Source of the DNA: Chloroflexota bacterium
GTDB lineage: Bacteria > Chloroflexota > Anaerolineae > 4572-78
Assembly: GCA_024278725.1 (NCBI GenBank)
Contig: JAJRSQ010000237.1
Location: 1-43,640 of the forward strand
Reading direction: 5' to 3'
DNA length: 43,640 nucleotides
In this document: piece by piece, positions 1 to 43,640 of the stretch
Layout of the letters: every line of letters begins with the position of its first letter
How positions within the stretch are numbered: the first letter of the stretch is position 1
Position numbers and translations under genes: made by a program
The notes under the pieces: model-generated
What the model saw: the letters and a program-made list of their open reading frames with translations, nothing else
Database searches by the model: none
What the model was told of the DNA's origin: nothing

Positions 1-2070
1 CGTGAAGATTTGCTGAATTTGTTGCGCCAATCGCTCTAAATTTTGCGCCGCACCCTCAAGCTGACGCGCCCCTTCCACATTCTGTTCGCTGGCTTGTTTG
101 ATGTTCTCCATGGCTATTGCCACCTGTTCCACGCCCATCAACTGCTCTTTGCTGGACGCGGAGATGTGCATTGCCGCCTGCGCCGCTTCAGTGACGTGTT
201 CCGTCAACCCGCGAATGGCAACGCCGGCATCGTCCGATTGTTTCTTCCCCTTTTCCACCGCTTTCGACCCCTCTTCGGTGGTCATCACAGCTTTGGCAGT
301 GGCTTTCTGAATATCGTTCAGAATACCCTGCACCTGCACCGTGAATTGTTTGGATTGTTCCGCCAGATTTTTGATTTCCTGCGCCACCACGGCGAAACCT
401 TTGCCATGCTCCCCGGCTTTGGCGGCTTCGATGGCGGCATTCACCGCCAGCAAATTCGATTGTTCCGCCAAATCGTCCACGGCGGTGATGATATTGCCGA
501 TGGTCTGGCTCTGTTCGCTCAAATGGATGATGCTCTCGGCAATGGAACCGATATGGTGGTCAATGCGTTCCATTTCCGTCACCGCCTCTTCCACCGATTG
601 CAAACCGCTCTGCGAAAGTTCCGCGTTTTCCTGCACTTTCTCCGCCACCAGTTGCGCCTTTTCGGTGGTAACTTCGGCGGTTTGGCGCACCTCGGCAATG
701 GTGGCGGTGGTCTCGGTAATGGCGGATGCCGTCTGGCTGGCATTCGCTGCCAATTCCGCGGAAGTGGAAATGAGCTGGCTGGATGAAGACGACAGGATGG
801 CAACCCCGTTAATCAACTCCGAAGTTTGCTCGCGCAGGTTGTTCAGCATCGCTTTCAACGCCACGCCCAGCGTATCGCGCTCGGAGCGCACCGGCACATC
901 CACGCTCAAGTCACCGCCGGCAATTTTGTTCGCAGCAGCGGCAATCATCCGCTGGCTTTCAATCATCGCCTCAAAGGCGCGAGCAAACTCTCCGATTTCA
1001 TCTTTGCGCGGCACCAGTTTATGCACCGAAGCGGACAAATCCCCCTTTTTCGCCATTTTGGCGGCTTTGACCATATACCCCAGCGAACTAGTGATGACGC
1101 GCGTCATCGCCCAGCCAATCACCGCCCCCACAATGATGGTGATGATGATGAGCGGAATCAAGATGCGTTGCGTCTGAGATACAATCCGTTGCGCCTTCAT
1201 TTGGGCAGCGGAAAAGGCAGCTTGTTTTTCATCGGCAATGGCGCCCGCAGCCGCAACCATTGAATCTCCGACGCCAATCTGCGCCGAAATCAGCGACTGT
1301 TTTTCCGCAATATTGCCGTCCAAATTCTGCACCCCGACCCAATAAGCGTTGATTGCCGCTTCTATTTTTTGCAGGGTGGCAACATCCGCGTCATTTGCCA
1401 TCAATGCGGTGGAAAGTTTGGCGAGTTGCTCAATTGCCATGTCGTAATGGGTTTTCACCGTGTCAATATCCGTGCCCTTACTTTCCCCCATCAATAGCGC
1501 GGTGAACCGCACCACTTCCTGCCAGTGCAAAAACACGTTCCCGACCGAATTGAGCAGGGCGACATCATTCAATTGCGAAATATTGTCGCGCAGTTGAGTC
1601 AAATTTTCGTCAACCAGCGTCGCTTGAGACTCCAATGTAACGGCGAGATTTTCCTGCCGGGTCACCATTAATACGCGGATACGTTCCAGATTTTTATTGT
1701 ACGTCTCCGCGTTGGTGAGCAATTGTTCCAACGCCGCCACATTGGTGGAGTTGTCAACATCTTCCTGCTCCATCTCCGTCAGCATCTGTTGCAAGGCGGT
1801 ATATTCATTCTGATACAGTTGGAAGTCATCCATGTTCCCATCCGTGATGAAATGGAGCGCATGGAACCGCATCTGTTCGGTTTTTTGCAGAATGTCCGCC
1901 GCGTCGCGCTGTTCCACCGATAGGTGTTCCGTCATCAACGTGACCGTGTTGTTGATGCTGTTCAAACGCTCCAGCGCAACAATCCCGACCACCACCATCA
2001 ACAGCAGTATCAGCGCGAAACTTGCCATCATTTTGGTACCGAGCTTGAAATTTGCGAATAGATGATTCAT
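1..2070 (-). CDS. Methyl-accepting chemotaxis protein (extreme C-terminus runs off the window start)
   Basis: It is absent from the ORF track because there is no stop inside the window. My reverse translation starts at the ATG (rc of cat 2068-2070), with GGGAGGA 5 nt upstream. It reads [36 protein letters not shown]... (TM1), then a ~250-aa helical sensor region, TM2 plus HAMP ([19 protein letters not shown]...), and the conserved signalling hairpin [38 protein letters not shown]. The frame stays open to base 1 (...[15 protein letters not shown]). Confidence 0.9.
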
Positions 2071-2105
2071 ATACGTCCTCCCGGTTTTGCTGAAACCAGA
2101 TTTTT

Positions 2106-2657
2106 CTATACCGTTTCCTGAACGACCAACCGCGAGTCGGTCAACATTCTGTATCCATCCAAAACAATGACCGTATCGGCGGTGACGCCCTGCACATAAT
2201 CCGCTTTAAACCCCAATAGCGTGGACGGGGGCGGTTGCAGCGTGTCAATGGCAAGCGATTGGACGCCCAAAATGCCGTCAACCGCCATCCCAAACGTCAT
2301 GGCATTGTGAGAAATGAGCAGCACCGTCCGCAGAGGCGCATCGGCATGCGAGGGCATTTCAAATAGTGTTTTTAAATTGATGATGGAAAAAATTTGCCCG
2401 CGAATGGCGACGATGCCCATCACAAACGGCGGGGTGCACGGCACGGGGGTGATGTCCCGCAGGATGAAGACATCATCCAAAAATTCCACCGGCAGCGCAT
2501 AGGTTTCGCCCGCCAGCGTGAAATAAAGGGCGTCCACAGAATGATGCGAATTGTCTTCCGTGACCACCCGCCGGGCAAGTGTTTTCGCACGGGCGCGCAA
2601 AATGTCTTTGACGGTTTGCCGGGCAATTTTTTCTGCTTGTGTTTCTGCGTCAGGCAT
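2106..2657 (-). CDS. cheW: CheW-like coupling protein
   Basis: 183-aa ORF. The CheW-fold signature is [56 protein letters not shown]. It is co-directional with the MCP, 36 bp upstream of it. Confidence 0.85.
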
Positions 2658-2667
2658 AGGTTTCTCG

Positions 2668-4128
2668 CTACTGTGACAGTAAATTTTCGGTCATTTGCCG
2701 CAATGTGTCGGCGGTCAATTCATCCGACCCCGGCAGCGGGGCGTTGGGAGGGACGTTTTGCAAAAGTTTCTGCAAAATTCGATACTGCCGCCGCGCCGCC
2801 TCAACATCTCCCCAACGGTGATACAAATTTCCCAACGAAAAATGCGCCATTACAAAATTTTGGTCTAAAAATACGGCGCGTTTCAGCGCGTCGCGCGCCG
2901 CCGCTTCGTCTTTTTTCGCCAGCAGAACCATTGCCAGCAAATAATGATACAGCGGATTCACTTTGTCGCGTTCAATGGCGCGCTGACACCACGCTTCGGC
3001 GGCGGCGAGGTCTTTTTGGTTGGCGTGCGCGTACACCAGCAGTTGCAGGGCATCCGGGTGGGCAGTCAACGCGCCATCATCGGCAGAGAGGAAATTTTCC
3101 AGCAATGCGGTAACGGCGGCATAGTTCCCGCGCCGGTACGCGGCGAGCGCCCGGCGCATCACCCTCGGCTGCGGGGGAGATGCGCCGCGCAATTTCAGGC
3201 GCGCCGATTTTTCGGACGATATTTTTCCGGCGGAACCCTTCGGTGCGGTTTTCAACGGGGCGGATGCCGGTTTCTGCGGTGATGCGGGATGCGCTCTCCG
3301 GAAACACACCACCGAGCCGATGTTCAATCTGAGCAGCGAGGGCAACGCCACGTGTGGCGCTTCGGCGGGGCTGACCAGCAGATAGCCGCCGGGCGCGAGG
3401 GTCATTTCCATCTTCCCGATGATTTCCGCATTCGTTTGGGCTGAAAAGTAGATGAGGACATTCCGGCAGAGTATCACATCAATCTCAACCAGCCCTTTCA
3501 GAAAAGAAGGGAAGACATCTGCCACGAGATTGAACGGGAAAAACGTGACCATCCGCCGAATTTCGGGCGCAATTTGATGACGGTCGTCAGAGACCGGTGA
3601 AAAATATTTCTCCCGATACCCGGCGGGGAGTTGCCGAAATGACCACTCCCGATAGATGCCCGTTTTGGCGCGTTCAATCGCCGATTCGTTGATGTCGGTG
3701 GCGAAAATACGGGCGCGCCATTCCGGCGGCATGATTTGCCGCAACAAAATTGCCACGGAATACGGCTCTTCGCCGGTTGAGGCAGCGGCGCACCATACCC
3801 GCACTTCGCGCTGTTCACGATGCGGGTCGGTGAAGATGTCGGGAAAAATTTTGGTGCGGAGGGCGTCAAAACTTTTCGCGTCCCGAAAGAAATATGTCTC
3901 CCCAACGGTGAGATGTTTCGCCAGCACTGCAATTTGCGCGCGGGACAGGGGGGTCGAAAGCAGCCACGCCGCGCAAGCGCCCACATCATCAAAACCGAAC
4001 TCTTTTGCCGCCGGGGTGAGCCGCGCGATTAAATCGTTGCGGCGGTTCGGCGGGAAGACAATGCCCAGCACTTCTTCGATGCGCCGGCTCAATTGCGTCC
4101 AAACCGTATCAGGAACGTTTTCCACCAT
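2668..4128 (-). CDS. cheR: CheR-type protein-glutamate O-methyltransferase with C-terminal TPR repeats
   Basis: 486 aa. The CheR SAM-binding core is VRVWCAAASTGEEPYSVAILL...ILCRNVLIYF. The C-terminal ~170 aa are TPR-like (AHFSLGNLYHRWGDVEAARRQYRILQKLL). Its start overlaps the upstream cheW stop by 1 nt (ATGA-type coupling at 4126-4130). Confidence 0.9.
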   Translation of the reverse strand: MVENVPDTVWTQLSRRIEEVLGIVFPPNRRNDLIARLTPAAKEFGFDDVGACAAWLLSTPLSRAQIAVLAKHLTVGETYFFRDAKSFDALRTKIFPDIFTDPHREQREVRVWCAAASTGEEPYSVAILLRQIMPPEWRARIFATDINESAIERAKTGIYREWSFRQLPAGYREKYFSPVSDDRHQIAPEIRRMVTFFPFNLVADVFPSFLKGLVEIDVILCRNVLIYFSAQTNAEIIGKMEMTLAPGGYLLVSPAEAPHVALPSLLRLNIGSVVCFRRAHPASPQKPASAPLKTAPKGSAGKISSEKSARLKLRGASPPQPRVMRRALAAYRRGNYAAVTALLENFLSADDGALTAHPDALQLLVYAHANQKDLAAAEAWCQRAIERDKVNPLYHYLLAMVLLAKKDEAAARDALKRAVFLDQNFVMAHFSLGNLYHRWGDVEAARRQYRILQKLLQNVPPNAPLPGSDELTADTLRQMTENLLSQ

Positions 4129-4700
4129 CAGATGTTGTCCCTTCCGTCACCCATCAACACCGCCAAATCATCCGGCGGCACTTCCGGCACATCCAATGAG
4201 GGGATTGCCTCCAGATTGCACAAATACACAGCTTCGCCATGATGCTCCAGCACGCCCTGAAGAATTTTCGATTGAATTTGAACTTTCTGCGCCCGCATCA
4301 CCTCAATCAACGGCGGCTCCAGAATATCCAGCACGGTATCGACCAAAAATGCCGCCATTGTTTCGCCGGTTTGCACCAAAATGAGCCGGTCATTCAACCG
4401 AATCGGCGTTTCGGGCAATTTGAACCATCGCCGCAGGTTGAACACCGGCACAATATCGCCATGCAAATTGATGACTCCCTCCATCACCGGCGGGGAATCG
4501 GGCACGGGAACGATGTCCACCACCCGCAACACCCGCTGCACGGATTCGAGCGGCAAGGCGTAGGTGCGGTTATCCAATTGAAACATCAAGTAGCGATATT
4601 GCGAAGTCATATTCTGCCCACAAGTGCATATTTTCTCACTCCATACATTATACGCCGAAAGGCACACTGATTTCCATAAAACCCACGTAAAGATTTTCAC
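4128..4700 (-). CDS. cheW: CheW-like coupling protein (second copy; true start probably ATG at 4610)
   Basis: The CheW signature is YLMFQLDNRTYALPLESVQRVLRVVDIVPVPDSPPVMEGVINLHGDIVPVFNLRRWF. The first 30 codons of the track ORF (MKIFTWVLWKSVCLS...) look non-coding. MTSQYRYLMF at 4610 is the more plausible start. Confidence 0.8.
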   Translation of the reverse strand: MKIFTWVLWKSVCLSAYNVWSEKICTCGQNMTSQYRYLMFQLDNRTYALPLESVQRVLRVVDIVPVPDSPPVMEGVINLHGDIVPVFNLRRWFKLPETPIRLNDRLILVQTGETMAAFLVDTVLDILEPPLIEVMRAQKVQIQSKILQGVLEHHGEAVYLCNLEAIPSLDVPEVPPDDLAVLMGDGRDNI

Positions 4701-4718
4701 CCAATTCCGCAGGTAAAA

Positions 4719-4747
4719 TTGAACAGATGCTCATTTGCGGGTATAAT
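4719..4747 (+). promoter_or_regulatory. Sigma-70-like promoter for the ecsC-like/AIM24 operon
   Basis: TTGAAC (4719-4724), an exact 17-nt spacer, then TATAAT (4742-4747). It ends 32 nt upstream of the ATG at 4780, in the divergent intergenic region shared with the che operon. Confidence 0.6.
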
Positions 4748-4779
4748 GTCCCGAAATACGCGCAATTATTGAGTTAAAT

Positions 4780-5739
4780 ATGCCCGATTCCCTCAAATCT
4801 CAGGCAGAACGGATTGTCTCTGTCATCAATCAAGAGTTATCTCAAGCAGATACCCCCCCCGAAAGCGACGCGAGTCGGCGGGCAACGGCGCTGTTCAACC
4901 GGCTGATGGGTTCCATCAACGATGTGGATTTGCAGGCGGCGGCGGAACGGGTGCACGCGCTGAAATCGGCACACCCGCAGGCATCCGACGACGAGCTGGT
5001 GCGGCGGCTCATCAAGCAGAAAACGCAGCGCACTGCCACCATTGGCGCGGCGACCTCCGGCGCGGGACTGGTTCCAGGCATCGGCACTGCCACCGCGCTG
5101 ATTGTCGGCACGGCGGCGGACATCAGCGCAACCTTCAAATTGCAGGCAGAACTGGTGCTGGAAATTGCCCATGTCCACGAATATCCCCTTTCGGAAGACG
5201 AGAAGCGGCGGCTGGTGCTGCTCATCACCGGGTTGAGCGCAGGCGCGCGCTCGCTGGCGCAAAAAGCGGGACAGCGCGCCGGCATGAAAATCGGCGAAGT
5301 TTTTGCGGAAAAAGCGGTGCTGAAAGCGTTGCCCGTGGTCGGCATCATCGCCTCGGCGGGAACGAATGCCCTTGCCACCTACATCATCGGGCAACGGGCG
5401 GATGCCTATTTCCGGCTGGGGGAAGCGGGTCTGCAAAGCTGGCAGGACAGCCTGCGCGCCATCAGCGGGGTGGATGAACGAAACATCGCTCGCTGGTTGG
5501 AGGCGCAGACGCATGCCGCCGGGACAATGGTGGGAGACGCGGGCGCGGCGGTCGGCGAGCAGGTGCGGCGCACCACCGAAGCCATCGCCACCACCGGCGT
5601 GAAAGCCGCACAGACGCAAAAACGCTGGACGCAAAGCTTTTGGCAGATGATATTTCGCGGGATAAAACGCATTGGCGGCATTTTTCTCGCGCCTTTCAAA
5701 ATGATGCAACGTTTTCGTATCTCAACTCGTAAAGATTAA
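4780..5739 (+). CDS. EcsC-family protein
   Basis: 319 aa. The central Gly/Ala-rich hydrophobic segment (TATIGAATSGAGLVPGIGTATALIVGTAADISATFKLQAELVLEIAHVHEYPLSEDE...LPVVGIIASAGTNALATYIIGQRA) matches my memory of the EcsC (PF12787) pattern. It has its own promoter. Confidence 0.55.
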   Translation: MPDSLKSQAERIVSVINQELSQADTPPESDASRRATALFNRLMGSINDVDLQAAAERVHALKSAHPQASDDELVRRLIKQKTQRTATIGAATSGAGLVPGIGTATALIVGTAADISATFKLQAELVLEIAHVHEYPLSEDEKRRLVLLITGLSAGARSLAQKAGQRAGMKIGEVFAEKAVLKALPVVGIIASAGTNALATYIIGQRADAYFRLGEAGLQSWQDSLRAISGVDERNIARWLEAQTHAAGTMVGDAGAAVGEQVRRTTEAIATTGVKAAQTQKRWTQSFWQMIFRGIKRIGGIFLAPFKMMQRFRISTRKD

Positions 5740-5775
5740 TGGTATCACATTTACAACCCTTACAAGGAGGATATT

Positions 5776-6612
5776 ATGAGCGATTCATTAACCGGTCAGG
5801 GCGGCGCACTGCCCCCCAAACTCGACACCACGGTGGAACACGTTCAAACGGAGTTTCAAGGTGAAGCGGGGCGCATCAGCTACCGCATTGACGGCACAAC
5901 CCTGCAAGTGGTCACCATTCAACTCGAACCCGGCGAGGTCGTCTATTCTGAATCGGGCGGGATGAGCTGGATGAGCGCCAATGTGGAAATGAAAACCCAC
6001 AGCGGCGGCGGGCTGGGGAAAATGCTCAAGCGGGCGTTCTCCGGCGAATCGTTATTCATCACCGACTTTTTCGTCAACAAAGGGACGGGGATTGTAGCAT
6101 TCGCCAACGAATTTCCGGGCAAAATCATCCCCTTCGATTTGGCGGCGGGTCAAAGCCTGATTATGCAGAAAGACGCATTCATGGTCGCCGAAAAGACCGT
6201 CGATTTGGACATCCATTTCCGCAAAAAACTGGGAACGGGATTCTTCGGCGGAGAAGGGTTCATCATGCAACGCGCCACCGGTCCCGGGCTGGTCTTCGCC
6301 GAATTGGATGGGGAAGTGGTGGAATACCATCTGGAAGCGGGGCAGGTGTTGAAGGTGGATACCGGCTATGTGGCAATGTTTGAACCGTCGGTGAAATTTG
6401 ACGTGACGATGGTCAAGGGGTTCCGCAACATCATTCTGGGCGGCGAAGGGTTGTTCCTGGCGCGGCTCGAAGGTCCGGGGCGGGTCTGGCTGCAAACTAT
6501 GCCGATGACCAAACTGGCGAACAAGATTCTGCAATATATGCCCAAAGCCGGGGGCGGTTCCGGCGGCTCCGGGGGCTTCAATGTAAACCTCGGCGATTTG
6601 CTGGGAGGCTGA
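5776..6612 (+). CDS. AIM24/TIGR00266 (DUF124) family protein
   Basis: 278 aa with AAGGAGG 7 nt upstream. The repeated beta-rich pattern is characteristic of the family: LEPGEVVYSESGGMSWMS...GESLFITDF...GKIIPFDL...LIMQKDAFMVAE...GGEGFIMQRATGPGLVFAELDGEVVEYHLEAGQVLKVDTGYVAMFEPSV...GGEGLFLARLEGPGRVWLQTMP. It ends in a Gly-rich tail. Confidence 0.8.
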   Translation: MSDSLTGQGGALPPKLDTTVEHVQTEFQGEAGRISYRIDGTTLQVVTIQLEPGEVVYSESGGMSWMSANVEMKTHSGGGLGKMLKRAFSGESLFITDFFVNKGTGIVAFANEFPGKIIPFDLAAGQSLIMQKDAFMVAEKTVDLDIHFRKKLGTGFFGGEGFIMQRATGPGLVFAELDGEVVEYHLEAGQVLKVDTGYVAMFEPSVKFDVTMVKGFRNIILGGEGLFLARLEGPGRVWLQTMPMTKLANKILQYMPKAGGGSGGSGGFNVNLGDLLGG

Positions 6613-6613
6613 T

Positions 6614-6805
6614 GTGGGCGTGATGGAACTTTCGCTGCTGGTGCTACTGTGCGTCATCCCCCTGGCGCTCATTGTGGGAGGCGGGGTGGTGCTGGGGCTG
6701 CTCAAGCTCGGCGTCATCGGCAGTTATTGGCTGAAGGGAGATACCACCGAATCGGGGGGGACGTACACGCTGAATCAGAGCAAAGATGTCGCCGACGACG
6801 AATAG
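6614..6805 (+). CDS. Small single-pass membrane protein (hypothetical)
   Basis: 63 aa (GTG 6614, or ATG 6623). It begins 2 nt after the AIM24 stop. There is one strong TM segment (LSLLVLLCVIPLALIVGGGVVLGLLKLGVIG) and an acidic tail. A terminator hairpin follows. Confidence 0.5.
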   Translation: MGVMELSLLVLLCVIPLALIVGGGVVLGLLKLGVIGSYWLKGDTTESGGTYTLNQSKDVADDE

Positions 6806-6811
6806 AATCAG

Positions 6812-6846
6812 AAAGCCCACGCCGGTTTCGGTGCGGGCTTTTTTGA
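6812..6846 (+). terminator. Rho-independent terminator of the ecsC-AIM24 operon
   Basis: The GC-rich imperfect hairpin AAAGCCCAC...GTGCGGGCTTT is followed by a T-run (6839-6844). Confidence 0.6.
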
Positions 6847-6874
6847 TGCGCGACATCATTGAATTTCAACAATT

Positions 6875-6989
6875 GTCATTGCGAGCGCAGCGAAGTTGAA
6901 AATGCCCGAAGGGTGCAATCGCCATCGTTGCACACGGGGCGTGCTTACCCCGTTGGGGCACAGGTCGGCGCTGTGCGCCTCGCAATGAC
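6875..6989. repeat. Palindromic MITE/REP-like element, copy 1 (115 bp)
   Basis: The termini GTCATTGCGAG (6875-6885) and CTCGCAATGAC (6979-6989) are exact inverted repeats. The first 49 bp (6875-6923) are 48/49 identical to the reverse complement of 7863-7911. The element is flanked by a direct repeat TGAATTTCAAC (6860-6870 and 6993-7003). Confidence 0.85.
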
Positions 6990-6998
6990 ATCTGAATT

Positions 6999-7775
6999 TC
7001 AACCGATTTCCTGCGGCAAAAACCATTGCCGCATGGCGTACAGTGAAAATCCGAGCCGGTTGAAAAGGGAGAATCCCATCGGGGTGGCGTAAATCAATCC
7101 CAAATCACACCCACCCTGACGCGCGTCATGTAGAATATAATTCAACAACGTGGTCGCCAACCCACGCCGCCGAAAATTATCGAGCGTCGCCAAATGCCAC
7201 ACGCTGGCAACGCCATCGGCGCACACCAGTGTGCCGCACGCCACCGGCACGCCATCATCCGCAAACCCGATGTAATGCCGCAAGCGGTCATTGTGCAGGT
7301 GGGTGGACGGATACAGCAGCATCACTTCTTCCGGCGTGTAATCATACACGGCGCGCAAAACGGAATAAAATGCCGTCAAATCGGGGACGGTGGACACTCT
7401 GATGATGTCGAAATCGGTGCGCGGGGCGACATTCACCGGCAAATTTTCCGATGCCACCACCGGCTGCGGGGGCAGGGGCTGGTAACGGCGGGTGGAAAGA
7501 TATTCCGTGCCGTCGGGGACGCGGTGCTCTTCCAAACTGACGGCATACATGGTGTGCCGGGTGTTGAAAAATGCCGCCGCATCCGCCAGCGATTCGTCGG
7601 TCAATCCGGTCAGACGCAGGGGGATGAAAAAATTGAAGGTGGGCAAATCGGTGCCGGTATAGCCCAGCACATAATCGTCATTGCGCTCCACCTCCCCTTC
7701 TCCGGAAAGTTCCGCCAGCGTGAGATGGGCTTCGATGGCGTGTGTATCCAATCGTTGGCGTTGTTTGTCATCCAT
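6999..7775 (-). CDS. GNAT-family N-acetyltransferase (two-domain, about 258 aa)
   Basis: The C-terminal GNAT core is VACGTLVCADGVASVWHLATLDNFRRRGLATTLLNYILHDARQGGCDLGLIYATPMGFSLFNRLGF. I place the start at MDDKQRQ (ATG rc at 7773-7775), which has GAAGGAG upstream. The 28 extra N-terminal codons of the track ORF (to 7859) are encoded by repeat copy 2. Confidence 0.8.
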   Translation of the reverse strand: MDDKQRQRLDTHAIEAHLTLAELSGEGEVERNDDYVLGYTGTDLPTFNFFIPLRLTGLTDESLADAAAFFNTRHTMYAVSLEEHRVPDGTEYLSTRRYQPLPPQPVVASENLPVNVAPRTDFDIIRVSTVPDLTAFYSVLRAVYDYTPEEVMLLYPSTHLHNDRLRHYIGFADDGVPVACGTLVCADGVASVWHLATLDNFRRRGLATTLLNYILHDARQGGCDLGLIYATPMGFSLFNRLGFSLYAMRQWFLPQEIG

Positions 7776-7814
7776 AGATGAAGTTACTCCTTCGTATTGG
7801 TATTTATACAGGGG

Positions 7815-7911
7815 TGTCATTGCGAAGCCCGTAGGGCTGAAGCAATCCCCACTATTCAACCCGGCGATTGCACCCTTCGGGCATTTTCAACTTCGCTTCG
7901 CTCGCAATGAC
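7815..7911. repeat. Palindromic MITE/REP-like element, copy 2 (97 bp)
   Basis: It runs TGTCATTGCGAAG (7815-7827) ... CTCGCAATGAC (7901-7911). The left half, GTCATTGCGAAGCCCGTAGGGCTGAAGCAATCCCC, resembles copy 3. The right 49 bp are the inverted match of copy 1. Confidence 0.85.
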
Positions 7912-7960
7912 ATTTGTCACACTGATGGCTGTATAGATACTCGTATTGAAATTATCCACA

Positions 7961-8422
7961 TCACGGAAGTGCCGTCAGTTGTTCCGCAAATTCCAGCATT
8001 TTCCCAACCAGTTGATCAACCACATAACTTTTGACGGTGAAAATCCGCTCGTTGCGGGTACGGCGCATCAGCAGCGATTCCGCCGTTGTGCTGCCCACAA
8101 TTTCCGCAATTTGGCGGTGATTGTCCACAAACTCGGTCAGCAATGCCGCGCCACCGACATGCTTCCGCGTCGCCACCGCCCGCCGATTGCGGGCATCCGC
8201 GTCCACTGCGGGCAACGGGTTATCAATCTGGTTGAGTACCATCGGCAGAATGGTGAGCACATATTCCTGCCAGCCAATCAACTGCGCCAGTGCATCATGC
8301 GCGGAAATGTCGGCATCATCCAGCGTTTGGGTCAACGCCGTATCGGAACGTTGCGACACGGCTTGCCGCACCATTTCGGCAGCGTGGTTCAAATCAGAAA
8401 CTGCGGTGGCAACTGTATCCAT
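7961..8422 (-). CDS. Hypothetical protein, possibly a DinB/ClbS(DfsB)-like four-helix bundle
   Basis: 153 aa with GGAGGAAATGAGCA upstream of the ATG. It is all-helical in character. The segment AHDALAQLIGWQEYVL...DADARNRRAV resembles the DinB_2/DUF1706 pattern (xHLxxW...N). The assignment is weak. Confidence 0.35.
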   Translation of the reverse strand: MDTVATAVSDLNHAAEMVRQAVSQRSDTALTQTLDDADISAHDALAQLIGWQEYVLTILPMVLNQIDNPLPAVDADARNRRAVATRKHVGGAALLTEFVDNHRQIAEIVGSTTAESLLMRRTRNERIFTVKSYVVDQLVGKMLEFAEQLTALP

Positions 8423-8489
8423 TGCTCATTTCCTCCGGATTTTCCGGCAACTACTCGCCCCCTATTATGCCCCACTCTTGCCGGAAAAG

Positions 8490-9710
8490 CTATTTTCGGG
8501 TGTCGCCGCAAGCCGCCGTCACCCGATTCCAAATTTCGGCGGCGACATCGGTTTTCGCCATCAACGGCAGCGATTCCACCGTCCCGTCCGCGCCCAGCAG
8601 GGTCACCCGGTTGGTCTCCACCGCGAACCCCGCATCCGCGCGGGTCACATCGTTGGCAACAATCCAATCGAGCCGTTTGCGGGTGAGTTTGGCGCGCGCG
8701 TTTTCCAGCAAATCATCGGTTTCGGCGGCAAAACCGACCACCACTTTGGGGAAACCGGTCTCGGCGCGGAATGCCGCCACCCGCCGCAAAATATCGTCGG
8801 TGCGCGCGAGCGGCAATTGCAGGTCGCCATCGGTTTTTTTGATTTTCCGCGCGGCAACAGTTGCCGGGCGATAATCTGCCACCGCCGCCGCCATCACCAG
8901 CGCATCCGCGGCGGGGATTGCCGCCAGCACCGCGTCGGTCATCTGCGCGGCTGTGTCCACCGCCACCGGCGATACCCCGTGCGGCACGGGCAGTTTCGCG
9001 GCGGAAATCAGCGTGACCGTCGCCCCCCGGTCGCGGGCAACTTCCGCCAGCGCGTGCCCCATCCGCCCGCTGGAACGGTTGGTGAGATAGCGCACCGGGT
9101 CGAGCGGCTCGCGCGTGCCGCCCGCCGTCACCACCACTCGCAGCCCGCGCATATCGCCGTGCCGCGCCAGCACCCAGCGCGCCACATCCACAATTTCATC
9201 CGGTTCCGCCATTCTGCCGTAACCGATTCTCCCCGAAGCGAGCCGCCCGGCGGCAGGTTCCACCATCATCACCCCCCAATCCGTCAAACTTTGCACATTC
9301 TGTTTTGTGGCGGGATGTTCCCACATATCGGTTTCCATTGCCGGGGCGATGAGCACCGGTTTGGATGTCGCCAGCGCGATGGACGTGAGCAAATTATCGG
9401 CTTGACCGTGCGCCATTTTGGCGATGGTGTTGGCGGTGGCGGGCGCAATCAGCAGCAAATCAATATTGTGCGATAAATCTATGTGCGGAATGTTATCATC
9501 CGGCGGGATGTCGAACAAATCGGTGTAAACCCGCCGGTGGGTGAGCGCCTGAAACGTGAGCGGGGTGATGAATTTTGTGGCGCTTTCGGTCATCACCACA
9601 TCCACCGCCGCCCCCGCCTGCACCAATCGGCTGGCGATGGTGGCGGTTTTGTAGGCGGCAATTCCGCCGGTGACGCCCAGCACAATCCGTTTATTCTTCA
9701 AATTCGTCAT
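8490..9710 (-). CDS. coaBC: Bifunctional phosphopantothenoylcysteine decarboxylase / phosphopantothenate-cysteine ligase
   Basis: 406 aa. The N-terminal flavoprotein motif is KRIVLGVTGGIAAYKTATIASRLVQAGAAVDVVMTESATKFITPLTFQALT. The C-terminal ligase half reads VVVTAGGTREPLDPVRYLTNRSSGRMG...AAAVADYRP. Confidence 0.95.
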   Translation of the reverse strand: MTNLKNKRIVLGVTGGIAAYKTATIASRLVQAGAAVDVVMTESATKFITPLTFQALTHRRVYTDLFDIPPDDNIPHIDLSHNIDLLLIAPATANTIAKMAHGQADNLLTSIALATSKPVLIAPAMETDMWEHPATKQNVQSLTDWGVMMVEPAAGRLASGRIGYGRMAEPDEIVDVARWVLARHGDMRGLRVVVTAGGTREPLDPVRYLTNRSSGRMGHALAEVARDRGATVTLISAAKLPVPHGVSPVAVDTAAQMTDAVLAAIPAADALVMAAAVADYRPATVAARKIKKTDGDLQLPLARTDDILRRVAAFRAETGFPKVVVGFAAETDDLLENARAKLTRKRLDWIVANDVTRADAGFAVETNRVTLLGADGTVESLPLMAKTDVAAEIWNRVTAACGDTRK

Positions 9711-10494
9711 GATTGGATACCCTTTTGGGGTGGGGGTTGATTTCCCAAACCCGCCGCAACCCTTCCAGCGTCAGCCAGGGGTTGATATATTGAATCACGT
9801 CGGTCTCGGCGGCGATGGCGCGCGCCAGCCCGCCCGTGGCAATCACCTTCATTTCCGCGCCCAATTCCTGCCGGAAACGCGCCACCATCCCTTCCACCAT
9901 ACCGACATACCCGAACAGCAATCCGCTCTGGATGGCGTGAATGGTGTTTTTGCCGATGACGCTCGGCGGGGCGAGTAATTCCACGCGGGGCAGTTTCGCC
10001 GTGCGCTGAAAGAGCGCATCGGCGGCGATGTTAATGCCGGGGGTGATGGCGCCGCCCAAATAATCGCCATTCGCGGCAATGGCATCGAAGGTGGTTGCCG
10101 TGCCGAAATCCACGATGCACGCGGGACCGCCGTACAGATGATGCACCGCCAGCGCATCAATGATGCGGTCGGCGCCCACCCCCGCCGGGTTATCCACCCG
10201 CAACGAAATGCCGGTGTGAATATCGTGCGTGACCAGCAGCGGCGTTTTCTCAAAATACCGTTCGCACATGCGGGTGTAGATTTTTGCCAGCGGCGGAACC
10301 ACACTCGCCATGCAAATGCCGTCAATATCGGCGGGGGAAAGGTTGACGTGCCGGAAAAAACCCAGCACCATCATCCCGTATTCGTCGGGCATGCGGTTGC
10401 GGTCGGTTTTGATGCGCCAATGATGCCGCAACATTTTTCCATCATACAACCCGATGAGCGTGTTGGTATTGCCCACATCAATCGTTAAAATCAT
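9691..10494 (-). CDS. coaX: Type III pantothenate kinase
   Basis: 267 aa. It contains MILTIDVGNTNTLIGLY...GADRI...IVDFGTATTFD...ATGG, the ASKHA-fold CoaX motifs. It overlaps the coaBC start by 20 nt. Confidence 0.93.
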   Translation of the reverse strand: MILTIDVGNTNTLIGLYDGKMLRHHWRIKTDRNRMPDEYGMMVLGFFRHVNLSPADIDGICMASVVPPLAKIYTRMCERYFEKTPLLVTHDIHTGISLRVDNPAGVGADRIIDALAVHHLYGGPACIVDFGTATTFDAIAANGDYLGGAITPGINIAADALFQRTAKLPRVELLAPPSVIGKNTIHAIQSGLLFGYVGMVEGMVARFRQELGAEMKVIATGGLARAIAAETDVIQYINPWLTLEGLRRVWEINPHPKRVSNHDEFEE

Positions 10495-11698
10495 CGTTAT
10501 CCCATTGTCCTTCTGCTAAAAGTTCATCCGGCGGCAGGGTGAAAAAGAAGGTCGTCCCGTGCCCCGGCTCGCTTTCCGCCCAGATTTTCCCGCCGTGCGC
10601 CTCCACAATGTGCCGGGCAATCGCCAGCCCCAACCCCGTGCCGGAATGTCTTTCGGAGACAAATTCCCCGCGCGAGCGGGCATCATCCACTTTGAAAAAA
10701 CGCTCAAAAACGCGCGTCTGCGCCTCCGGCGACATCCCGATGCCGGTAGCGGCAACTGCCACACAGACCATCGCGGGGTCGTCGGTATCCCCCAGCCGGA
10801 TGGTCACGCTGCCGGTGTCGGTGAATTTTATGGCGTTGTGGATGAGGTTGGTCAGCACCCGCGCCAACATCGCTTTGTCCGCCAAAATTCGTACTTTGGG
10901 GGGCAGGGCGATTTCCAAAGCAATATTTTTCCGCGCGGCTTGTTCGTGCAATCGCTTCACAACTTTTTTGACCTGTTTGGTCAAATTGCACCCGACCAGT
11001 TTCAGCGGCATGCGTCCGCTTTCGATGAGGCTCAAATCCATCAATTCCTGATTAATCTGCATCAGGGCATCGGTTTCGTCCAAAATTTTCTCGGTCAGCA
11101 CCGCCGCCATCTTTTTGTCCGATAATGCCCCGTTCAGCAACGTTTCGGCGATTAATTGGATACCCGAAATCGGGGTGCGTAAATCGTGGGAAATATTTGC
11201 CACCAAATCGCGGCGCGCCCGCCCGAGGCGTTGCAATTCGCTCACGTCTCGGAAGAGGAGGAGCAACTGGGGCGGCTCGGCGTTTTCAACGGTGGTCATC
11301 TTCACCCGAAAAACGCGGTCGTTCAAATTTAGCTGGTGGGTCATGCTCAATGAACCGGCGAGCGTCTGTTCCGCCACATCCACCAATTGATAGTCATGCG
11401 TCCACTGCAACAGGGTCGCCCCGGCTTCCGGCGCGCCGAAAACCGCTTCGGCAACGGGATTGGTCGTCAGCACTCGCAATTGCGCATCGGTGAAAACCAC
11501 CCCGTGCGTTTCCGCCGCCAAAAGGGTTTGATGCTGCGCGGCGAGCGCGCCGAAACGGCGGGTCAATGTCTGTTGGGTCTGCGTCGCTCGCCGATAAGCG
11601 TCGTCCGCCCGCCGGCGGGCGCGTTTTTCGGCGGCATATCGCCAACCGAGCGCGCCCGCGAGCATCAGCGCGGCGGCAAAAAGGATCCAGGGGGTCAT
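10478..11698 (-). CDS. Sensor histidine kinase (membrane, PAS-like, HisKA, HATPase)
   Basis: 406 aa with an N-terminal TM segment. H-box ANISHDLRTPISGI, N-box LTNLIHNAIKF, G-boxes ATGIGM and GTGLGLAI. It overlaps coaX by 17 nt and the response regulator by 4 nt. Confidence 0.9.
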   Translation of the reverse strand: MTPWILFAAALMLAGALGWRYAAEKRARRRADDAYRRATQTQQTLTRRFGALAAQHQTLLAAETHGVVFTDAQLRVLTTNPVAEAVFGAPEAGATLLQWTHDYQLVDVAEQTLAGSLSMTHQLNLNDRVFRVKMTTVENAEPPQLLLLFRDVSELQRLGRARRDLVANISHDLRTPISGIQLIAETLLNGALSDKKMAAVLTEKILDETDALMQINQELMDLSLIESGRMPLKLVGCNLTKQVKKVVKRLHEQAARKNIALEIALPPKVRILADKAMLARVLTNLIHNAIKFTDTGSVTIRLGDTDDPAMVCVAVAATGIGMSPEAQTRVFERFFKVDDARSRGEFVSERHSGTGLGLAIARHIVEAHGGKIWAESEPGHGTTFFFTLPPDELLAEGQWDNDDFND

Positions 11699-12378
11699 GC
11701 TGCCTCAAAGCGGTAGCCGATACCGCGCACGGTTAAAATGTGTTCGGGATGGGAGGGGTCGGTTTCGATTTTTTCCCGCAACCAGCGGATATGGACATCC
11801 ACGGTGCGGGTTCCGCCGGTATAATCGTAGCCCCAAACTTTGGTCAACAGCAAATCTCTGGACAGTACCGCCCCCTGATTGCGGACAAGTTCCGCCAGCA
11901 AATCGAACTCTTTGTGGCTGAGCGAGAGGGTTTCATCGCCCCGTTGCACCTGCCGCGACACAAAATCAATCGTCAGTCCACCGGCGGTCATTTTGCTGGC
12001 AATCCCCGCCGAGGGTTTTCGGCGCAAAACAACGCGAATGCGCGCCAGCAATTCGCCCAAACTGAAGGGCTTGGTGATGTAGTCGTCCGCGCCGGAATCC
12101 AACCCGATGATTTTGTCCATTTCGCCGGAACGCGCGGTGAGCAAAATGACGGGCGTTTCCACCCCTTCGCGGCGCAAAATCCGGCACACTGAAAGCCCGT
12201 CAAGTTCGGGGAGCATCACATCCAGAATTATCAAATCCAGTTTTTTGTCACGCCCCAATTCCAAGCCGGTTTTGCCGTCGGTGGCAGTCACCAGTTTGTA
12301 CCCTTCGTTCCGCAAATTATATGAAAGGGTTTCGATGAGCGTGTTATCATCTTCAACTAATAAAATCCGTACAGCCAT
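11695..12378 (-). CDS. OmpR/PhoB-family DNA-binding response regulator
   Basis: 227 aa. The receiver is RILLVEDD...DLIILDVMLPELDG...ITKPF. The winged-helix output is LSHKEFDLLAELVRNQGAVLSRDLLLTKVWGYDY...RTVDVHIRWLREKIE...ILTVRGIGYRF. Confidence 0.93.
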   Translation of the reverse strand: MAVRILLVEDDNTLIETLSYNLRNEGYKLVTATDGKTGLELGRDKKLDLIILDVMLPELDGLSVCRILRREGVETPVILLTARSGEMDKIIGLDSGADDYITKPFSLGELLARIRVVLRRKPSAGIASKMTAGGLTIDFVSRQVQRGDETLSLSHKEFDLLAELVRNQGAVLSRDLLLTKVWGYDYTGGTRTVDVHIRWLREKIETDPSHPEHILTVRGIGYRFEAA

Positions 12379-12605
12379 ATCATTCCCTTGAGTGATGCGC
12401 GTTGGTTTTCTCTGTCACAGATTTTACATTAAAAACGGTTTTTTTTATAATTGCGGTGCGCAGTGCGATGAGCTTAAAGTGTCAGCGGCGATTGGACAAA
12501 AGAAGGCTTTTGCGCTAAACTAGCAAGGTTGAAACGGAACAGTGCGTTCTGGTAAAGGACGTTTAGGCAGGAAAGTAGTTTAAGAAATAGCAGGAGGATT
12601 TCAAA

Positions 12606-12881
12606 TTGGCTAACATCAAATCGGCGAAAAAACGGGCACGGCAAAATATCAAACGACGGCAACACAATCACTATTACAAAACCACCGCCCGCACGTACAT
12701 TAAAAAAGCGCGCGCCCTGATTGCTGCCGGTGAGTTTGATTCCGCGGAAGAAGTTATCCGCTTGGCAGAAAAATCGTTGGACAAAGCCGCTCAAAAGGGC
12801 ATCATCCACGCGAACAATGCCGCTCGCCGTAAGTCTCGGTTGCAACTTTATTTGAACCGCGCCAAAGCAAACAGCGCGTAA
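12606..12881 (+). CDS. rpsT: 30S ribosomal protein S20
   Basis: 91 aa with a TTG start and AGGAGGA 7 nt upstream. The N-terminus, MANIKSAKKRARQNIKRRQHNHYYKTTARTYIKKA, is classic S20. Confidence 0.95.
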   Translation: MANIKSAKKRARQNIKRRQHNHYYKTTARTYIKKARALIAAGEFDSAEEVIRLAEKSLDKAAQKGIIHANNAARRKSRLQLYLNRAKANSA

Positions 12882-12903
12882 TTTTCGGTACACGCAAACA
12901 CAC

Positions 12904-12932
12904 AAAAAGCGCCATTTCGGGCGCTTTTTTGT
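12904..12932 (+). terminator. Rho-independent terminator of rpsT
   Basis: AAAGCGCC (12906-12913), a 6-nt loop, GGCGCTTT (12920-12927), followed by a T-run. Confidence 0.8.
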
Positions 12933-12973
12933 TGCCGAAAAATATTTTCGGGAGCGGTGCAGAAGTTAGGGCG

Positions 12974-13045
12974 TGTCATTGCGAGGGCGTAGTCCGAAGC
13001 AATCTCCGTACCTCAATAGCGGGGGTTGCTTCGGCTCGCAATGAC
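12974..13045. repeat. Palindromic MITE/REP-like element, copy 3 (72 bp)
   Basis: TGTCATTGCGAG (12974-12985) pairs with CTCGCAATGAC (13035-13045). A nested inner inverted repeat is GAAGCAA (12996-13002) with TTGCTTC. It lies between the rpsT terminator and the stop of the 4Fe-4S membrane protein. Confidence 0.85.
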
Positions 13046-13058
13046 AACCACCACATTT

Positions 13059-14453
13059 TCAATTCCCGGACATCATCATGGTTCCCCGCCTCTCCATCGG
13101 GAGCGAGAAGGTCACCATTGCGGCAACGGCTATCAGCAAAAACAGTACCGCCCACGGCATCATTGCCCGCCCGCTTTCCGACTGCCGCGCGAAAAGTTGC
13201 CGCGCCCGCGCATCCAGCCCCCACAGGCTGCTCCCCAATCCCAGCACCACCAAAGCAATTTGAATGGGCAACAGTTTCGAGACGGGCAGCAGCATTGCCA
13301 ACCGCCAATTGGGCATATCCCCCAACAGGGTGATGCCCCGCTCAAGCAGGAAGTTCTGGAAAGCGGGGATGACGGTGAGCGCGCCGGTGGCAAAATGGAA
13401 ACCATAATGCGCCATCCACACCGAAAATCCGAGGGGGATGGCGGCGGGCGCGAAACGGGTCAGGATGCGGGTGGGCGAAAACGGCTCGGTGGTGAGTTTG
13501 ACGCTGAGCCACGCCGCGCCATAGCCCTCCAGCACGGGGAAAAGTAGGTTTAGCACGCCGAAAATCACCAGCAGCAGCACCGCTTCGTTTTGGGTGTGCA
13601 ACAGCGTCGCCAGCCGTTGTTCCAGCGCGTACACCGGCGGCACCATCCCAAAGGCGTTCCCCAGCGACGCGAAGACGAGCATCAGCGCCAATAACGCGAC
13701 ATCAACGCGGGGCAGCCAGCTTTTTGCATCTCCCGCTTCTTTCAACGGCGAGCGGGTGGTCAGCGCCACATTGTCATGCGGGCACGCGCGGGCGCAATCG
13801 AGACAAAACAGGCAATCCATGTTGCTTTTAATTTGCGGGACATACAATTCGGTGGGACACCCCGCCACAGCCGCCGAGCCGTTGACGCACTCGTGCCCGA
13901 CACACGTCCGGCAAACTTCGGGGCGACGGGCGGTGATTTGCAGCGGGGAAATGGTTGCGTTCACCATATTGAACGAGCCGAGCGGGCAGATATATTTGCA
14001 AAACGGGGATTCGGCAAACAGGGCTTCCAGCACAAACGCGCCCACAAAATACGCCACTGCCACCCACGCCGTGAGCCACGGACTCGCCCATAAATCGAGC
14101 CATTCATACAGCCAGAAGATGAGGAACAATGCGCCGATGGCGAGCCATTTGTTGCGCAATGCGCGATGCCAGCGCCAGCCGCGCATGCTCCAACGGGCGG
14201 CGAGGGTGCGCGGCAAATGGAACGGGCACACCATGCAAAAAAGGTTGCCCGCCAGCAGAAGCGCCAGCACTACCAATCCCCGATAATGAATCCACGACAG
14301 GATGGTGGCTAAATTTTCAGAAGGGCGCTGTGGTCCGGTGAAACCATCGTACAAAATTAAAGCGGCGATGAACAACAGCAAACCCTGCAACACCAGCCGC
14401 CCCCACCGCCAGCGCAAAAAATTCCCAATCAACGGCAGACGCAAAATGTCCAA
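13059..14453 (-). CDS. Polytopic membrane protein with two 4Fe-4S ferredoxin motifs (NapH/MauN/CcoG-like)
   Basis: 464 aa with multiple TM helices. It has CMVCPF and CKYICPLG motifs, followed by the clusters CRTCVGHEC...CP and CLFCLDCARACP. It is the last gene of the PCuAC-SCO operon. Confidence 0.75.
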   Translation of the reverse strand: MDILRLPLIGNFLRWRWGRLVLQGLLLFIAALILYDGFTGPQRPSENLATILSWIHYRGLVVLALLLAGNLFCMVCPFHLPRTLAARWSMRGWRWHRALRNKWLAIGALFLIFWLYEWLDLWASPWLTAWVAVAYFVGAFVLEALFAESPFCKYICPLGSFNMVNATISPLQITARRPEVCRTCVGHECVNGSAAVAGCPTELYVPQIKSNMDCLFCLDCARACPHDNVALTTRSPLKEAGDAKSWLPRVDVALLALMLVFASLGNAFGMVPPVYALEQRLATLLHTQNEAVLLLVIFGVLNLLFPVLEGYGAAWLSVKLTTEPFSPTRILTRFAPAAIPLGFSVWMAHYGFHFATGALTVIPAFQNFLLERGITLLGDMPNWRLAMLLPVSKLLPIQIALVVLGLGSSLWGLDARARQLFARQSESGRAMMPWAVLFLLIAVAAMVTFSLPMERRGTMMMSGN

Positions 14454-14496
14454 AACATCCCCTCCGGTGAATGTTCGGCGAATGACGCGCGGCGCG

Positions 14497-15075
14497 TCAT
14501 TTTTTCTTCAAAATGTATCGCACATCCGACAAAATATCTTCCGCCGGAGTGCCAAACGCATAACTGAGCCGCAATCGTCCTTGCGGGTCAATCAGAAATA
14601 CGCGGGCGGTGTGGGTCACCGAATAGTCGGCAGCGGAATTGGGTTGCGGCTCTTTTTCGGTGAAGATGCCATACGCGCCATACACCGCTTCCAGCGCGGC
14701 AGTGTCACCCGTTAAGGCAGTGATATTGGGATGAAAATGGGCGGTATAGCTCGCCAAATCGGCGGGGGAATCCCGTTCCGGGTCAACCGTCACAAAAAAG
14801 AACTTCACCCGCGCCGCCTCGTCGCCCAATTCATTGAGCACCTGCCGCGCCTCGCCCAACGTCGTCGGGCAGACATCGGGGCAATGGGTGTACCCGAAAA
14901 AGAGCAGGACGACGTTTCCCGACTGCTCGCTGAGGCGCACCGTTTCCCCCGTCGCGCTCTGAAGCGTAAAATCGGGCGCGGGATTGCCGGGGTATTCCGA
15001 GCCTTTATATTCATACGTGCCGCACGCGGCGAGCAGTGCCAACAGCAGCCCCCATACAATCAATCGCCGATACAT
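14497..15075 (-). CDS. SCO1/SenC-family copper chaperone / thiol-disulfide oxidoreductase (lipoprotein)
   Basis: 192 aa. Lipobox LLAACG, the CxxxC copper motif FGYTHCPDVCPTT, and a downstream conserved His (YSVTHTARVFLIDPQG). Confidence 0.92.
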   Translation of the reverse strand: MYRRLIVWGLLLALLAACGTYEYKGSEYPGNPAPDFTLQSATGETVRLSEQSGNVVLLFFGYTHCPDVCPTTLGEARQVLNELGDEAARVKFFFVTVDPERDSPADLASYTAHFHPNITALTGDTAALEAVYGAYGIFTEKEPQPNSAADYSVTHTARVFLIDPQGRLRLSYAFGTPAEDILSDVRYILKKK

Positions 15076-15078
15076 GGT

Positions 15079-15510
15079 TTACTCCTTCACGGACACCGTC
15101 ACGGCAATGTCTCCGGCATCCTGAAAATGCAGGGTCGCTGAAAAGGACTCGCCCGCGGTGAGCGGGGCGGTCAGTTCCATCAGCATCACGTGCAATCCGC
15201 CCGGCTCGAAAATCACGGTTTCGCCGTCGGGGATGTTGAGCACGCCGCCGGGGAGCGGTTCCATTTTCATCACATCCCCCGCCATAGTGGAGTGATGGAG
15301 TTCCGCCATTTTGGCGACGGGGACGCTCACCCCCGTGAGGATATCATCCTGCCCGCTATGGTTGGTGATGGTGAAATATACCGCGCCCGTGTCCGCGCTC
15401 GCGGGCAAACTGCGCGACCAAGCGTCGGTCACGGTGAGCGAGCCGTCATTTCCGCACCCGACGAGGGGCAATGCCAGCAAGAATACGCCAATGAGCCAAT
15501 ATTTCTTCAT
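15079..15510 (-). CDS. Copper chaperone PCu(A)C (DUF461), lipoprotein
   Basis: 143 aa. Lipobox PLVGCG. The H/M-rich copper motif is MAELHHSTMAGDVMKMEPL...GGLHVMLM. There is a 3-nt gap to the SCO gene. Confidence 0.88.
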   Translation of the reverse strand: MKKYWLIGVFLLALPLVGCGNDGSLTVTDAWSRSLPASADTGAVYFTITNHSGQDDILTGVSVPVAKMAELHHSTMAGDVMKMEPLPGGVLNIPDGETVIFEPGGLHVMLMELTAPLTAGESFSATLHFQDAGDIAVTVSVKE

Positions 15511-15548
15511 CGCTGCGCTCTCCGTCTGTTTAATTGTTCAATCGGATT

Positions 15549-15629
15549 TCAGGGGGTGTTATGGCAAGACCCACAGGGTCGAAGCAATCTCCGAGTTTGC
15601 ACCCGGAAATTGCTTCAACCCCTGTACCG
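15549..15629. repeat. Degenerate copy of the palindromic element family
   Basis: The inner arms GAAGCAATCTCC (15581-15592) and GGAAATTGCTTC (15605-15616) match the cores of copies 2 and 3. The outer arms are decayed (GTGTTATGGCAAG versus GTGTCATTGCGAG). It lies between the acnA stop and the PCuAC start. Confidence 0.55.
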
Positions 15630-15631
15630 CG

Positions 15632-18337
<2,706 letters not shown>

Positions 18338-18386
18338 ACCTGTCTCCTTAAAATTGTATCGAATTTGGTGTTTCAAATTTCGGGGT

Positions 18387-19262
18387 CTACGGCTGTATCA
18401 TCGCCGCGAACGACCCATTTCCCACGATTGCAAAGACTGCGATTGTATCATTTTCGGCGGGGAAGACCCCAGCCAGCACTGAACGTTCCGATTCGGCGGT
18501 GAAGAATGTCGCGCCGGTTCCGCCCCCCAATGGTTGAGGCGTGCCGCCCCCCGGCGGCGGGAGCAGAACTTTTCCCGGCGGCGCGGCGAGACTGCCGTCC
18601 GATTGCACCGCTTGCAGTGGTATATTCGCCAGCGCGGGGAAAGTTTTGCGCACCAGCGCCAGCGTATCACCGGCAGTGGCGGGCAGTGGATTTTCCCGCC
18701 ACAGAACCACCACCCCCAGCGAGCTGTCGCCATCCCCCCTGCTGACGGCGGCGAGACCGTCTTCCAGCGTGACGGACACCGATTCATCCGCCGCTGCCAT
18801 CCCCGCCGCAACCGCCGATTGCACCGGCGGCGGCAGGTCAATCTCACCCGCAGAAACCACCGTCACCGCGATGCCCAGCGTGTCGGCGGCATATTGTGTC
18901 ACCGTTTCCACCGCGTCCGGTTCGCCTGACGGGGCGGGCGGCGCGGGGGTGGCGGTTGCCAGTCCGGGCATCACAAACGCCGCCGGTTCATTTCCCGACG
19001 CAGTCGTTGGCGTCGGGGTTTGGGTGATGGTCGGTTCGGTTGTCGCGGTCGGCAGCACAACGGGAGTGAACGTTGCCGGTGGCGGCAGTGGCGTGCCGCG
19101 CGAAACGGGTGTCGGCAGGGCAGGCGTTTGGCGCGGGATGGGAGAAGCGGCAATCGCCGCGGCAGTGGGTGGCGCGGCAGTCGGTGCGCCACACGCCACC
19201 GGCACAATCGCCATTAATATTCCCACACCCATCCATGCCGTTTGCCTAAACCATCGTTCCAT
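18387..19262 (-). CDS. Secreted/lipoprotein with a Pro/Thr/Ala-rich linker (hypothetical)
   Basis: 291 aa. It has a signal peptide with a VPVACG lipobox-like site. About 100 aa are low-complexity P/T/A ([27 protein letters not shown]...TQTPTPTT), followed by a ~170-aa globular C-terminal part. It sits directly upstream of acnA on the same strand. Confidence 0.6.
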
Positions 19263-19396
19263 TCATCCAGCCTGTTCAGTCTCACTCCGACTGCTGCGTA
19301 TCCAATTTGGGGATGCATCCCTCAACGCCCCCAGTATACCATCCAAAGGGCTATAATTCAAACTGATATTATCTATCTTGGCAATAGGAAATCCCT

Positions 19397-20335
19397 ATGG
19401 TAAAATCAATTATGATGGAACCTTTAGATACCACGAAACTGAAAACGTTTGTCGTTATTGCGCACGAAGGGAATTTCACCCGGGCAGCGGCGCGGCTGAA
19501 TCTGACCCAACCCACAGTGAGCCAGCAACTCGCCACGCTGGAAAAATCGCTGGGCGTCACCCTGATTGAACGTCACCCGCGCCATCTGAAACTGACTGCC
19601 GCCGGGAAAACGCTGCTGGCATACGGCGAGCGCATTTTAACCATCTGCGCCGAAGCGAGACAGCGCACCCGCGAGGTCGCCGGCAAAGCGCGGCGCACGC
19701 TGGCGGTCGGGGTGGGGCACACGCTGGCGATTTATCTGCTGCCCGACATCCTGCACGAGTTGCACCGCATTCAGCCGGATATCGACATCCGCGTGCGGGC
19801 GGGCAACACCGCCGATTTGCTCGCCGCCACCGCCGAAGGGCAGGTGGAACTGGCGCTGGTGGGGTCGCCCGCACTGCACCCGAAGCTGGACATTTCCGCC
19901 TTTATGAACGACAAGCTGGTGGTCATCGTGTCCGTCAATGACCCGTGGGTGGGGCGGCAATCGGTGACGCTGGCGGATGTGCGCAAGCGCACCCTGCTCA
20001 CCCGCGAGCGGGGGTCGGCGTTGCACGCCTCGGTGGAATCACTGCTGGGCGAAAACCATCTCGCCGGTTCAAAAGTCATCATGCTGGGCGAAACCGAAGC
20101 CATCAAACGGAGCGTGGAAGCGGAATTGGGTATCGCGCTGATTCAGGGCATCGCCGTGCAGCGCGAATTGGCGCAAGGGTTTCTCAAAGCCGTGCCGCTG
20201 GTCGGGGCGGACATTCGCCGCACTTATAATATCGCCCGCCGAAAACGGCAACCGCTGTCCGCACCGTCAAAATTATTGGTTGAACTTTTGTTAAAATCTG
20301 TAAAATTGAAGTACAATGCTTTGGCTGAATCGTAA
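19397..20335 (+). CDS. LysR-family transcriptional regulator
   Basis: 312 aa. The N-terminal wHTH is LKTFVVIAHEGNFTRAAARLNLTQPTVSQQLATLEKSLGVTLIER, followed by a periplasmic-binding-protein-like effector domain. The real start may be ATG at 19412/19415 (MMEPLD). Confidence 0.9.
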   Translation: MVKSIMMEPLDTTKLKTFVVIAHEGNFTRAAARLNLTQPTVSQQLATLEKSLGVTLIERHPRHLKLTAAGKTLLAYGERILTICAEARQRTREVAGKARRTLAVGVGHTLAIYLLPDILHELHRIQPDIDIRVRAGNTADLLAATAEGQVELALVGSPALHPKLDISAFMNDKLVVIVSVNDPWVGRQSVTLADVRKRTLLTRERGSALHASVESLLGENHLAGSKVIMLGETEAIKRSVEAELGIALIQGIAVQRELAQGFLKAVPLVGADIRRTYNIARRKRQPLSAPSKLLVELLLKSVKLKYNALAES

Positions 20336-20348
20336 TCTGGCATTGGTT

Positions 20349-20372
20349 ACAGTTTTGCAACGATGAAACTGT
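20349..20372. promoter_or_regulatory. Dyad ACAGTTT-N10-AAACTGT (candidate LysR-type box upstream of the SDR gene)
   Basis: Perfect 7-bp arms at 20349-20355 and 20366-20372. The site is 14 nt after the LysR stop and 75 nt upstream of the SDR ATG. It is T/A-flanked in the manner of LTTR T-N11-A sites. It could alternatively be a weak terminator stem. Confidence 0.35.
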
Positions 20373-20446
20373 TCTCAAAATTTAAACCTATGCGCGGCGC
20401 GCACCGTCCGCCGCGATGCACGTCATAGAAGGGATTTATTTGACCT

Positions 20447-21241
20447 ATGTCCGCACTTGAAACACTCTTAAAAGACAAAGTTGCCATCATCACCGGCGCG
20501 GGGAAAGGCATTGGCAAAGCCACCGCGAAATTGTTCGCCCAAGCGGGCGCATCGGTGGTGCTCGCCAGCCGCACCGCCGCCGACATCAACGCCGTTGCCG
20601 CCGAAATCAAAGCAGCGGGCGGGCAGGCGCTCGCCATCCCCACCGATGTGACCAATCTCGCCAATATCGACCATCTGGTCATTTTGACTCTGCGCGCGTT
20701 CCGCCACATCGACATTCTGGTCAACAATGCCGCCGTCATCCAACCGATTGGCAAAGCGTGGGAAGTTGACCCCGTCGCATGGCAGCAGCTCATCCACACC
20801 AACCTCATCGGACCGTTTTTGTGCGCCCGCGCCGTACTGCCCCATATGCTTGACCGGGGAGATGGGCATATCATCAATGTGACCTCCGGCGCGGCATATA
20901 GCGATATTGTGGGCTGGAGCGCGTACTGCGCCAGCAAAGCCGCGCTCGACCGGTTCACCACCATTTTGGCGCAAGAAGTTTCCAACACCGAAATTGTGGT
21001 TTGCGGAATGAGTCCCGGCGCAACCGACACCCCGATGCAAGCCGAAATTCGCAACATCAGCAAAACCACTTTCCCGCTGGTGGATCATTTCCGCCAGCGA
21101 TTCGAGGCGGGCACGCTGACCACGCCGGAAGACGCGGCGCGGCTCAACCTGTGGCTCGCCACCCGCACCGACCAAAACGGGGTCATCGCCCCCATCACCG
21201 ACAAATCCATTCGGGAGCATCTGGCAAACCTGCCACGTTAA
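20447..21241 (+). CDS. SDR-family oxidoreductase (short-chain dehydrogenase/reductase)
   Basis: 264 aa. Cofactor motif [15 protein letters not shown], and catalytic YCASKAAL. Confidence 0.9.
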
Positions 21242-21297
21242 TCTTGCCAACAAAGTACAGCCAAACAATTCTAAAAAATTCAGGAGGACACAAATTC

Positions 21298-22542
21298 ATG
21301 GCTTACGACAAAATCGTTGTTCCGCAAAACGGAACCAAAATCACCGTTCAGGACGGCAAACTCGTCATCCCCAACGACCCCATCATCCCTTTCATTGAAG
21401 GGGATGGCATCGGTCCGGACATCACCGCCGCCGCACAACGCGTGCTGAATGCCGCCATCGAAAAGGCATACAATGGCGAAAAGAAAATCGTCTGGATGGA
21501 AATTTTCGCGGGCGAAAAAGCCGCCAGCGTGTACGACGGGAATTATATGCCCGAAGAAACTTTCGATGCCATCCGAGACTTCATCGTTGCCATTAAAGGA
21601 CCGTTGACCACCCCGGTGGGCGGCGGCTTCCGCAGTTTGAACGTCACCCTGCGCCAAGTCCTCGATTTGTACGCCTGCGTGCGCCCCGTGCGCTGGTACA
21701 AAGGCGTCCCCAGCCCGGTGAAACATCCGGAAGACGTGAATATGGTCATCTTCCGCGAAAATACGGAAGATGTGTACGCGGGCATCGAATATGAAAGCGG
21801 CACGCCGGAAAATGAACGGCTGGCGCAAGTATTGCGGGAGGAATTCGGCGCGAAATTTTTCGAGGGCGCGGGTATCGGCATCAAACCGGTCAGCGAATTT
21901 GCCACCAAACGGCTGGTGCGTAAAGCCATCCAATACGCCATTGAATACGATTTGCCCAACGTGACGCTGGTTCACAAAGGCAATATCCAGAAATTCACCG
22001 AAGGCGCGTTCCGCAAATGGGGCTATGAAGTTGCCGCCGAAGAATTCGGCGATGTTACCATCACCGAAGATGAATTGTGGAGCAAATACGATGGCAAACA
22101 ACCGGCGGGCAAAATTGTCATCAAAGACCGCATCGCCGACATCATCTTCCAGCACGCACTGTTGCGCCCCAGAGAATTCAGCGTGCTGGCAACCACCAAC
22201 CTCAACGGCGATTACCTCAGCGACGCGCTGGCGGCGCAAGTGGGCGGTATGGGCGTCGCACCCGGCGCAAACATCGCCGATTTTGTGGCGCTGTTTGAAG
22301 CTACCCACGGCACCGCGCCGAAATACACGAATTTGGACAAAGTCAATCCCAGCAGTTTGCTCTTCTCCGGCGTGATGATGCTGCAATACCTCGGCTGGCA
22401 TGAAGCCGCCGCACTCATCAACGATGCCTTTGAAAAAACCGTGGCGCAAAAAACCGTCACCTACGATTTTGCCCGTCAAATGGACGGCGCAACCACCGTC
22501 AAAACTTCGGAATTTGCGACCGCACTGATTAATAATCTGTAA
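21298..22542 (+). CDS. icd: NADP-dependent isocitrate dehydrogenase (homodimeric, Icd type)
   Basis: 414 aa starting at the ATG at 21298, with CAGGAGGA 9 nt upstream. It reads [43 protein letters not shown]...[20 protein letters not shown]...[26 protein letters not shown]. The track ORF start at 21001 is an in-frame read-through artefact overlapping the SDR gene. Confidence 0.95.
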
Positions 22543-22558
22543 CCCGTGAATACTGATG

Positions 22559-22595
22559 CGTGAAACGTGAGTCAGACTATCGCTCACGTTTCACG
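22559..22595 (+). terminator. Perfect 13-bp stem hairpin downstream of icd (no U-tract)
   Basis: CGTGAAACGTGAG (22559-22571), an 11-nt loop, CTCACGTTTCACG (22583-22595). It starts 17 nt after the icd stop. It is not followed by a T-run, so its function (terminator, stabiliser or operator) is uncertain. Confidence 0.4.
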
Positions 22596-22641
22596 TGTCA
22601 TTCACACATCTGACGGGTGCCAATCCGAATGGAGGTCGTCA

Positions 22642-22857
22642 ATGCAATTGACACAATCCGAAAAAATAAAACTGGTCATCGGCGCGATAATTGGCGCGGT
22701 TCTCGGCGCGGGCACGGTGTGGACGCTGATGCAATCCCCCACCGAAACCGACGCGGACGGCGAAATTGAGCCGATTTCCGCCAAAGAAATTCTGACGCTC
22801 ACCGGCACTGCCGCCGCGCTCATTCGCGGGCTGGCAGATTTTCGGCGCAAATTATAG
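22642..22857 (+). CDS. Small membrane protein (hypothetical, 71 aa)
   Basis: ATG at 22642 with GGAGG 7 nt upstream. There is one TM segment (KLVIGAIIGAVLGAGTVWTLM) and an amphipathic C-terminus. The track ORF start at 22567 runs through the icd hairpin and is unlikely. Confidence 0.45.
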   Translation: MQLTQSEKIKLVIGAIIGAVLGAGTVWTLMQSPTETDADGEIEPISAKEILTLTGTAAALIRGLADFRRKL

Positions 22858-22880
22858 CTTTATCGAAAAGGGAAATTCGC

Positions 22881-23096
22881 ATGAAAATGAAGAACAACAC
22901 CTACAAAAAAATCGAAATCGTCGGCACGTCAACCACCAGCATTGAAGAAGCCGTGCAAAACGCCGTCACCAAAGCGGGCGAGTCGGTGCGCAATATGCGC
23001 TGGTTCGAGGTGGTGGAAACGCGCGGTGCCATTCACGAAAATGCCGTGACGCAATGGCAGGTCACGCTGAAAATCGGTTTCACGCTGGAAGACTAA
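22881..23096 (+). CDS. Dodecin-family flavin-binding protein
   Basis: 71 aa. YKKIEIVGTSTTSIEEAVQNAVTKAGESVRNMRWFEVVETRGAI...WQVTLKIGF is the typical dodecin beta-alpha-beta-beta sequence. Confidence 0.85.
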   Translation: MKMKNNTYKKIEIVGTSTTSIEEAVQNAVTKAGESVRNMRWFEVVETRGAIHENAVTQWQVTLKIGFTLED

Positions 23097-24188
23097 TTAC
23101 CACTTCATCGGGCGCTCAAACAGCTCTTTGATGCGCTCCACCACCGTTACCGGACGCAGAATCAACGCCAAACGCGGGTCAATCGGCGCTTTATAATTTT
23201 CCAGAAATGCCCGCGCCGCATGCTGCCCTGCCTGCACCAGTTTGGTGTATCGCTCGTCCGTCGCTTCCATTTTGATGTCGAATTCAGTGGCGCGGACGCA
23301 GCAATTGCTCACGTTGATGGTGCGTTGCCGGTCGGCTTGACCGGTTTGGAAGGGCACCAACTGCGATTCCGCCATCGCGTCGAACACCGTTTCAATATAG
23401 TTCAACACGTTATTAATGGAACGACGCGCCTTCGGGCAATTGTCAGGGGTGTACAACTGACAGCCCAGCGTTTCCCAGTTTATCCCCGTGAAAAAGAGGC
23501 GGCTATTCTCTTTGAAGGGCGGAGTGTCGAACAGATGCAGCGGATAATTCGCCATCACCCCCCCATCGGCATAATAATCGCCCGCCCCGAATGATTTTCC
23601 ATCGAATTGCAATCCCTCAAAAAACAACGGTATTGTGCCGGAAATCCGCACCGCATCCGCCACGGCGACATCGGGGGTGGTGTCCGCCGACATCGTTTCC
23701 ACCCGCCGGGTGGAGAGGTTGGTGACCACCACATACACGTCGCGGAAGCCCAACGCGCGGAAATCGGCGAAGGTGGCGCGTCCGTTGCCGTGACACCGGT
23801 CGGCAATCACCTCCATCAGCCATTGATACAAATAATCGCTGGCATACCAGCCGAATCTTTTGATGAGCCGGTTCACCGAATCCACCCGCGCCCGCACCCG
23901 CTCCACGCTGTGTTCCACCAGCCGGGGCGTCCATTCCGGGTTCGAGGATATTTTCGTTTCCGGCAATTTTGAAAAGTCACAGGTTTTGAAAATGCCATAG
24001 GTTTCCGCCCAGCTCAATCGGAAACTGAGCAGTGTGGACAGCAACGCTCCGGCGGATGCCCCGCCCACCCGTTCAATATCGGGCAAAATCCCCGCCGACT
24101 CCAAAACATCAACTACGCCGTGATAGGCAAATGTTTTCACGCCGCCGCCCTGAAAAACCAGATTTTTGAATGGGTAATGTGATGCCAT
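23097..24188 (-). CDS. Patatin-like phospholipase family protein
   Basis: Oxyanion motif FQGGGVK, nucleophile elbow GGASAG, and a catalytic Asp in the YYADGGV (DGG) motif. I prefer the start MASHYPF (24188). The track GTG start at 24239 lies inside an upstream hairpin. The stop abuts the dodecin stop (convergent genes). Confidence 0.85.
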   Translation of the reverse strand: MASHYPFKNLVFQGGGVKTFAYHGVVDVLESAGILPDIERVGGASAGALLSTLLSFRLSWAETYGIFKTCDFSKLPETKISSNPEWTPRLVEHSVERVRARVDSVNRLIKRFGWYASDYLYQWLMEVIADRCHGNGRATFADFRALGFRDVYVVVTNLSTRRVETMSADTTPDVAVADAVRISGTIPLFFEGLQFDGKSFGAGDYYADGGVMANYPLHLFDTPPFKENSRLFFTGINWETLGCQLYTPDNCPKARRSINNVLNYIETVFDAMAESQLVPFQTGQADRQRTINVSNCCVRATEFDIKMEATDERYTKLVQAGQHAARAFLENYKAPIDPRLALILRPVTVVERIKELFERPMKW

Positions 24189-24230
24189 TAGCTCACCGTT
24201 TTTATCCTCATAATTTGCACGGTTAAAGCG

Positions 24231-24283
24231 AAAAATCACGAATAAAAAATTGGTGAAATTCGTTTATCTGTGTCATTCGTGAT
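24231..24283 (-). terminator. Candidate terminator of the polyprenyl synthase gene
   Basis: ATCACGAAT (24235-24243) pairs with ATTCGTGAT (24275-24283). On the minus strand the stem is followed by TTTT (rc of 24231-24234). The loop is large at 31 nt, so confidence is modest. Confidence 0.35.
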
Positions 24284-24326
24284 AAAAATCATCCGTTTCC
24301 ATGCTTCAAGCAAGTGAGTTCCAATC

Positions 24327-25364
24327 TTATTTCGCCCGTTGAATCATCAAATCAGAAAATTCTTGCAGGGTGCGTTTCGCTTCCCGCGGCATATCAATCA
24401 TCGCCAGTGCGGCGGCGGCATTTTCCAGCCACAATTCCGCGCGCAGCGCCGTATATTCCCGCGCGCCGAGCGATTCCAAAATGCCCATCGCCTCCGCAAT
24501 GTCGGCTTCGGTGGTATCGGAGATGGGTTGAGCATAGATGTCGCGGAAGCGGGTCACGTCCGCGGAGGGGTCGCAATTCAGCGCGAAAATCACGGGGAGC
24601 GTCTTTTTTCGCCGCCGCAAATCATCGCCGGAAGGTTTGCCGACCACCCCGGCGTCCCCCCAAATGCCCAGTAGATCATCCTGCATTTGGAAGGCGATAC
24701 CCATTGTATGCCCGAAGTCCCAATAACGCCGGGCGGTTGTGGGGTTTTCTGTGGCAACCAACGCCCCGAAATACCCCGCGCACGCCAGCAGCGCGGCGGT
24801 TTTCCCGGCAACCATTTCCAGATACGCCTTCAGCGAAACGTCCAGCGTTTCTTCAAATTTCATATCCAAATATTGACCACGACACAGCGCCAGCATTGTT
24901 TCGTCGTATTTTTCGGTCGCGTTCAATATTGTTTCGGGGGAAACGTTGTGACGGCGCAGTTGCAACAGCGCGCCGCGCGCCAGGGTGAACATTGCATCGC
25001 CGGCGTTGATGGCTTGGGGCATGCCCCACAACCGCCAGACGGTTTTTCGTCCGCGCCGGGTATTGCTGCCGTCCTGGATGTCATCGTGAATCAGGGTGAA
25101 GTTGTGGGTCAATTCGATGGCGGCGGCGGCGGGGAGCGCGCGGGTGGGGTCGCCCCCGGCGGCATAGCACGTCAGCAGGGTGAAGAGCGGGCGCAACTGC
25201 TTCCCCGCTGAAGCGTCCGCCGGACGGAATGTTTCGTCGAGCCAGCCCAAATGGTAGTGCATCATTCCCCAAAAGGGGTCGCCGGCGGCGTCGCCCGCCA
25301 TAATGCGTTTTATTTCTGCATTGATTTGAGGAAGGTATTCAGCAGCCGCTTGTTGGAAGTTCAT
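24327..25364 (-). CDS. Polyprenyl diphosphate synthase (GGPP/FPP synthase family)
   Basis: 345 aa. The first Asp-rich motif is LIHDDIQD and the second is FQMQDDLLGIWGD. Confidence 0.9.
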   Translation of the reverse strand: MNFQQAAAEYLPQINAEIKRIMAGDAAGDPFWGMMHYHLGWLDETFRPADASAGKQLRPLFTLLTCYAAGGDPTRALPAAAAIELTHNFTLIHDDIQDGSNTRRGRKTVWRLWGMPQAINAGDAMFTLARGALLQLRRHNVSPETILNATEKYDETMLALCRGQYLDMKFEETLDVSLKAYLEMVAGKTAALLACAGYFGALVATENPTTARRYWDFGHTMGIAFQMQDDLLGIWGDAGVVGKPSGDDLRRRKKTLPVIFALNCDPSADVTRFRDIYAQPISDTTEADIAEAMGILESLGAREYTALRAELWLENAAAALAMIDMPREAKRTLQEFSDLMIQRAK

Positions 25365-25433
25365 AACGCATCCTTAAAATGAAGTTTGTGTGAAGCATTA
25401 TAGCCGGAGAATATCAGCGGGCAATTTCAGACA

Positions 25434-25462
25434 TAAAAAAACTGCGAGACCGGCTCGCAGTT
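25434..25462 (-). terminator. Rho-independent terminator of the HMA-like gene
   Basis: On the minus strand, AACTGCGAG / CTCGCAGTT (25440-25448 / 25454-25462) is followed by a T-run (rc of AAAAAA 25434-25439). Confidence 0.7.
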
Positions 25463-25482
25463 TGTGCGGGTGGCAACGGATA

Positions 25483-25710
25483 TCACAAAAGCAGGGCGGC
25501 ATCAATGTTTTTCAATGAACACCCAACTTTTGCCATTTCCTGCGCCAGGGTTTGAAACCCCACCTGATTTTCGTCGAAGACGATATACAATTCCTGAGTT
25601 TCCAACGTGATTTCAAATTTTTTCACGCCGGACAAATCGCGCAGCACGTGGTCTAATTCATCGGCAACTTTTTTGTTTAGCGATGGCACGCGCAAGGCTT
25701 TAAATTCCAT
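25483..25710 (-). CDS. Small HMA (heavy-metal-associated)-fold-like protein lacking the CxxC motif
   Basis: 75 aa from the ATG at 25710, with AGGAG 11 nt upstream. MEFKALRVPSLNKKVADELDHVLRDLSGVKKFEITLETQELYIVFDENQVGFQTLAQEMAKVGCSL follows the beta-alpha-beta-beta-alpha-beta spacing of HMA domains. SLNKKV occupies the place of GMTCxxC. The longer track ORF (to 25827) is unlikely. Confidence 0.45.
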   Translation of the reverse strand: MEFKALRVPSLNKKVADELDHVLRDLSGVKKFEITLETQELYIVFDENQVGFQTLAQEMAKVGCSLKNIDAALLL

Positions 25711-25930
25711 GGTTGATGATGCTCCTGAAGCAAGAGCCATAAGCGACCCCAAAAGTAACGCTGTTTCGTCACTGCTCAACCGCCGATGGTGTTTTATTTT
25801 GCGGTACATCCAACAACACAATAGCACATGAGTAGTAACTGTTCATTTATAATAAACGGGAACTCTGAAAGTTTGTAGTGACAAATGTCATAGAATGTGT
25901 AGACAATCTTCCCCATTTTGCGCTCGGCAT

Positions 25931-25957
25931 AAAAAAAATCGCCGCTGGCGGCGATTT
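25931..25957 (-). terminator. Rho-independent terminator of the LuxR-type response regulator gene
   Basis: On the minus strand, AAATCGCCGCCAGCGGCGATTT is followed by TTTTTTTT (rc of 25931-25938). Confidence 0.8.
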
Positions 25958-25978
25958 AACGGGAAAAAACATAAATGC

Positions 25979-26626
25979 TTATTTGGATGCCAAAAATGAA
26001 TCGAGATTGTGCCGCACCGCGTACGCGGTTGCTTCGGAACGGTTGGAAAGTTGTAGCTTGCTGAAGATACTGCTGACATAATTTCGCACCGTTCCTTCCC
26101 CCAAATGGAGGGTGTGGGCGATTTCTTTGTTCGTTTTGCCCTGCGCAATCAGCGCCAGCACCCGCAATTCCCGGTCGGTCAAATCGGTGAAGGCTTCCGA
26201 GCGGTTGGTTTCCCGCAAACGGGCAAAAACCTGCCCCGTGACGCTGGGGTCGAGCATTGAATCGCCGCGCAAAACGGTTTCGATGGCGCGCACCAAATCA
26301 TCGTTGCCCACCTGTTTCAGCACGTAGCCCGCCGCCCCCGCCGAGATGGCGTTGAACAACAGTTCATCCTCCGCGAATGAAGTCAGCACAATCACTTTGG
26401 TGTGCGGATGCTGTTTGACAATTTCGCGGCAGGCATCAATACCTGAACCATCACCCAAACGGATGTCCAGCACAACAATATCGGGGTTGTGCGCGGCAGC
26501 CTGCGCGATGGCATCCACCACCGTTCCCGCTTCTGCCACAATTTCCCAGTCTTCATGGCGCGCCAAAAGGCTTTTTAACCCAAAACGCACAACTTCATGG
26601 TCGTCCACAACCATTATCCGAACCAC
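25979..26626 (-). CDS. NarL/FixJ (LuxR)-family response regulator
   Basis: The receiver is RIMVVDDHEVVRFGL...DIVVLDIRLGDGSG...VIVLTSF...GYVLK. The LuxR HTH is LTDRELRVLALIAQGKTNKEIAHTLHLGEGTVRNYVSSIFSKL. I place the start at GTG 26626, with GGGAGG 6 nt upstream. The track ORF's 34 extra codons (to 26728) look spurious. Confidence 0.9.
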   Translation of the reverse strand: MVRIMVVDDHEVVRFGLKSLLARHEDWEIVAEAGTVVDAIAQAAAHNPDIVVLDIRLGDGSGIDACREIVKQHPHTKVIVLTSFAEDELLFNAISAGAAGYVLKQVGNDDLVRAIETVLRGDSMLDPSVTGQVFARLRETNRSEAFTDLTDRELRVLALIAQGKTNKEIAHTLHLGEGTVRNYVSSIFSKLQLSNRSEATAYAVRHNLDSFLASK

Positions 26627-26785
26627 ACCACACCTCCCGATGTTTTGTCTGCGAAAATCGCCCTTAAAGCACGAATGATTATTCGATTGTACAATGTGTT
26701 GGAATGAAGGGCAAAATTTTGTTGGCATTTCCGATTTTTTTTAAATTATGCTACACTACCCTGCGGTGTTTGTGAAGGAAATGTT

Positions 26786-28411
26786 ATGGGTGAACATACG
26801 AAGCAAAAAATCTTGAAGCAGCTCTCGAAGTTGCGCCCCACCGTGGGTGCGCCCACCGATTTACACCGCGCGGAACGCAGTCAGGTCATCGAAGCGTTGC
26901 TGGTGAGCGAAACTCGGCTGGCGGATGTGCTGAATATGGCGCACGAAGCCATCATTTCCATTGATGCCGAGCAGCGCATCATTCTGTTCAACAAAGGGGC
27001 AGAAACCATCTTCGGGTATAATGCGGATGAAATTCTGGGGCAGCCGTTGGATGTGCTGTTACCCGAAGATTCCGCCCACACCCACCGGCAATATCTGGTT
27101 GAGTTTGCCGCAGCGCCGGAGATGTCCCGGCTGATGAGCGAGCGTCGCCCCATCCACGGGCGGCGCAAAGACGGCAGTATCTTCCCCGCAGAAGCATCCA
27201 TTTCAAAGCTGGATAATCCACGCATCTTCACCGTGGTGCTGCGCGATGTCACCAATCGCTACCGCGCCCAACAGGAACGGGAATACCTCATCCAACAGTT
27301 GCGCGCACTGGATGACGCCACCCGCGCCATCACCGCACAGTTGTCGCTGGAGCAGGTTTTGCAGACCATCGCCAATACGGCGCAATCGCTGATGAACGTC
27401 CACATTGCGGCGCTCGGTGTGCATGATGAAGACGAATATTTCTCGCAGTTCATCACTGCCGGCACAACGCCGAAAGTCGCGGAAGCCTTTGAAGCATCCG
27501 CGTACGGGCGAAAATTGATGGGACGCCTGTTTTACAAAGGCGAGCCTGTGATGCTGAACCGGATTTCCACGCCCACCGGCGAGACGGGTTTGCCCGCCGA
27601 TTTTCCTCCCATCCGCAATTTGCTCGGCGTGCCGATTGCCGCCAAAGGGCAATTAATTGGGGCGCTGTATCTGGCAAATAGAAAGTACGGCGAGGCGTTC
27701 ACCGATACCGACCAGCTTATTTTGCAGCGGTTGGCGGTTCACGCCGCCATTGCCATTGAGAACGCGCGGGCATATGAGCAAACGCAGCGGTTAGCCGTTT
27801 TGGAAGAGCGGGAACGGTTCGCGCGGGATTTACACGACGGCATCATTCAATCCATTTATGCCGTCGGATTGATGCTTGACCAGGTGAAGGCGGATATCCC
27901 CGCCGAATTCGACGCCGCACAAAAGCAAATCGCGCTGACGCTGGATAATCTGGCGCGCGTGATTCAGGATATCCGCAACTATATTTTCGACCTTCGCCCG
28001 CAAGCCATCAAAGATAACGGGCTGAAAAATCGCCTCGACGGGTTGATTCGGGAGGTGTGCGCCAATGCGAACATCCCCATTCACGCTGAGATTCCCACCG
28101 ACATCGGGGAGCATCTGAGTGACGAACAAGCCAATCACCTGTTCCACATTTGTCATGAGGCGCTGGCAAACGCGGTACGGCACGCGGAGCCTTCACACAT
28201 CACCATTTCATTGCAACGCAAAGAAGGCGTTGTGACATTGAACGTCGCGGACGATGGCATCGGATTTGTGATGCCCTCAAAAGTCAAGCCCGGACATCGC
28301 GGGCTGGCGAATATGCGTTCGCGGGCGTTCCAATGCGGTGCGCGCATGGAAATCCAAAGCATCCCCAACAAAGGTACCAACGTCACAGTTCAACTCAAGG
28401 AGAGACCATGA
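26786..28411 (+). CDS. PAS-GAF sensor histidine kinase (HisKA_3 / NarX-LiaS class)
   Basis: 541 aa and apparently cytoplasmic (no TM seen). The PAS domain reads AIISIDAEQRIILFNKGAETIFGY...GRRKDGSIFPAE. The GAF domain reads SLEQVLQTIANTAQSLMNVHIAALGV...LGVPIAAKGQLIGALYLANR. HisKA_3 H-box ERERFARDLHDGIIQSIY. The HATPase region reads HICHEALANAVRHA...VADDGIGF...GLANMRSRA. It is divergent from its LuxR-type response regulator. Confidence 0.9.
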   Translation: MGEHTKQKILKQLSKLRPTVGAPTDLHRAERSQVIEALLVSETRLADVLNMAHEAIISIDAEQRIILFNKGAETIFGYNADEILGQPLDVLLPEDSAHTHRQYLVEFAAAPEMSRLMSERRPIHGRRKDGSIFPAEASISKLDNPRIFTVVLRDVTNRYRAQQEREYLIQQLRALDDATRAITAQLSLEQVLQTIANTAQSLMNVHIAALGVHDEDEYFSQFITAGTTPKVAEAFEASAYGRKLMGRLFYKGEPVMLNRISTPTGETGLPADFPPIRNLLGVPIAAKGQLIGALYLANRKYGEAFTDTDQLILQRLAVHAAIAIENARAYEQTQRLAVLEERERFARDLHDGIIQSIYAVGLMLDQVKADIPAEFDAAQKQIALTLDNLARVIQDIRNYIFDLRPQAIKDNGLKNRLDGLIREVCANANIPIHAEIPTDIGEHLSDEQANHLFHICHEALANAVRHAEPSHITISLQRKEGVVTLNVADDGIGFVMPSKVKPGHRGLANMRSRAFQCGARMEIQSIPNKGTNVTVQLKERP

Positions 28412-28827
28412 CACACAAAAAAATCGTTTTCATCGTCACATTTTTGCTGCTGACCCTTTCGCTGGTGGTCAGCGCCTGCGGCGGCTCGGCGGAAGTTGTT
28501 GAAAACCCCGACCCCGTCGGCAAGACTGAAATCGTTGCAGCAGTGGATGGCAACGCGGATGCCGGTCAAGCCCTGTTCGCCAAAAGTTGCGCGGCATGTC
28601 ACGGCGCAAACGCCGAGGGCGTCACCGGCTTGGGACCGGATTTGCACAATAATGCGTTCATCGGCGGTATTGATGATGCCGCGCTGGCAGACTTCATCGC
28701 CGCCGGACGCACAGTGAACGCCCCCGACAACACCACGGGCGTCGCCATGCCGCCGAAGGGCGGCAACCCCGCTTTAACGGCGAACGACCTCGCCGACATT
28801 GCGGCATATCTTCGCAGCTTGCAGTAA
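28408..28827 (+). CDS. Class I c-type cytochrome, lipoprotein
   Basis: 139 aa from ATG 28408, with AAGGAGAG upstream and an ATGA overlap with the kinase stop. Lipobox VVSACGG, haem motif CAACH, and a distal Met in GVAMPPKGG. Confidence 0.85.
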   Translation: MTHKKIVFIVTFLLLTLSLVVSACGGSAEVVENPDPVGKTEIVAAVDGNADAGQALFAKSCAACHGANAEGVTGLGPDLHNNAFIGGIDDAALADFIAAGRTVNAPDNTTGVAMPPKGGNPALTANDLADIAAYLRSLQ

Positions 28828-28841
28828 TCCGCACCCATACG

Positions 28842-28874
28842 AAAAGCCCCGCGAAAAATGCGGGGCTTTTTTTA
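28842..28874. terminator. Bidirectional rho-independent terminator (cytochrome c / CBS gene)
   Basis: AAAAGCCCCGC (28842-28852), a 7-nt loop, GCGGGGCTTTT (28860-28870). It has A-runs and T-runs on both sides and sits between convergent genes. Confidence 0.85.
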
Positions 28875-29291
28875 TGCGTCCTGTTCCAATTGGGTGATGA
28901 GATAATCGAGCAAATCCGTCTCGGTGATGATGCCCACCAGCTTGTCCCCCTGCATCACCGGCAGCCCGCCGATTTTATGGTGGCGCATCAGCTTGGCGGC
29001 AGTTGCCAACGGGGCATCCGCCGCCACCGAAATGGGGTCGCGGGTCATTGCGCCCAACACGCGAATATTGTCAAGCAGCATATCATCGTACCAGCGTTCC
29101 CGCAGCACCAGCGGCGAATTTGTCGCCCGCCGCAAATCCCGGTCGCTCAGAATGCCCACCAACTCGCCCGCCTGCACCACCGGCAAACGGCGAAAATTCC
29201 CCGCCTGCATTTTATCTTTCGCCACCCGCAACGTATCGTGCGGCGATACCGTCTCCGGGTTGGCGGTCATCACTGCTGAAACCAAAATCAT
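28872..29291 (-). CDS. CBS-domain pair protein
   Basis: 139 aa with two tandem CBS motifs (VMTANPETVSPHDTLRVAKDKMQAGNFRRLPVV...GILSDRDL and AMTRDPISVAADAPLATAAKLMRHHKIGGLPVM...GIITETDLL). Confidence 0.88.
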   Translation of the reverse strand: MILVSAVMTANPETVSPHDTLRVAKDKMQAGNFRRLPVVQAGELVGILSDRDLRRATNSPLVLRERWYDDMLLDNIRVLGAMTRDPISVAADAPLATAAKLMRHHKIGGLPVMQGDKLVGIITETDLLDYLITQLEQDA

Positions 29292-29311
29292 ATCAAACCT
29301 CCTGAACAGAG

Positions 29312-30607
29312 CTACATATATCCCAAATTGTGCGCGGCGTGCGCCAGCTCATCCCTGAATTTCGGATGGGCGATGTTGATGAGCGCCTGCGTGCGCTGAC
29401 GAACCGTTTTCCCGTGCAAATTCGCCACACCGTATTCCGTCACCACATAATGCACATCGTTGCGGGTGGTAATCACCCCCGCCCCTTCGGTGAGGGTGGG
29501 CACAATGCGGCTGATGGCGTCCCCTTTGGCGGTAGACAGAAACGCGATGATGGGCAGCCCGCCCTTTGAGCGCGCCGCGCCGCGAATGAAATCAATCTGC
29601 CCGCCCACACCGCTGTAAAATCGCGTGCCGATGGAATCGGCGCAGACCTGCCCCGTCAAATCAATCTGAATGGCGGAATTGATGGCAACCATCTTTTCGT
29701 TTTGAGCAATGTTGAACGGGTCGTTCACGTAATCGCTGGGGTGCATTTCAATGATGGGATTATTGTGGATGAATTTGTAGAGCCGTTTTGAACCGAACAA
29801 AAAGCCGGAGATGATTTTTCCGGGGTGGAAAGTTTTCCGGTTGCACGTGATGACACCCGCTTCAAACATATCAATCACGCCATCGGAAAAAAGCTCGGTG
29901 TGGATGCCCAAATCGCGGTGATTGCCCAAATTTTGCAACACCGCATCGGGGATGCTGCCGATGCCCATTTGCAGAGTCGCCCCGTCGGGGATCATCTCCG
30001 CAATGTGTTCCCCCACCCGCAAATGCAGTTCCGAGCTGCCGCCCTGCGGCGCTTCCGGGATGGGATAATCCACTTCCACAATTTGGGTCAACCGGCTGAC
30101 GTGAATGAAGCTATCGCCGAGCGTGCGGGGCATTTGACGGTTGATTTCCGCGATGACCACCCTCGCCGCACCGGCGGCGGGTTTAGTGGAACCGACCTCC
30201 ACGCCAAAGCTGCAAAAGCCGTGTTCGTCGGGCGGGGAAAGTGAAATCAACGACACATCGAGCGGCAGGATGCCGTTGCGGAAGAGCGCCGGGACTTCCG
30301 ACAAAAATATCGGGGTGAAATCGGCGCGTCCGTCGTTGACGGCTTTTCGCACCGCCGGTCCGATGAACAACGCATTGTGCCGAAACGATGCGCTGTATTT
30401 TTCATCCACATACGGCGCATCGGCAAAGGTGAGGATGTGCGTGATTTCCACATCCCGCAGGTGGGGCGCTTGTCGCACCAGCGCATCAATCAGCACTTTC
30501 GGCACACCGGCGCCCCCGCCAATGTACACCCGGTTGCCCGACTGCACCGCCGAAAGCGCGGCATCGGCATCGGTCACTTTTTTACGATATATCGCTTCCC
30601 AATTCAT
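29312..30607 (-). CDS. Acetyl-CoA hydrolase/transferase family protein (4-hydroxybutyrate/succinyl-CoA:acetate CoA-transferase-like)
   Basis: 431 aa. The N-terminus AVQSGNRVYIGGGAGVPKVLIDAL and the segments DVSLISLSPPDEHGFCSFG and ELFSDGV...INSAIQIDLTGQVCADS...SGVGGQIDFIRGA are typical of the family. Confidence 0.88.
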   Translation of the reverse strand: MNWEAIYRKKVTDADAALSAVQSGNRVYIGGGAGVPKVLIDALVRQAPHLRDVEITHILTFADAPYVDEKYSASFRHNALFIGPAVRKAVNDGRADFTPIFLSEVPALFRNGILPLDVSLISLSPPDEHGFCSFGVEVGSTKPAAGAARVVIAEINRQMPRTLGDSFIHVSRLTQIVEVDYPIPEAPQGGSSELHLRVGEHIAEMIPDGATLQMGIGSIPDAVLQNLGNHRDLGIHTELFSDGVIDMFEAGVITCNRKTFHPGKIISGFLFGSKRLYKFIHNNPIIEMHPSDYVNDPFNIAQNEKMVAINSAIQIDLTGQVCADSIGTRFYSGVGGQIDFIRGAARSKGGLPIIAFLSTAKGDAISRIVPTLTEGAGVITTRNDVHYVVTEYGVANLHGKTVRQRTQALINIAHPKFRDELAHAAHNLGYM

Positions 30608-31728
30608 GCATTTCCTCCTGCCGGCAATGTGCCCTCAACGGGTTTTCCCAATGCCGATGCCACAATCCGGCTCACCAATTTCCCCTGATACAGCACCGTT
30701 CCCGCCGCCAACGCGGGATGGGTTTTCAGCGCCGTGCCCACCCCTTCACTGCCGATGCTCAACAGATAGGGGAGTGAAGCGTTGGTGAGGGCATAGCTGG
30801 TGGTACGGGCGGCAATCGCGGTGAGGTTCGGCACGCAAAAATGGATGACGCCCTCTTCCACGAAAGTCTGGTCGCGGATGGTGGTGGGGCGGCTGGTTTC
30901 CACGCATCCGCCGCTGTCGATGGAAAAATCAATGATGACCGAGCGTTTCCGCATCGAGCGCACCATGTCGCGGGTCACCAAAATGGGGGCGCGTTTGCCA
31001 GGTGTTTGCACCGCGCCGACGAAAACGTCGGCGTATGATACGGCGCGTTTCAAATTGTATTCATTGTAAAGGACGGTGTTCACCTTGCCGTTGAAAAATT
31101 CTTCGATGCGGCGAAGCTGGTTCATATCTTTGTCCAGCACGGTCACTTGCGCCCCAATGCCCCAAAATGCCCGCGCGGCGCTGAAGCCGAGTTCGCCCCC
31201 GCCCAAAATGACGACGGCGGCGGCGGGCACGCCGGGCAGCCCGCTGAGGAGCGTCCCGCGCCCGCCACGGTGGGTGGTGAGCAGTTGCCCGGCAATAATC
31301 GGCGCGAGGCGTCCGGCGGTCTGGCTCATCGGGACTAAAACGGGCAGGCATCCGTCTTCTTTTTGCACCAGTTCGTAGGCAATGGCGGTGATGCGACGCG
31401 CGGTGAGCGCGTCCAGCAGGTCGGGGGATGATACCGCCAGATGCAGGAATGAAAAGATGGTCTGTCCGGTGCGGAAGAGCGCGTGTTCATCGCGCGTGGG
31501 GCGAGTCACTTTCACCACCACATCCGCGCGGCGATATGCCTCCTCTGCGGAATAAACAATTTGCGCCCCGGCAGCGCGATAATCCTCATCGCTGAAACCG
31601 GCGGTCGCGCCGGCATTCCGTTCCACATATACTTGATGCCCGGCTTTGGTGAGGGCTAAAACGCCGGGGGGCGTCAATCCGACACGGTTTTCAAGGTCAC
31701 GCACTTCGGCGGGAACACCAAATTCCAT
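30604..31728 (-). CDS. ald: Alanine dehydrogenase
   Basis: 374 aa. MEFGVPAEVRDLENRVGLTPPGVLALTKAGHQVYVERNAGATAGFSDEDYRAAGAQIV, with a Rossmann motif VVILGGGELGFSAA. There is a 4-nt overlap with the CoA-transferase gene. Confidence 0.88.
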   Translation of the reverse strand: MEFGVPAEVRDLENRVGLTPPGVLALTKAGHQVYVERNAGATAGFSDEDYRAAGAQIVYSAEEAYRRADVVVKVTRPTRDEHALFRTGQTIFSFLHLAVSSPDLLDALTARRITAIAYELVQKEDGCLPVLVPMSQTAGRLAPIIAGQLLTTHRGGRGTLLSGLPGVPAAAVVILGGGELGFSAARAFWGIGAQVTVLDKDMNQLRRIEEFFNGKVNTVLYNEYNLKRAVSYADVFVGAVQTPGKRAPILVTRDMVRSMRKRSVIIDFSIDSGGCVETSRPTTIRDQTFVEEGVIHFCVPNLTAIAARTTSYALTNASLPYLLSIGSEGVGTALKTHPALAAGTVLYQGKLVSRIVASALGKPVEGTLPAGGNA

Positions 31729-31772
31729 ATGATTACCTCCTGTATTGTTTTACTTCGTTTCAAAATTCAGCA

Positions 31773-31810
31773 AAAAGCCACGAATCCGACGTTGGTTCGC
31801 GGCTTTTTTG
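31773..31810. terminator. Hairpin terminator between the DHOD-like gene and ald
   Basis: AAAAGCCACGAA (31773-31784) pairs with TTCGCGGCTTTT (31797-31808), with one G-U-type mismatch. It is flanked by A-runs and T-runs. It lies downstream of the minus-strand gene ending at 31878. Confidence 0.7.
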
Positions 31811-31877
31811 CGTCTATTTTTTTGCACGCCCGAAAAAGATTCGCGCGCGTAACGGGAGTGTACCGTCATCCATACAT

Positions 31878-32867
31878 TTAGCGATAGCTTTGCAACACTT
31901 TCATATAGTTTGCGCGCTCAAAAGCGGCGGGTTCCGCCACATTGCGCTGATTCATACTGCCCTGCATCTGGACAATCGATTCGTATTCATACAGTTCCAT
32001 CCAATCTACCAGCGATTGCAGAATTTGGCTGATGCGTCCCACGCCATTGGCGAGCAATTCCGATGCCATCATCGTCACTTTTGCACCCGCCATCACGCCT
32101 TTCAGCACGTCATAATGGGTGTGAACGCCGGTGGTGATGGCGAAATCCACATCAATTTGGGGGGACAGAATTGCCACCCAGCGCAACGGCAACAGCATCT
32201 CGTGGGAATGGCTGAGTTCGACTCTCGGCGCAACCTCCAGCGCTTCCAGGTCGAAATCGGGCTGGTAAAAACGATTGAACAACACCAGCGCATCGGCGCC
32301 GGCGGCGGCGAGTTGCGCACTCATATGGGCGGTGCTGCTGAAATACGGGTTGAGTTTCACGGCAACCGGAATGCTCACGCTGGCGGTCACATCGCGCACC
32401 ACATCCAGATACATCTTTTCCACATCCGTGCCGGCGAGCGAAGTGCTGGTGGGAATGTAGTAGATGTTCAGCTCCAACCCATCCGCACCGGCATCCGCGA
32501 TATTTTTGGCGTATTCAATCCATCCGCCGGTGGAAACACCGTTCAAACTGCCGATGACGGGGATGTCAACCGATTCTTTGATGCGTCGGATGTGATTCAA
32601 ATATTCATCAGGACCCATATTGTAATCGGTCATATCCGGGAAATAGCTTGAAGCCTCTGAAAATGTATCCGCGCCGAAGCTCAAAAAATGGTCGAGTTCG
32701 TGGCTTTCACCGGAAATTTGTTCCTCAAACAACGAGTACAAAACAATAGCCGCCGCGCCCGCGTCTTCCATCTGTTTGACGGTCGCAATATCTTTTGACA
32801 GTGGGGATGCTGATGGTACGATGGGGTTCTTCAATGTCATGCCCATATATGTTGTGGTTAAATCCAT
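31878..32867 (-). CDS. Dihydroorotate-dehydrogenase-like TIM-barrel flavoprotein (non-canonical active site)
   Basis: 329 aa. The class-1 DHOD/DPD-like fold is seen in [43 protein letters not shown] and [19 protein letters not shown]. The canonical ELN(L/I)SCPN catalytic segment reads ELNIYYIP here. The gene is immediately downstream of PFOR. Confidence 0.75.
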
Positions 32868-32972
32868 AAATCACATCCTCATTTTTTTTTGAAGTTTTTA
32901 TCGGGGATGGTGTGCGCCATATTTCAGACGCACACCACTTTCATCACCTACTTATCTGCCGGGAGCAGGAAC

Positions 32973-35900
32973 TCAGTCGATGGCAGCCATCTGTTCATAT
33001 TTGTGCCAATGCGCGTTGACGGCATCCTGCGCCGCTGCCAGCAATTCATCCGCTTTCGCCGGGTTCGTTTTCACCAGGATTTTATACCGCGCTTCGTTGT
33101 AGATGTAATCTTTCAACGGACGTTTCGGCTTTTTGGAGTCGAGTTTCAATGGCGGCTTGCCTTCCTGATGACGGCGCGGGTCGTAGCGGTAGAGGGGCCA
33201 GTAGCCCGTTTCCACCGCCAGTTTTGTTTGGATGTGCCCCTGACCGCTGGCAAGGTCGATGCCGTGGGCGATACAGGGTGAATAGGCGATAATCAGCGAG
33301 GGACCGTCGTAGGCTTCGGCTTCCATGATGGCTTTCACGGTCTGCGCATCGTTGGCGCCCATCGCAATTTGCGCCACGTACACATACCCGTAGCTCATCG
33401 CCATCATCCCCAGGTCTTTTTTGATGGTCGGTTTCCCACCGGCGGCGAATTTCGCCACCGCGGCGAGCGGGGTCGCTTTGGATGCCTGCCCGCCGGTATT
33501 GGAATAAACTTCGGTGTCCAGCACCAGCACGTTCACATTGCGTCCGCTGGCGAGCACATGGTCTACCCCGCCGTAACCGATGTCGTATGCCCAGCCGTCG
33601 CCGCCCATAATCCAGACGCTCTTCTTCACCAGCATATCGGCTAAACTGAGCAGGTCGCGGGCTTTCACGCCGTTGTTTCCGGCGAGAATATCTTTCAGTT
33701 GCGCCACCCGCTCGCGTTGCGCGCTGATGCCCGCTTCGTCCGACTGGTCGGCGCTGAGCAGCGCATCCGCCAAATCCGCGCCGATGTCGTCGCGCAGCAG
33801 AGTCACCAATTCGCGGGCGTATTCGGTTTGTTTGTCAATGGTCAGCCGCATGCCCAGCCCGAATTCGGCATTGTCTTCAAAGAGCGAGTTGCTCCACGCG
33901 GGACCGCGTCCCTCTTTGTTGAATGTCCACGGGGTGGTGGGCAGATTGCCGCCGTAAATGCTGGAACAGCCGGTCGCATTGGCAACCACAGCGCGGTCGC
34001 CGAAGAGTTGCGTGACCAGTTTGACGTAGGGGGTTTCCCCGCAACCCGCGCACGCGCCGGAAAATTCAAAGAGGGGTTCGAGGAGTTGGATATTCTTCAC
34101 GTTGGCGAAATTCACCGAATCGGTGCGGGAGATTTCCGGCAAATCGAGGAAGAAGCTCCAGTTTGCGCGTTCGGTTTCCCGCAACGGCAATTGCGGCTCC
34201 ATATTGATGGCTTTGCGCCCCACCTGCGTTTTATCCTTCACGGGACATGCTTCCACACAGAGGGTACAGCCGGTGCAGTCTTCCACCGCCACTTGCAGGG
34301 TGTATTTCATCCCTTTAAATTCTTTCCAACGGGCGTCAACCGCTTTGAAGGTTTCGGGTGCGCCTTCGAGCGCGGTTTCATCATACACTTTCGAGCGGAT
34401 GACCGCGTGCGGACACACCAGCACACACTTTCCACACTGAATACAGAGGTCTTCATCCCACACCGGGGCTTCCAGCGCAATGTTTCGTTTTTCCCATTGG
34501 GTGGTTCCCGAAGGATATGTGCCGTCAATGGGCAACATGCTGACCGGAATTTCATCCCCTCTGCCCTGCATCATTTTTGCGGTGACGGTTTTGACAAATT
34601 CCGGCGCGGCGTCCGGCACGGTTGCCGGTTTTTCGATGGTGCTGGTTGCCTGCGCGGGCACGTCAATTTTGTGCAGATGCGAAAGGGCGGCATCAACGGC
34701 GGCGAAGTTTTTCTGTACCACTGCCTCGCCCCGTTTGCCGTAAGTTTTCTTGATGGCGGTTTTGATGCGGTCAATCGCTTCATCTTCCGGCAACACCCCG
34801 CTGATGGCGAAGAAGCAGGTTTGCATGATGGTGTTGATGCGCACGCCCATACCCGTTTCTTTCGCCACTTCATAGGCGTCAATCGCGTAGAATTTCAGAT
34901 TTTTGCTGATGATGGCTTCCTGAATTGTGCGCGGCAGATGTCCCCAAACCTCATCGGCGTGATAAGGGCTGTTCAGGAGGAAGGTTGCCCCCTCTTCCGC
35001 GTAATCGAGCAGGTCGTACCGTTCCAGGAAAACGAATTGATGCACGGCGATGAAGTTCGCCTTTTTGATGAGATATGTGCTGTGGATGGGGCGCGACCCG
35101 AATCGAAGGTGCGAAATGGTCTGCGCACCGGCTTTTCGGGAGTCGTAAACAAAATAGCCCTGAGCGTAATTGTCCGTACCTTCCCCGATGATTTTGATGG
35201 AGTTTTTGTTCGCGCCAACCGTGCCGTCGGAACCGAGTCCCCAGAACATCGCCCGCACAATATCATCCGGCTCAATGTTGAAGTCGCGGTCAAATTCGAT
35301 GCTGGTGTTCGTCACATCGTCAATAATGCCGACGGTGAAATGGTTTTTCGGTTTGGCTTTGGTCATTTCATCGAATACCCCTTTGACCATCGCGGGGGTG
35401 AATTCTTTGGATGACAGTCCGTATCGCCCACCGATGATGCGCGGCATCCGGGTGAAGGGGGTTGTGCCATCGGCAAAACCTTCGCTGATGGTGGTGATGA
35501 CATCCTGATAGAGGGGTTCGCCGGCGGCGCCCGGTTCTTTGGTGCGGTCTAACACGGCGATGGTTTTGGTGGTGGCGGGCAGTGCGCCCAGGAAATGTTC
35601 GGCGGAGAAGGGACGGTAGAGCCGAACTTTCAGCATCCCGATTTTTTCGCCCCGCGCCGTGAGGTAATTCACCGTTTCCTCGGCGGTTTCCGCGCCGGAG
35701 CCCATCAGAATGATCACCCGCTCGGCGTCGGGCGCACCAATGTAGTCGAACAGGTGGTATTGGCGTCCCACAATTTTGGCGAATTTGTCCATCGCTTTTT
35801 GGACAATGCCGGGGGTTTTGATGTAAAACGGATTGACCGTTTCGCGCGCTTGGAAGAAAACGTCGGGGTTCTGCGCCGTACCGCGAATGGCGGGATGGTC

Positions 35901-36542
35901 GGGCGATAATCCGCGGGCGCGGTGGGCGCGGACGAGGTCATCGTCAATCATCGCCCGCATATCGTCGTGTGTCAGTTCCTCCACTTTCATAATTTCGTGC
36001 GACGTGCGGAAACCGTCGAACACGTGCAAAAACGGCACGCGCGATTCCAGCGTGGCAGCCTGAGAAATCAGCGCGAAGTCCATCACTTCCTGCACCGATG
36101 AGGCGAACAGCATGGCAAAGCCGGTGCTGCGGGCAGCCATCACATCGCTGTGGTCGCCAAAGATGGACAAAGCCTGCGCCGCCACCGACCGCGCCGCAAT
36201 GTGGAAAACAGTGCTGGTCAGTTCACCGGCAATCTTGTACATATTGGGTATCATCAACAGCAACCCTTGCGATGCGGTGAAGGTAGTGGTGAGCGAGCCG
36301 GTGGTCAATGCGCCGTGGACTGCCCCGGCGGCGCCGCCTTCCGCTTGCATTTCCACAACAGTGGGGACAGTTCCCCAGATATTTGTTGCATGCTTGGCAG
36401 ATTTTTCGTCCGCCATTTCTCCCATCGGAGACGAGGGCGTAATCGGGTAGATGGCAATCACTTCATTTGTGGCGTGCGCCACGTGTGCCACCGCAGTGTT
36501 ACCGTCAATGGTAACCATTCTTCGTTGTGTTCCGTTAGCCAT
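32973..36542 (-). CDS. nifJ: Pyruvate:ferredoxin (flavodoxin) oxidoreductase
   Basis: 1189 aa of single-chain PFOR. It starts MVTIDGNTAVAHVAHATNEVIAIYPITPSSPMGE. The ferredoxin domain carries CIQCGKCVLVCPH and CTGCTLCVEACP. The TPP domain includes GCGETPY and GGDGWAYDIGYGG. Confidence 0.97.
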   Translation of the reverse strand: MANGTQRRMVTIDGNTAVAHVAHATNEVIAIYPITPSSPMGEMADEKSAKHATNIWGTVPTVVEMQAEGGAAGAVHGALTTGSLTTTFTASQGLLLMIPNMYKIAGELTSTVFHIAARSVAAQALSIFGDHSDVMAARSTGFAMLFASSVQEVMDFALISQAATLESRVPFLHVFDGFRTSHEIMKVEELTHDDMRAMIDDDLVRAHRARGLSPDHPAIRGTAQNPDVFFQARETVNPFYIKTPGIVQKAMDKFAKIVGRQYHLFDYIGAPDAERVIILMGSGAETAEETVNYLTARGEKIGMLKVRLYRPFSAEHFLGALPATTKTIAVLDRTKEPGAAGEPLYQDVITTISEGFADGTTPFTRMPRIIGGRYGLSSKEFTPAMVKGVFDEMTKAKPKNHFTVGIIDDVTNTSIEFDRDFNIEPDDIVRAMFWGLGSDGTVGANKNSIKIIGEGTDNYAQGYFVYDSRKAGAQTISHLRFGSRPIHSTYLIKKANFIAVHQFVFLERYDLLDYAEEGATFLLNSPYHADEVWGHLPRTIQEAIISKNLKFYAIDAYEVAKETGMGVRINTIMQTCFFAISGVLPEDEAIDRIKTAIKKTYGKRGEAVVQKNFAAVDAALSHLHKIDVPAQATSTIEKPATVPDAAPEFVKTVTAKMMQGRGDEIPVSMLPIDGTYPSGTTQWEKRNIALEAPVWDEDLCIQCGKCVLVCPHAVIRSKVYDETALEGAPETFKAVDARWKEFKGMKYTLQVAVEDCTGCTLCVEACPVKDKTQVGRKAINMEPQLPLRETERANWSFFLDLPEISRTDSVNFANVKNIQLLEPLFEFSGACAGCGETPYVKLVTQLFGDRAVVANATGCSSIYGGNLPTTPWTFNKEGRGPAWSNSLFEDNAEFGLGMRLTIDKQTEYARELVTLLRDDIGADLADALLSADQSDEAGISAQRERVAQLKDILAGNNGVKARDLLSLADMLVKKSVWIMGGDGWAYDIGYGGVDHVLASGRNVNVLVLDTEVYSNTGGQASKATPLAAVAKFAAGGKPTIKKDLGMMAMSYGYVYVAQIAMGANDAQTVKAIMEAEAYDGPSLIIAYSPCIAHGIDLASGQGHIQTKLAVETGYWPLYRYDPRRHQEGKPPLKLDSKKPKRPLKDYIYNEARYKILVKTNPAKADELLAAAQDAVNAHWHKYEQMAAID

Positions 36543-36602
36543 AGATTTTCTCCTTTAAAAATTCACTCCCTCCAGTATACTCCTTGCGCAAGTGCATGTC
36601 TA

Positions 36603-36637
36603 GTGAAATTTATCGTTATTTTGATGATAAATGTCAC
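36603..36637. promoter_or_regulatory. 12-11-12 inverted repeat in the PFOR upstream region (candidate operator or 5'-UTR hairpin)
   Basis: GTGAAATTTATC (36603-36614), an 11-nt AT-rich spacer, GATAAATGTCAC (36626-36637). The arms match at 11/12 positions. It lies 61-95 nt upstream of the nifJ ATG (36542). Confidence 0.4.
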
Positions 36638-36670
36638 ATCACGGCTGAAGGATTCCCCCCGGATGGACGA

Positions 36671-36976
36671 TTATTCCAGCGATGCCACCACCACGGAGTC
36701 GAATCCGCCGTGCGGATTGGGGAGATAGGCGTCCGCCTGCCATTCATCGCGCCAGTGCATACCGTCAAACAAATAGCGGAAACGATAGGACTGCCCGGCA
36801 TCCAAATCGAGCGCAATCACCCAATCATCATTTTCATCATGCTCAAACGGAAGGGATGCAACATCCCATGCATTGAAATCGCCCACCAAATTGATGCTTT
36901 CCACCCACAATGAACCGGGGATTTTAAAGATGACCCGCACTTTTCCGGGCGCGTAGGATGGTTCTTTCTGTATCAT
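36671..36976 (-). CDS. Stand-alone CBM48 / isoamylase early-set (AMPK-beta glycogen-binding-like) domain protein
   Basis: About 101 aa starting at MIQKEP (36976). VRVIFKIPGSLWVESINLVGDFNAWDVASLPFEHDENDDWVIALDLDAGQSYRFRYLFDGMHWRDEWQADAYLPNPHGGFDSVV is the classic CBM48 pattern (LVGDFNxW...YxFkYlvDG.W..D). Confidence 0.75.
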   Translation of the reverse strand: MIQKEPSYAPGKVRVIFKIPGSLWVESINLVGDFNAWDVASLPFEHDENDDWVIALDLDAGQSYRFRYLFDGMHWRDEWQADAYLPNPHGGFDSVVVASLE

Positions 36977-37061
36977 TAATCGCTCCCTGTATGCAAAAAG
37001 ACAAGCGTCCTTTGGCAAGAACGCTCATCTTGTTTAATGATGGTTTTCAATAATGTTGGAT

Positions 37062-37976
37062 TTAATTCTCCGAATGTGTTGAGGGTTCCCCCGCCCCCGG
37101 TGTGAACGGGTGCATATCTTTTCGGACGTAGATGAACCAGTAAACCAGCCCAACCATCAACGCCCCACCGATGATGTTGCCGATAGTGACCGGCAATAGG
37201 TTGCCAATTACGATGTTTTTCCATGTTATATCACCATAATCATCGGCGGTTTTGCCGATGGCGTTCCAGAAGGAACCGGGGGCGCTCACTTTCACCAGCC
37301 ATCCGATTGACAGGAAATACATATTGGCAACACTGTGTTCAAATCCGGCGGCAACAAAGGCGGTAATCGGGAAGATGATTGCCAATATTTTATCGGTGAC
37401 GGTGCGCGCGCTGAAGCACAACCACACTGCCAAACATACTAACGCATTACACAGTATACCCAACGCTATCGCCTGTACAAAACCGAGATGTACTTTCCCG
37501 TTGGCAATGTTCAAAATATTTAACCCGATGACCCCACCACCAAAGGTGAACTGCTTGGTGTACAGCATCAGCACTGCCGTACCAATGGAACCGATGAAAT
37601 TCCCCAGATAAACAATGCCCCAATTGCGTAACAGTTGCTTGGTGGACACTTTTTTGTCCGCCCACGCCATCACAATCAGGTTGTTTCCGGTGAATAGTTC
37701 CGCGCCGGCGACAATGACCAAAATCAGCCCTAGGCTGAACACCAACCCGCCTAGCAACTTCGTCACTCCGAAGGTTAGATTGCCGCTGGCACCGGCGGTG
37801 ACGGTTGTGGCAAAAACCGCCCCCATACCGATGAATGCGCCTGCCAAAACCGCCAGCGCGAACGTATTCCAAAATCCCATCCCTGCTTTTTTCTGACCCA
37901 CAACTTCGGCTTTGAGCGCCATATCAGGTGGTAAAAACGAATCAAGTGTATTATTTGTTGGAATTGAAACTGCCAT
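37062..37976 (-). CDS. Formate/nitrite transporter (FNT) family channel
   Basis: About 304 aa from the ATG at 37976, with GGAGGG 7 nt upstream. The FNT N-terminus is LPPDMALKAEVVGQKKAGMGFWNTFALAVLAGAFIGMGAVF. Also present are LVIVAGAELFTGN and FEHSVANMY (the conserved His region). Confidence 0.88.
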   Translation of the reverse strand: MAVSIPTNNTLDSFLPPDMALKAEVVGQKKAGMGFWNTFALAVLAGAFIGMGAVFATTVTAGASGNLTFGVTKLLGGLVFSLGLILVIVAGAELFTGNNLIVMAWADKKVSTKQLLRNWGIVYLGNFIGSIGTAVLMLYTKQFTFGGGVIGLNILNIANGKVHLGFVQAIALGILCNALVCLAVWLCFSARTVTDKILAIIFPITAFVAAGFEHSVANMYFLSIGWLVKVSAPGSFWNAIGKTADDYGDITWKNIVIGNLLPVTIGNIIGGALMVGLVYWFIYVRKDMHPFTPGAGEPSTHSEN

Positions 37977-38153
37977 TAAAACACCCTCCAATGTAAAAAT
38001 ATGGTTTATAGTGCGTATATCGTTATATTGTGAAGTATATCACGCCTTACTGCAAAAAAACAATGACAAACATCCTGATTTCTCAAGACATTTGTCACAT
38101 TCTTTCCACGGGGAATATTTACTATAAATTCACGAATCTTTACGCAAACTTTA

Positions 38154-38182
38154 TTCAAATTTTCTTACTTTTCTGCTATACT
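38154..38182 (+). promoter_or_regulatory. Candidate sigma-70 promoter for the 46-codon ORF
   Basis: TTCAAA (38154-38159), a 17-nt spacer, TATACT (38177-38182). It lies in an AT-rich intergenic region, 31 nt upstream of the ATG at 38213. Confidence 0.4.
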
Positions 38183-38212
38183 CCTCATATAAAGACGAGC
38201 GCGAGGGCGAAA

Positions 38213-38353
38213 ATGGAATTCATCACAAAATTTGGCACACTGTGGATAGCTTTAGACGTGGCAATCTTGGCGACCTTCTGGTATGTGAAAAATACGTTCC
38301 CCAGTTGGTGGGACACAGTGGTTTGTGATGCAGCGCCTGAGAATCTCGATTAA
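38213..38353 (+). CDS. Small membrane protein (46 aa, hypothetical)
   Basis: MEFITKFGTLWIALDVAILATFWYVKNTFPSWWDTVVCDAAPENLD has one TM segment. GAGGG lies 6 nt upstream of the ATG. A candidate promoter sits upstream and a strong terminator downstream. The upstream 61 codons of the track ORF are AT-rich and unlikely to be coding. Confidence 0.4.
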   Translation: MEFITKFGTLWIALDVAILATFWYVKNTFPSWWDTVVCDAAPENLD

Positions 38354-38397
38354 CTGATTTCCTCCTTAAGATATTTAGAATTCCTCCTATCCTTGTT

Positions 38398-38435
38398 AAG
38401 ACCGACCCCTGACCCAGGTCGGTCTTATACTTTTT
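38398..38435 (+). terminator. Rho-independent terminator
   Basis: AAGACCGACC (38398-38407), a 9-nt loop, GGTCGGTCTT (38417-38426), then ATACTTTTT. It lies between the small plus-strand ORF and the convergent YcxB-like gene. Confidence 0.75.
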
Positions 38436-38439
38436 AAAC

Positions 38440-38898
38440 TCATCGTTGAATATATTCATCCAGATACCGCTGAAACTTCGCCAGCTTCTCCGTCGGAACA
38501 TCATTTTTCGGAATGGCGAAAATGAACCCTTCCGAATGAAACAACACAAAATTCCCCGCAACAACCTGCCACCCTTTAAATTCATCCCAACCGAATTTAT
38601 TTTCGCCCAATTTGGTTTTCACGGTGATGCCATTGCCGGAAAGTGTGTACCGCGTCGGCAATAATTGTGGGTTGCCGTCGCTGCGCGTTTGGCGGAGAAT
38701 GTTGAAAATTCCCAAAAACACATAAAACAGATACGGCAACCATGCCACAATCAACAGCCCGTAATTCCCGGTGCTGAGGGTGTATGCCGTGACCACCCCG
38801 CTCGCAATCAAATAAATATACAGCCCCTTATTTTGAAAAAACAGCAAGAGTCCCAAACGGGTTACGGTGCTTTTGGGAAGGGTAACATTAATGTTCAT
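38440..38898 (-). CDS. YcxB-like membrane protein
   Basis: 152 aa with two N-terminal TM helices (LGLLLFFQN...IYLIASGVVTAY / LLIVAWLPYLFYVFLGIF). The YcxB-type C-terminal domain reads YTLSGNGITVKT...FGWDEFKGWQVVAGNFVLFHSEGFIFAIPKNDVP. GC content looks lower than in the neighbouring genes. It is the last gene of the sensor-exonuclease operon. Confidence 0.65.
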   Translation of the reverse strand: MNINVTLPKSTVTRLGLLLFFQNKGLYIYLIASGVVTAYTLSTGNYGLLIVAWLPYLFYVFLGIFNILRQTRSDGNPQLLPTRYTLSGNGITVKTKLGENKFGWDEFKGWQVVAGNFVLFHSEGFIFAIPKNDVPTEKLAKFQRYLDEYIQR

Positions 38899-38919
38899 AG
38901 ATGGATTTCCTTTGCCAAT

Positions 38920-41031
38920 TTAATATTTTAAGCGGGCGTAAAATGTTTCTTTGGAGGCTTGCAGGGCATCCGCCAAAGTGATGATGCCCCGCTCTGCCAG
39001 TAGCGGCAGCATCTTCAAAAAAATATCGCCCGTCAATAACGCATCGCCCAGAGCGGTGTGCCTGCCGACAATATCAATCCCCAGCCGTTCCGCAATGGCT
39101 TCCAGACTGTGGTCTGATTGACTGGGGTGTACCACCGCCGACAACAGCAGCGTGTCCAGCACCGGATTGGTGAATCGAATATCGGTGCGGCTCTCTTTTT
39201 GCTGGAAAAGCCGCATATCGAATGCCGCATTGTGCCCCACCAGCACCGTATCCTCCACGAAATGATGGAAGGCGGGCAAAACCTGTTCAATGGTGGGATG
39301 CCCTGCCAGCATATCGGTGGAAATACCGTGAATATTGGTTGCCATCGGCGAAACTGCCCGCCGGGGGTCTACCAGTTGGTCGAAAATTTCCTGCCGCAGA
39401 AGTCGCCCATTCACGATGCGCGCCGCTCCAATCGAGATAATCTCATCGGCGACGGGGTCAAGTCCGGTGGTCTCCGTGTCGAACACGGTGTACGTCAGTT
39501 CCGAAAGTTTCTGCGATTGCAGACTCCCGATTTTCCCGGCGCGCCGGAATAAATCGAAATCATAATATTCGGGACGACTGCTCTGCACCACAGGCATCCG
39601 GCGGGCGGGCGGCGGGTCTGTGGTGGGTAGCAACATGCGAAAATACGCCACGCCGGTATCCACATCCCGCTGATACCATACTTCGCCGCCGTGGTATTCC
39701 GCAATTTCACGAATGGTGAGCGACACGCCGTCACTGTTGCTGTCCAGAATCTGGTTCTGCCACGACCACATCGTGTCGGCATCAACACGGCTGCTTTCCC
39801 AAATAATATCAAATGCCGCCAGCCGCCCGGCTTGTTTCAAATTTATCTGCACGGCATCAACATCGAAACTCTTTTTGAGCCGTCGCACCAAAAAAGTTGC
39901 CGCCTGCACCACCAAATACCCGTCCACCTGCAACCACAGCGACGGTTCCGGCGCGGCGATAGACCGGGTGGACACCTTCAGTTTGTCTTCAAACCGACGT
40001 TGAATCGCCCACAGCAAATCGCTGCCGGGGATTTTTTCCAATTGCCATTTGGCGCGAATGTCGGAGGCGTATTCAGTGGTCAATTCATCCAGCCGCGCGC
40101 TGAGCGCCAGCGATTCTTCCGAAATGACGTGGTACAGTTGGTTCAATTTTTCCTGCCGGATATTGGGGTACGCCTCAATGGTTTCAATGGCGGCGCGGAT
40201 GTTGGCAATCGGCGAGCGCACCCCTTCCGTCAAAGCGCGGAGCAGAATATCGCGCCGGCTGCTGCTTTTGCTGTGCTGGGTGGTATCTTCCAGTGTCAGC
40301 ACAAAGCCATTAATTGCCTGCGAATTTTGCAAAATCGGGGCGATAGCCACCCGCAATAACTGCCCGTTGGTCGCCGAAGTCACAAAACGGGAGATGACAT
40401 ATGCGCTGTGTTTCTCGGTGCGGTAGGTGAGTTCCTCCAGCGCATGGGTGATGACGCTCCGGTCGAGCACGCCAAAAATCGAGCGTCCCAGCCCCACCAG
40501 CCCCGCGGCGGATGAAGACGTCCAGCTTTCCGGCGTGTGGCTCAACAATTCCTTCGCCAGATTATTGTACAGCAGAATTTGCCCCTCCACATTGCAGACC
40601 AGCACGCCTTCCGTCAATTCCGACATCAGCGCCACGAGCCGTTTTTTCTCCGCTTCCAGCTCATCGTGCGCGCGCTCAATTTCGGCTGCCTGATTTTCCA
40701 GCACGGTCTGATACCGTTCGGCAAACGCATTGATTGCTCCCGCCAGCTTGCGCATCTCCACCGGTCCGTCAACATCGGTGCGCCAGGCGGGATTCACGGT
40801 GGTAATCACCCTCATATCCTCCGCCAGCCGCTTCGCGCTCACAATGTACGATTGGAAAAACAGGCTGATGAAAAGGCTGAGCACCATCAATATTAAAATT
40901 GCCCCGGCAATAACCAGGATTAATTGTTCTTTCCCCAACATGGGAATTGCGATGAAGGCGACCAGCATCCCCAACAGAAACAGAAAGATGCTGCCCAGCG
41001 AAAAGAACATCTCAAACTTTTGTCGTTCCAT
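38920..41031 (-). CDS. Membrane HAMP-PAS protein with a degenerate histidine-kinase core fused to a DEDDh (DnaQ/RNase T-like) 3'-5' exonuclease
   Basis: 703 aa. It has two TM helices with almost no external loop, a HAMP domain and a coiled coil, then PAS (LMSELTEGVLVCNVEGQILLYNNLAKELL...INGFVLTLEDTT). The DHp-like helix LLRALTEGVRSPIANIRAAIETI has Glu where the phospho-His sits (compare SHELRTPLTSI). The CA-like fold lacks the N and G boxes but keeps IREIAEYHGGEVWYQRDVDTGVAYFRMLLP. The exonuclease motifs are ExoI VFDTETTGLDP, ExoII LVGHNAAFDMRL and ExoIII GRHTALGDALLTG. Confidence 0.8.
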   Translation of the reverse strand: MERQKFEMFFSLGSIFLFLLGMLVAFIAIPMLGKEQLILVIAGAILILMVLSLFISLFFQSYIVSAKRLAEDMRVITTVNPAWRTDVDGPVEMRKLAGAINAFAERYQTVLENQAAEIERAHDELEAEKKRLVALMSELTEGVLVCNVEGQILLYNNLAKELLSHTPESWTSSSAAGLVGLGRSIFGVLDRSVITHALEELTYRTEKHSAYVISRFVTSATNGQLLRVAIAPILQNSQAINGFVLTLEDTTQHSKSSSRRDILLRALTEGVRSPIANIRAAIETIEAYPNIRQEKLNQLYHVISEESLALSARLDELTTEYASDIRAKWQLEKIPGSDLLWAIQRRFEDKLKVSTRSIAAPEPSLWLQVDGYLVVQAATFLVRRLKKSFDVDAVQINLKQAGRLAAFDIIWESSRVDADTMWSWQNQILDSNSDGVSLTIREIAEYHGGEVWYQRDVDTGVAYFRMLLPTTDPPPARRMPVVQSSRPEYYDFDLFRRAGKIGSLQSQKLSELTYTVFDTETTGLDPVADEIISIGAARIVNGRLLRQEIFDQLVDPRRAVSPMATNIHGISTDMLAGHPTIEQVLPAFHHFVEDTVLVGHNAAFDMRLFQQKESRTDIRFTNPVLDTLLLSAVVHPSQSDHSLEAIAERLGIDIVGRHTALGDALLTGDIFLKMLPLLAERGIITLADALQASKETFYARLKY

Positions 41032-41398
41032 CGTCTTCCAAAATTTCGTTAATTTTTTGGATCAGCATTTTGGTTGAAAACGGCTTGCTGATATATGCGT
41101 TTGCGCCGAGCGCCAACCCTTTCGCCATTTCCACTTCCTGCCCTTTCGCCGTCAACATGACGATTTTCGTCTCCGCCCATTGTGCATTTTCGCGGATGCG
41201 GCGACACACTTCAAACCCGTTGATGTGCGGGAGCATCACATCCAGCAGCACCAAATCGGGCGAAAATTCCTCCAGCAGTGCCATCGCCTCCCGCCCGTCA
41301 CGGGCAATTTCATACTGATAGCCCGCCTGCTCCAGCAAAAACTCCAGCGACACCACGATATTTTTTTCATCATCCACAATCAGAACACGTTTTGCCAT
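41012..41398 (-). CDS. Single-domain (CheY-like, receiver-only) response regulator
   Basis: 128 aa. KRVLIVDDEKN...DLVLLDVMLPHINGFEV...KIVMLTAKG...AYISKPF. There is no output domain. The stop lies 20 nt inside the start of the downstream fusion gene. Confidence 0.92.
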   Translation of the reverse strand: MAKRVLIVDDEKNIVVSLEFLLEQAGYQYEIARDGREAMALLEEFSPDLVLLDVMLPHINGFEVCRRIRENAQWAETKIVMLTAKGQEVEMAKGLALGANAYISKPFSTKMLIQKINEILEDDGTTKV

Positions 41399-41435
41399 AA
41401 CTTTTATCCCACATTGCGCCGATGTTTCACGGCTA

Positions 41436-41816
41436 TTATCTGAAAACTGAACCCAAAATCAACCCGCCGATAGCGCCATAAACCGCCCCCACCAGCGCGC
41501 CCATCAGCCATTGACCGACATCCCCCGTGGACATTCCCAGCGCCAACCCGGCAAGCGCGCCGACGACGCCCAACACCGCGACGCCGGTGGAAATTCCGCC
41601 ACGCCAGCCGATGAAGCCCCCCGCCGCCGCCCACAGCGCGGCAATCGGCAGGGTGAGCCGCAACGGTCCAAGCATATCAAACGATTCGGTTTTGAAGAGG
41701 AGTGCAGTGGCAAATGGGAAAACTGCCGTTGACAAACTATTTCCCCCGGCAAAGCCGAGCACGGCACTCAGGAAAATTCGCAATTTCGGGTTGTTGTTGA
41801 GCATATGTGTCTCCAT
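41436..41816 (-). CDS. Glycine-zipper-rich small membrane protein (hypothetical)
   Basis: 126 aa (or from MLNNNPK) with about 4 TM segments rich in GxxxG/A: LWAAAGGFIGWRGGISTGVAVLGVVGALAGLALGMSTG...GALVGAVYGAIGGLILGSVF. It lies between the kinase and the response regulator, with gaps of 15 and 37 nt. Confidence 0.55.
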   Translation of the reverse strand: METHMLNNNPKLRIFLSAVLGFAGGNSLSTAVFPFATALLFKTESFDMLGPLRLTLPIAALWAAAGGFIGWRGGISTGVAVLGVVGALAGLALGMSTGDVGQWLMGALVGAVYGAIGGLILGSVFR

Positions 41817-41831
41817 TGGGTTAAATTGATG

Positions 41832-43640
41832 TTATAACTGCATAGGTTCGCTGTTTTCGTTATTGGTCACCGGCTGATAATTGAACGGCAGGGTGAATGA
41901 AAAAGTTGCGCCTGAACCGCCGCGCCGGTCACTGACCCAAATTTCGCCGCCAAAATACGACACGATGCGGCGGCAGATGGGCAATCCCAGCCCGGTTCCC
42001 TGCGGTTTGTCGGTGAGCGTATCGCCCGCCTGCCGAAATTTTTCAAAAATGATGTCCCTGTTTTCCGGGGCAACCCCCGCACCATTATCACTCACATTCA
42101 CTTGGATGACGGCGGGCGAAACCTGCACCTGAATTTGAATCCAACCGCCCTCCGTGGCGCAAAATTTGATGGCGTTGGAAACGAGATTCAGCAACACCTG
42201 CATGATACGGTCGTGGTCAACCCGCACCGAAGGCACGTGGTCGGGGAAATCCAGTTCCAGCCGGGCGTTCTTTTCGTGCAACAATTGCGCCACCGCCGTG
42301 ACGGTTTCCTTTATCAAATCGCGGATGTCCACCGCAGAGAGCGACCATTCCATATTCCCCGATTCGATTTTCGCCAAATCCAGCACATTGTTGATGAGCC
42401 GGGTCAGACGTTCACTCTCTTTCAAAATAATGCCGGAAAATTCGAGCCGTTTGGCGGCGTTCAAGTCCGGATTGTCGGATAAAATCTCCGAAAATGCGCG
42501 GATGGACGTGAGCGGGGTGCGGAGTTCATGCGTCACAGTGGAGATGAATTCATCCTTCAGCCGGTCGAGTTTTTTCAATTCCTCATTTGCCGCGCGCAAC
42601 TCGGCGGTTGCTTTTTCCAACGCCTGCGATTTCTCTTCCAATTGATGGCTGTACGCAATCACCTGCGAGGTTTCATCCAGAATGTCCATCACCTCCTTCA
42701 GGCTCAACATCTCTTCCTTCACCACCGATGCCACCGTTACCCGCGCCGATGCCGCGCCGATGACCCCCGCGAGTTGTTTCTCGGCGAAGCCCACCAATTC
42801 CGGGTCGGCATCGGAGGCGGGTGTCCAGATAAGCCCGCGCGCTTGAGCATACTGCGCGAACAGCCTGTCCGCTCGTCCGGGTCCCAAAAATCGCCCCAGC
42901 AGCGAGCGCAAACTTTCCACCGAAGTGCTGCCGCGCCAGATTGAAGCGGGGTTGCGCGATTGTTTGCCATCGTATTTGAACACATCCACAAATAATGATG
43001 CCTGACTGTGTTCCAAAACTGTCGGCTGATTCAAAAGCGAGAGAATCAGGTATCCGCCTACATTGAATAACATGCTCCACACCAATGCGTGGGTGATGGG
43101 CGTGAGGTTGTCAACCCCAAACAGCGCATACGGTTTGAGCCACCAAATGCCGAAGGGACCATGCTCGATAAATTGCGCGGTGAACCAGCCCGATTCCGCC
43201 ATGGAGGGCAGAAAAAGGGTGTACGCCCACACCAGAAATCCGCCGGTGATGCCTGCCAGCGCGCCCGCGCGCGTCCCCCCTTTCCAATACATGCCGCCCA
43301 GCAGGGCGGGCGCAAATTGTGCCACCGCCGTGAATGAAATCAGCCCGATGGACACCAGCGGACTGGATTGTCCCGTTTGGCGAAAATAGCCGTAACTCAG
43401 CAGTAAAATCAGGATGATGGCGGCGCGGCGGATGAACAGGAGCAAGCCGCTCATGTTCACCTGCGATTCCAGTTTCAGCACCCGGATGCGGAGCAGAAAA
43501 GGCATGATGAGGGTATTGGAGACCATCGTGGTGAGGGCAACCGTCGCCACAATCACCATGCCCGTCGCGGCGGAAAGCCCGCCGATGAACACAAACAACG
43601 CCAGCCATTCCCTGCGTTCCGCCATCGGCAGGGTGAGGAC
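41832..43640 (-). CDS. Sodium:solute symporter (SSS/SLC5)-domain sensor histidine kinase (N-terminus beyond the window)
   Basis: The frame remains open to 43640 (upstream of the track Met at 43625 it reads VLTLP). The N-terminal ~190 aa in the window are SSS-type TM helices (FAPALLGGMYWKGGTRAGALAGITGGFLVWAYTLFLP). A cytoplasmic linker and coiled coil follow. The kinase core is canonical: H-box FISTVTHELRTPLTSI, N-box LLNLVSNAIKF, G1 SDNGAGV, G2 GTGLGLPI. Confidence 0.88.
   Translation of the reverse strand, partial: VLTLPMAERREWLALFVFIGGLSAATGMVIVATVALTTMVSNTLIMPFLLRIRVLKLESQVNMSGLLLFIRRAAIILILLLSYGYFRQTGQSSPLVSIGLISFTAVAQFAPALLGGMYWKGGTRAGALAGITGGFLVWAYTLFLPSMAESGWFTAQFIEHGPFGIWWLKPYALFGVDNLTPITHALVWSMLFNVGGYLILSLLNQPTVLEHSQASLFVDVFKYDGKQSRNPASIWRGSTSVESLRSLLGRFLGPGRADRLFAQYAQARGLIWTPASDADPELVGFAEKQLAGVIGAASARVTVASVVKEEMLSLKEVMDILDETSQVIAYSHQLEEKSQALEKATAELRAANEELKKLDRLKDEFISTVTHELRTPLTSIRAFSEILSDNPDLNAAKRLEFSGIILKESERLTRLINNVLDLAKIESGNMEWSLSAVDIRDLIKETVTAVAQLLHEKNARLELDFPDHVPSVRVDHDRIMQVLLNLVSNAIKFCATEGGWIQIQVQVSPAVIQVNVSDNGAGVAPENRDIIFEKFRQAGDTLTDKPQGTGLGLPICRRIVSYFGGEIWVSDRRGGSGATFSFTLPFNYQPVTNNENSEPMQL

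Follow-up and report, generated by a model that had tools for sequence, protein, structure and literature searches.

An SLC5 transporter-kinase, receiver and exonuclease-pseudokinase cassette linked to acetate genes: a candidate two-component pathway with an enzymatic output

Histidine kinases that carry an SLC5 transporter domain, as in the CbrA/CbrB, CrbS/CrbR (MxtR/ErdR) and RpuS/RpuR systems, are partnered by a sigma-54 activator or a LuxR-type regulator, and their output is transcription. In Pseudomonas putida, PP_0354 (a cNMP-CBS-DUF294 nucleotidyltransferase) and PP_0353 (an RNase_T exonuclease) form a CrbS/R-dependent operon whose PAO1 homologues adjoin actP/yjcH (PMC9927547); the two genes are among the most strongly MxtR/ErdR-dependent, and growth with pyruvate or propionate is poor when they are mutated (PMC9927547; 2026 preprint). 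In DivL, by comparison, a histidine kinase has been repurposed to sense whether a single-domain regulator is phosphorylated (PMC4211667). The locus described here, on a 43,640-nt stretch of DNA from a Chloroflexota bacterium (hereafter the window), has features of each. On balance, we favour the view that what its SLC5 kinase and stand-alone receiver control is not a gene regulator but a membrane-anchored exonuclease built on a dead kinase. The cassette is widespread but unstudied and is tied to genes for acetate and pyruvate metabolism, the use of which, if this view is correct, would be tuned without a transcription factor.

Five tightly packed open reading frames occupy the minus strand between positions 38440 and 43640, with the shared direction and close spacing that had been described from the sequence alone. 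The transporter-kinase gene (41832..>43640), whose frame is open at the window edge, is separated by 15 nt from a gene for a 126-aa membrane protein (41436..41816), which is followed after 37 nt by the gene for a 128-aa receiver (41012..41398). The receiver gene overlaps by 20 nt (41012..41031) the gene for a 703-aa fusion protein (38920..41031), and a further 21-nt gap leads to the last of the five, encoding a 152-aa YcxB protein (38440..38898). The coordinates thus confirm that the receiver stop lies inside the first codons of the fusion gene, the start of which is backed by the N-termini of homologues, and this overlap suggests that the two are translationally coupled. Receiver and fusion genes overlap in 7/8 annotated examples, the window included: by 20 nt in the related loci L003, L005 and L006, by 7 nt in P. 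yeei, by 4 nt in P. denitrificans and by 1 nt in Marivivens. Such overlaps link all five genes (DUF294, peptide, kinase, receiver and fusion) in P. denitrificans PD1222. What the window contains is the distal part of an operon from an Anaerolineae-type bacterium; elsewhere in the window, 12 kb away, a LuxR-type regulator lies beside its own HisKA_3 kinase.

A 92%-identical contig, L005, continues past the window edge into the rest of the kinase gene, a gene for a 65-aa CbrX-like peptide, a cNMP/CBS/DUF294 nucleotidyltransferase gene and acs. Judged from this relative, the whole operon would read acs, DUF294, CbrX-like peptide, kinase, (126-aa protein), receiver, fusion, (YcxB). The sequence-only reading had proposed an operon with no DNA-binding output domain, and so it appears: the adjacent regulator is receiver-only, L005 shows no DNA-binding regulator upstream of the kinase or anywhere else in its operon, and none recurs across 80 loci, although the kinase may have a distal DNA-binding partner. 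The DUF294 partner, which lies outside the window, had been missed.

The order kinase, receiver, fusion is found again in some 70 genomes (counted at species level) that belong to several phyla, which argues that the arrangement is not a product of chance. Hosts include Chloroflexota, Thermoleophilia, Beta- and Gammaproteobacteria and Desulfobacterales, and among the cultured ones are Paracoccus denitrificans PD1222 and Thauera. The linkage of the fusion to receiver-only and SLC5-kinase genes is strongly conserved, with a receiver directly upstream in 74 of 82 cases and an SLC5 kinase in the flank in 63 of 70; the 65-aa peptide gene precedes the kinase in 57/69, DUF294 is present in 32 of 41 loci, and 36 of the 41 have at least one of DUF294, acs or a symporter. 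Two observations count against our preferred reading: in 8/82 cases, for example in Accumulibacter and Competibacter, the fusion has no adjacent receiver or kinase, and L001 has the kinase-receiver-fusion core with no DUF294 nearby. A DEDDh exonuclease gene is found with a DUF294 gene near acs, actP or ackA in L005, L006 and L003, and the DUF294-exonuclease pairing occurs also in Paracoccus, Ruegeria, Marivivens, Rhizobium, Shinella and Vibrio. The earlier statement that stand-alone exonuclease genes lie near acs or actP in proteobacteria is borne out by PP_0354/PP_0353, by their PAO1 homologues and by the Vibrio locus, which carries the same pair with an exonuclease of 241 aa.

The part of the CbrA-like SLC5 transporter-histidine kinase that lies in the window (41832..43640) encodes its C-terminal 602 aa, comprising the last SLC5 helices, a linker in the position of STAC, a coiled coil, HisKA (Pfam, 4e-19) and HATPase_c (1e-27). 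With the CbrXA SLC5-STAC structure (PDB 10ED) as the reference, residues 3-150 align to residues 312-453 of the CbrA SLC5 domain (E 2e-19), and residues 7-472 of a full-length, 97%-identical relative of 924 aa align to residues 10-453 (E 1.4e-67). Pfam SSF gives no match in the window kinase and a weak one in PD1222, and STAC is not matched by the single kinase sequence; a profile of 25 orthologues matches residues 475-589 of 10ED only weakly (E 0.034), colinear with the STAC position. The H, N, G1 and G2 boxes (HELRTPL, NxxxNAxKF, DNGxG, GTGLGL) are conserved across 73 kinase orthologues and, together with the CbrA alignment, uphold the assignment of an SSS-domain kinase with a canonical core. 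A C-terminal receiver was sought with Response_reg and gave no match, and the protein ends about 16 residues past HATPase_c. The separate receiver matches Response_reg at 1e-30 and has no output domain or other Pfam match, as expected of a receiver-only regulator. Its orthologues directly upstream of fusion genes are 46-77% identical, with D9, D10, D53, T83 and K105 conserved among the linked ones; in orthologue alignments, kinase and receiver retain all of their catalytic or phospho-acceptor residues.

The fusion protein had been read as a TM-HAMP-PAS protein with a degenerate kinase, and this description stands for most of its parts. AF2 models residues 3-60 (40852..41025) as a membrane hairpin of two helices (3-28 and 34-60 onward) joined by roughly five residues, and there is no periplasmic sensor domain. 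Residues 61-137 (40621..40851) form HAMP-like helices and a signalling coiled coil (helices 61-78 and 91-137); Pfam gives no HAMP match here, and the assignment draws on the two helices that follow TM2 in the model and on an alignment to VicK/WalK, in sequence and in fold, that begins at about residue 39 and spans their HAMP region. The PAS domain, residues 138-250 (40282..40620), has PAS topology in the model, with a five-stranded sheet at residues 142-249; its Pfam score in the window is below threshold (17.8 vs 22.6) and those of homologues are above it. A DHp-like helical hairpin at residues 251-328 (40048..40281) and a CA-like alpha/beta domain at residues 329-472 (39616..40047) make up the degenerate core. 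That this central region is kinase-like is agreed by sequence (VicK 4i5s, E 2e-8), by hhalign of the DHp/CA profile to the core of the neighbouring kinase (probability 95%, 25% identity) and by fold, Foldseek matching it to WalK, VicK, ThkA, HK853 and DivL (4q20).

This core retains the fold but has lost the phospho-accepting histidine and the ATP-binding boxes throughout the family. The CA-like domain lacks the N, G1 and G2 boxes and has no Pfam HATPase_c match, and Glu269 takes the place of the acceptor His. The glutamate is invariant among the homologues of alignment A1, with His in 0/32; in the 73 linked loci the five commonest residues at this position account for 70, His not being one of them, and in the wider family E (63%) is followed by Q, T, A, K, R and D, with His in 3 of 150 representatives. 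As the residue is not fixed across the family, no phosphomimic role can be argued for it. Other positions of the hairpin are highly conserved in the 73 linked loci (R272, R279, A280/281 and E283), and the strong conservation of the dead core as a whole, at R272, R279, E283, H447 and W452, calls for a non-catalytic role. We propose that the hairpin is a putative docking site for the receiver.

The core is joined to the exonuclease by a linker, residues 473-510 (39502..39615), with a near-invariant R-P-E-Y-Y-D-F-D-L-F at 486-495, in which R486, D491, F492, L494 and F495 are shared by all 73 loci; its pLDDT is low in the AF2 model, and F/YDFxL is retained in short alphaproteobacterial relatives. 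Residues 511-703 and the stop codon (38920..39501) encode a DEDDh (DnaQ-like) 3'-5' exonuclease domain, of which residues 516-671 match Pfam RNase_T at 4e-35 and for which pLDDT is about 80-90. The ExoI DxE, ExoII NxxxFD and ExoIII HxxxxD motifs are all there (D518, E520, H600-N-A-A-F-D605, H658, D663), and with D518, E520, N601-D605, H658 and D663 invariant in 73/73 linked loci, the active site is, as far as sequence can tell, intact. The fold matches the PolC exonuclease, epsilon, the DinG exonuclease and Cas2-DEDDh with rmsd of 1.7-2.5 Å and 26-38% identity.

The two remaining membrane proteins, in contrast to this conserved core, are lineage-specific accessories. The 126-aa glycine-rich protein is encoded where it had been placed, and no Pfam family reaches threshold in it; the glycine zipper once assigned to it reduces to a weak Gly-zipper_OmpA match (E 0.013). 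The 152-aa protein has two N-terminal membrane helices and is YcxB-like by Pfam (PF14317, 5.5e-9; 36.1 bits vs a gathering cutoff of 23.3), in keeping with its first description. Homologues of the former occur only in the Chloroflexota loci L001, L005, L006 and L008, and among related loci the YcxB gene is found only in L005, L006 and L008; neither was seen in any of 41 loci outside Anaerolineae.

It is tempting to assemble these parts into a pathway, and the chain that we infer, from ligand through phosphotransfer, docking and gating to substrate, would run as follows. The transporter-kinase would respond to the supply or the flux of a small solute, with a monocarboxylate (acetate or pyruvate, for instance) as the probable ligand; it would autophosphorylate and then pass the phosphate to the stand-alone receiver, which, as the genes overlap, might be made in step with the fusion protein. 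By analogy with DivK~P, which binds the pseudokinase DivL, the phosphorylated receiver would bind the DHp-like helices of the dead kinase module and so switch the C-terminal exonuclease on or off, and the membrane, HAMP and PAS part of the fusion could add a second input. Genomic context suggests that the exonuclease might take the role of the stand-alone exonucleases found in proteobacteria beside DUF294 near acs, actP or ackA, in which case it would most likely strip a 3'-nucleotidyl group or tail, added by DUF294, from a putative RNA, oligonucleotide or protein target.

A rather unlikely alternative, and the one that fares best, is that the genes lie together simply to be co-expressed in a monocarboxylate regulon, the receiver being a phosphate sink or acting on an unlinked target, for instance a distal DNA-binding regulator, and the fusion being an independent sensor-enzyme that answers to its own membrane, HAMP and PAS input alone. 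The orphan fusions fit such a scheme, as do the fusion's own input-type domains and the LuxR-type regulator in the window, although the latter adjoins a kinase of its own. A mutual-information comparison of receiver columns with fusion columns yielded no signal that could be interpreted and hence no support for direct contact, and the kinase-receiver positive control failed too. Against co-expression alone stand the placement of the receiver gene, across phyla, directly before the fusion gene and often with an overlap, and the conserved dead core with its need for a non-catalytic role. Moreover, the receiver is missing exactly where the DHp/CA-like module is missing: the long forms of the fusion (646-706 aa) have a receiver gene upstream, whereas five short alphaproteobacterial forms (464-562 aa) have neither the module nor the receiver gene, a pattern that fits docking of the receiver on the dead kinase.

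It is also conceivable, but distinctly improbable, that the target of the pseudokinase module is the SLC5 kinase itself, by heterodimer formation or modulation as in RocA and DivL, and that the exonuclease is an unrelated addition. Kinase-modulating pseudokinases are known, the two are both membrane proteins encoded side by side in 63/70 loci, and the fusion's DHp/CA region aligns with the core of its neighbour. However, in P. yeei and Marivivens receiver and fusion are still paired with no adjacent SLC5 kinase, the tightest junction is that between receiver and fusion rather than kinase and fusion, and conservation within the fusion is highest in its exonuclease domain and linker, which are therefore not incidental.

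Databases name homologues of the fusion 'DNA polymerase III subunit epsilon', and its best fold matches are indeed the PolC exonuclease (9qrn, 1.7 Å) and epsilon (2ido/1j53, 1.7-1.9 Å), but a proofreading or repair role is very improbable: the protein falls below the cutoff of every epsilon or PolC model (TIGR01406, dnaQ_proteo, 100.6 bits vs 222.7; PRK05711, 106.5 vs 196), only the generic domain model TIGR00573 being passed, it is membrane-anchored with sensor domains, and the genes conserved around it are those of signalling and acetate use and not of replication. We give scarcely any credence to an anti-phage or nucleotide-signalling defence module, which is brought to mind by a Pol-beta-type nucleotidyltransferase paired with a nuclease effector and by a PADLOC match of the exonuclease domain to CRISPR-associated DEDDh, because that match is of the generic DEDDh domain alone, DUF294, YcxB and the 126-aa protein have no defence matches, the receiver has only weak, generic REC-domain ones (SduA 3.8e-9, PDC-M60B, PD-T4-6), the neighbourhood is stably metabolic across phyla (acs, symporters, ackA, PFOR), and the Pseudomonas pair, which the acetate regulator controls, has an effect on growth with pyruvate and with propionate.

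Returning to control of the exonuclease by kinase and receiver, the known systems each supply part of the comparison. Like DivL, the fusion keeps the DHp-CA fold with the acceptor His replaced, has PAS in the same polypeptide and is accompanied by a stand-alone receiver, the binding of which is here a prediction by analogy. DivL carries Tyr in place of the His and sends its signal backwards via PAS to the kinase CckA, whereas in the fusion this position is mostly Glu, the ATP boxes are lost and the signal is likely to be received by the C-terminal exonuclease. With CbrA/CbrB, CrbS/CrbR and RpuS/RpuR the window kinase shares an SLC5 N-terminus homologous to that of CbrA and a canonical kinase core, a small two-helix peptide gene lies upstream of kinases of this type as does cbrX, and, as in the CrbS/R regulon, there is a genomic tie to acs, to acetate and pyruvate symporters and to a DUF294 gene. 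It differs in being non-hybrid (unlike CrbS), in lacking PAS (unlike CbrA), in a STAC that is weakly detectable and, above all, in a partner that is receiver-only, with a presumed output that is an enzyme and not transcription. PP_0354/PP_0353 are the same two enzyme types, also adjoining acetate and pyruvate genes and dependent on an SLC5/STAC kinase, but the Pseudomonas exonuclease stands alone under transcriptional control by ErdR, whereas that of the window forms one polypeptide with sensor and pseudokinase modules and is coupled to a receiver. The Vibrio exonuclease belongs to NCBIfam PRK09146 (361.8 bits), on which the fusion domain scores only 54.1 (NF006602 cutoff 266), being closest instead to PolC, PRK07883 and PRK07740; the two are therefore of different DEDDh lineages, and the case for their functional equivalence is one of context alone. 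Since its closest structural relatives are DNA proofreading exonucleases, no particular signalling substrate is indicated. Finally, the fusion has the exonuclease fold and all five catalytic residues of DnaQ/epsilon, PolC, DinG and Cas2-DEDDh but none of their polymerase-, helicase- or Cas-binding parts, and, unlike any of these, it is anchored in the membrane and fused to two-component modules.

The five genes at 38440-43640 all lie on the minus strand and are packed as tightly as the sequence-only reading had described, with gaps of 15, 37 and 21 nt and one overlap of 20 nt. The first encodes a CbrA-like SLC5 transporter-histidine kinase (41832..>43640), whose frame is open at the window edge with 602 codons visible; it is followed after 15 nt by the gene for a 126-aa protein with no Pfam family and a weak glycine-zipper match (41436..41816) and, after a further 37 nt, by that for a 128-aa receiver (41012..41398). 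Response_reg is the sole Pfam domain of the latter, in keeping with its initial description as a receiver-only regulator. Its gene overlaps by 20 nt that of a 703-aa protein, the fusion (38920..41031), in which Pfam detects RNase_T at residues 516-671 and a sub-threshold PAS domain, and 21 nt beyond this is the gene for a 152-aa protein assigned to Pfam YcxB (38440..38898). A scan for promoters and terminators returned site counts no higher than those in shuffled sequence. A hairpin with a 16-bp stem and a T-run at 38063-38098 (minus strand), in the low-GC spacer (43%) ~340 nt beyond the YcxB stop, may be the operon terminator.

An exact-sequence look-up of the window's fusion protein found no record, and the part of the operon beyond the window edge was read from a proxy, L005, a contig that is colinear with 37091-43640 at 91.9% DNA identity and reaches 4.5 kb further. 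Its gene order is acs (partial), a cNMP-binding/CBS/DUF294/DUF294_C protein of 598 aa (DUF294 from here on), a 65-aa peptide, the kinase, a 123-aa protein, the receiver, the fusion, YcxB and FocA, and the order is the same in L006, an 81%-identical relative. No DNA-binding regulator is present in the operon, including the upstream part seen in these two relatives, so the claim that it lacks a DNA-binding output survives a search of the very place, upstream of the kinase, where such a regulator might have been. The nearest one to the cassette is a LuxR-type response regulator (receiver + GerE) ~12 kb off, encoded divergently to a PAS-GAF-HisKA_3 kinase (25979-28411), and these two probably form a separate system of their own.

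Pfam assigns HisKA and HATPase_c to the SLC5 kinase and finds no SSF or HAMP match among the cassette proteins in the window; these gaps were filled by PDB sequence and fold comparison. The visible N-terminus of the kinase aligns with residues 312-453 of PDB 10ED (E 2e-19), a cryo-EM structure that covers the SLC5-STAC domains of P. putida CbrX-CbrA (PMC13022988), and residues 7-472 of the full 924-aa protein, as seen in L005, match CbrA with E 1.4e-67. A single-sequence search with the kinase gave no match to a STAC domain, and a profile of 25 orthologues matches CbrA 475-589 at the STAC position weakly (E 0.034). The canonical H, N, G1 and G2 boxes that had been read from the sequence alone are kept across 73 orthologues, and the kinase is non-hybrid and has no PAS domain. 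Directly upstream of its gene, often overlapping it, 57 of 69 loci have a gene for a two-helix hydrophobic peptide of 63-81 aa (65 aa at L005 3306-3503; a further example at L092 5471-5716). This is the position of cbrX relative to its kinase gene, and CbrX itself, ~58 aa long, forms a membrane hairpin bound to the transporter domain of CbrA (PMC13022988), so partners of the CbrX type may be a general feature of these kinases.

An AlphaFold model of the fusion, built on 32 homologues and with a mean pLDDT of 77, consists of a membrane hairpin with a tiny external loop (residues 3-60), HAMP-like helices and a coiled coil (61-137), a PAS domain (142-249), two long DHp-like helices (251-328), a CA-like alpha/beta domain (332-471), a linker of low model confidence (472-510) and the exonuclease (511-703). 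In Foldseek searches the N-terminal 470 residues match whole histidine kinases (WalK, VicK, LOV kinases, ThkA, HK853, DivL), and the C-terminus matches the PolC exonuclease, epsilon, the DinG exonuclease and DnaQ-Cas at rmsd 1.7-2.5 Å. The kinase core is degenerate, as had been supposed: in a profile alignment with the neighbouring kinase (probability 95%) Glu269 falls on the phospho-histidine, and the fusion lacks the N-box Asn and both glycine motifs (G1 and G2). At the phospho-acceptor position, 70 of the 73 linked loci have one of the five commonest residues (E, Q, D, T and A), none of them His; His occurs there in 3 of 150 cluster representatives. Nor is the Thr or Asn at H+4 that is required for phosphatase activity conserved (S/A). 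The predicted DEDDh exonuclease has its catalytic residues intact, with D518, E520, H600-N-A-A-F-D605, H658 and D663 invariant in 73/73 loci. With the acceptor His and ATP boxes lost and the exonuclease residues invariant, the fusion is, judged from its sequence, a dead kinase scaffold carrying a live-looking, predicted-active DEDDh exonuclease. Between the two lies a near-invariant motif, R-P-E-Y-Y-D-F-D-L-F (residues 486-495; window 39544-39573), modelled with low confidence yet conserved like the active site across the 73 loci, which may be a docking or autoinhibitory peptide. The F/YDFxL part of this motif is retained in short alphaproteobacterial relatives.

The family is common. More than 120 full-length homologues (47-98% identity) were found, most of them in Anaerolineae genomes and annotated as 'DNA polymerase III subunit epsilon' or as 'exonuclease/PAS domain-containing protein', and the N-terminal 500 residues alone match 388 clusters (50% identity) at E<=1e-30, with members nearly all ~700-730 aa when complete. 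Among the ten longest of 150 listed representatives, a Rosetta-stone scan found no fusion to a receiver or to DUF294, the architecture being the same in all. A scan of one genome per species gave 580 relatives, of which the best 80, all near full length (hence at least 80 species-level genomes with this form), come from Chloroflexota, Thermoleophilia, Desulfobacterales, Gammaproteobacteria (including a Pseudomonas, Thiothrix and Competibacter) and many Betaproteobacteria (Thauera, Azoarcus, Zoogloea, Dechloromonas, Azonexus, Accumulibacter, Noviherbaspirillum and Denitromonas, among others). The linkage that had been predicted holds across phyla, with an orthologous receiver (46-77% identical) directly upstream of the fusion in 74 of 82 cases and an SLC5 kinase present at 63 of 70 loci. 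DUF294 is found at 32/41 loci, a DUF4212-associated symporter at 29/41 and acs at 19/41, with at least one of the three at 36/41. The 126-aa and YcxB genes are confined to a few Chloroflexota loci (0/41 elsewhere) and are therefore accessories. On plasmid 1 of Paracoccus denitrificans PD1222, each gene overlaps the next, from DUF294 through those for a peptide (81 aa), a kinase (901 aa) and a receiver (121 aa) to that for the exonuclease protein (706 aa), and Cupriavidus necator N-1 has a full-length copy of the fusion. Two loci, L020 and L083, have the module (fusion, DUF294, DUF4212, symporter) in two tandem copies; at L020 the first fusion directly follows the kinase with no receiver between, and at L083 both copies have a receiver. 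Full-length orphan fusions with no adjacent receiver, SLC5 kinase or DUF294 occur in Accumulibacter (L049, L050, L064, L066), in Competibacter (L045) and at L025. The polyphosphate- and glycogen-accumulating bacteria that host such orphans live on acetate pulses.

Alphaproteobacterial relatives come in two lengths. Those that contain the pseudokinase module are long (P. yeei 646 aa, Marivivens 694 aa, PD1222 706 aa) and have a receiver gene upstream, often overlapping, whereas short forms (Ruegeria 479 aa, Limimaricola 464 aa, Tateyamaria 469 aa, Rhizobium 562 aa, Shinella 561 aa) have none. The Rhizobium protein, the sole short form that was profile-aligned, retains the membrane-HAMP-PAS part, the F/YDFxL linker and the exonuclease, and has essentially no match to the DHp/CA-like columns. 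The receiver's place in loci with short forms is taken by a conserved ~175-aa membrane protein (~162-193 aa), encoded between the DUF294 and exonuclease genes (L087-L088 and L093-L097; for example L094 2015-2539), which has two N-terminal membrane helices and a ~110-aa domain, no Pfam family, and no detectable similarity to YcxB or the 126-aa protein. This distribution would be expected of a receiver whose target is the dead kinase module of the fusion; with about two lineages represented among the short forms, the pattern is suggestive rather than statistical. There is an established precedent for a dead kinase reading a phosphorylated single-domain receiver in DivL, whose kinase domain has been repurposed to sense the phosphorylation state of DivK (PMC4211667).

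The notion that stand-alone exonuclease genes recur near acs/actP in proteobacteria was borne out by the literature: ErdR controls a P. putida operon made up of pp_0354 (cNMP/CBS/DUF294) and pp_0353 (an exonuclease of the RNase_T family), and the PAO1 homologues of these genes adjoin actP and yjcH (PMC9927547). Deletion of pp_0353 slows growth on pyruvate, and its authors speculate on mRNA decay (PMC9927547); P. fluorescens Pflu5625, another cNMP/CBS/DUF294 protein, belongs to the CrbS/R regulon (PMC5715377). A September 2026 preprint places PP_0354/PP_0353 among the most strongly MxtR/ErdR-dependent genes, with moderate propionate and pyruvate defects, and suggests that PP_0354 carries out protein nucleotidylation. 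In Vibrio aquimaris, ackA, a MerR gene and DUF294 are followed by the gene for a 241-aa exonuclease (L090 8864-9589) that scores 362 bits against NCBIfam PRK09146, where the fusion's exonuclease domain scores 54 bits. The latter is nearer the PolC, PRK07883 and PRK07740 types. A PolC-like domain is found both in the fusion and in its alphaproteobacterial relatives, and the Vibrio enzyme is of the stand-alone PRK09146 type. That DUF294 is paired with two DEDDh lineages points to a functional need for such an enzyme rather than shared descent, and suggests that the exonuclease was recruited to its DUF294 partner independently. For DUF294 itself we found no curated model in NCBIfam, and its transferase part has no solved structure.

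Downstream of the operon, the genes at 29312-37991 all belong to the pyruvate/acetyl-CoA node. They encode the formate channel FocA (37062-37991), pyruvate:ferredoxin oxidoreductase (32973-36542), alanine dehydrogenase (30604-31728) and a ScpC-family acetyl-CoA hydrolase/transferase (29312-30607). ScpC is another ErdR target. Further along is aconitase (15632-18376), and a 115-aa ORF with no Pfam match at E<=1e-5 lies between the FocA and oxidoreductase genes (36671-37018).

The reading that we find best supported, and hold to be somewhat more likely than not, is that the transporter-kinase would phosphorylate the stand-alone receiver, which would dock on the kinase-derived scaffold of the fusion and gate a membrane-tethered 3'-5' exonuclease, and that this enzyme and the DUF294 nucleotidyltransferase would act on a common substrate tied to monocarboxylate use. 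The sequences establish the domain identities, the dead and live catalytic sites, the overlap of the genes and their conserved linkage; phosphotransfer, docking and gating, like the ligand and the substrate, are what we infer. Mutual information with APC between receiver columns and those of the fusion or kinase, over 69 non-redundant triplets, gave scattered top pairs, and the kinase-receiver positive control did no better. Mere co-location of the proteins with no contact between them is a weaker alternative. Also weaker is the idea that the pseudokinase acts on the real kinase; in P. yeei and Marivivens the receiver and fusion genes stay paired with no adjacent SLC5 kinase. A replisome subunit, as the database name of many homologues would have it, was rejected as the fusion scores below every curated epsilon and PolC cutoff. 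A defence system was likewise rejected, PADLOC matching only a generic DEDDh domain and giving weak generic REC hits for the receiver.

If the receiver-gated exonuclease does work with DUF294, it is tempting to speculate, though we consider it rather unlikely in this specific form, that the output is a nucleotide writer/eraser switch instead of transcription. DUF294, regulated by its cNMP/CBS domains, would attach a nucleotide, or a short tail, to its target, be it the 3' end of an RNA, a signalling oligonucleotide or a protein (Acs or the symporter, for instance), and the membrane-tethered exonuclease would take the addition off again. Such a switch would let monocarboxylate uptake and activation follow solute flux and energy charge on a time scale of seconds, and would also account for the PP_0353/PP_0354-type genes of the CrbS/R regulon, which have long lacked an explanation. 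The natural fusion bears on the DUF294/exonuclease pair of the Pseudomonas and Vibrio acetate regulon, which is strongly regulated and has mild pyruvate and propionate phenotypes. Hosts of the fusion include wastewater and denitrifying bacteria, and testability is high in cultured ones such as P. denitrificans PD1222, Thauera, Azoarcus, C. necator N-1 and a Pseudomonas.

Our literature searches found no paper on the cassette, on a pseudokinase-exonuclease fusion or on an exonuclease as a two-component output, and those on DUF294 with an exonuclease, and on SLC5 with an exonuclease and a response regulator, gave nothing on the cassette. Taken singly, each part is of a known kind (an SLC5/STAC kinase, a receiver-only regulator, a DivL-like pseudokinase and a DEDDh exonuclease); their combination, and the logic it implies, is new. 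To our knowledge, the three SLC5/STAC transporter-kinases that have been studied all signal to DNA-binding regulators. The cassette would add a fourth class in which the signal goes to an enzyme, with an exonuclease as a new type of output for two-component systems, and would be, after DivL, the second and by far the more widespread case of a dead histidine kinase serving as the receptor for a phosphorylated receiver.

Follow-up and report, generated by a model that had tools for sequence, protein, structure and literature searches.

The window analysed here, a stretch of 43,640 nucleotides (contig JAJRSQ010000237.1, assembly GCA_024278725.1, Chloroflexota bacterium), carries a gene for a 703-amino-acid protein of histidine-kinase ancestry, a putative dimer-type sensor. 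The transmitter of this protein (DHp + CA) is devoid of the phospho-acceptor His and of every ATP-binding motif, and is covalently fused to a DnaQ/PolC-type DEDDh 3'-5' exonuclease that, judged by its sequence, is catalytically complete. The ORF fills the coordinates given in Table 1 exactly, and full-length homologues range from 41 to 98% identity. An AlphaFold model (pLDDT 75.9) places two TM helices, a helix-connector-helix of HAMP-like character, a five-stranded PAS sheet, two DHp helices, the CA-like domain, a coil linker and the exonuclease in this order.

Table 1. Features of the fusion gene and its upstream neighbours (positions in the window; aa, residues of the fusion protein unless a protein length is given)
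Feature	Position	Strand	Basis or remark
Whole fusion gene	38920..41031	-	ORF list, coordinates verified by translation; stop codon 38920-38922
Two TM helices, aa 9-59	40855..41007	-	Sequence and AlphaFold helices 3-31, 34-78
HAMP-like helix-connector-helix and signalling helix, aa 60-137	40621..40854	-	VicK/WalK HAMP-region alignment
PAS domain, aa 138-250	40282..40620	-	Weak Pfam PAS match, WalK PAS structures, model
Degenerate DHp helical hairpin, aa 251-327	40051..40281	-	VicK and cognate-kinase alignments; H-box 'LTEGVRSPIANIR'
Glu269 codon, phospho-acceptor His position	40225..40227	-	VicK and cognate-kinase alignments, translation
CA-like alpha/beta domain without ATP-binding motifs, aa 328-472	39616..40050	-	hhalign, profile and HK853 C-terminal matches
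Linker, aa 473-511, predicted mostly coil	39499..39615	-	AlphaFold
Motif SRPEYYDFDLF, aa 485-495	39547..39579	-	Conservation across family and variants
DnaQ/PolC-type DEDDh 3'-5' exonuclease domain, aa 512-703	38923..39498	-	Pfam RNase_T, PolC match, Foldseek
Stand-alone receiver, 128 aa	41012..41398	-	Pfam Response_reg 1e-30; proposed partner
Glycine-zipper-like small membrane protein of 126 aa, encoded between kinase and receiver	41436..41816	-	
Cognate sensor histidine kinase, C-terminal 602 aa	41832..43640	-	Intact H-box, HisKA, HATPase_c

Residues ~40-472 were placed on sensor histidine kinases by HMMER, HH-suite and AlphaFold/Foldseek. The H-box segment 'LTEGVRSPI' pairs with 'VSHELRTPL' of VicK (HMMER to 4i5s, E 6e-9), which puts Glu269 at the His position, and the same pairing was obtained against the family of the neighbouring kinase (hhalign probability 96%, E 3e-9, 209 columns); both alignments bear out the His-to-Glu change proposed by eye in a first-pass annotation. 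That both N-box Asn residues are lost also stood, as they align by hhalign to F380 and R384, but the by-eye alignment was one residue off. The loss of the G1 and G2 boxes read in the same annotation was recovered by hhalign, with the G1 Asp aligned to W411 and 'GTGLGL' to the degenerate 'DGVSLT', as was the retained C-terminal segment of the CA fold ('HGGEVW...FRMLLP'). A Pfam scan of the fusion protein returned only RNase_T and weak PAS matches, with no match for HisKA, HATPase_c or HAMP. Homology of the DHp hairpin and the alpha/beta CA fold to kinases was found by hhalign, by Foldseek, whose top matches were WalK, VicK, YF1-type, ThkA and HK853 kinases (E 1e-18 to 1e-9), and by the family profile against the PDB (VicK 8.5e-15; ThkA 4e-8, spanning residues 133-456); a C-terminal match of HK853 falls on the CA-like domain. 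HisKA-type kinases carry an E/DxxT/N phosphatase motif adjoining the His. This motif is absent here (E269-G-V-R-S), position +1 being Gly in 102 of 116 close homologues and position +4 Ala or Ser. Because the His, the ATP-binding motifs and the phosphatase motif are all lost, the fusion protein is predicted not to phosphorylate and, probably, not to dephosphorylate either.

Homologues were compared in three sets, namely 116 close ones (a Chloroflexota-named clade), 90 broader ones and 150 cluster representatives, and His is found at the canonical column in none of them. Only the close clade has Glu throughout (116/116); the 90 broader homologues have E in 55, Q in 14, D in 12, A and T in 3 each, and R, S and K in 1 each, while the 150 representatives have E in 109, Q in 11, D in 5, A, T and K in 4 each, and V in 1. 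As the residue varies family-wide (E, Q, D, A, T, K, R), a negative charge at this position is not required, and the earlier suggestion that Glu mimics a phosphorylated state is weak. The expectation that homologues would conserve the substitution together with the nuclease motifs therefore held for the missing His and the invariant DEDDh residues, but not for Glu itself outside the Chloroflexota-named clade. The sole candidate for a hidden catalytic His in the DHp lies at position -4, where a subset of betaproteobacterial homologues carries His ('HxLTEG'); it was rejected, this residue being Arg265 in the fusion protein and Q in 55, R in 42 and H in 12 of the 150 representatives. A conserved phospho-accepting His of the Spo0B/ChpT type was thus not seen in these sets, the canonical column never being His and position -4 only in a minority.

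The core is nevertheless maintained. R272, R279, A281 and E283 of the DHp are invariant in the 116 close homologues, and W411, H447, W452 and R465 are conserved in the CA-like domain. Pooled dN/dS, taken from close pairs only because the all-pairs run was saturated (ratios ~0.4-1), was 0.14 for the DHp, 0.11 for the CA-like domain and 0.07 for the exonuclease, or about 0.1 across all domains. A decaying pseudogene or chance ORF is ruled out by dN/dS of ~0.03-0.1 and by hundreds of full-length homologues. With an H-box lacking His in a conserved DHp under selection, the protein qualifies as a pseudo-histidine-kinase, and a core that is dead yet strongly conserved makes the repurposed regulatory, dimerisation or docking role put forward in the first-pass annotation a reasonable reading.

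The exonuclease half is intact, as had been claimed from its motifs: D518/E520 (ExoI), D605 (ExoII) and H658/D663 (ExoIII) are invariant in 116/116 close and 90/90 broader homologues. Pfam RNase_T covers residues 516-671 (E 3.6e-35), the PolC exonuclease 2p1j was matched at 1e-30 (1e-43 with the profile), and Foldseek retrieved PolC and DnaQ (epsilon) exonucleases at an rmsd of ~2 A and 31-38% identity. PolC, epsilon, Cas2-DEDDh and DinG, the best relatives of this domain, are DNA exonucleases; such similarity does not fix DNA versus RNA as the substrate. 'DNA polymerase III subunit epsilon', the name under which databases currently list these homologues, is misleading. A replicative epsilon subunit was rejected on DnaQ equivalog scores far below the curated cut-offs (NF004316, 106.5 vs 196; TIGR01406, 100.6 vs 222.7), on the membrane anchor and on the carboxylate-utilisation cluster around the gene. 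A role in anti-phage defence was likewise rejected, PADLOC giving domain-level DEDDh matches only and the neighbours being metabolic and signalling genes.

Two TM helices with practically no loop, followed by HAMP and PAS, had been described for the sensor half, and AlphaFold together with the VicK/WalK alignments agrees. The TM helices are separated by a 5-residue polar stretch (LGKEQ) according to hydrophobicity and by a 2-residue turn in the AlphaFold model; the protein has no extracytoplasmic domain, and the TM segment is its least conserved part. In the model, the HAMP-like region consists of helices 34-78 and 91-137, and the DHp hairpin of helices 251-287 and 293-326. The PAS domain, matched by the family profile to the WalK PAS structures 4mn5 (E 2e-8) and 7duc (E 1e-7), is the second most conserved region, with 28/130 columns at 95% or more and dN/dS of 0.09; this very strong conservation suggests that the fusion protein also, or instead, senses a ligand of its own. 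The linker is coil except for a 4-residue helix (502-505), with pLDDT below 50 at 479-483 and 10-residue block means of 59 to 79 over residues 471-510. It holds the most conserved segment of the whole protein, SRPEYYDFDLF (mean top-residue frequency 0.95), whose Y/F-D-F-D/S-L core lies ~22 residues before ExoI and is kept in all architectural variants, namely those of Paracoccus, Ruegeria, Rhizobium, Agrobacterium and Aestuarium. Purely as speculation, YDFDL(F) loosely resembles the beta-clamp-binding pentapeptide QL[SD]LF, without the leading Gln.

Gene neighbourhoods were counted at 84 loci from several phyla, with 86 family genes. In 75/86, the gene directly upstream encodes a stand-alone receiver, and in 64/76 an SLC5-like kinase is found upstream; further cluster partners are DUF294 (61/86), an SSF symporter (56/86) and ACS (40/86). 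The conserved cluster comprises a small ORF, the SLC5-like histidine kinase, the receiver, the fusion gene, a DUF294 nucleotidyltransferase, a DUF4212-SSF symporter and acetyl-CoA synthetase, and thus joins a DEDDh gene to DUF294 and to genes of carboxylate uptake and activation; from this neighbourhood we infer a functional link between the exonuclease and DUF294. The window does not include the DUF294 gene; a relative 98% identical (L007) has, in this order, ACS, DUF294, kinase, small TM protein, receiver and fusion gene. Paracoccus denitrificans PD1222 has the same annotated operon, with gene overlaps of 4-11 nt.

In the window, the receiver gene and the fusion gene share 20 nt, the 3' end of the former running into the start of the latter; five relatives (L001, L002, L003, L007 and L088) show such an overlap too in their gene calls or annotations. 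D10, D53 and K105 of the receiver are found in 82/82, and T/S83 and Y102 are conserved. The small membrane protein is present in 6 of the 13 Chloroflexota/Anaerolineae/Caldilineaceae/Chloroflexaceae-named loci that keep the kinase-receiver cluster. The cognate kinase gene runs past the window end, the full protein having ~924 aa (complete gene in L007). Its N-terminal membrane domain is SLC5/SSF-like (hhalign to SSF symporters, probability 92.5%, E 4.8e-7, 328 columns); the Pfam scan of this kinase gave no SSF match and no match in the region between transporter and kinase. With a non-hybrid kinase and a receiver devoid of any output domain, no output of the pathway other than the fusion protein is apparent. 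An HMM of the pseudo-kinase core matches 73/74 cognate kinases at ~44 bits, and otherwise, weakly, only one non-cognate kinase ORF in the same loci (14 bits) and the second HisKA kinase of the window (18 bits), which points to a specific relationship between the core and the cognate kinase.

Species-representative genomes hold 572 relatives of the fusion protein, which occur in Chloroflexota, many Betaproteobacteria and Paracoccus denitrificans PD1222; besides the latter, tractable members are Cupriavidus necator, Thauera and Azoarcus. The exonuclease motif is present in 101 of the 150 best representatives. Most of the other 49 look like fragments, since they end at or inside the core or have apparent frameshifts, while a subset of ~320-365 aa stops directly behind the CA-like domain and may represent a true stand-alone version.

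On balance, we favour a reading in which the exonuclease is gated by docking of the receiver on the dead DHp, in the manner of DivK and DivL. The fusion protein would then be the output effector of the two-component pathway of the operon. The SLC5-like sensor kinase would report carboxylate (acetate-type) availability or transport and phosphorylate the stand-alone receiver, which would dock on the kinase-like DHp surface of the pseudo-kinase in a reverse signalling like that of DivK/DivL; docking together with HAMP-PAS input would change the dimer geometry and activate or silence the attached exonuclease at the membrane. By context, the exonuclease would be a fused counterpart of the DUF294-partner exonuclease in acs/actP clusters, and the DUF294/exonuclease pair may plausibly add and remove nucleotides on a 3'-OH substrate, thereby tuning short-chain carboxylate assimilation. 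The scheme taken as a whole is possible but rather doubtful, namely that the terminal output of the pathway is nucleolytic and not transcriptional, with the phospho-receiver binding the dead kinase and gating the DEDDh exonuclease, and with an add/remove cycle together with the GlnD-like DUF294 nucleotidyltransferase on the 3' end of RNA, DNA or an oligonucleotide signal that controls acetate/short-chain carboxylate assimilation.

Two tests gave docking no support. DHp helix 1 was not less conserved in the 10 members without an adjoining receiver (identity to consensus 0.69 vs 0.67, p = 0.43), whose partners may be encoded elsewhere, and APC-corrected mutual information between the receiver and the pseudo-kinase/kinase columns (68 triples, an underpowered and phylogeny-dominated sample) yielded scattered top pairs with no enrichment in the DHp. 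These results fit an autonomous sensor-nuclease, whose HAMP-PAS module would sense a membrane or cytoplasmic cue, with the dead DHp/CA serving only as a dimerisation and transmission scaffold and the kinase and receiver signalling elsewhere, or the receiver acting as a phosphate sink. The conservation of the PAS domain noted above argues in the same direction, as do the ~13% of family genes without a nearby receiver or kinase (e.g. in Accumulibacter and Cupriavidus) and the TM-HAMP-PAS-exonuclease variants of Ruegeria, Rhizobium and Agrobacterium, which have neither core nor receiver. We regard this alternative as unlikely, because it leaves unexplained why the core co-occurs with the overlapping receiver gene (75/86, and 6/6 alphaproteobacterial variants, with both present in 3 and neither in 3), why it is specifically close to the cognate kinase and why the two-component pair lacks any other output domain.

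The same closeness of the core to the DHp-CA of the cognate kinase, and the fact that the SLC5-like kinase and the fusion protein are membrane proteins of one operon, would also suit an accessory regulator that heterodimerises with or scaffolds this kinase or sequesters the receiver, the exonuclease being a constitutively active passenger of the membrane complex. This is improbable, given that core and receiver persist without the SLC5-like kinase in the clusters of Aestuarium and Paracoccus AK26 and that the exonuclease fusion is kept in complete family members. Very improbable is an ordinary kinase or phosphotransferase using a His elsewhere in the DHp (Spo0B/ChpT-like), or a replicative epsilon subunit, for although the 'HxLTEG' subset and the database name speak for it, position -4 is mostly Q or R, ATP-binding motifs are missing, the equivalog scores are too low and the membrane-anchored protein has no replication context.

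Outputs of two-component systems are overwhelmingly transcription factors, cyclic-nucleotide enzymes, and chemotaxis or kinase partners. Our literature searches found no description of a pseudo-kinase/exonuclease fusion, nor of a nuclease as the output of a two-component pathway. A widespread family with a degenerate kinase hard-wired to a nuclease and genetically coupled to a stand-alone receiver would be a new type of output and, if docking of the receiver is true, a second, independent case of DivL-like reverse signalling. The add/remove cycle, if true, would explain the long-puzzling DUF294-exonuclease pair of CrbS/R. The fused form indicates that it pays to place the exonuclease activity itself under post-translational control of the same sensory system, and the family offers a handle on DUF294/exonuclease function in acetate metabolism.

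The closest precedent for the proposed signalling is DivL of Caulobacter crescentus, a pseudokinase whose DHp senses the single-domain phospho-receiver DivK with a reversed flow of information (PMC4211667). Both proteins have a PAS-DHp-CA arrangement and an H-box without the phospho-acceptor His, and the conserved genomic partner of the fusion family is, like DivK, a single-domain receiver. They differ in the residue at the His position (Tyr in DivL, Glu/Gln/Asp in the fusion family) and in their output, which is allosteric control of the kinase CckA by DivL and the fused enzyme in our case; DivL has no exonuclease. Spo0B and ChpT combine a DHp-like four-helix bundle with a CA-like domain that does not bind ATP, and dock single-domain receivers, but they keep a phospho-accepting His and relay phosphate, whereas the fusion family has no conserved His and carries an exonuclease.

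For the nuclease, the nearest system is PP_0353/PP_0354 of Pseudomonas putida (also pflu5625), an RNase_T-family exonuclease and a DUF294 cNMP-CBS-nucleotidyltransferase of the CrbS/R (MxtR/ErdR) acetate regulon (PMC9927547, PMC5715377). In Pseudomonas, these genes of unknown function are among the strongest CrbS/R targets, and their mutants have little phenotype (PMC9927547, PMC5715377, bioRxiv 10.64898/2026.09.07.749794). Both systems share a DEDDh exonuclease adjoining DUF294, acs/actP-type clusters and an SLC5-type sensor kinase, and from this context, together with the Pfam assignment given in PMC9927547, the fusion exonuclease appears to be the counterpart of PP_0353, which is known by description as RNase_T-family. 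The Pseudomonas pair is under transcriptional control by a DNA-binding regulator, whereas the fusion family has its own TM-HAMP-PAS-pseudo-kinase module and a stand-alone receiver, which implies post-translational control of the exonuclease. The proofreading domains of DnaQ/PolC (2p1j, 1j53), CRISPR-associated DEDDh proteins and the N-terminal exonuclease of DinG have the same fold and DEDDh residues; the fusion exonuclease belongs to no polymerase, helicase or Cas2 but is tied to a membrane sensor, and differs from DnaQ/PolC-type domains by its own Y-D-F-D/S-L motif upstream of ExoI. Finally, the HAMP-PAS-DHp-CA kinases WalK and VicK, the best sequence and structure matches for residues ~40-472, are active enzymes with His, N, G1 and G2 boxes and no nuclease, in contrast to the fusion protein described here.

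The fusion of a pseudo-histidine kinase with a DEDDh exonuclease is encoded by exactly one entry of the ORF list, and this fusion is real, widespread and selectively maintained. Pfam matched residues 516-671 to the RNase_T exonuclease family (E 3.6e-35), gave weak PAS matches besides, and returned no match to HisKA or HATPase_c. Despite these absent kinase domains, sequence comparison argues solidly for sensor-kinase homology of the N-terminal two thirds. The NCBIfam WalK model matches residues 42-349 (E 1.7e-16), a phmmer search against PDB sequences aligned VicK 4i5s to residues 39-401 (E 6e-9), and the profile of the 116-sequence family retrieved VicK (8.5e-15), ThkA (residues 133-456, 4e-8), WalK and HK853 from the PDB. 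By hhalign, the family of the neighbouring kinase aligns with the fusion family over 209 columns across DHp and CA (probability 96%, E 3e-9). In the AlphaFold model (pLDDT 75.9), the elements follow one another as two TM helices, a helix-connector-helix, PAS, DHp helices, alpha/beta domain, linker and exonuclease. The top Foldseek matches of this model were the WalK, VicK, YF1-type, ThkA and HK853 kinases (E 1e-18 to 1e-9), while its C-terminus superposes on the PolC and epsilon exonucleases at ~2 Å rmsd; the exonucleases nearest to it (PolC, epsilon, Cas2-DEDDh and DinG) act on DNA.

Features of the fusion protein (aa) and of its gene neighbourhood (window positions)
Feature	Position	Strand	Remark
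Fusion gene	38920-41031	-	703 aa
TM helices	aa 3-31 and 34-78		AlphaFold model
Helix-connector-helix			after TM helices, before PAS; AlphaFold model
PAS domain, five-stranded	aa 142-249		AlphaFold model
DHp helices	aa 251-287 and 293-326		AlphaFold model
Alpha/beta (CA-like) domain	aa 332-471		AlphaFold model
Linker			between alpha/beta domain and exonuclease; coil except short helix 502-505; AlphaFold model
SRPEYYDFDLF stretch	aa 485-495; 39547-39579	-	predicted coil
Exonuclease	aa 514-702		AlphaFold model
YcxB-like gene	38440-38898	-	21 nt downstream of fusion gene
Stand-alone receiver	41012-41398		upstream of fusion gene, 20-nt overlap
Small glycine-zipper-like membrane protein	41436-41816	-	126 aa; between kinase and receiver; no family assigned
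Bona fide histidine kinase	41832 to beyond 43640	-	gene continues past window end
Further acetate/pyruvate-centred genes	29312-30607, 32973-36542, 37062-37991, 15632-18376	-	
Two more two-component pairs	10478-12378 (-) and 25979-28411		HisKA kinase + OmpR-type regulator; PAS-GAF-HisKA_3 kinase + LuxR-type regulator

The fusion protein is neither a kinase nor an ATP-binding GHKL enzyme. Glu269 occupies the column of the phospho-acceptor His in the alignments to both VicK and the cognate kinase, as had been read by eye, and hhalign to the cognate kinase family confirmed the reported loss of the G boxes, with W411 at the Asp of G1 and DGVSLT in place of GTGLGL at G2. The Asn pair of the N-box is replaced by F380 and R384 in the same comparison; here the earlier hand alignment was one residue off, without consequence for its claim that both Asn are gone. 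The E/DxxT/N phosphatase motif of HisKA is lost as well, with Gly at +1 and Ala or Ser at +4. Two features that had been described as intact were indeed found so, the end of the CA fold ('HGGEVW...FRMLLP', by hhalign) and the catalytic set of the exonuclease, which is complete (D518, E520, D605, H658 and D663).

Among 115 full-length homologues that are 47-98% identical (116 sequences with the query; source-named members are Anaerolineae or Chloroflexota), Glu269, R272 and the DEDDh residues are invariant, W411 is kept in 115/116, and Asn is absent from the N-box positions throughout. A broader set of 89 family sequences from species-representative genomes plus the query retains DEDDh in 90/90 and R272, W411, H447 and R465 at 96-99% (86-89/90). 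None of these 90 sequences has His at the canonical phospho-acceptor column, which is filled by E (55), Q (14), D (12), A and T (3 each) and R, S and K (1 each). With only the core as query, a search of 1.84 billion proteins gave 604 matches at E up to 1e-3; in the best 150 cluster representatives of these, the column holds E (109), Q (11), D (5), A, T and K (4 each) and V (1), and every one aligns to the family core. Since there were only 604 matches and the best 150 were all family, the core must be far diverged from ordinary kinases. The ratio dN/dS (NG86, pooled over 64 close pairs) is low in every segment, with 0.07 for the exonuclease, 0.09 for PAS, 0.11 for the CA-like domain, 0.13 for HAMP, 0.14 for DHp, 0.15 for the linker and 0.19 for TM, and the comparison of the window gene with its 98% identical relative (dN 0.012, dS 0.40) revealed zero non-synonymous changes in the DHp. 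Every part of the fusion protein is thus under purifying selection, and the dead kinase core is kept rather than decaying. The homologue alignment that had been proposed as a check therefore upholds the N-box loss and the selection on an invariant DEDDh set, but the Glu is fixed in the close clade only. Given Gln, Ala, Thr, Lys and Arg at this column elsewhere in the family, the suggestion that Glu mimics phospho-His appears doubtful.

Roughly one in three betaproteobacterial homologues (e.g. at loci L015, L028, L030 and L043) has His at a site in DHp helix 1 that lies four residues ahead of the canonical H-box position ('HxLTEG') and is Arg in the window protein and Gln or Arg in most members; this His might conceivably have a clade-specific phosphotransfer role. 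The best-conserved stretch of the whole protein in the main family is SRPEYYDFDLF, whose Y/F-D-F-D/S-L core lies ~22 residues before ExoI in all architectural variants (also at loci L088-L094). It could be a partner-binding peptide, and it resembles the beta-clamp-binding motif only loosely.

In species-representative genomes the scan identified 572 relatives; coverage of the query is about 88-100% in each of the best 80. Hosts include Chloroflexota, numerous Betaproteobacteria (Thauera, Azoarcus, Zoogloea, Accumulibacter, Dechloromonas, Cupriavidus necator and Noviherbaspirillum), as well as Thiothrix, Competibacter, Pseudomonas spp., one Desulfobacteraceae MAG and one Thermoleophilia MAG. 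An annotated copy resides on plasmid 1 of Paracoccus denitrificans PD1222 (WP_011751332.1, 706 aa, 41% identity over 650 residues). Databases misname the fusion, the source names of homologues being 'DNA polymerase III subunit epsilon', 'exonuclease domain-containing protein' or 'PAS domain-containing protein'; scores against the NCBIfam DnaQ equivalogs are well under the cut-offs, and no curated model specific to the family exists. No description of such a fusion was found in the searchable literature: a pseudo-kinase and a DnaQ-like exonuclease are already known as parts, and their combination is new.

At the locus of the 98% identical relative (L007), the gene order is ACS, DUF294 (cNMP-binding/CBS/nucleotidyltransferase), a 924-aa kinase, a small TM protein, the receiver, the fusion gene and YcxB. 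The N-terminal domain of this kinase was not recognised by Pfam; hhalign found its N-terminal 460 residues to be SSF/SLC5-like (92.5%, E 4.8e-7), and the cognate kinase belongs to the same architecture class as CbrA and CrbS. Of the 86 family genes compared, which lie in 84 loci, 75 have a receiver immediately upstream; an SLC5-like kinase is upstream in 64/76, a count limited to loci whose upstream flank reached 3.5 kb or more. DUF294 (61/86), an SSF symporter, usually with DUF4212 (56/86), and acetyl-CoA synthetase (40/86) are further members of these loci. The receivers keep D10, D53 and K105 in 82/82, and T/S83 and Y102 are kept too. No output domain, DNA-binding or otherwise, occurs in the kinase-receiver pathway of the cluster.

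Most loci contain a conserved ORF of 60-80 aa directly before the SLC5-like kinase, often overlapping it (L006:6097-6297, L088:4190-4435), which has no Pfam family and resembles in this respect CbrX, the small ORF that comes before cbrA. The 126-aa membrane protein is present in 6/13 Chloroflexota-named loci keeping the kinase-receiver cluster, at 31-39% identity in the distant ones, and not in proteobacterial clusters. The kinase is 55-71% identical between Chloroflexota-named and Proteobacteria-named loci, suggesting horizontal transfer of the whole cluster. In some Betaproteobacteria the module is paralogously duplicated, with the receiver, fusion and DUF294 cluster present as two tandem copies within one locus (L021, L052). 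The YcxB-like gene, which may share a transcript with the fusion gene, follows it directly in L007; in L009 it lies ~2.4 kb further downstream, beyond ACS and the gene of a small membrane protein. Neighbours in the window comprise, in the order of the coordinates tabulated for the acetate/pyruvate-centred genes, an acetyl-CoA hydrolase/transferase (Pfam AcetylCoA_hydro and AcetylCoA_hyd_C), a putative pyruvate:ferredoxin oxidoreductase, named by eye from its translation, a FocA-type formate/nitrite transporter and an aconitase. ScpC, an acetate:succinate CoA transferase, is a target of CrbS/R (PMC9927547).

The clusters of the alphaproteobacterial plasmid variants all include DUF294, with one to three small genes between it and the exonuclease gene. 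For the coreless TM-HAMP-PAS-exonuclease forms of Ruegeria (479 aa), Rhizobium (562 aa) and Agrobacterium (593 aa), the receiver gene is missing, and a 172-aa membrane protein is encoded ahead of them instead. Aestuarium (695 aa) and Paracoccus AK26 (662 aa) possess the core and an adjacent receiver with no kinase in the cluster, and P. denitrificans has the full operon of kinase, receiver and fusion; core and receiver co-occur across these variants in 6/6. A conserved membrane protein of 162-174 aa, for which Pfam has no family, is encoded between DUF294 and the exonuclease gene in alphaproteobacterial clusters (L089:5700-6218, L090:4410-4934, L093:6664-7152, L094:7410-7934); it takes the place of the receiver in the three coreless clusters, and in Aestuarium its gene is followed by a receiver-like gene.

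The core HMM scored ~44 bits on 73/74 cognate kinases; other HisKA kinases of the same loci and of the window were either not matched or scored no more than 14-18 bits. The two additional two-component pairs of the window served as in-genome non-cognate controls. Because the core is specifically related to the transmitter of the cognate kinase, the receiver gene overlaps and is co-conserved, core and receiver go together in all variants and the pathway has no other output, we infer that the two-component pathway of the operon would have the fusion protein as its effector. By analogy with DivK, which docks on the pseudokinase DivL (PMC4211667), the dead DHp would be the docking site of the stand-alone receiver, and docking would modulate the tethered exonuclease, with HAMP-PAS adding input. 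It was fair to read the core as a module for regulatory dimerisation and docking, as had been done earlier, and the gene context sharpens this reading. DHp conservation was not relaxed in family members without an adjacent receiver (p = 0.43), and receiver-DHp covariation showed no DHp enrichment over other segments (68 triples, phylogenetic noise). Since these two tests left docking undecided, the main rival is a nuclease under autonomous control by PAS, with the dead kinase as no more than a dimeric scaffold. The very high PAS conservation favours at least some autonomous PAS control, and as a complete account we regard this as rather unlikely. On balance we lean towards a receiver that docks on the dead DHp and gates the exonuclease, and the fusion would then imply a nucleolytic output of two-component signalling.

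In Pseudomonas, the SLC5/STAC kinase CrbS (MxtR), together with CrbR (ErdR), switches on acs and actP as well as an operon of DUF294 and an RNase_T-family exonuclease (PP_0354/PP_0353; pflu5625); PP_0354/PP_0353 are among the most strongly CrbS/R-dependent targets, and their mutants have little phenotype (PMC9927547, PMC5715377, bioRxiv 10.64898/2026.09.07.749794). Judged by gene context, the exonuclease of the fusion protein has the same DUF294 partner as PP_0353. As this partner is a GlnD-like nucleotidyltransferase, one may speculate that the two enzymes perform an add/remove cycle on a 3'-OH. The fusion is relevant to this unexplained pair of DUF294 and exonuclease in the acetate regulon.
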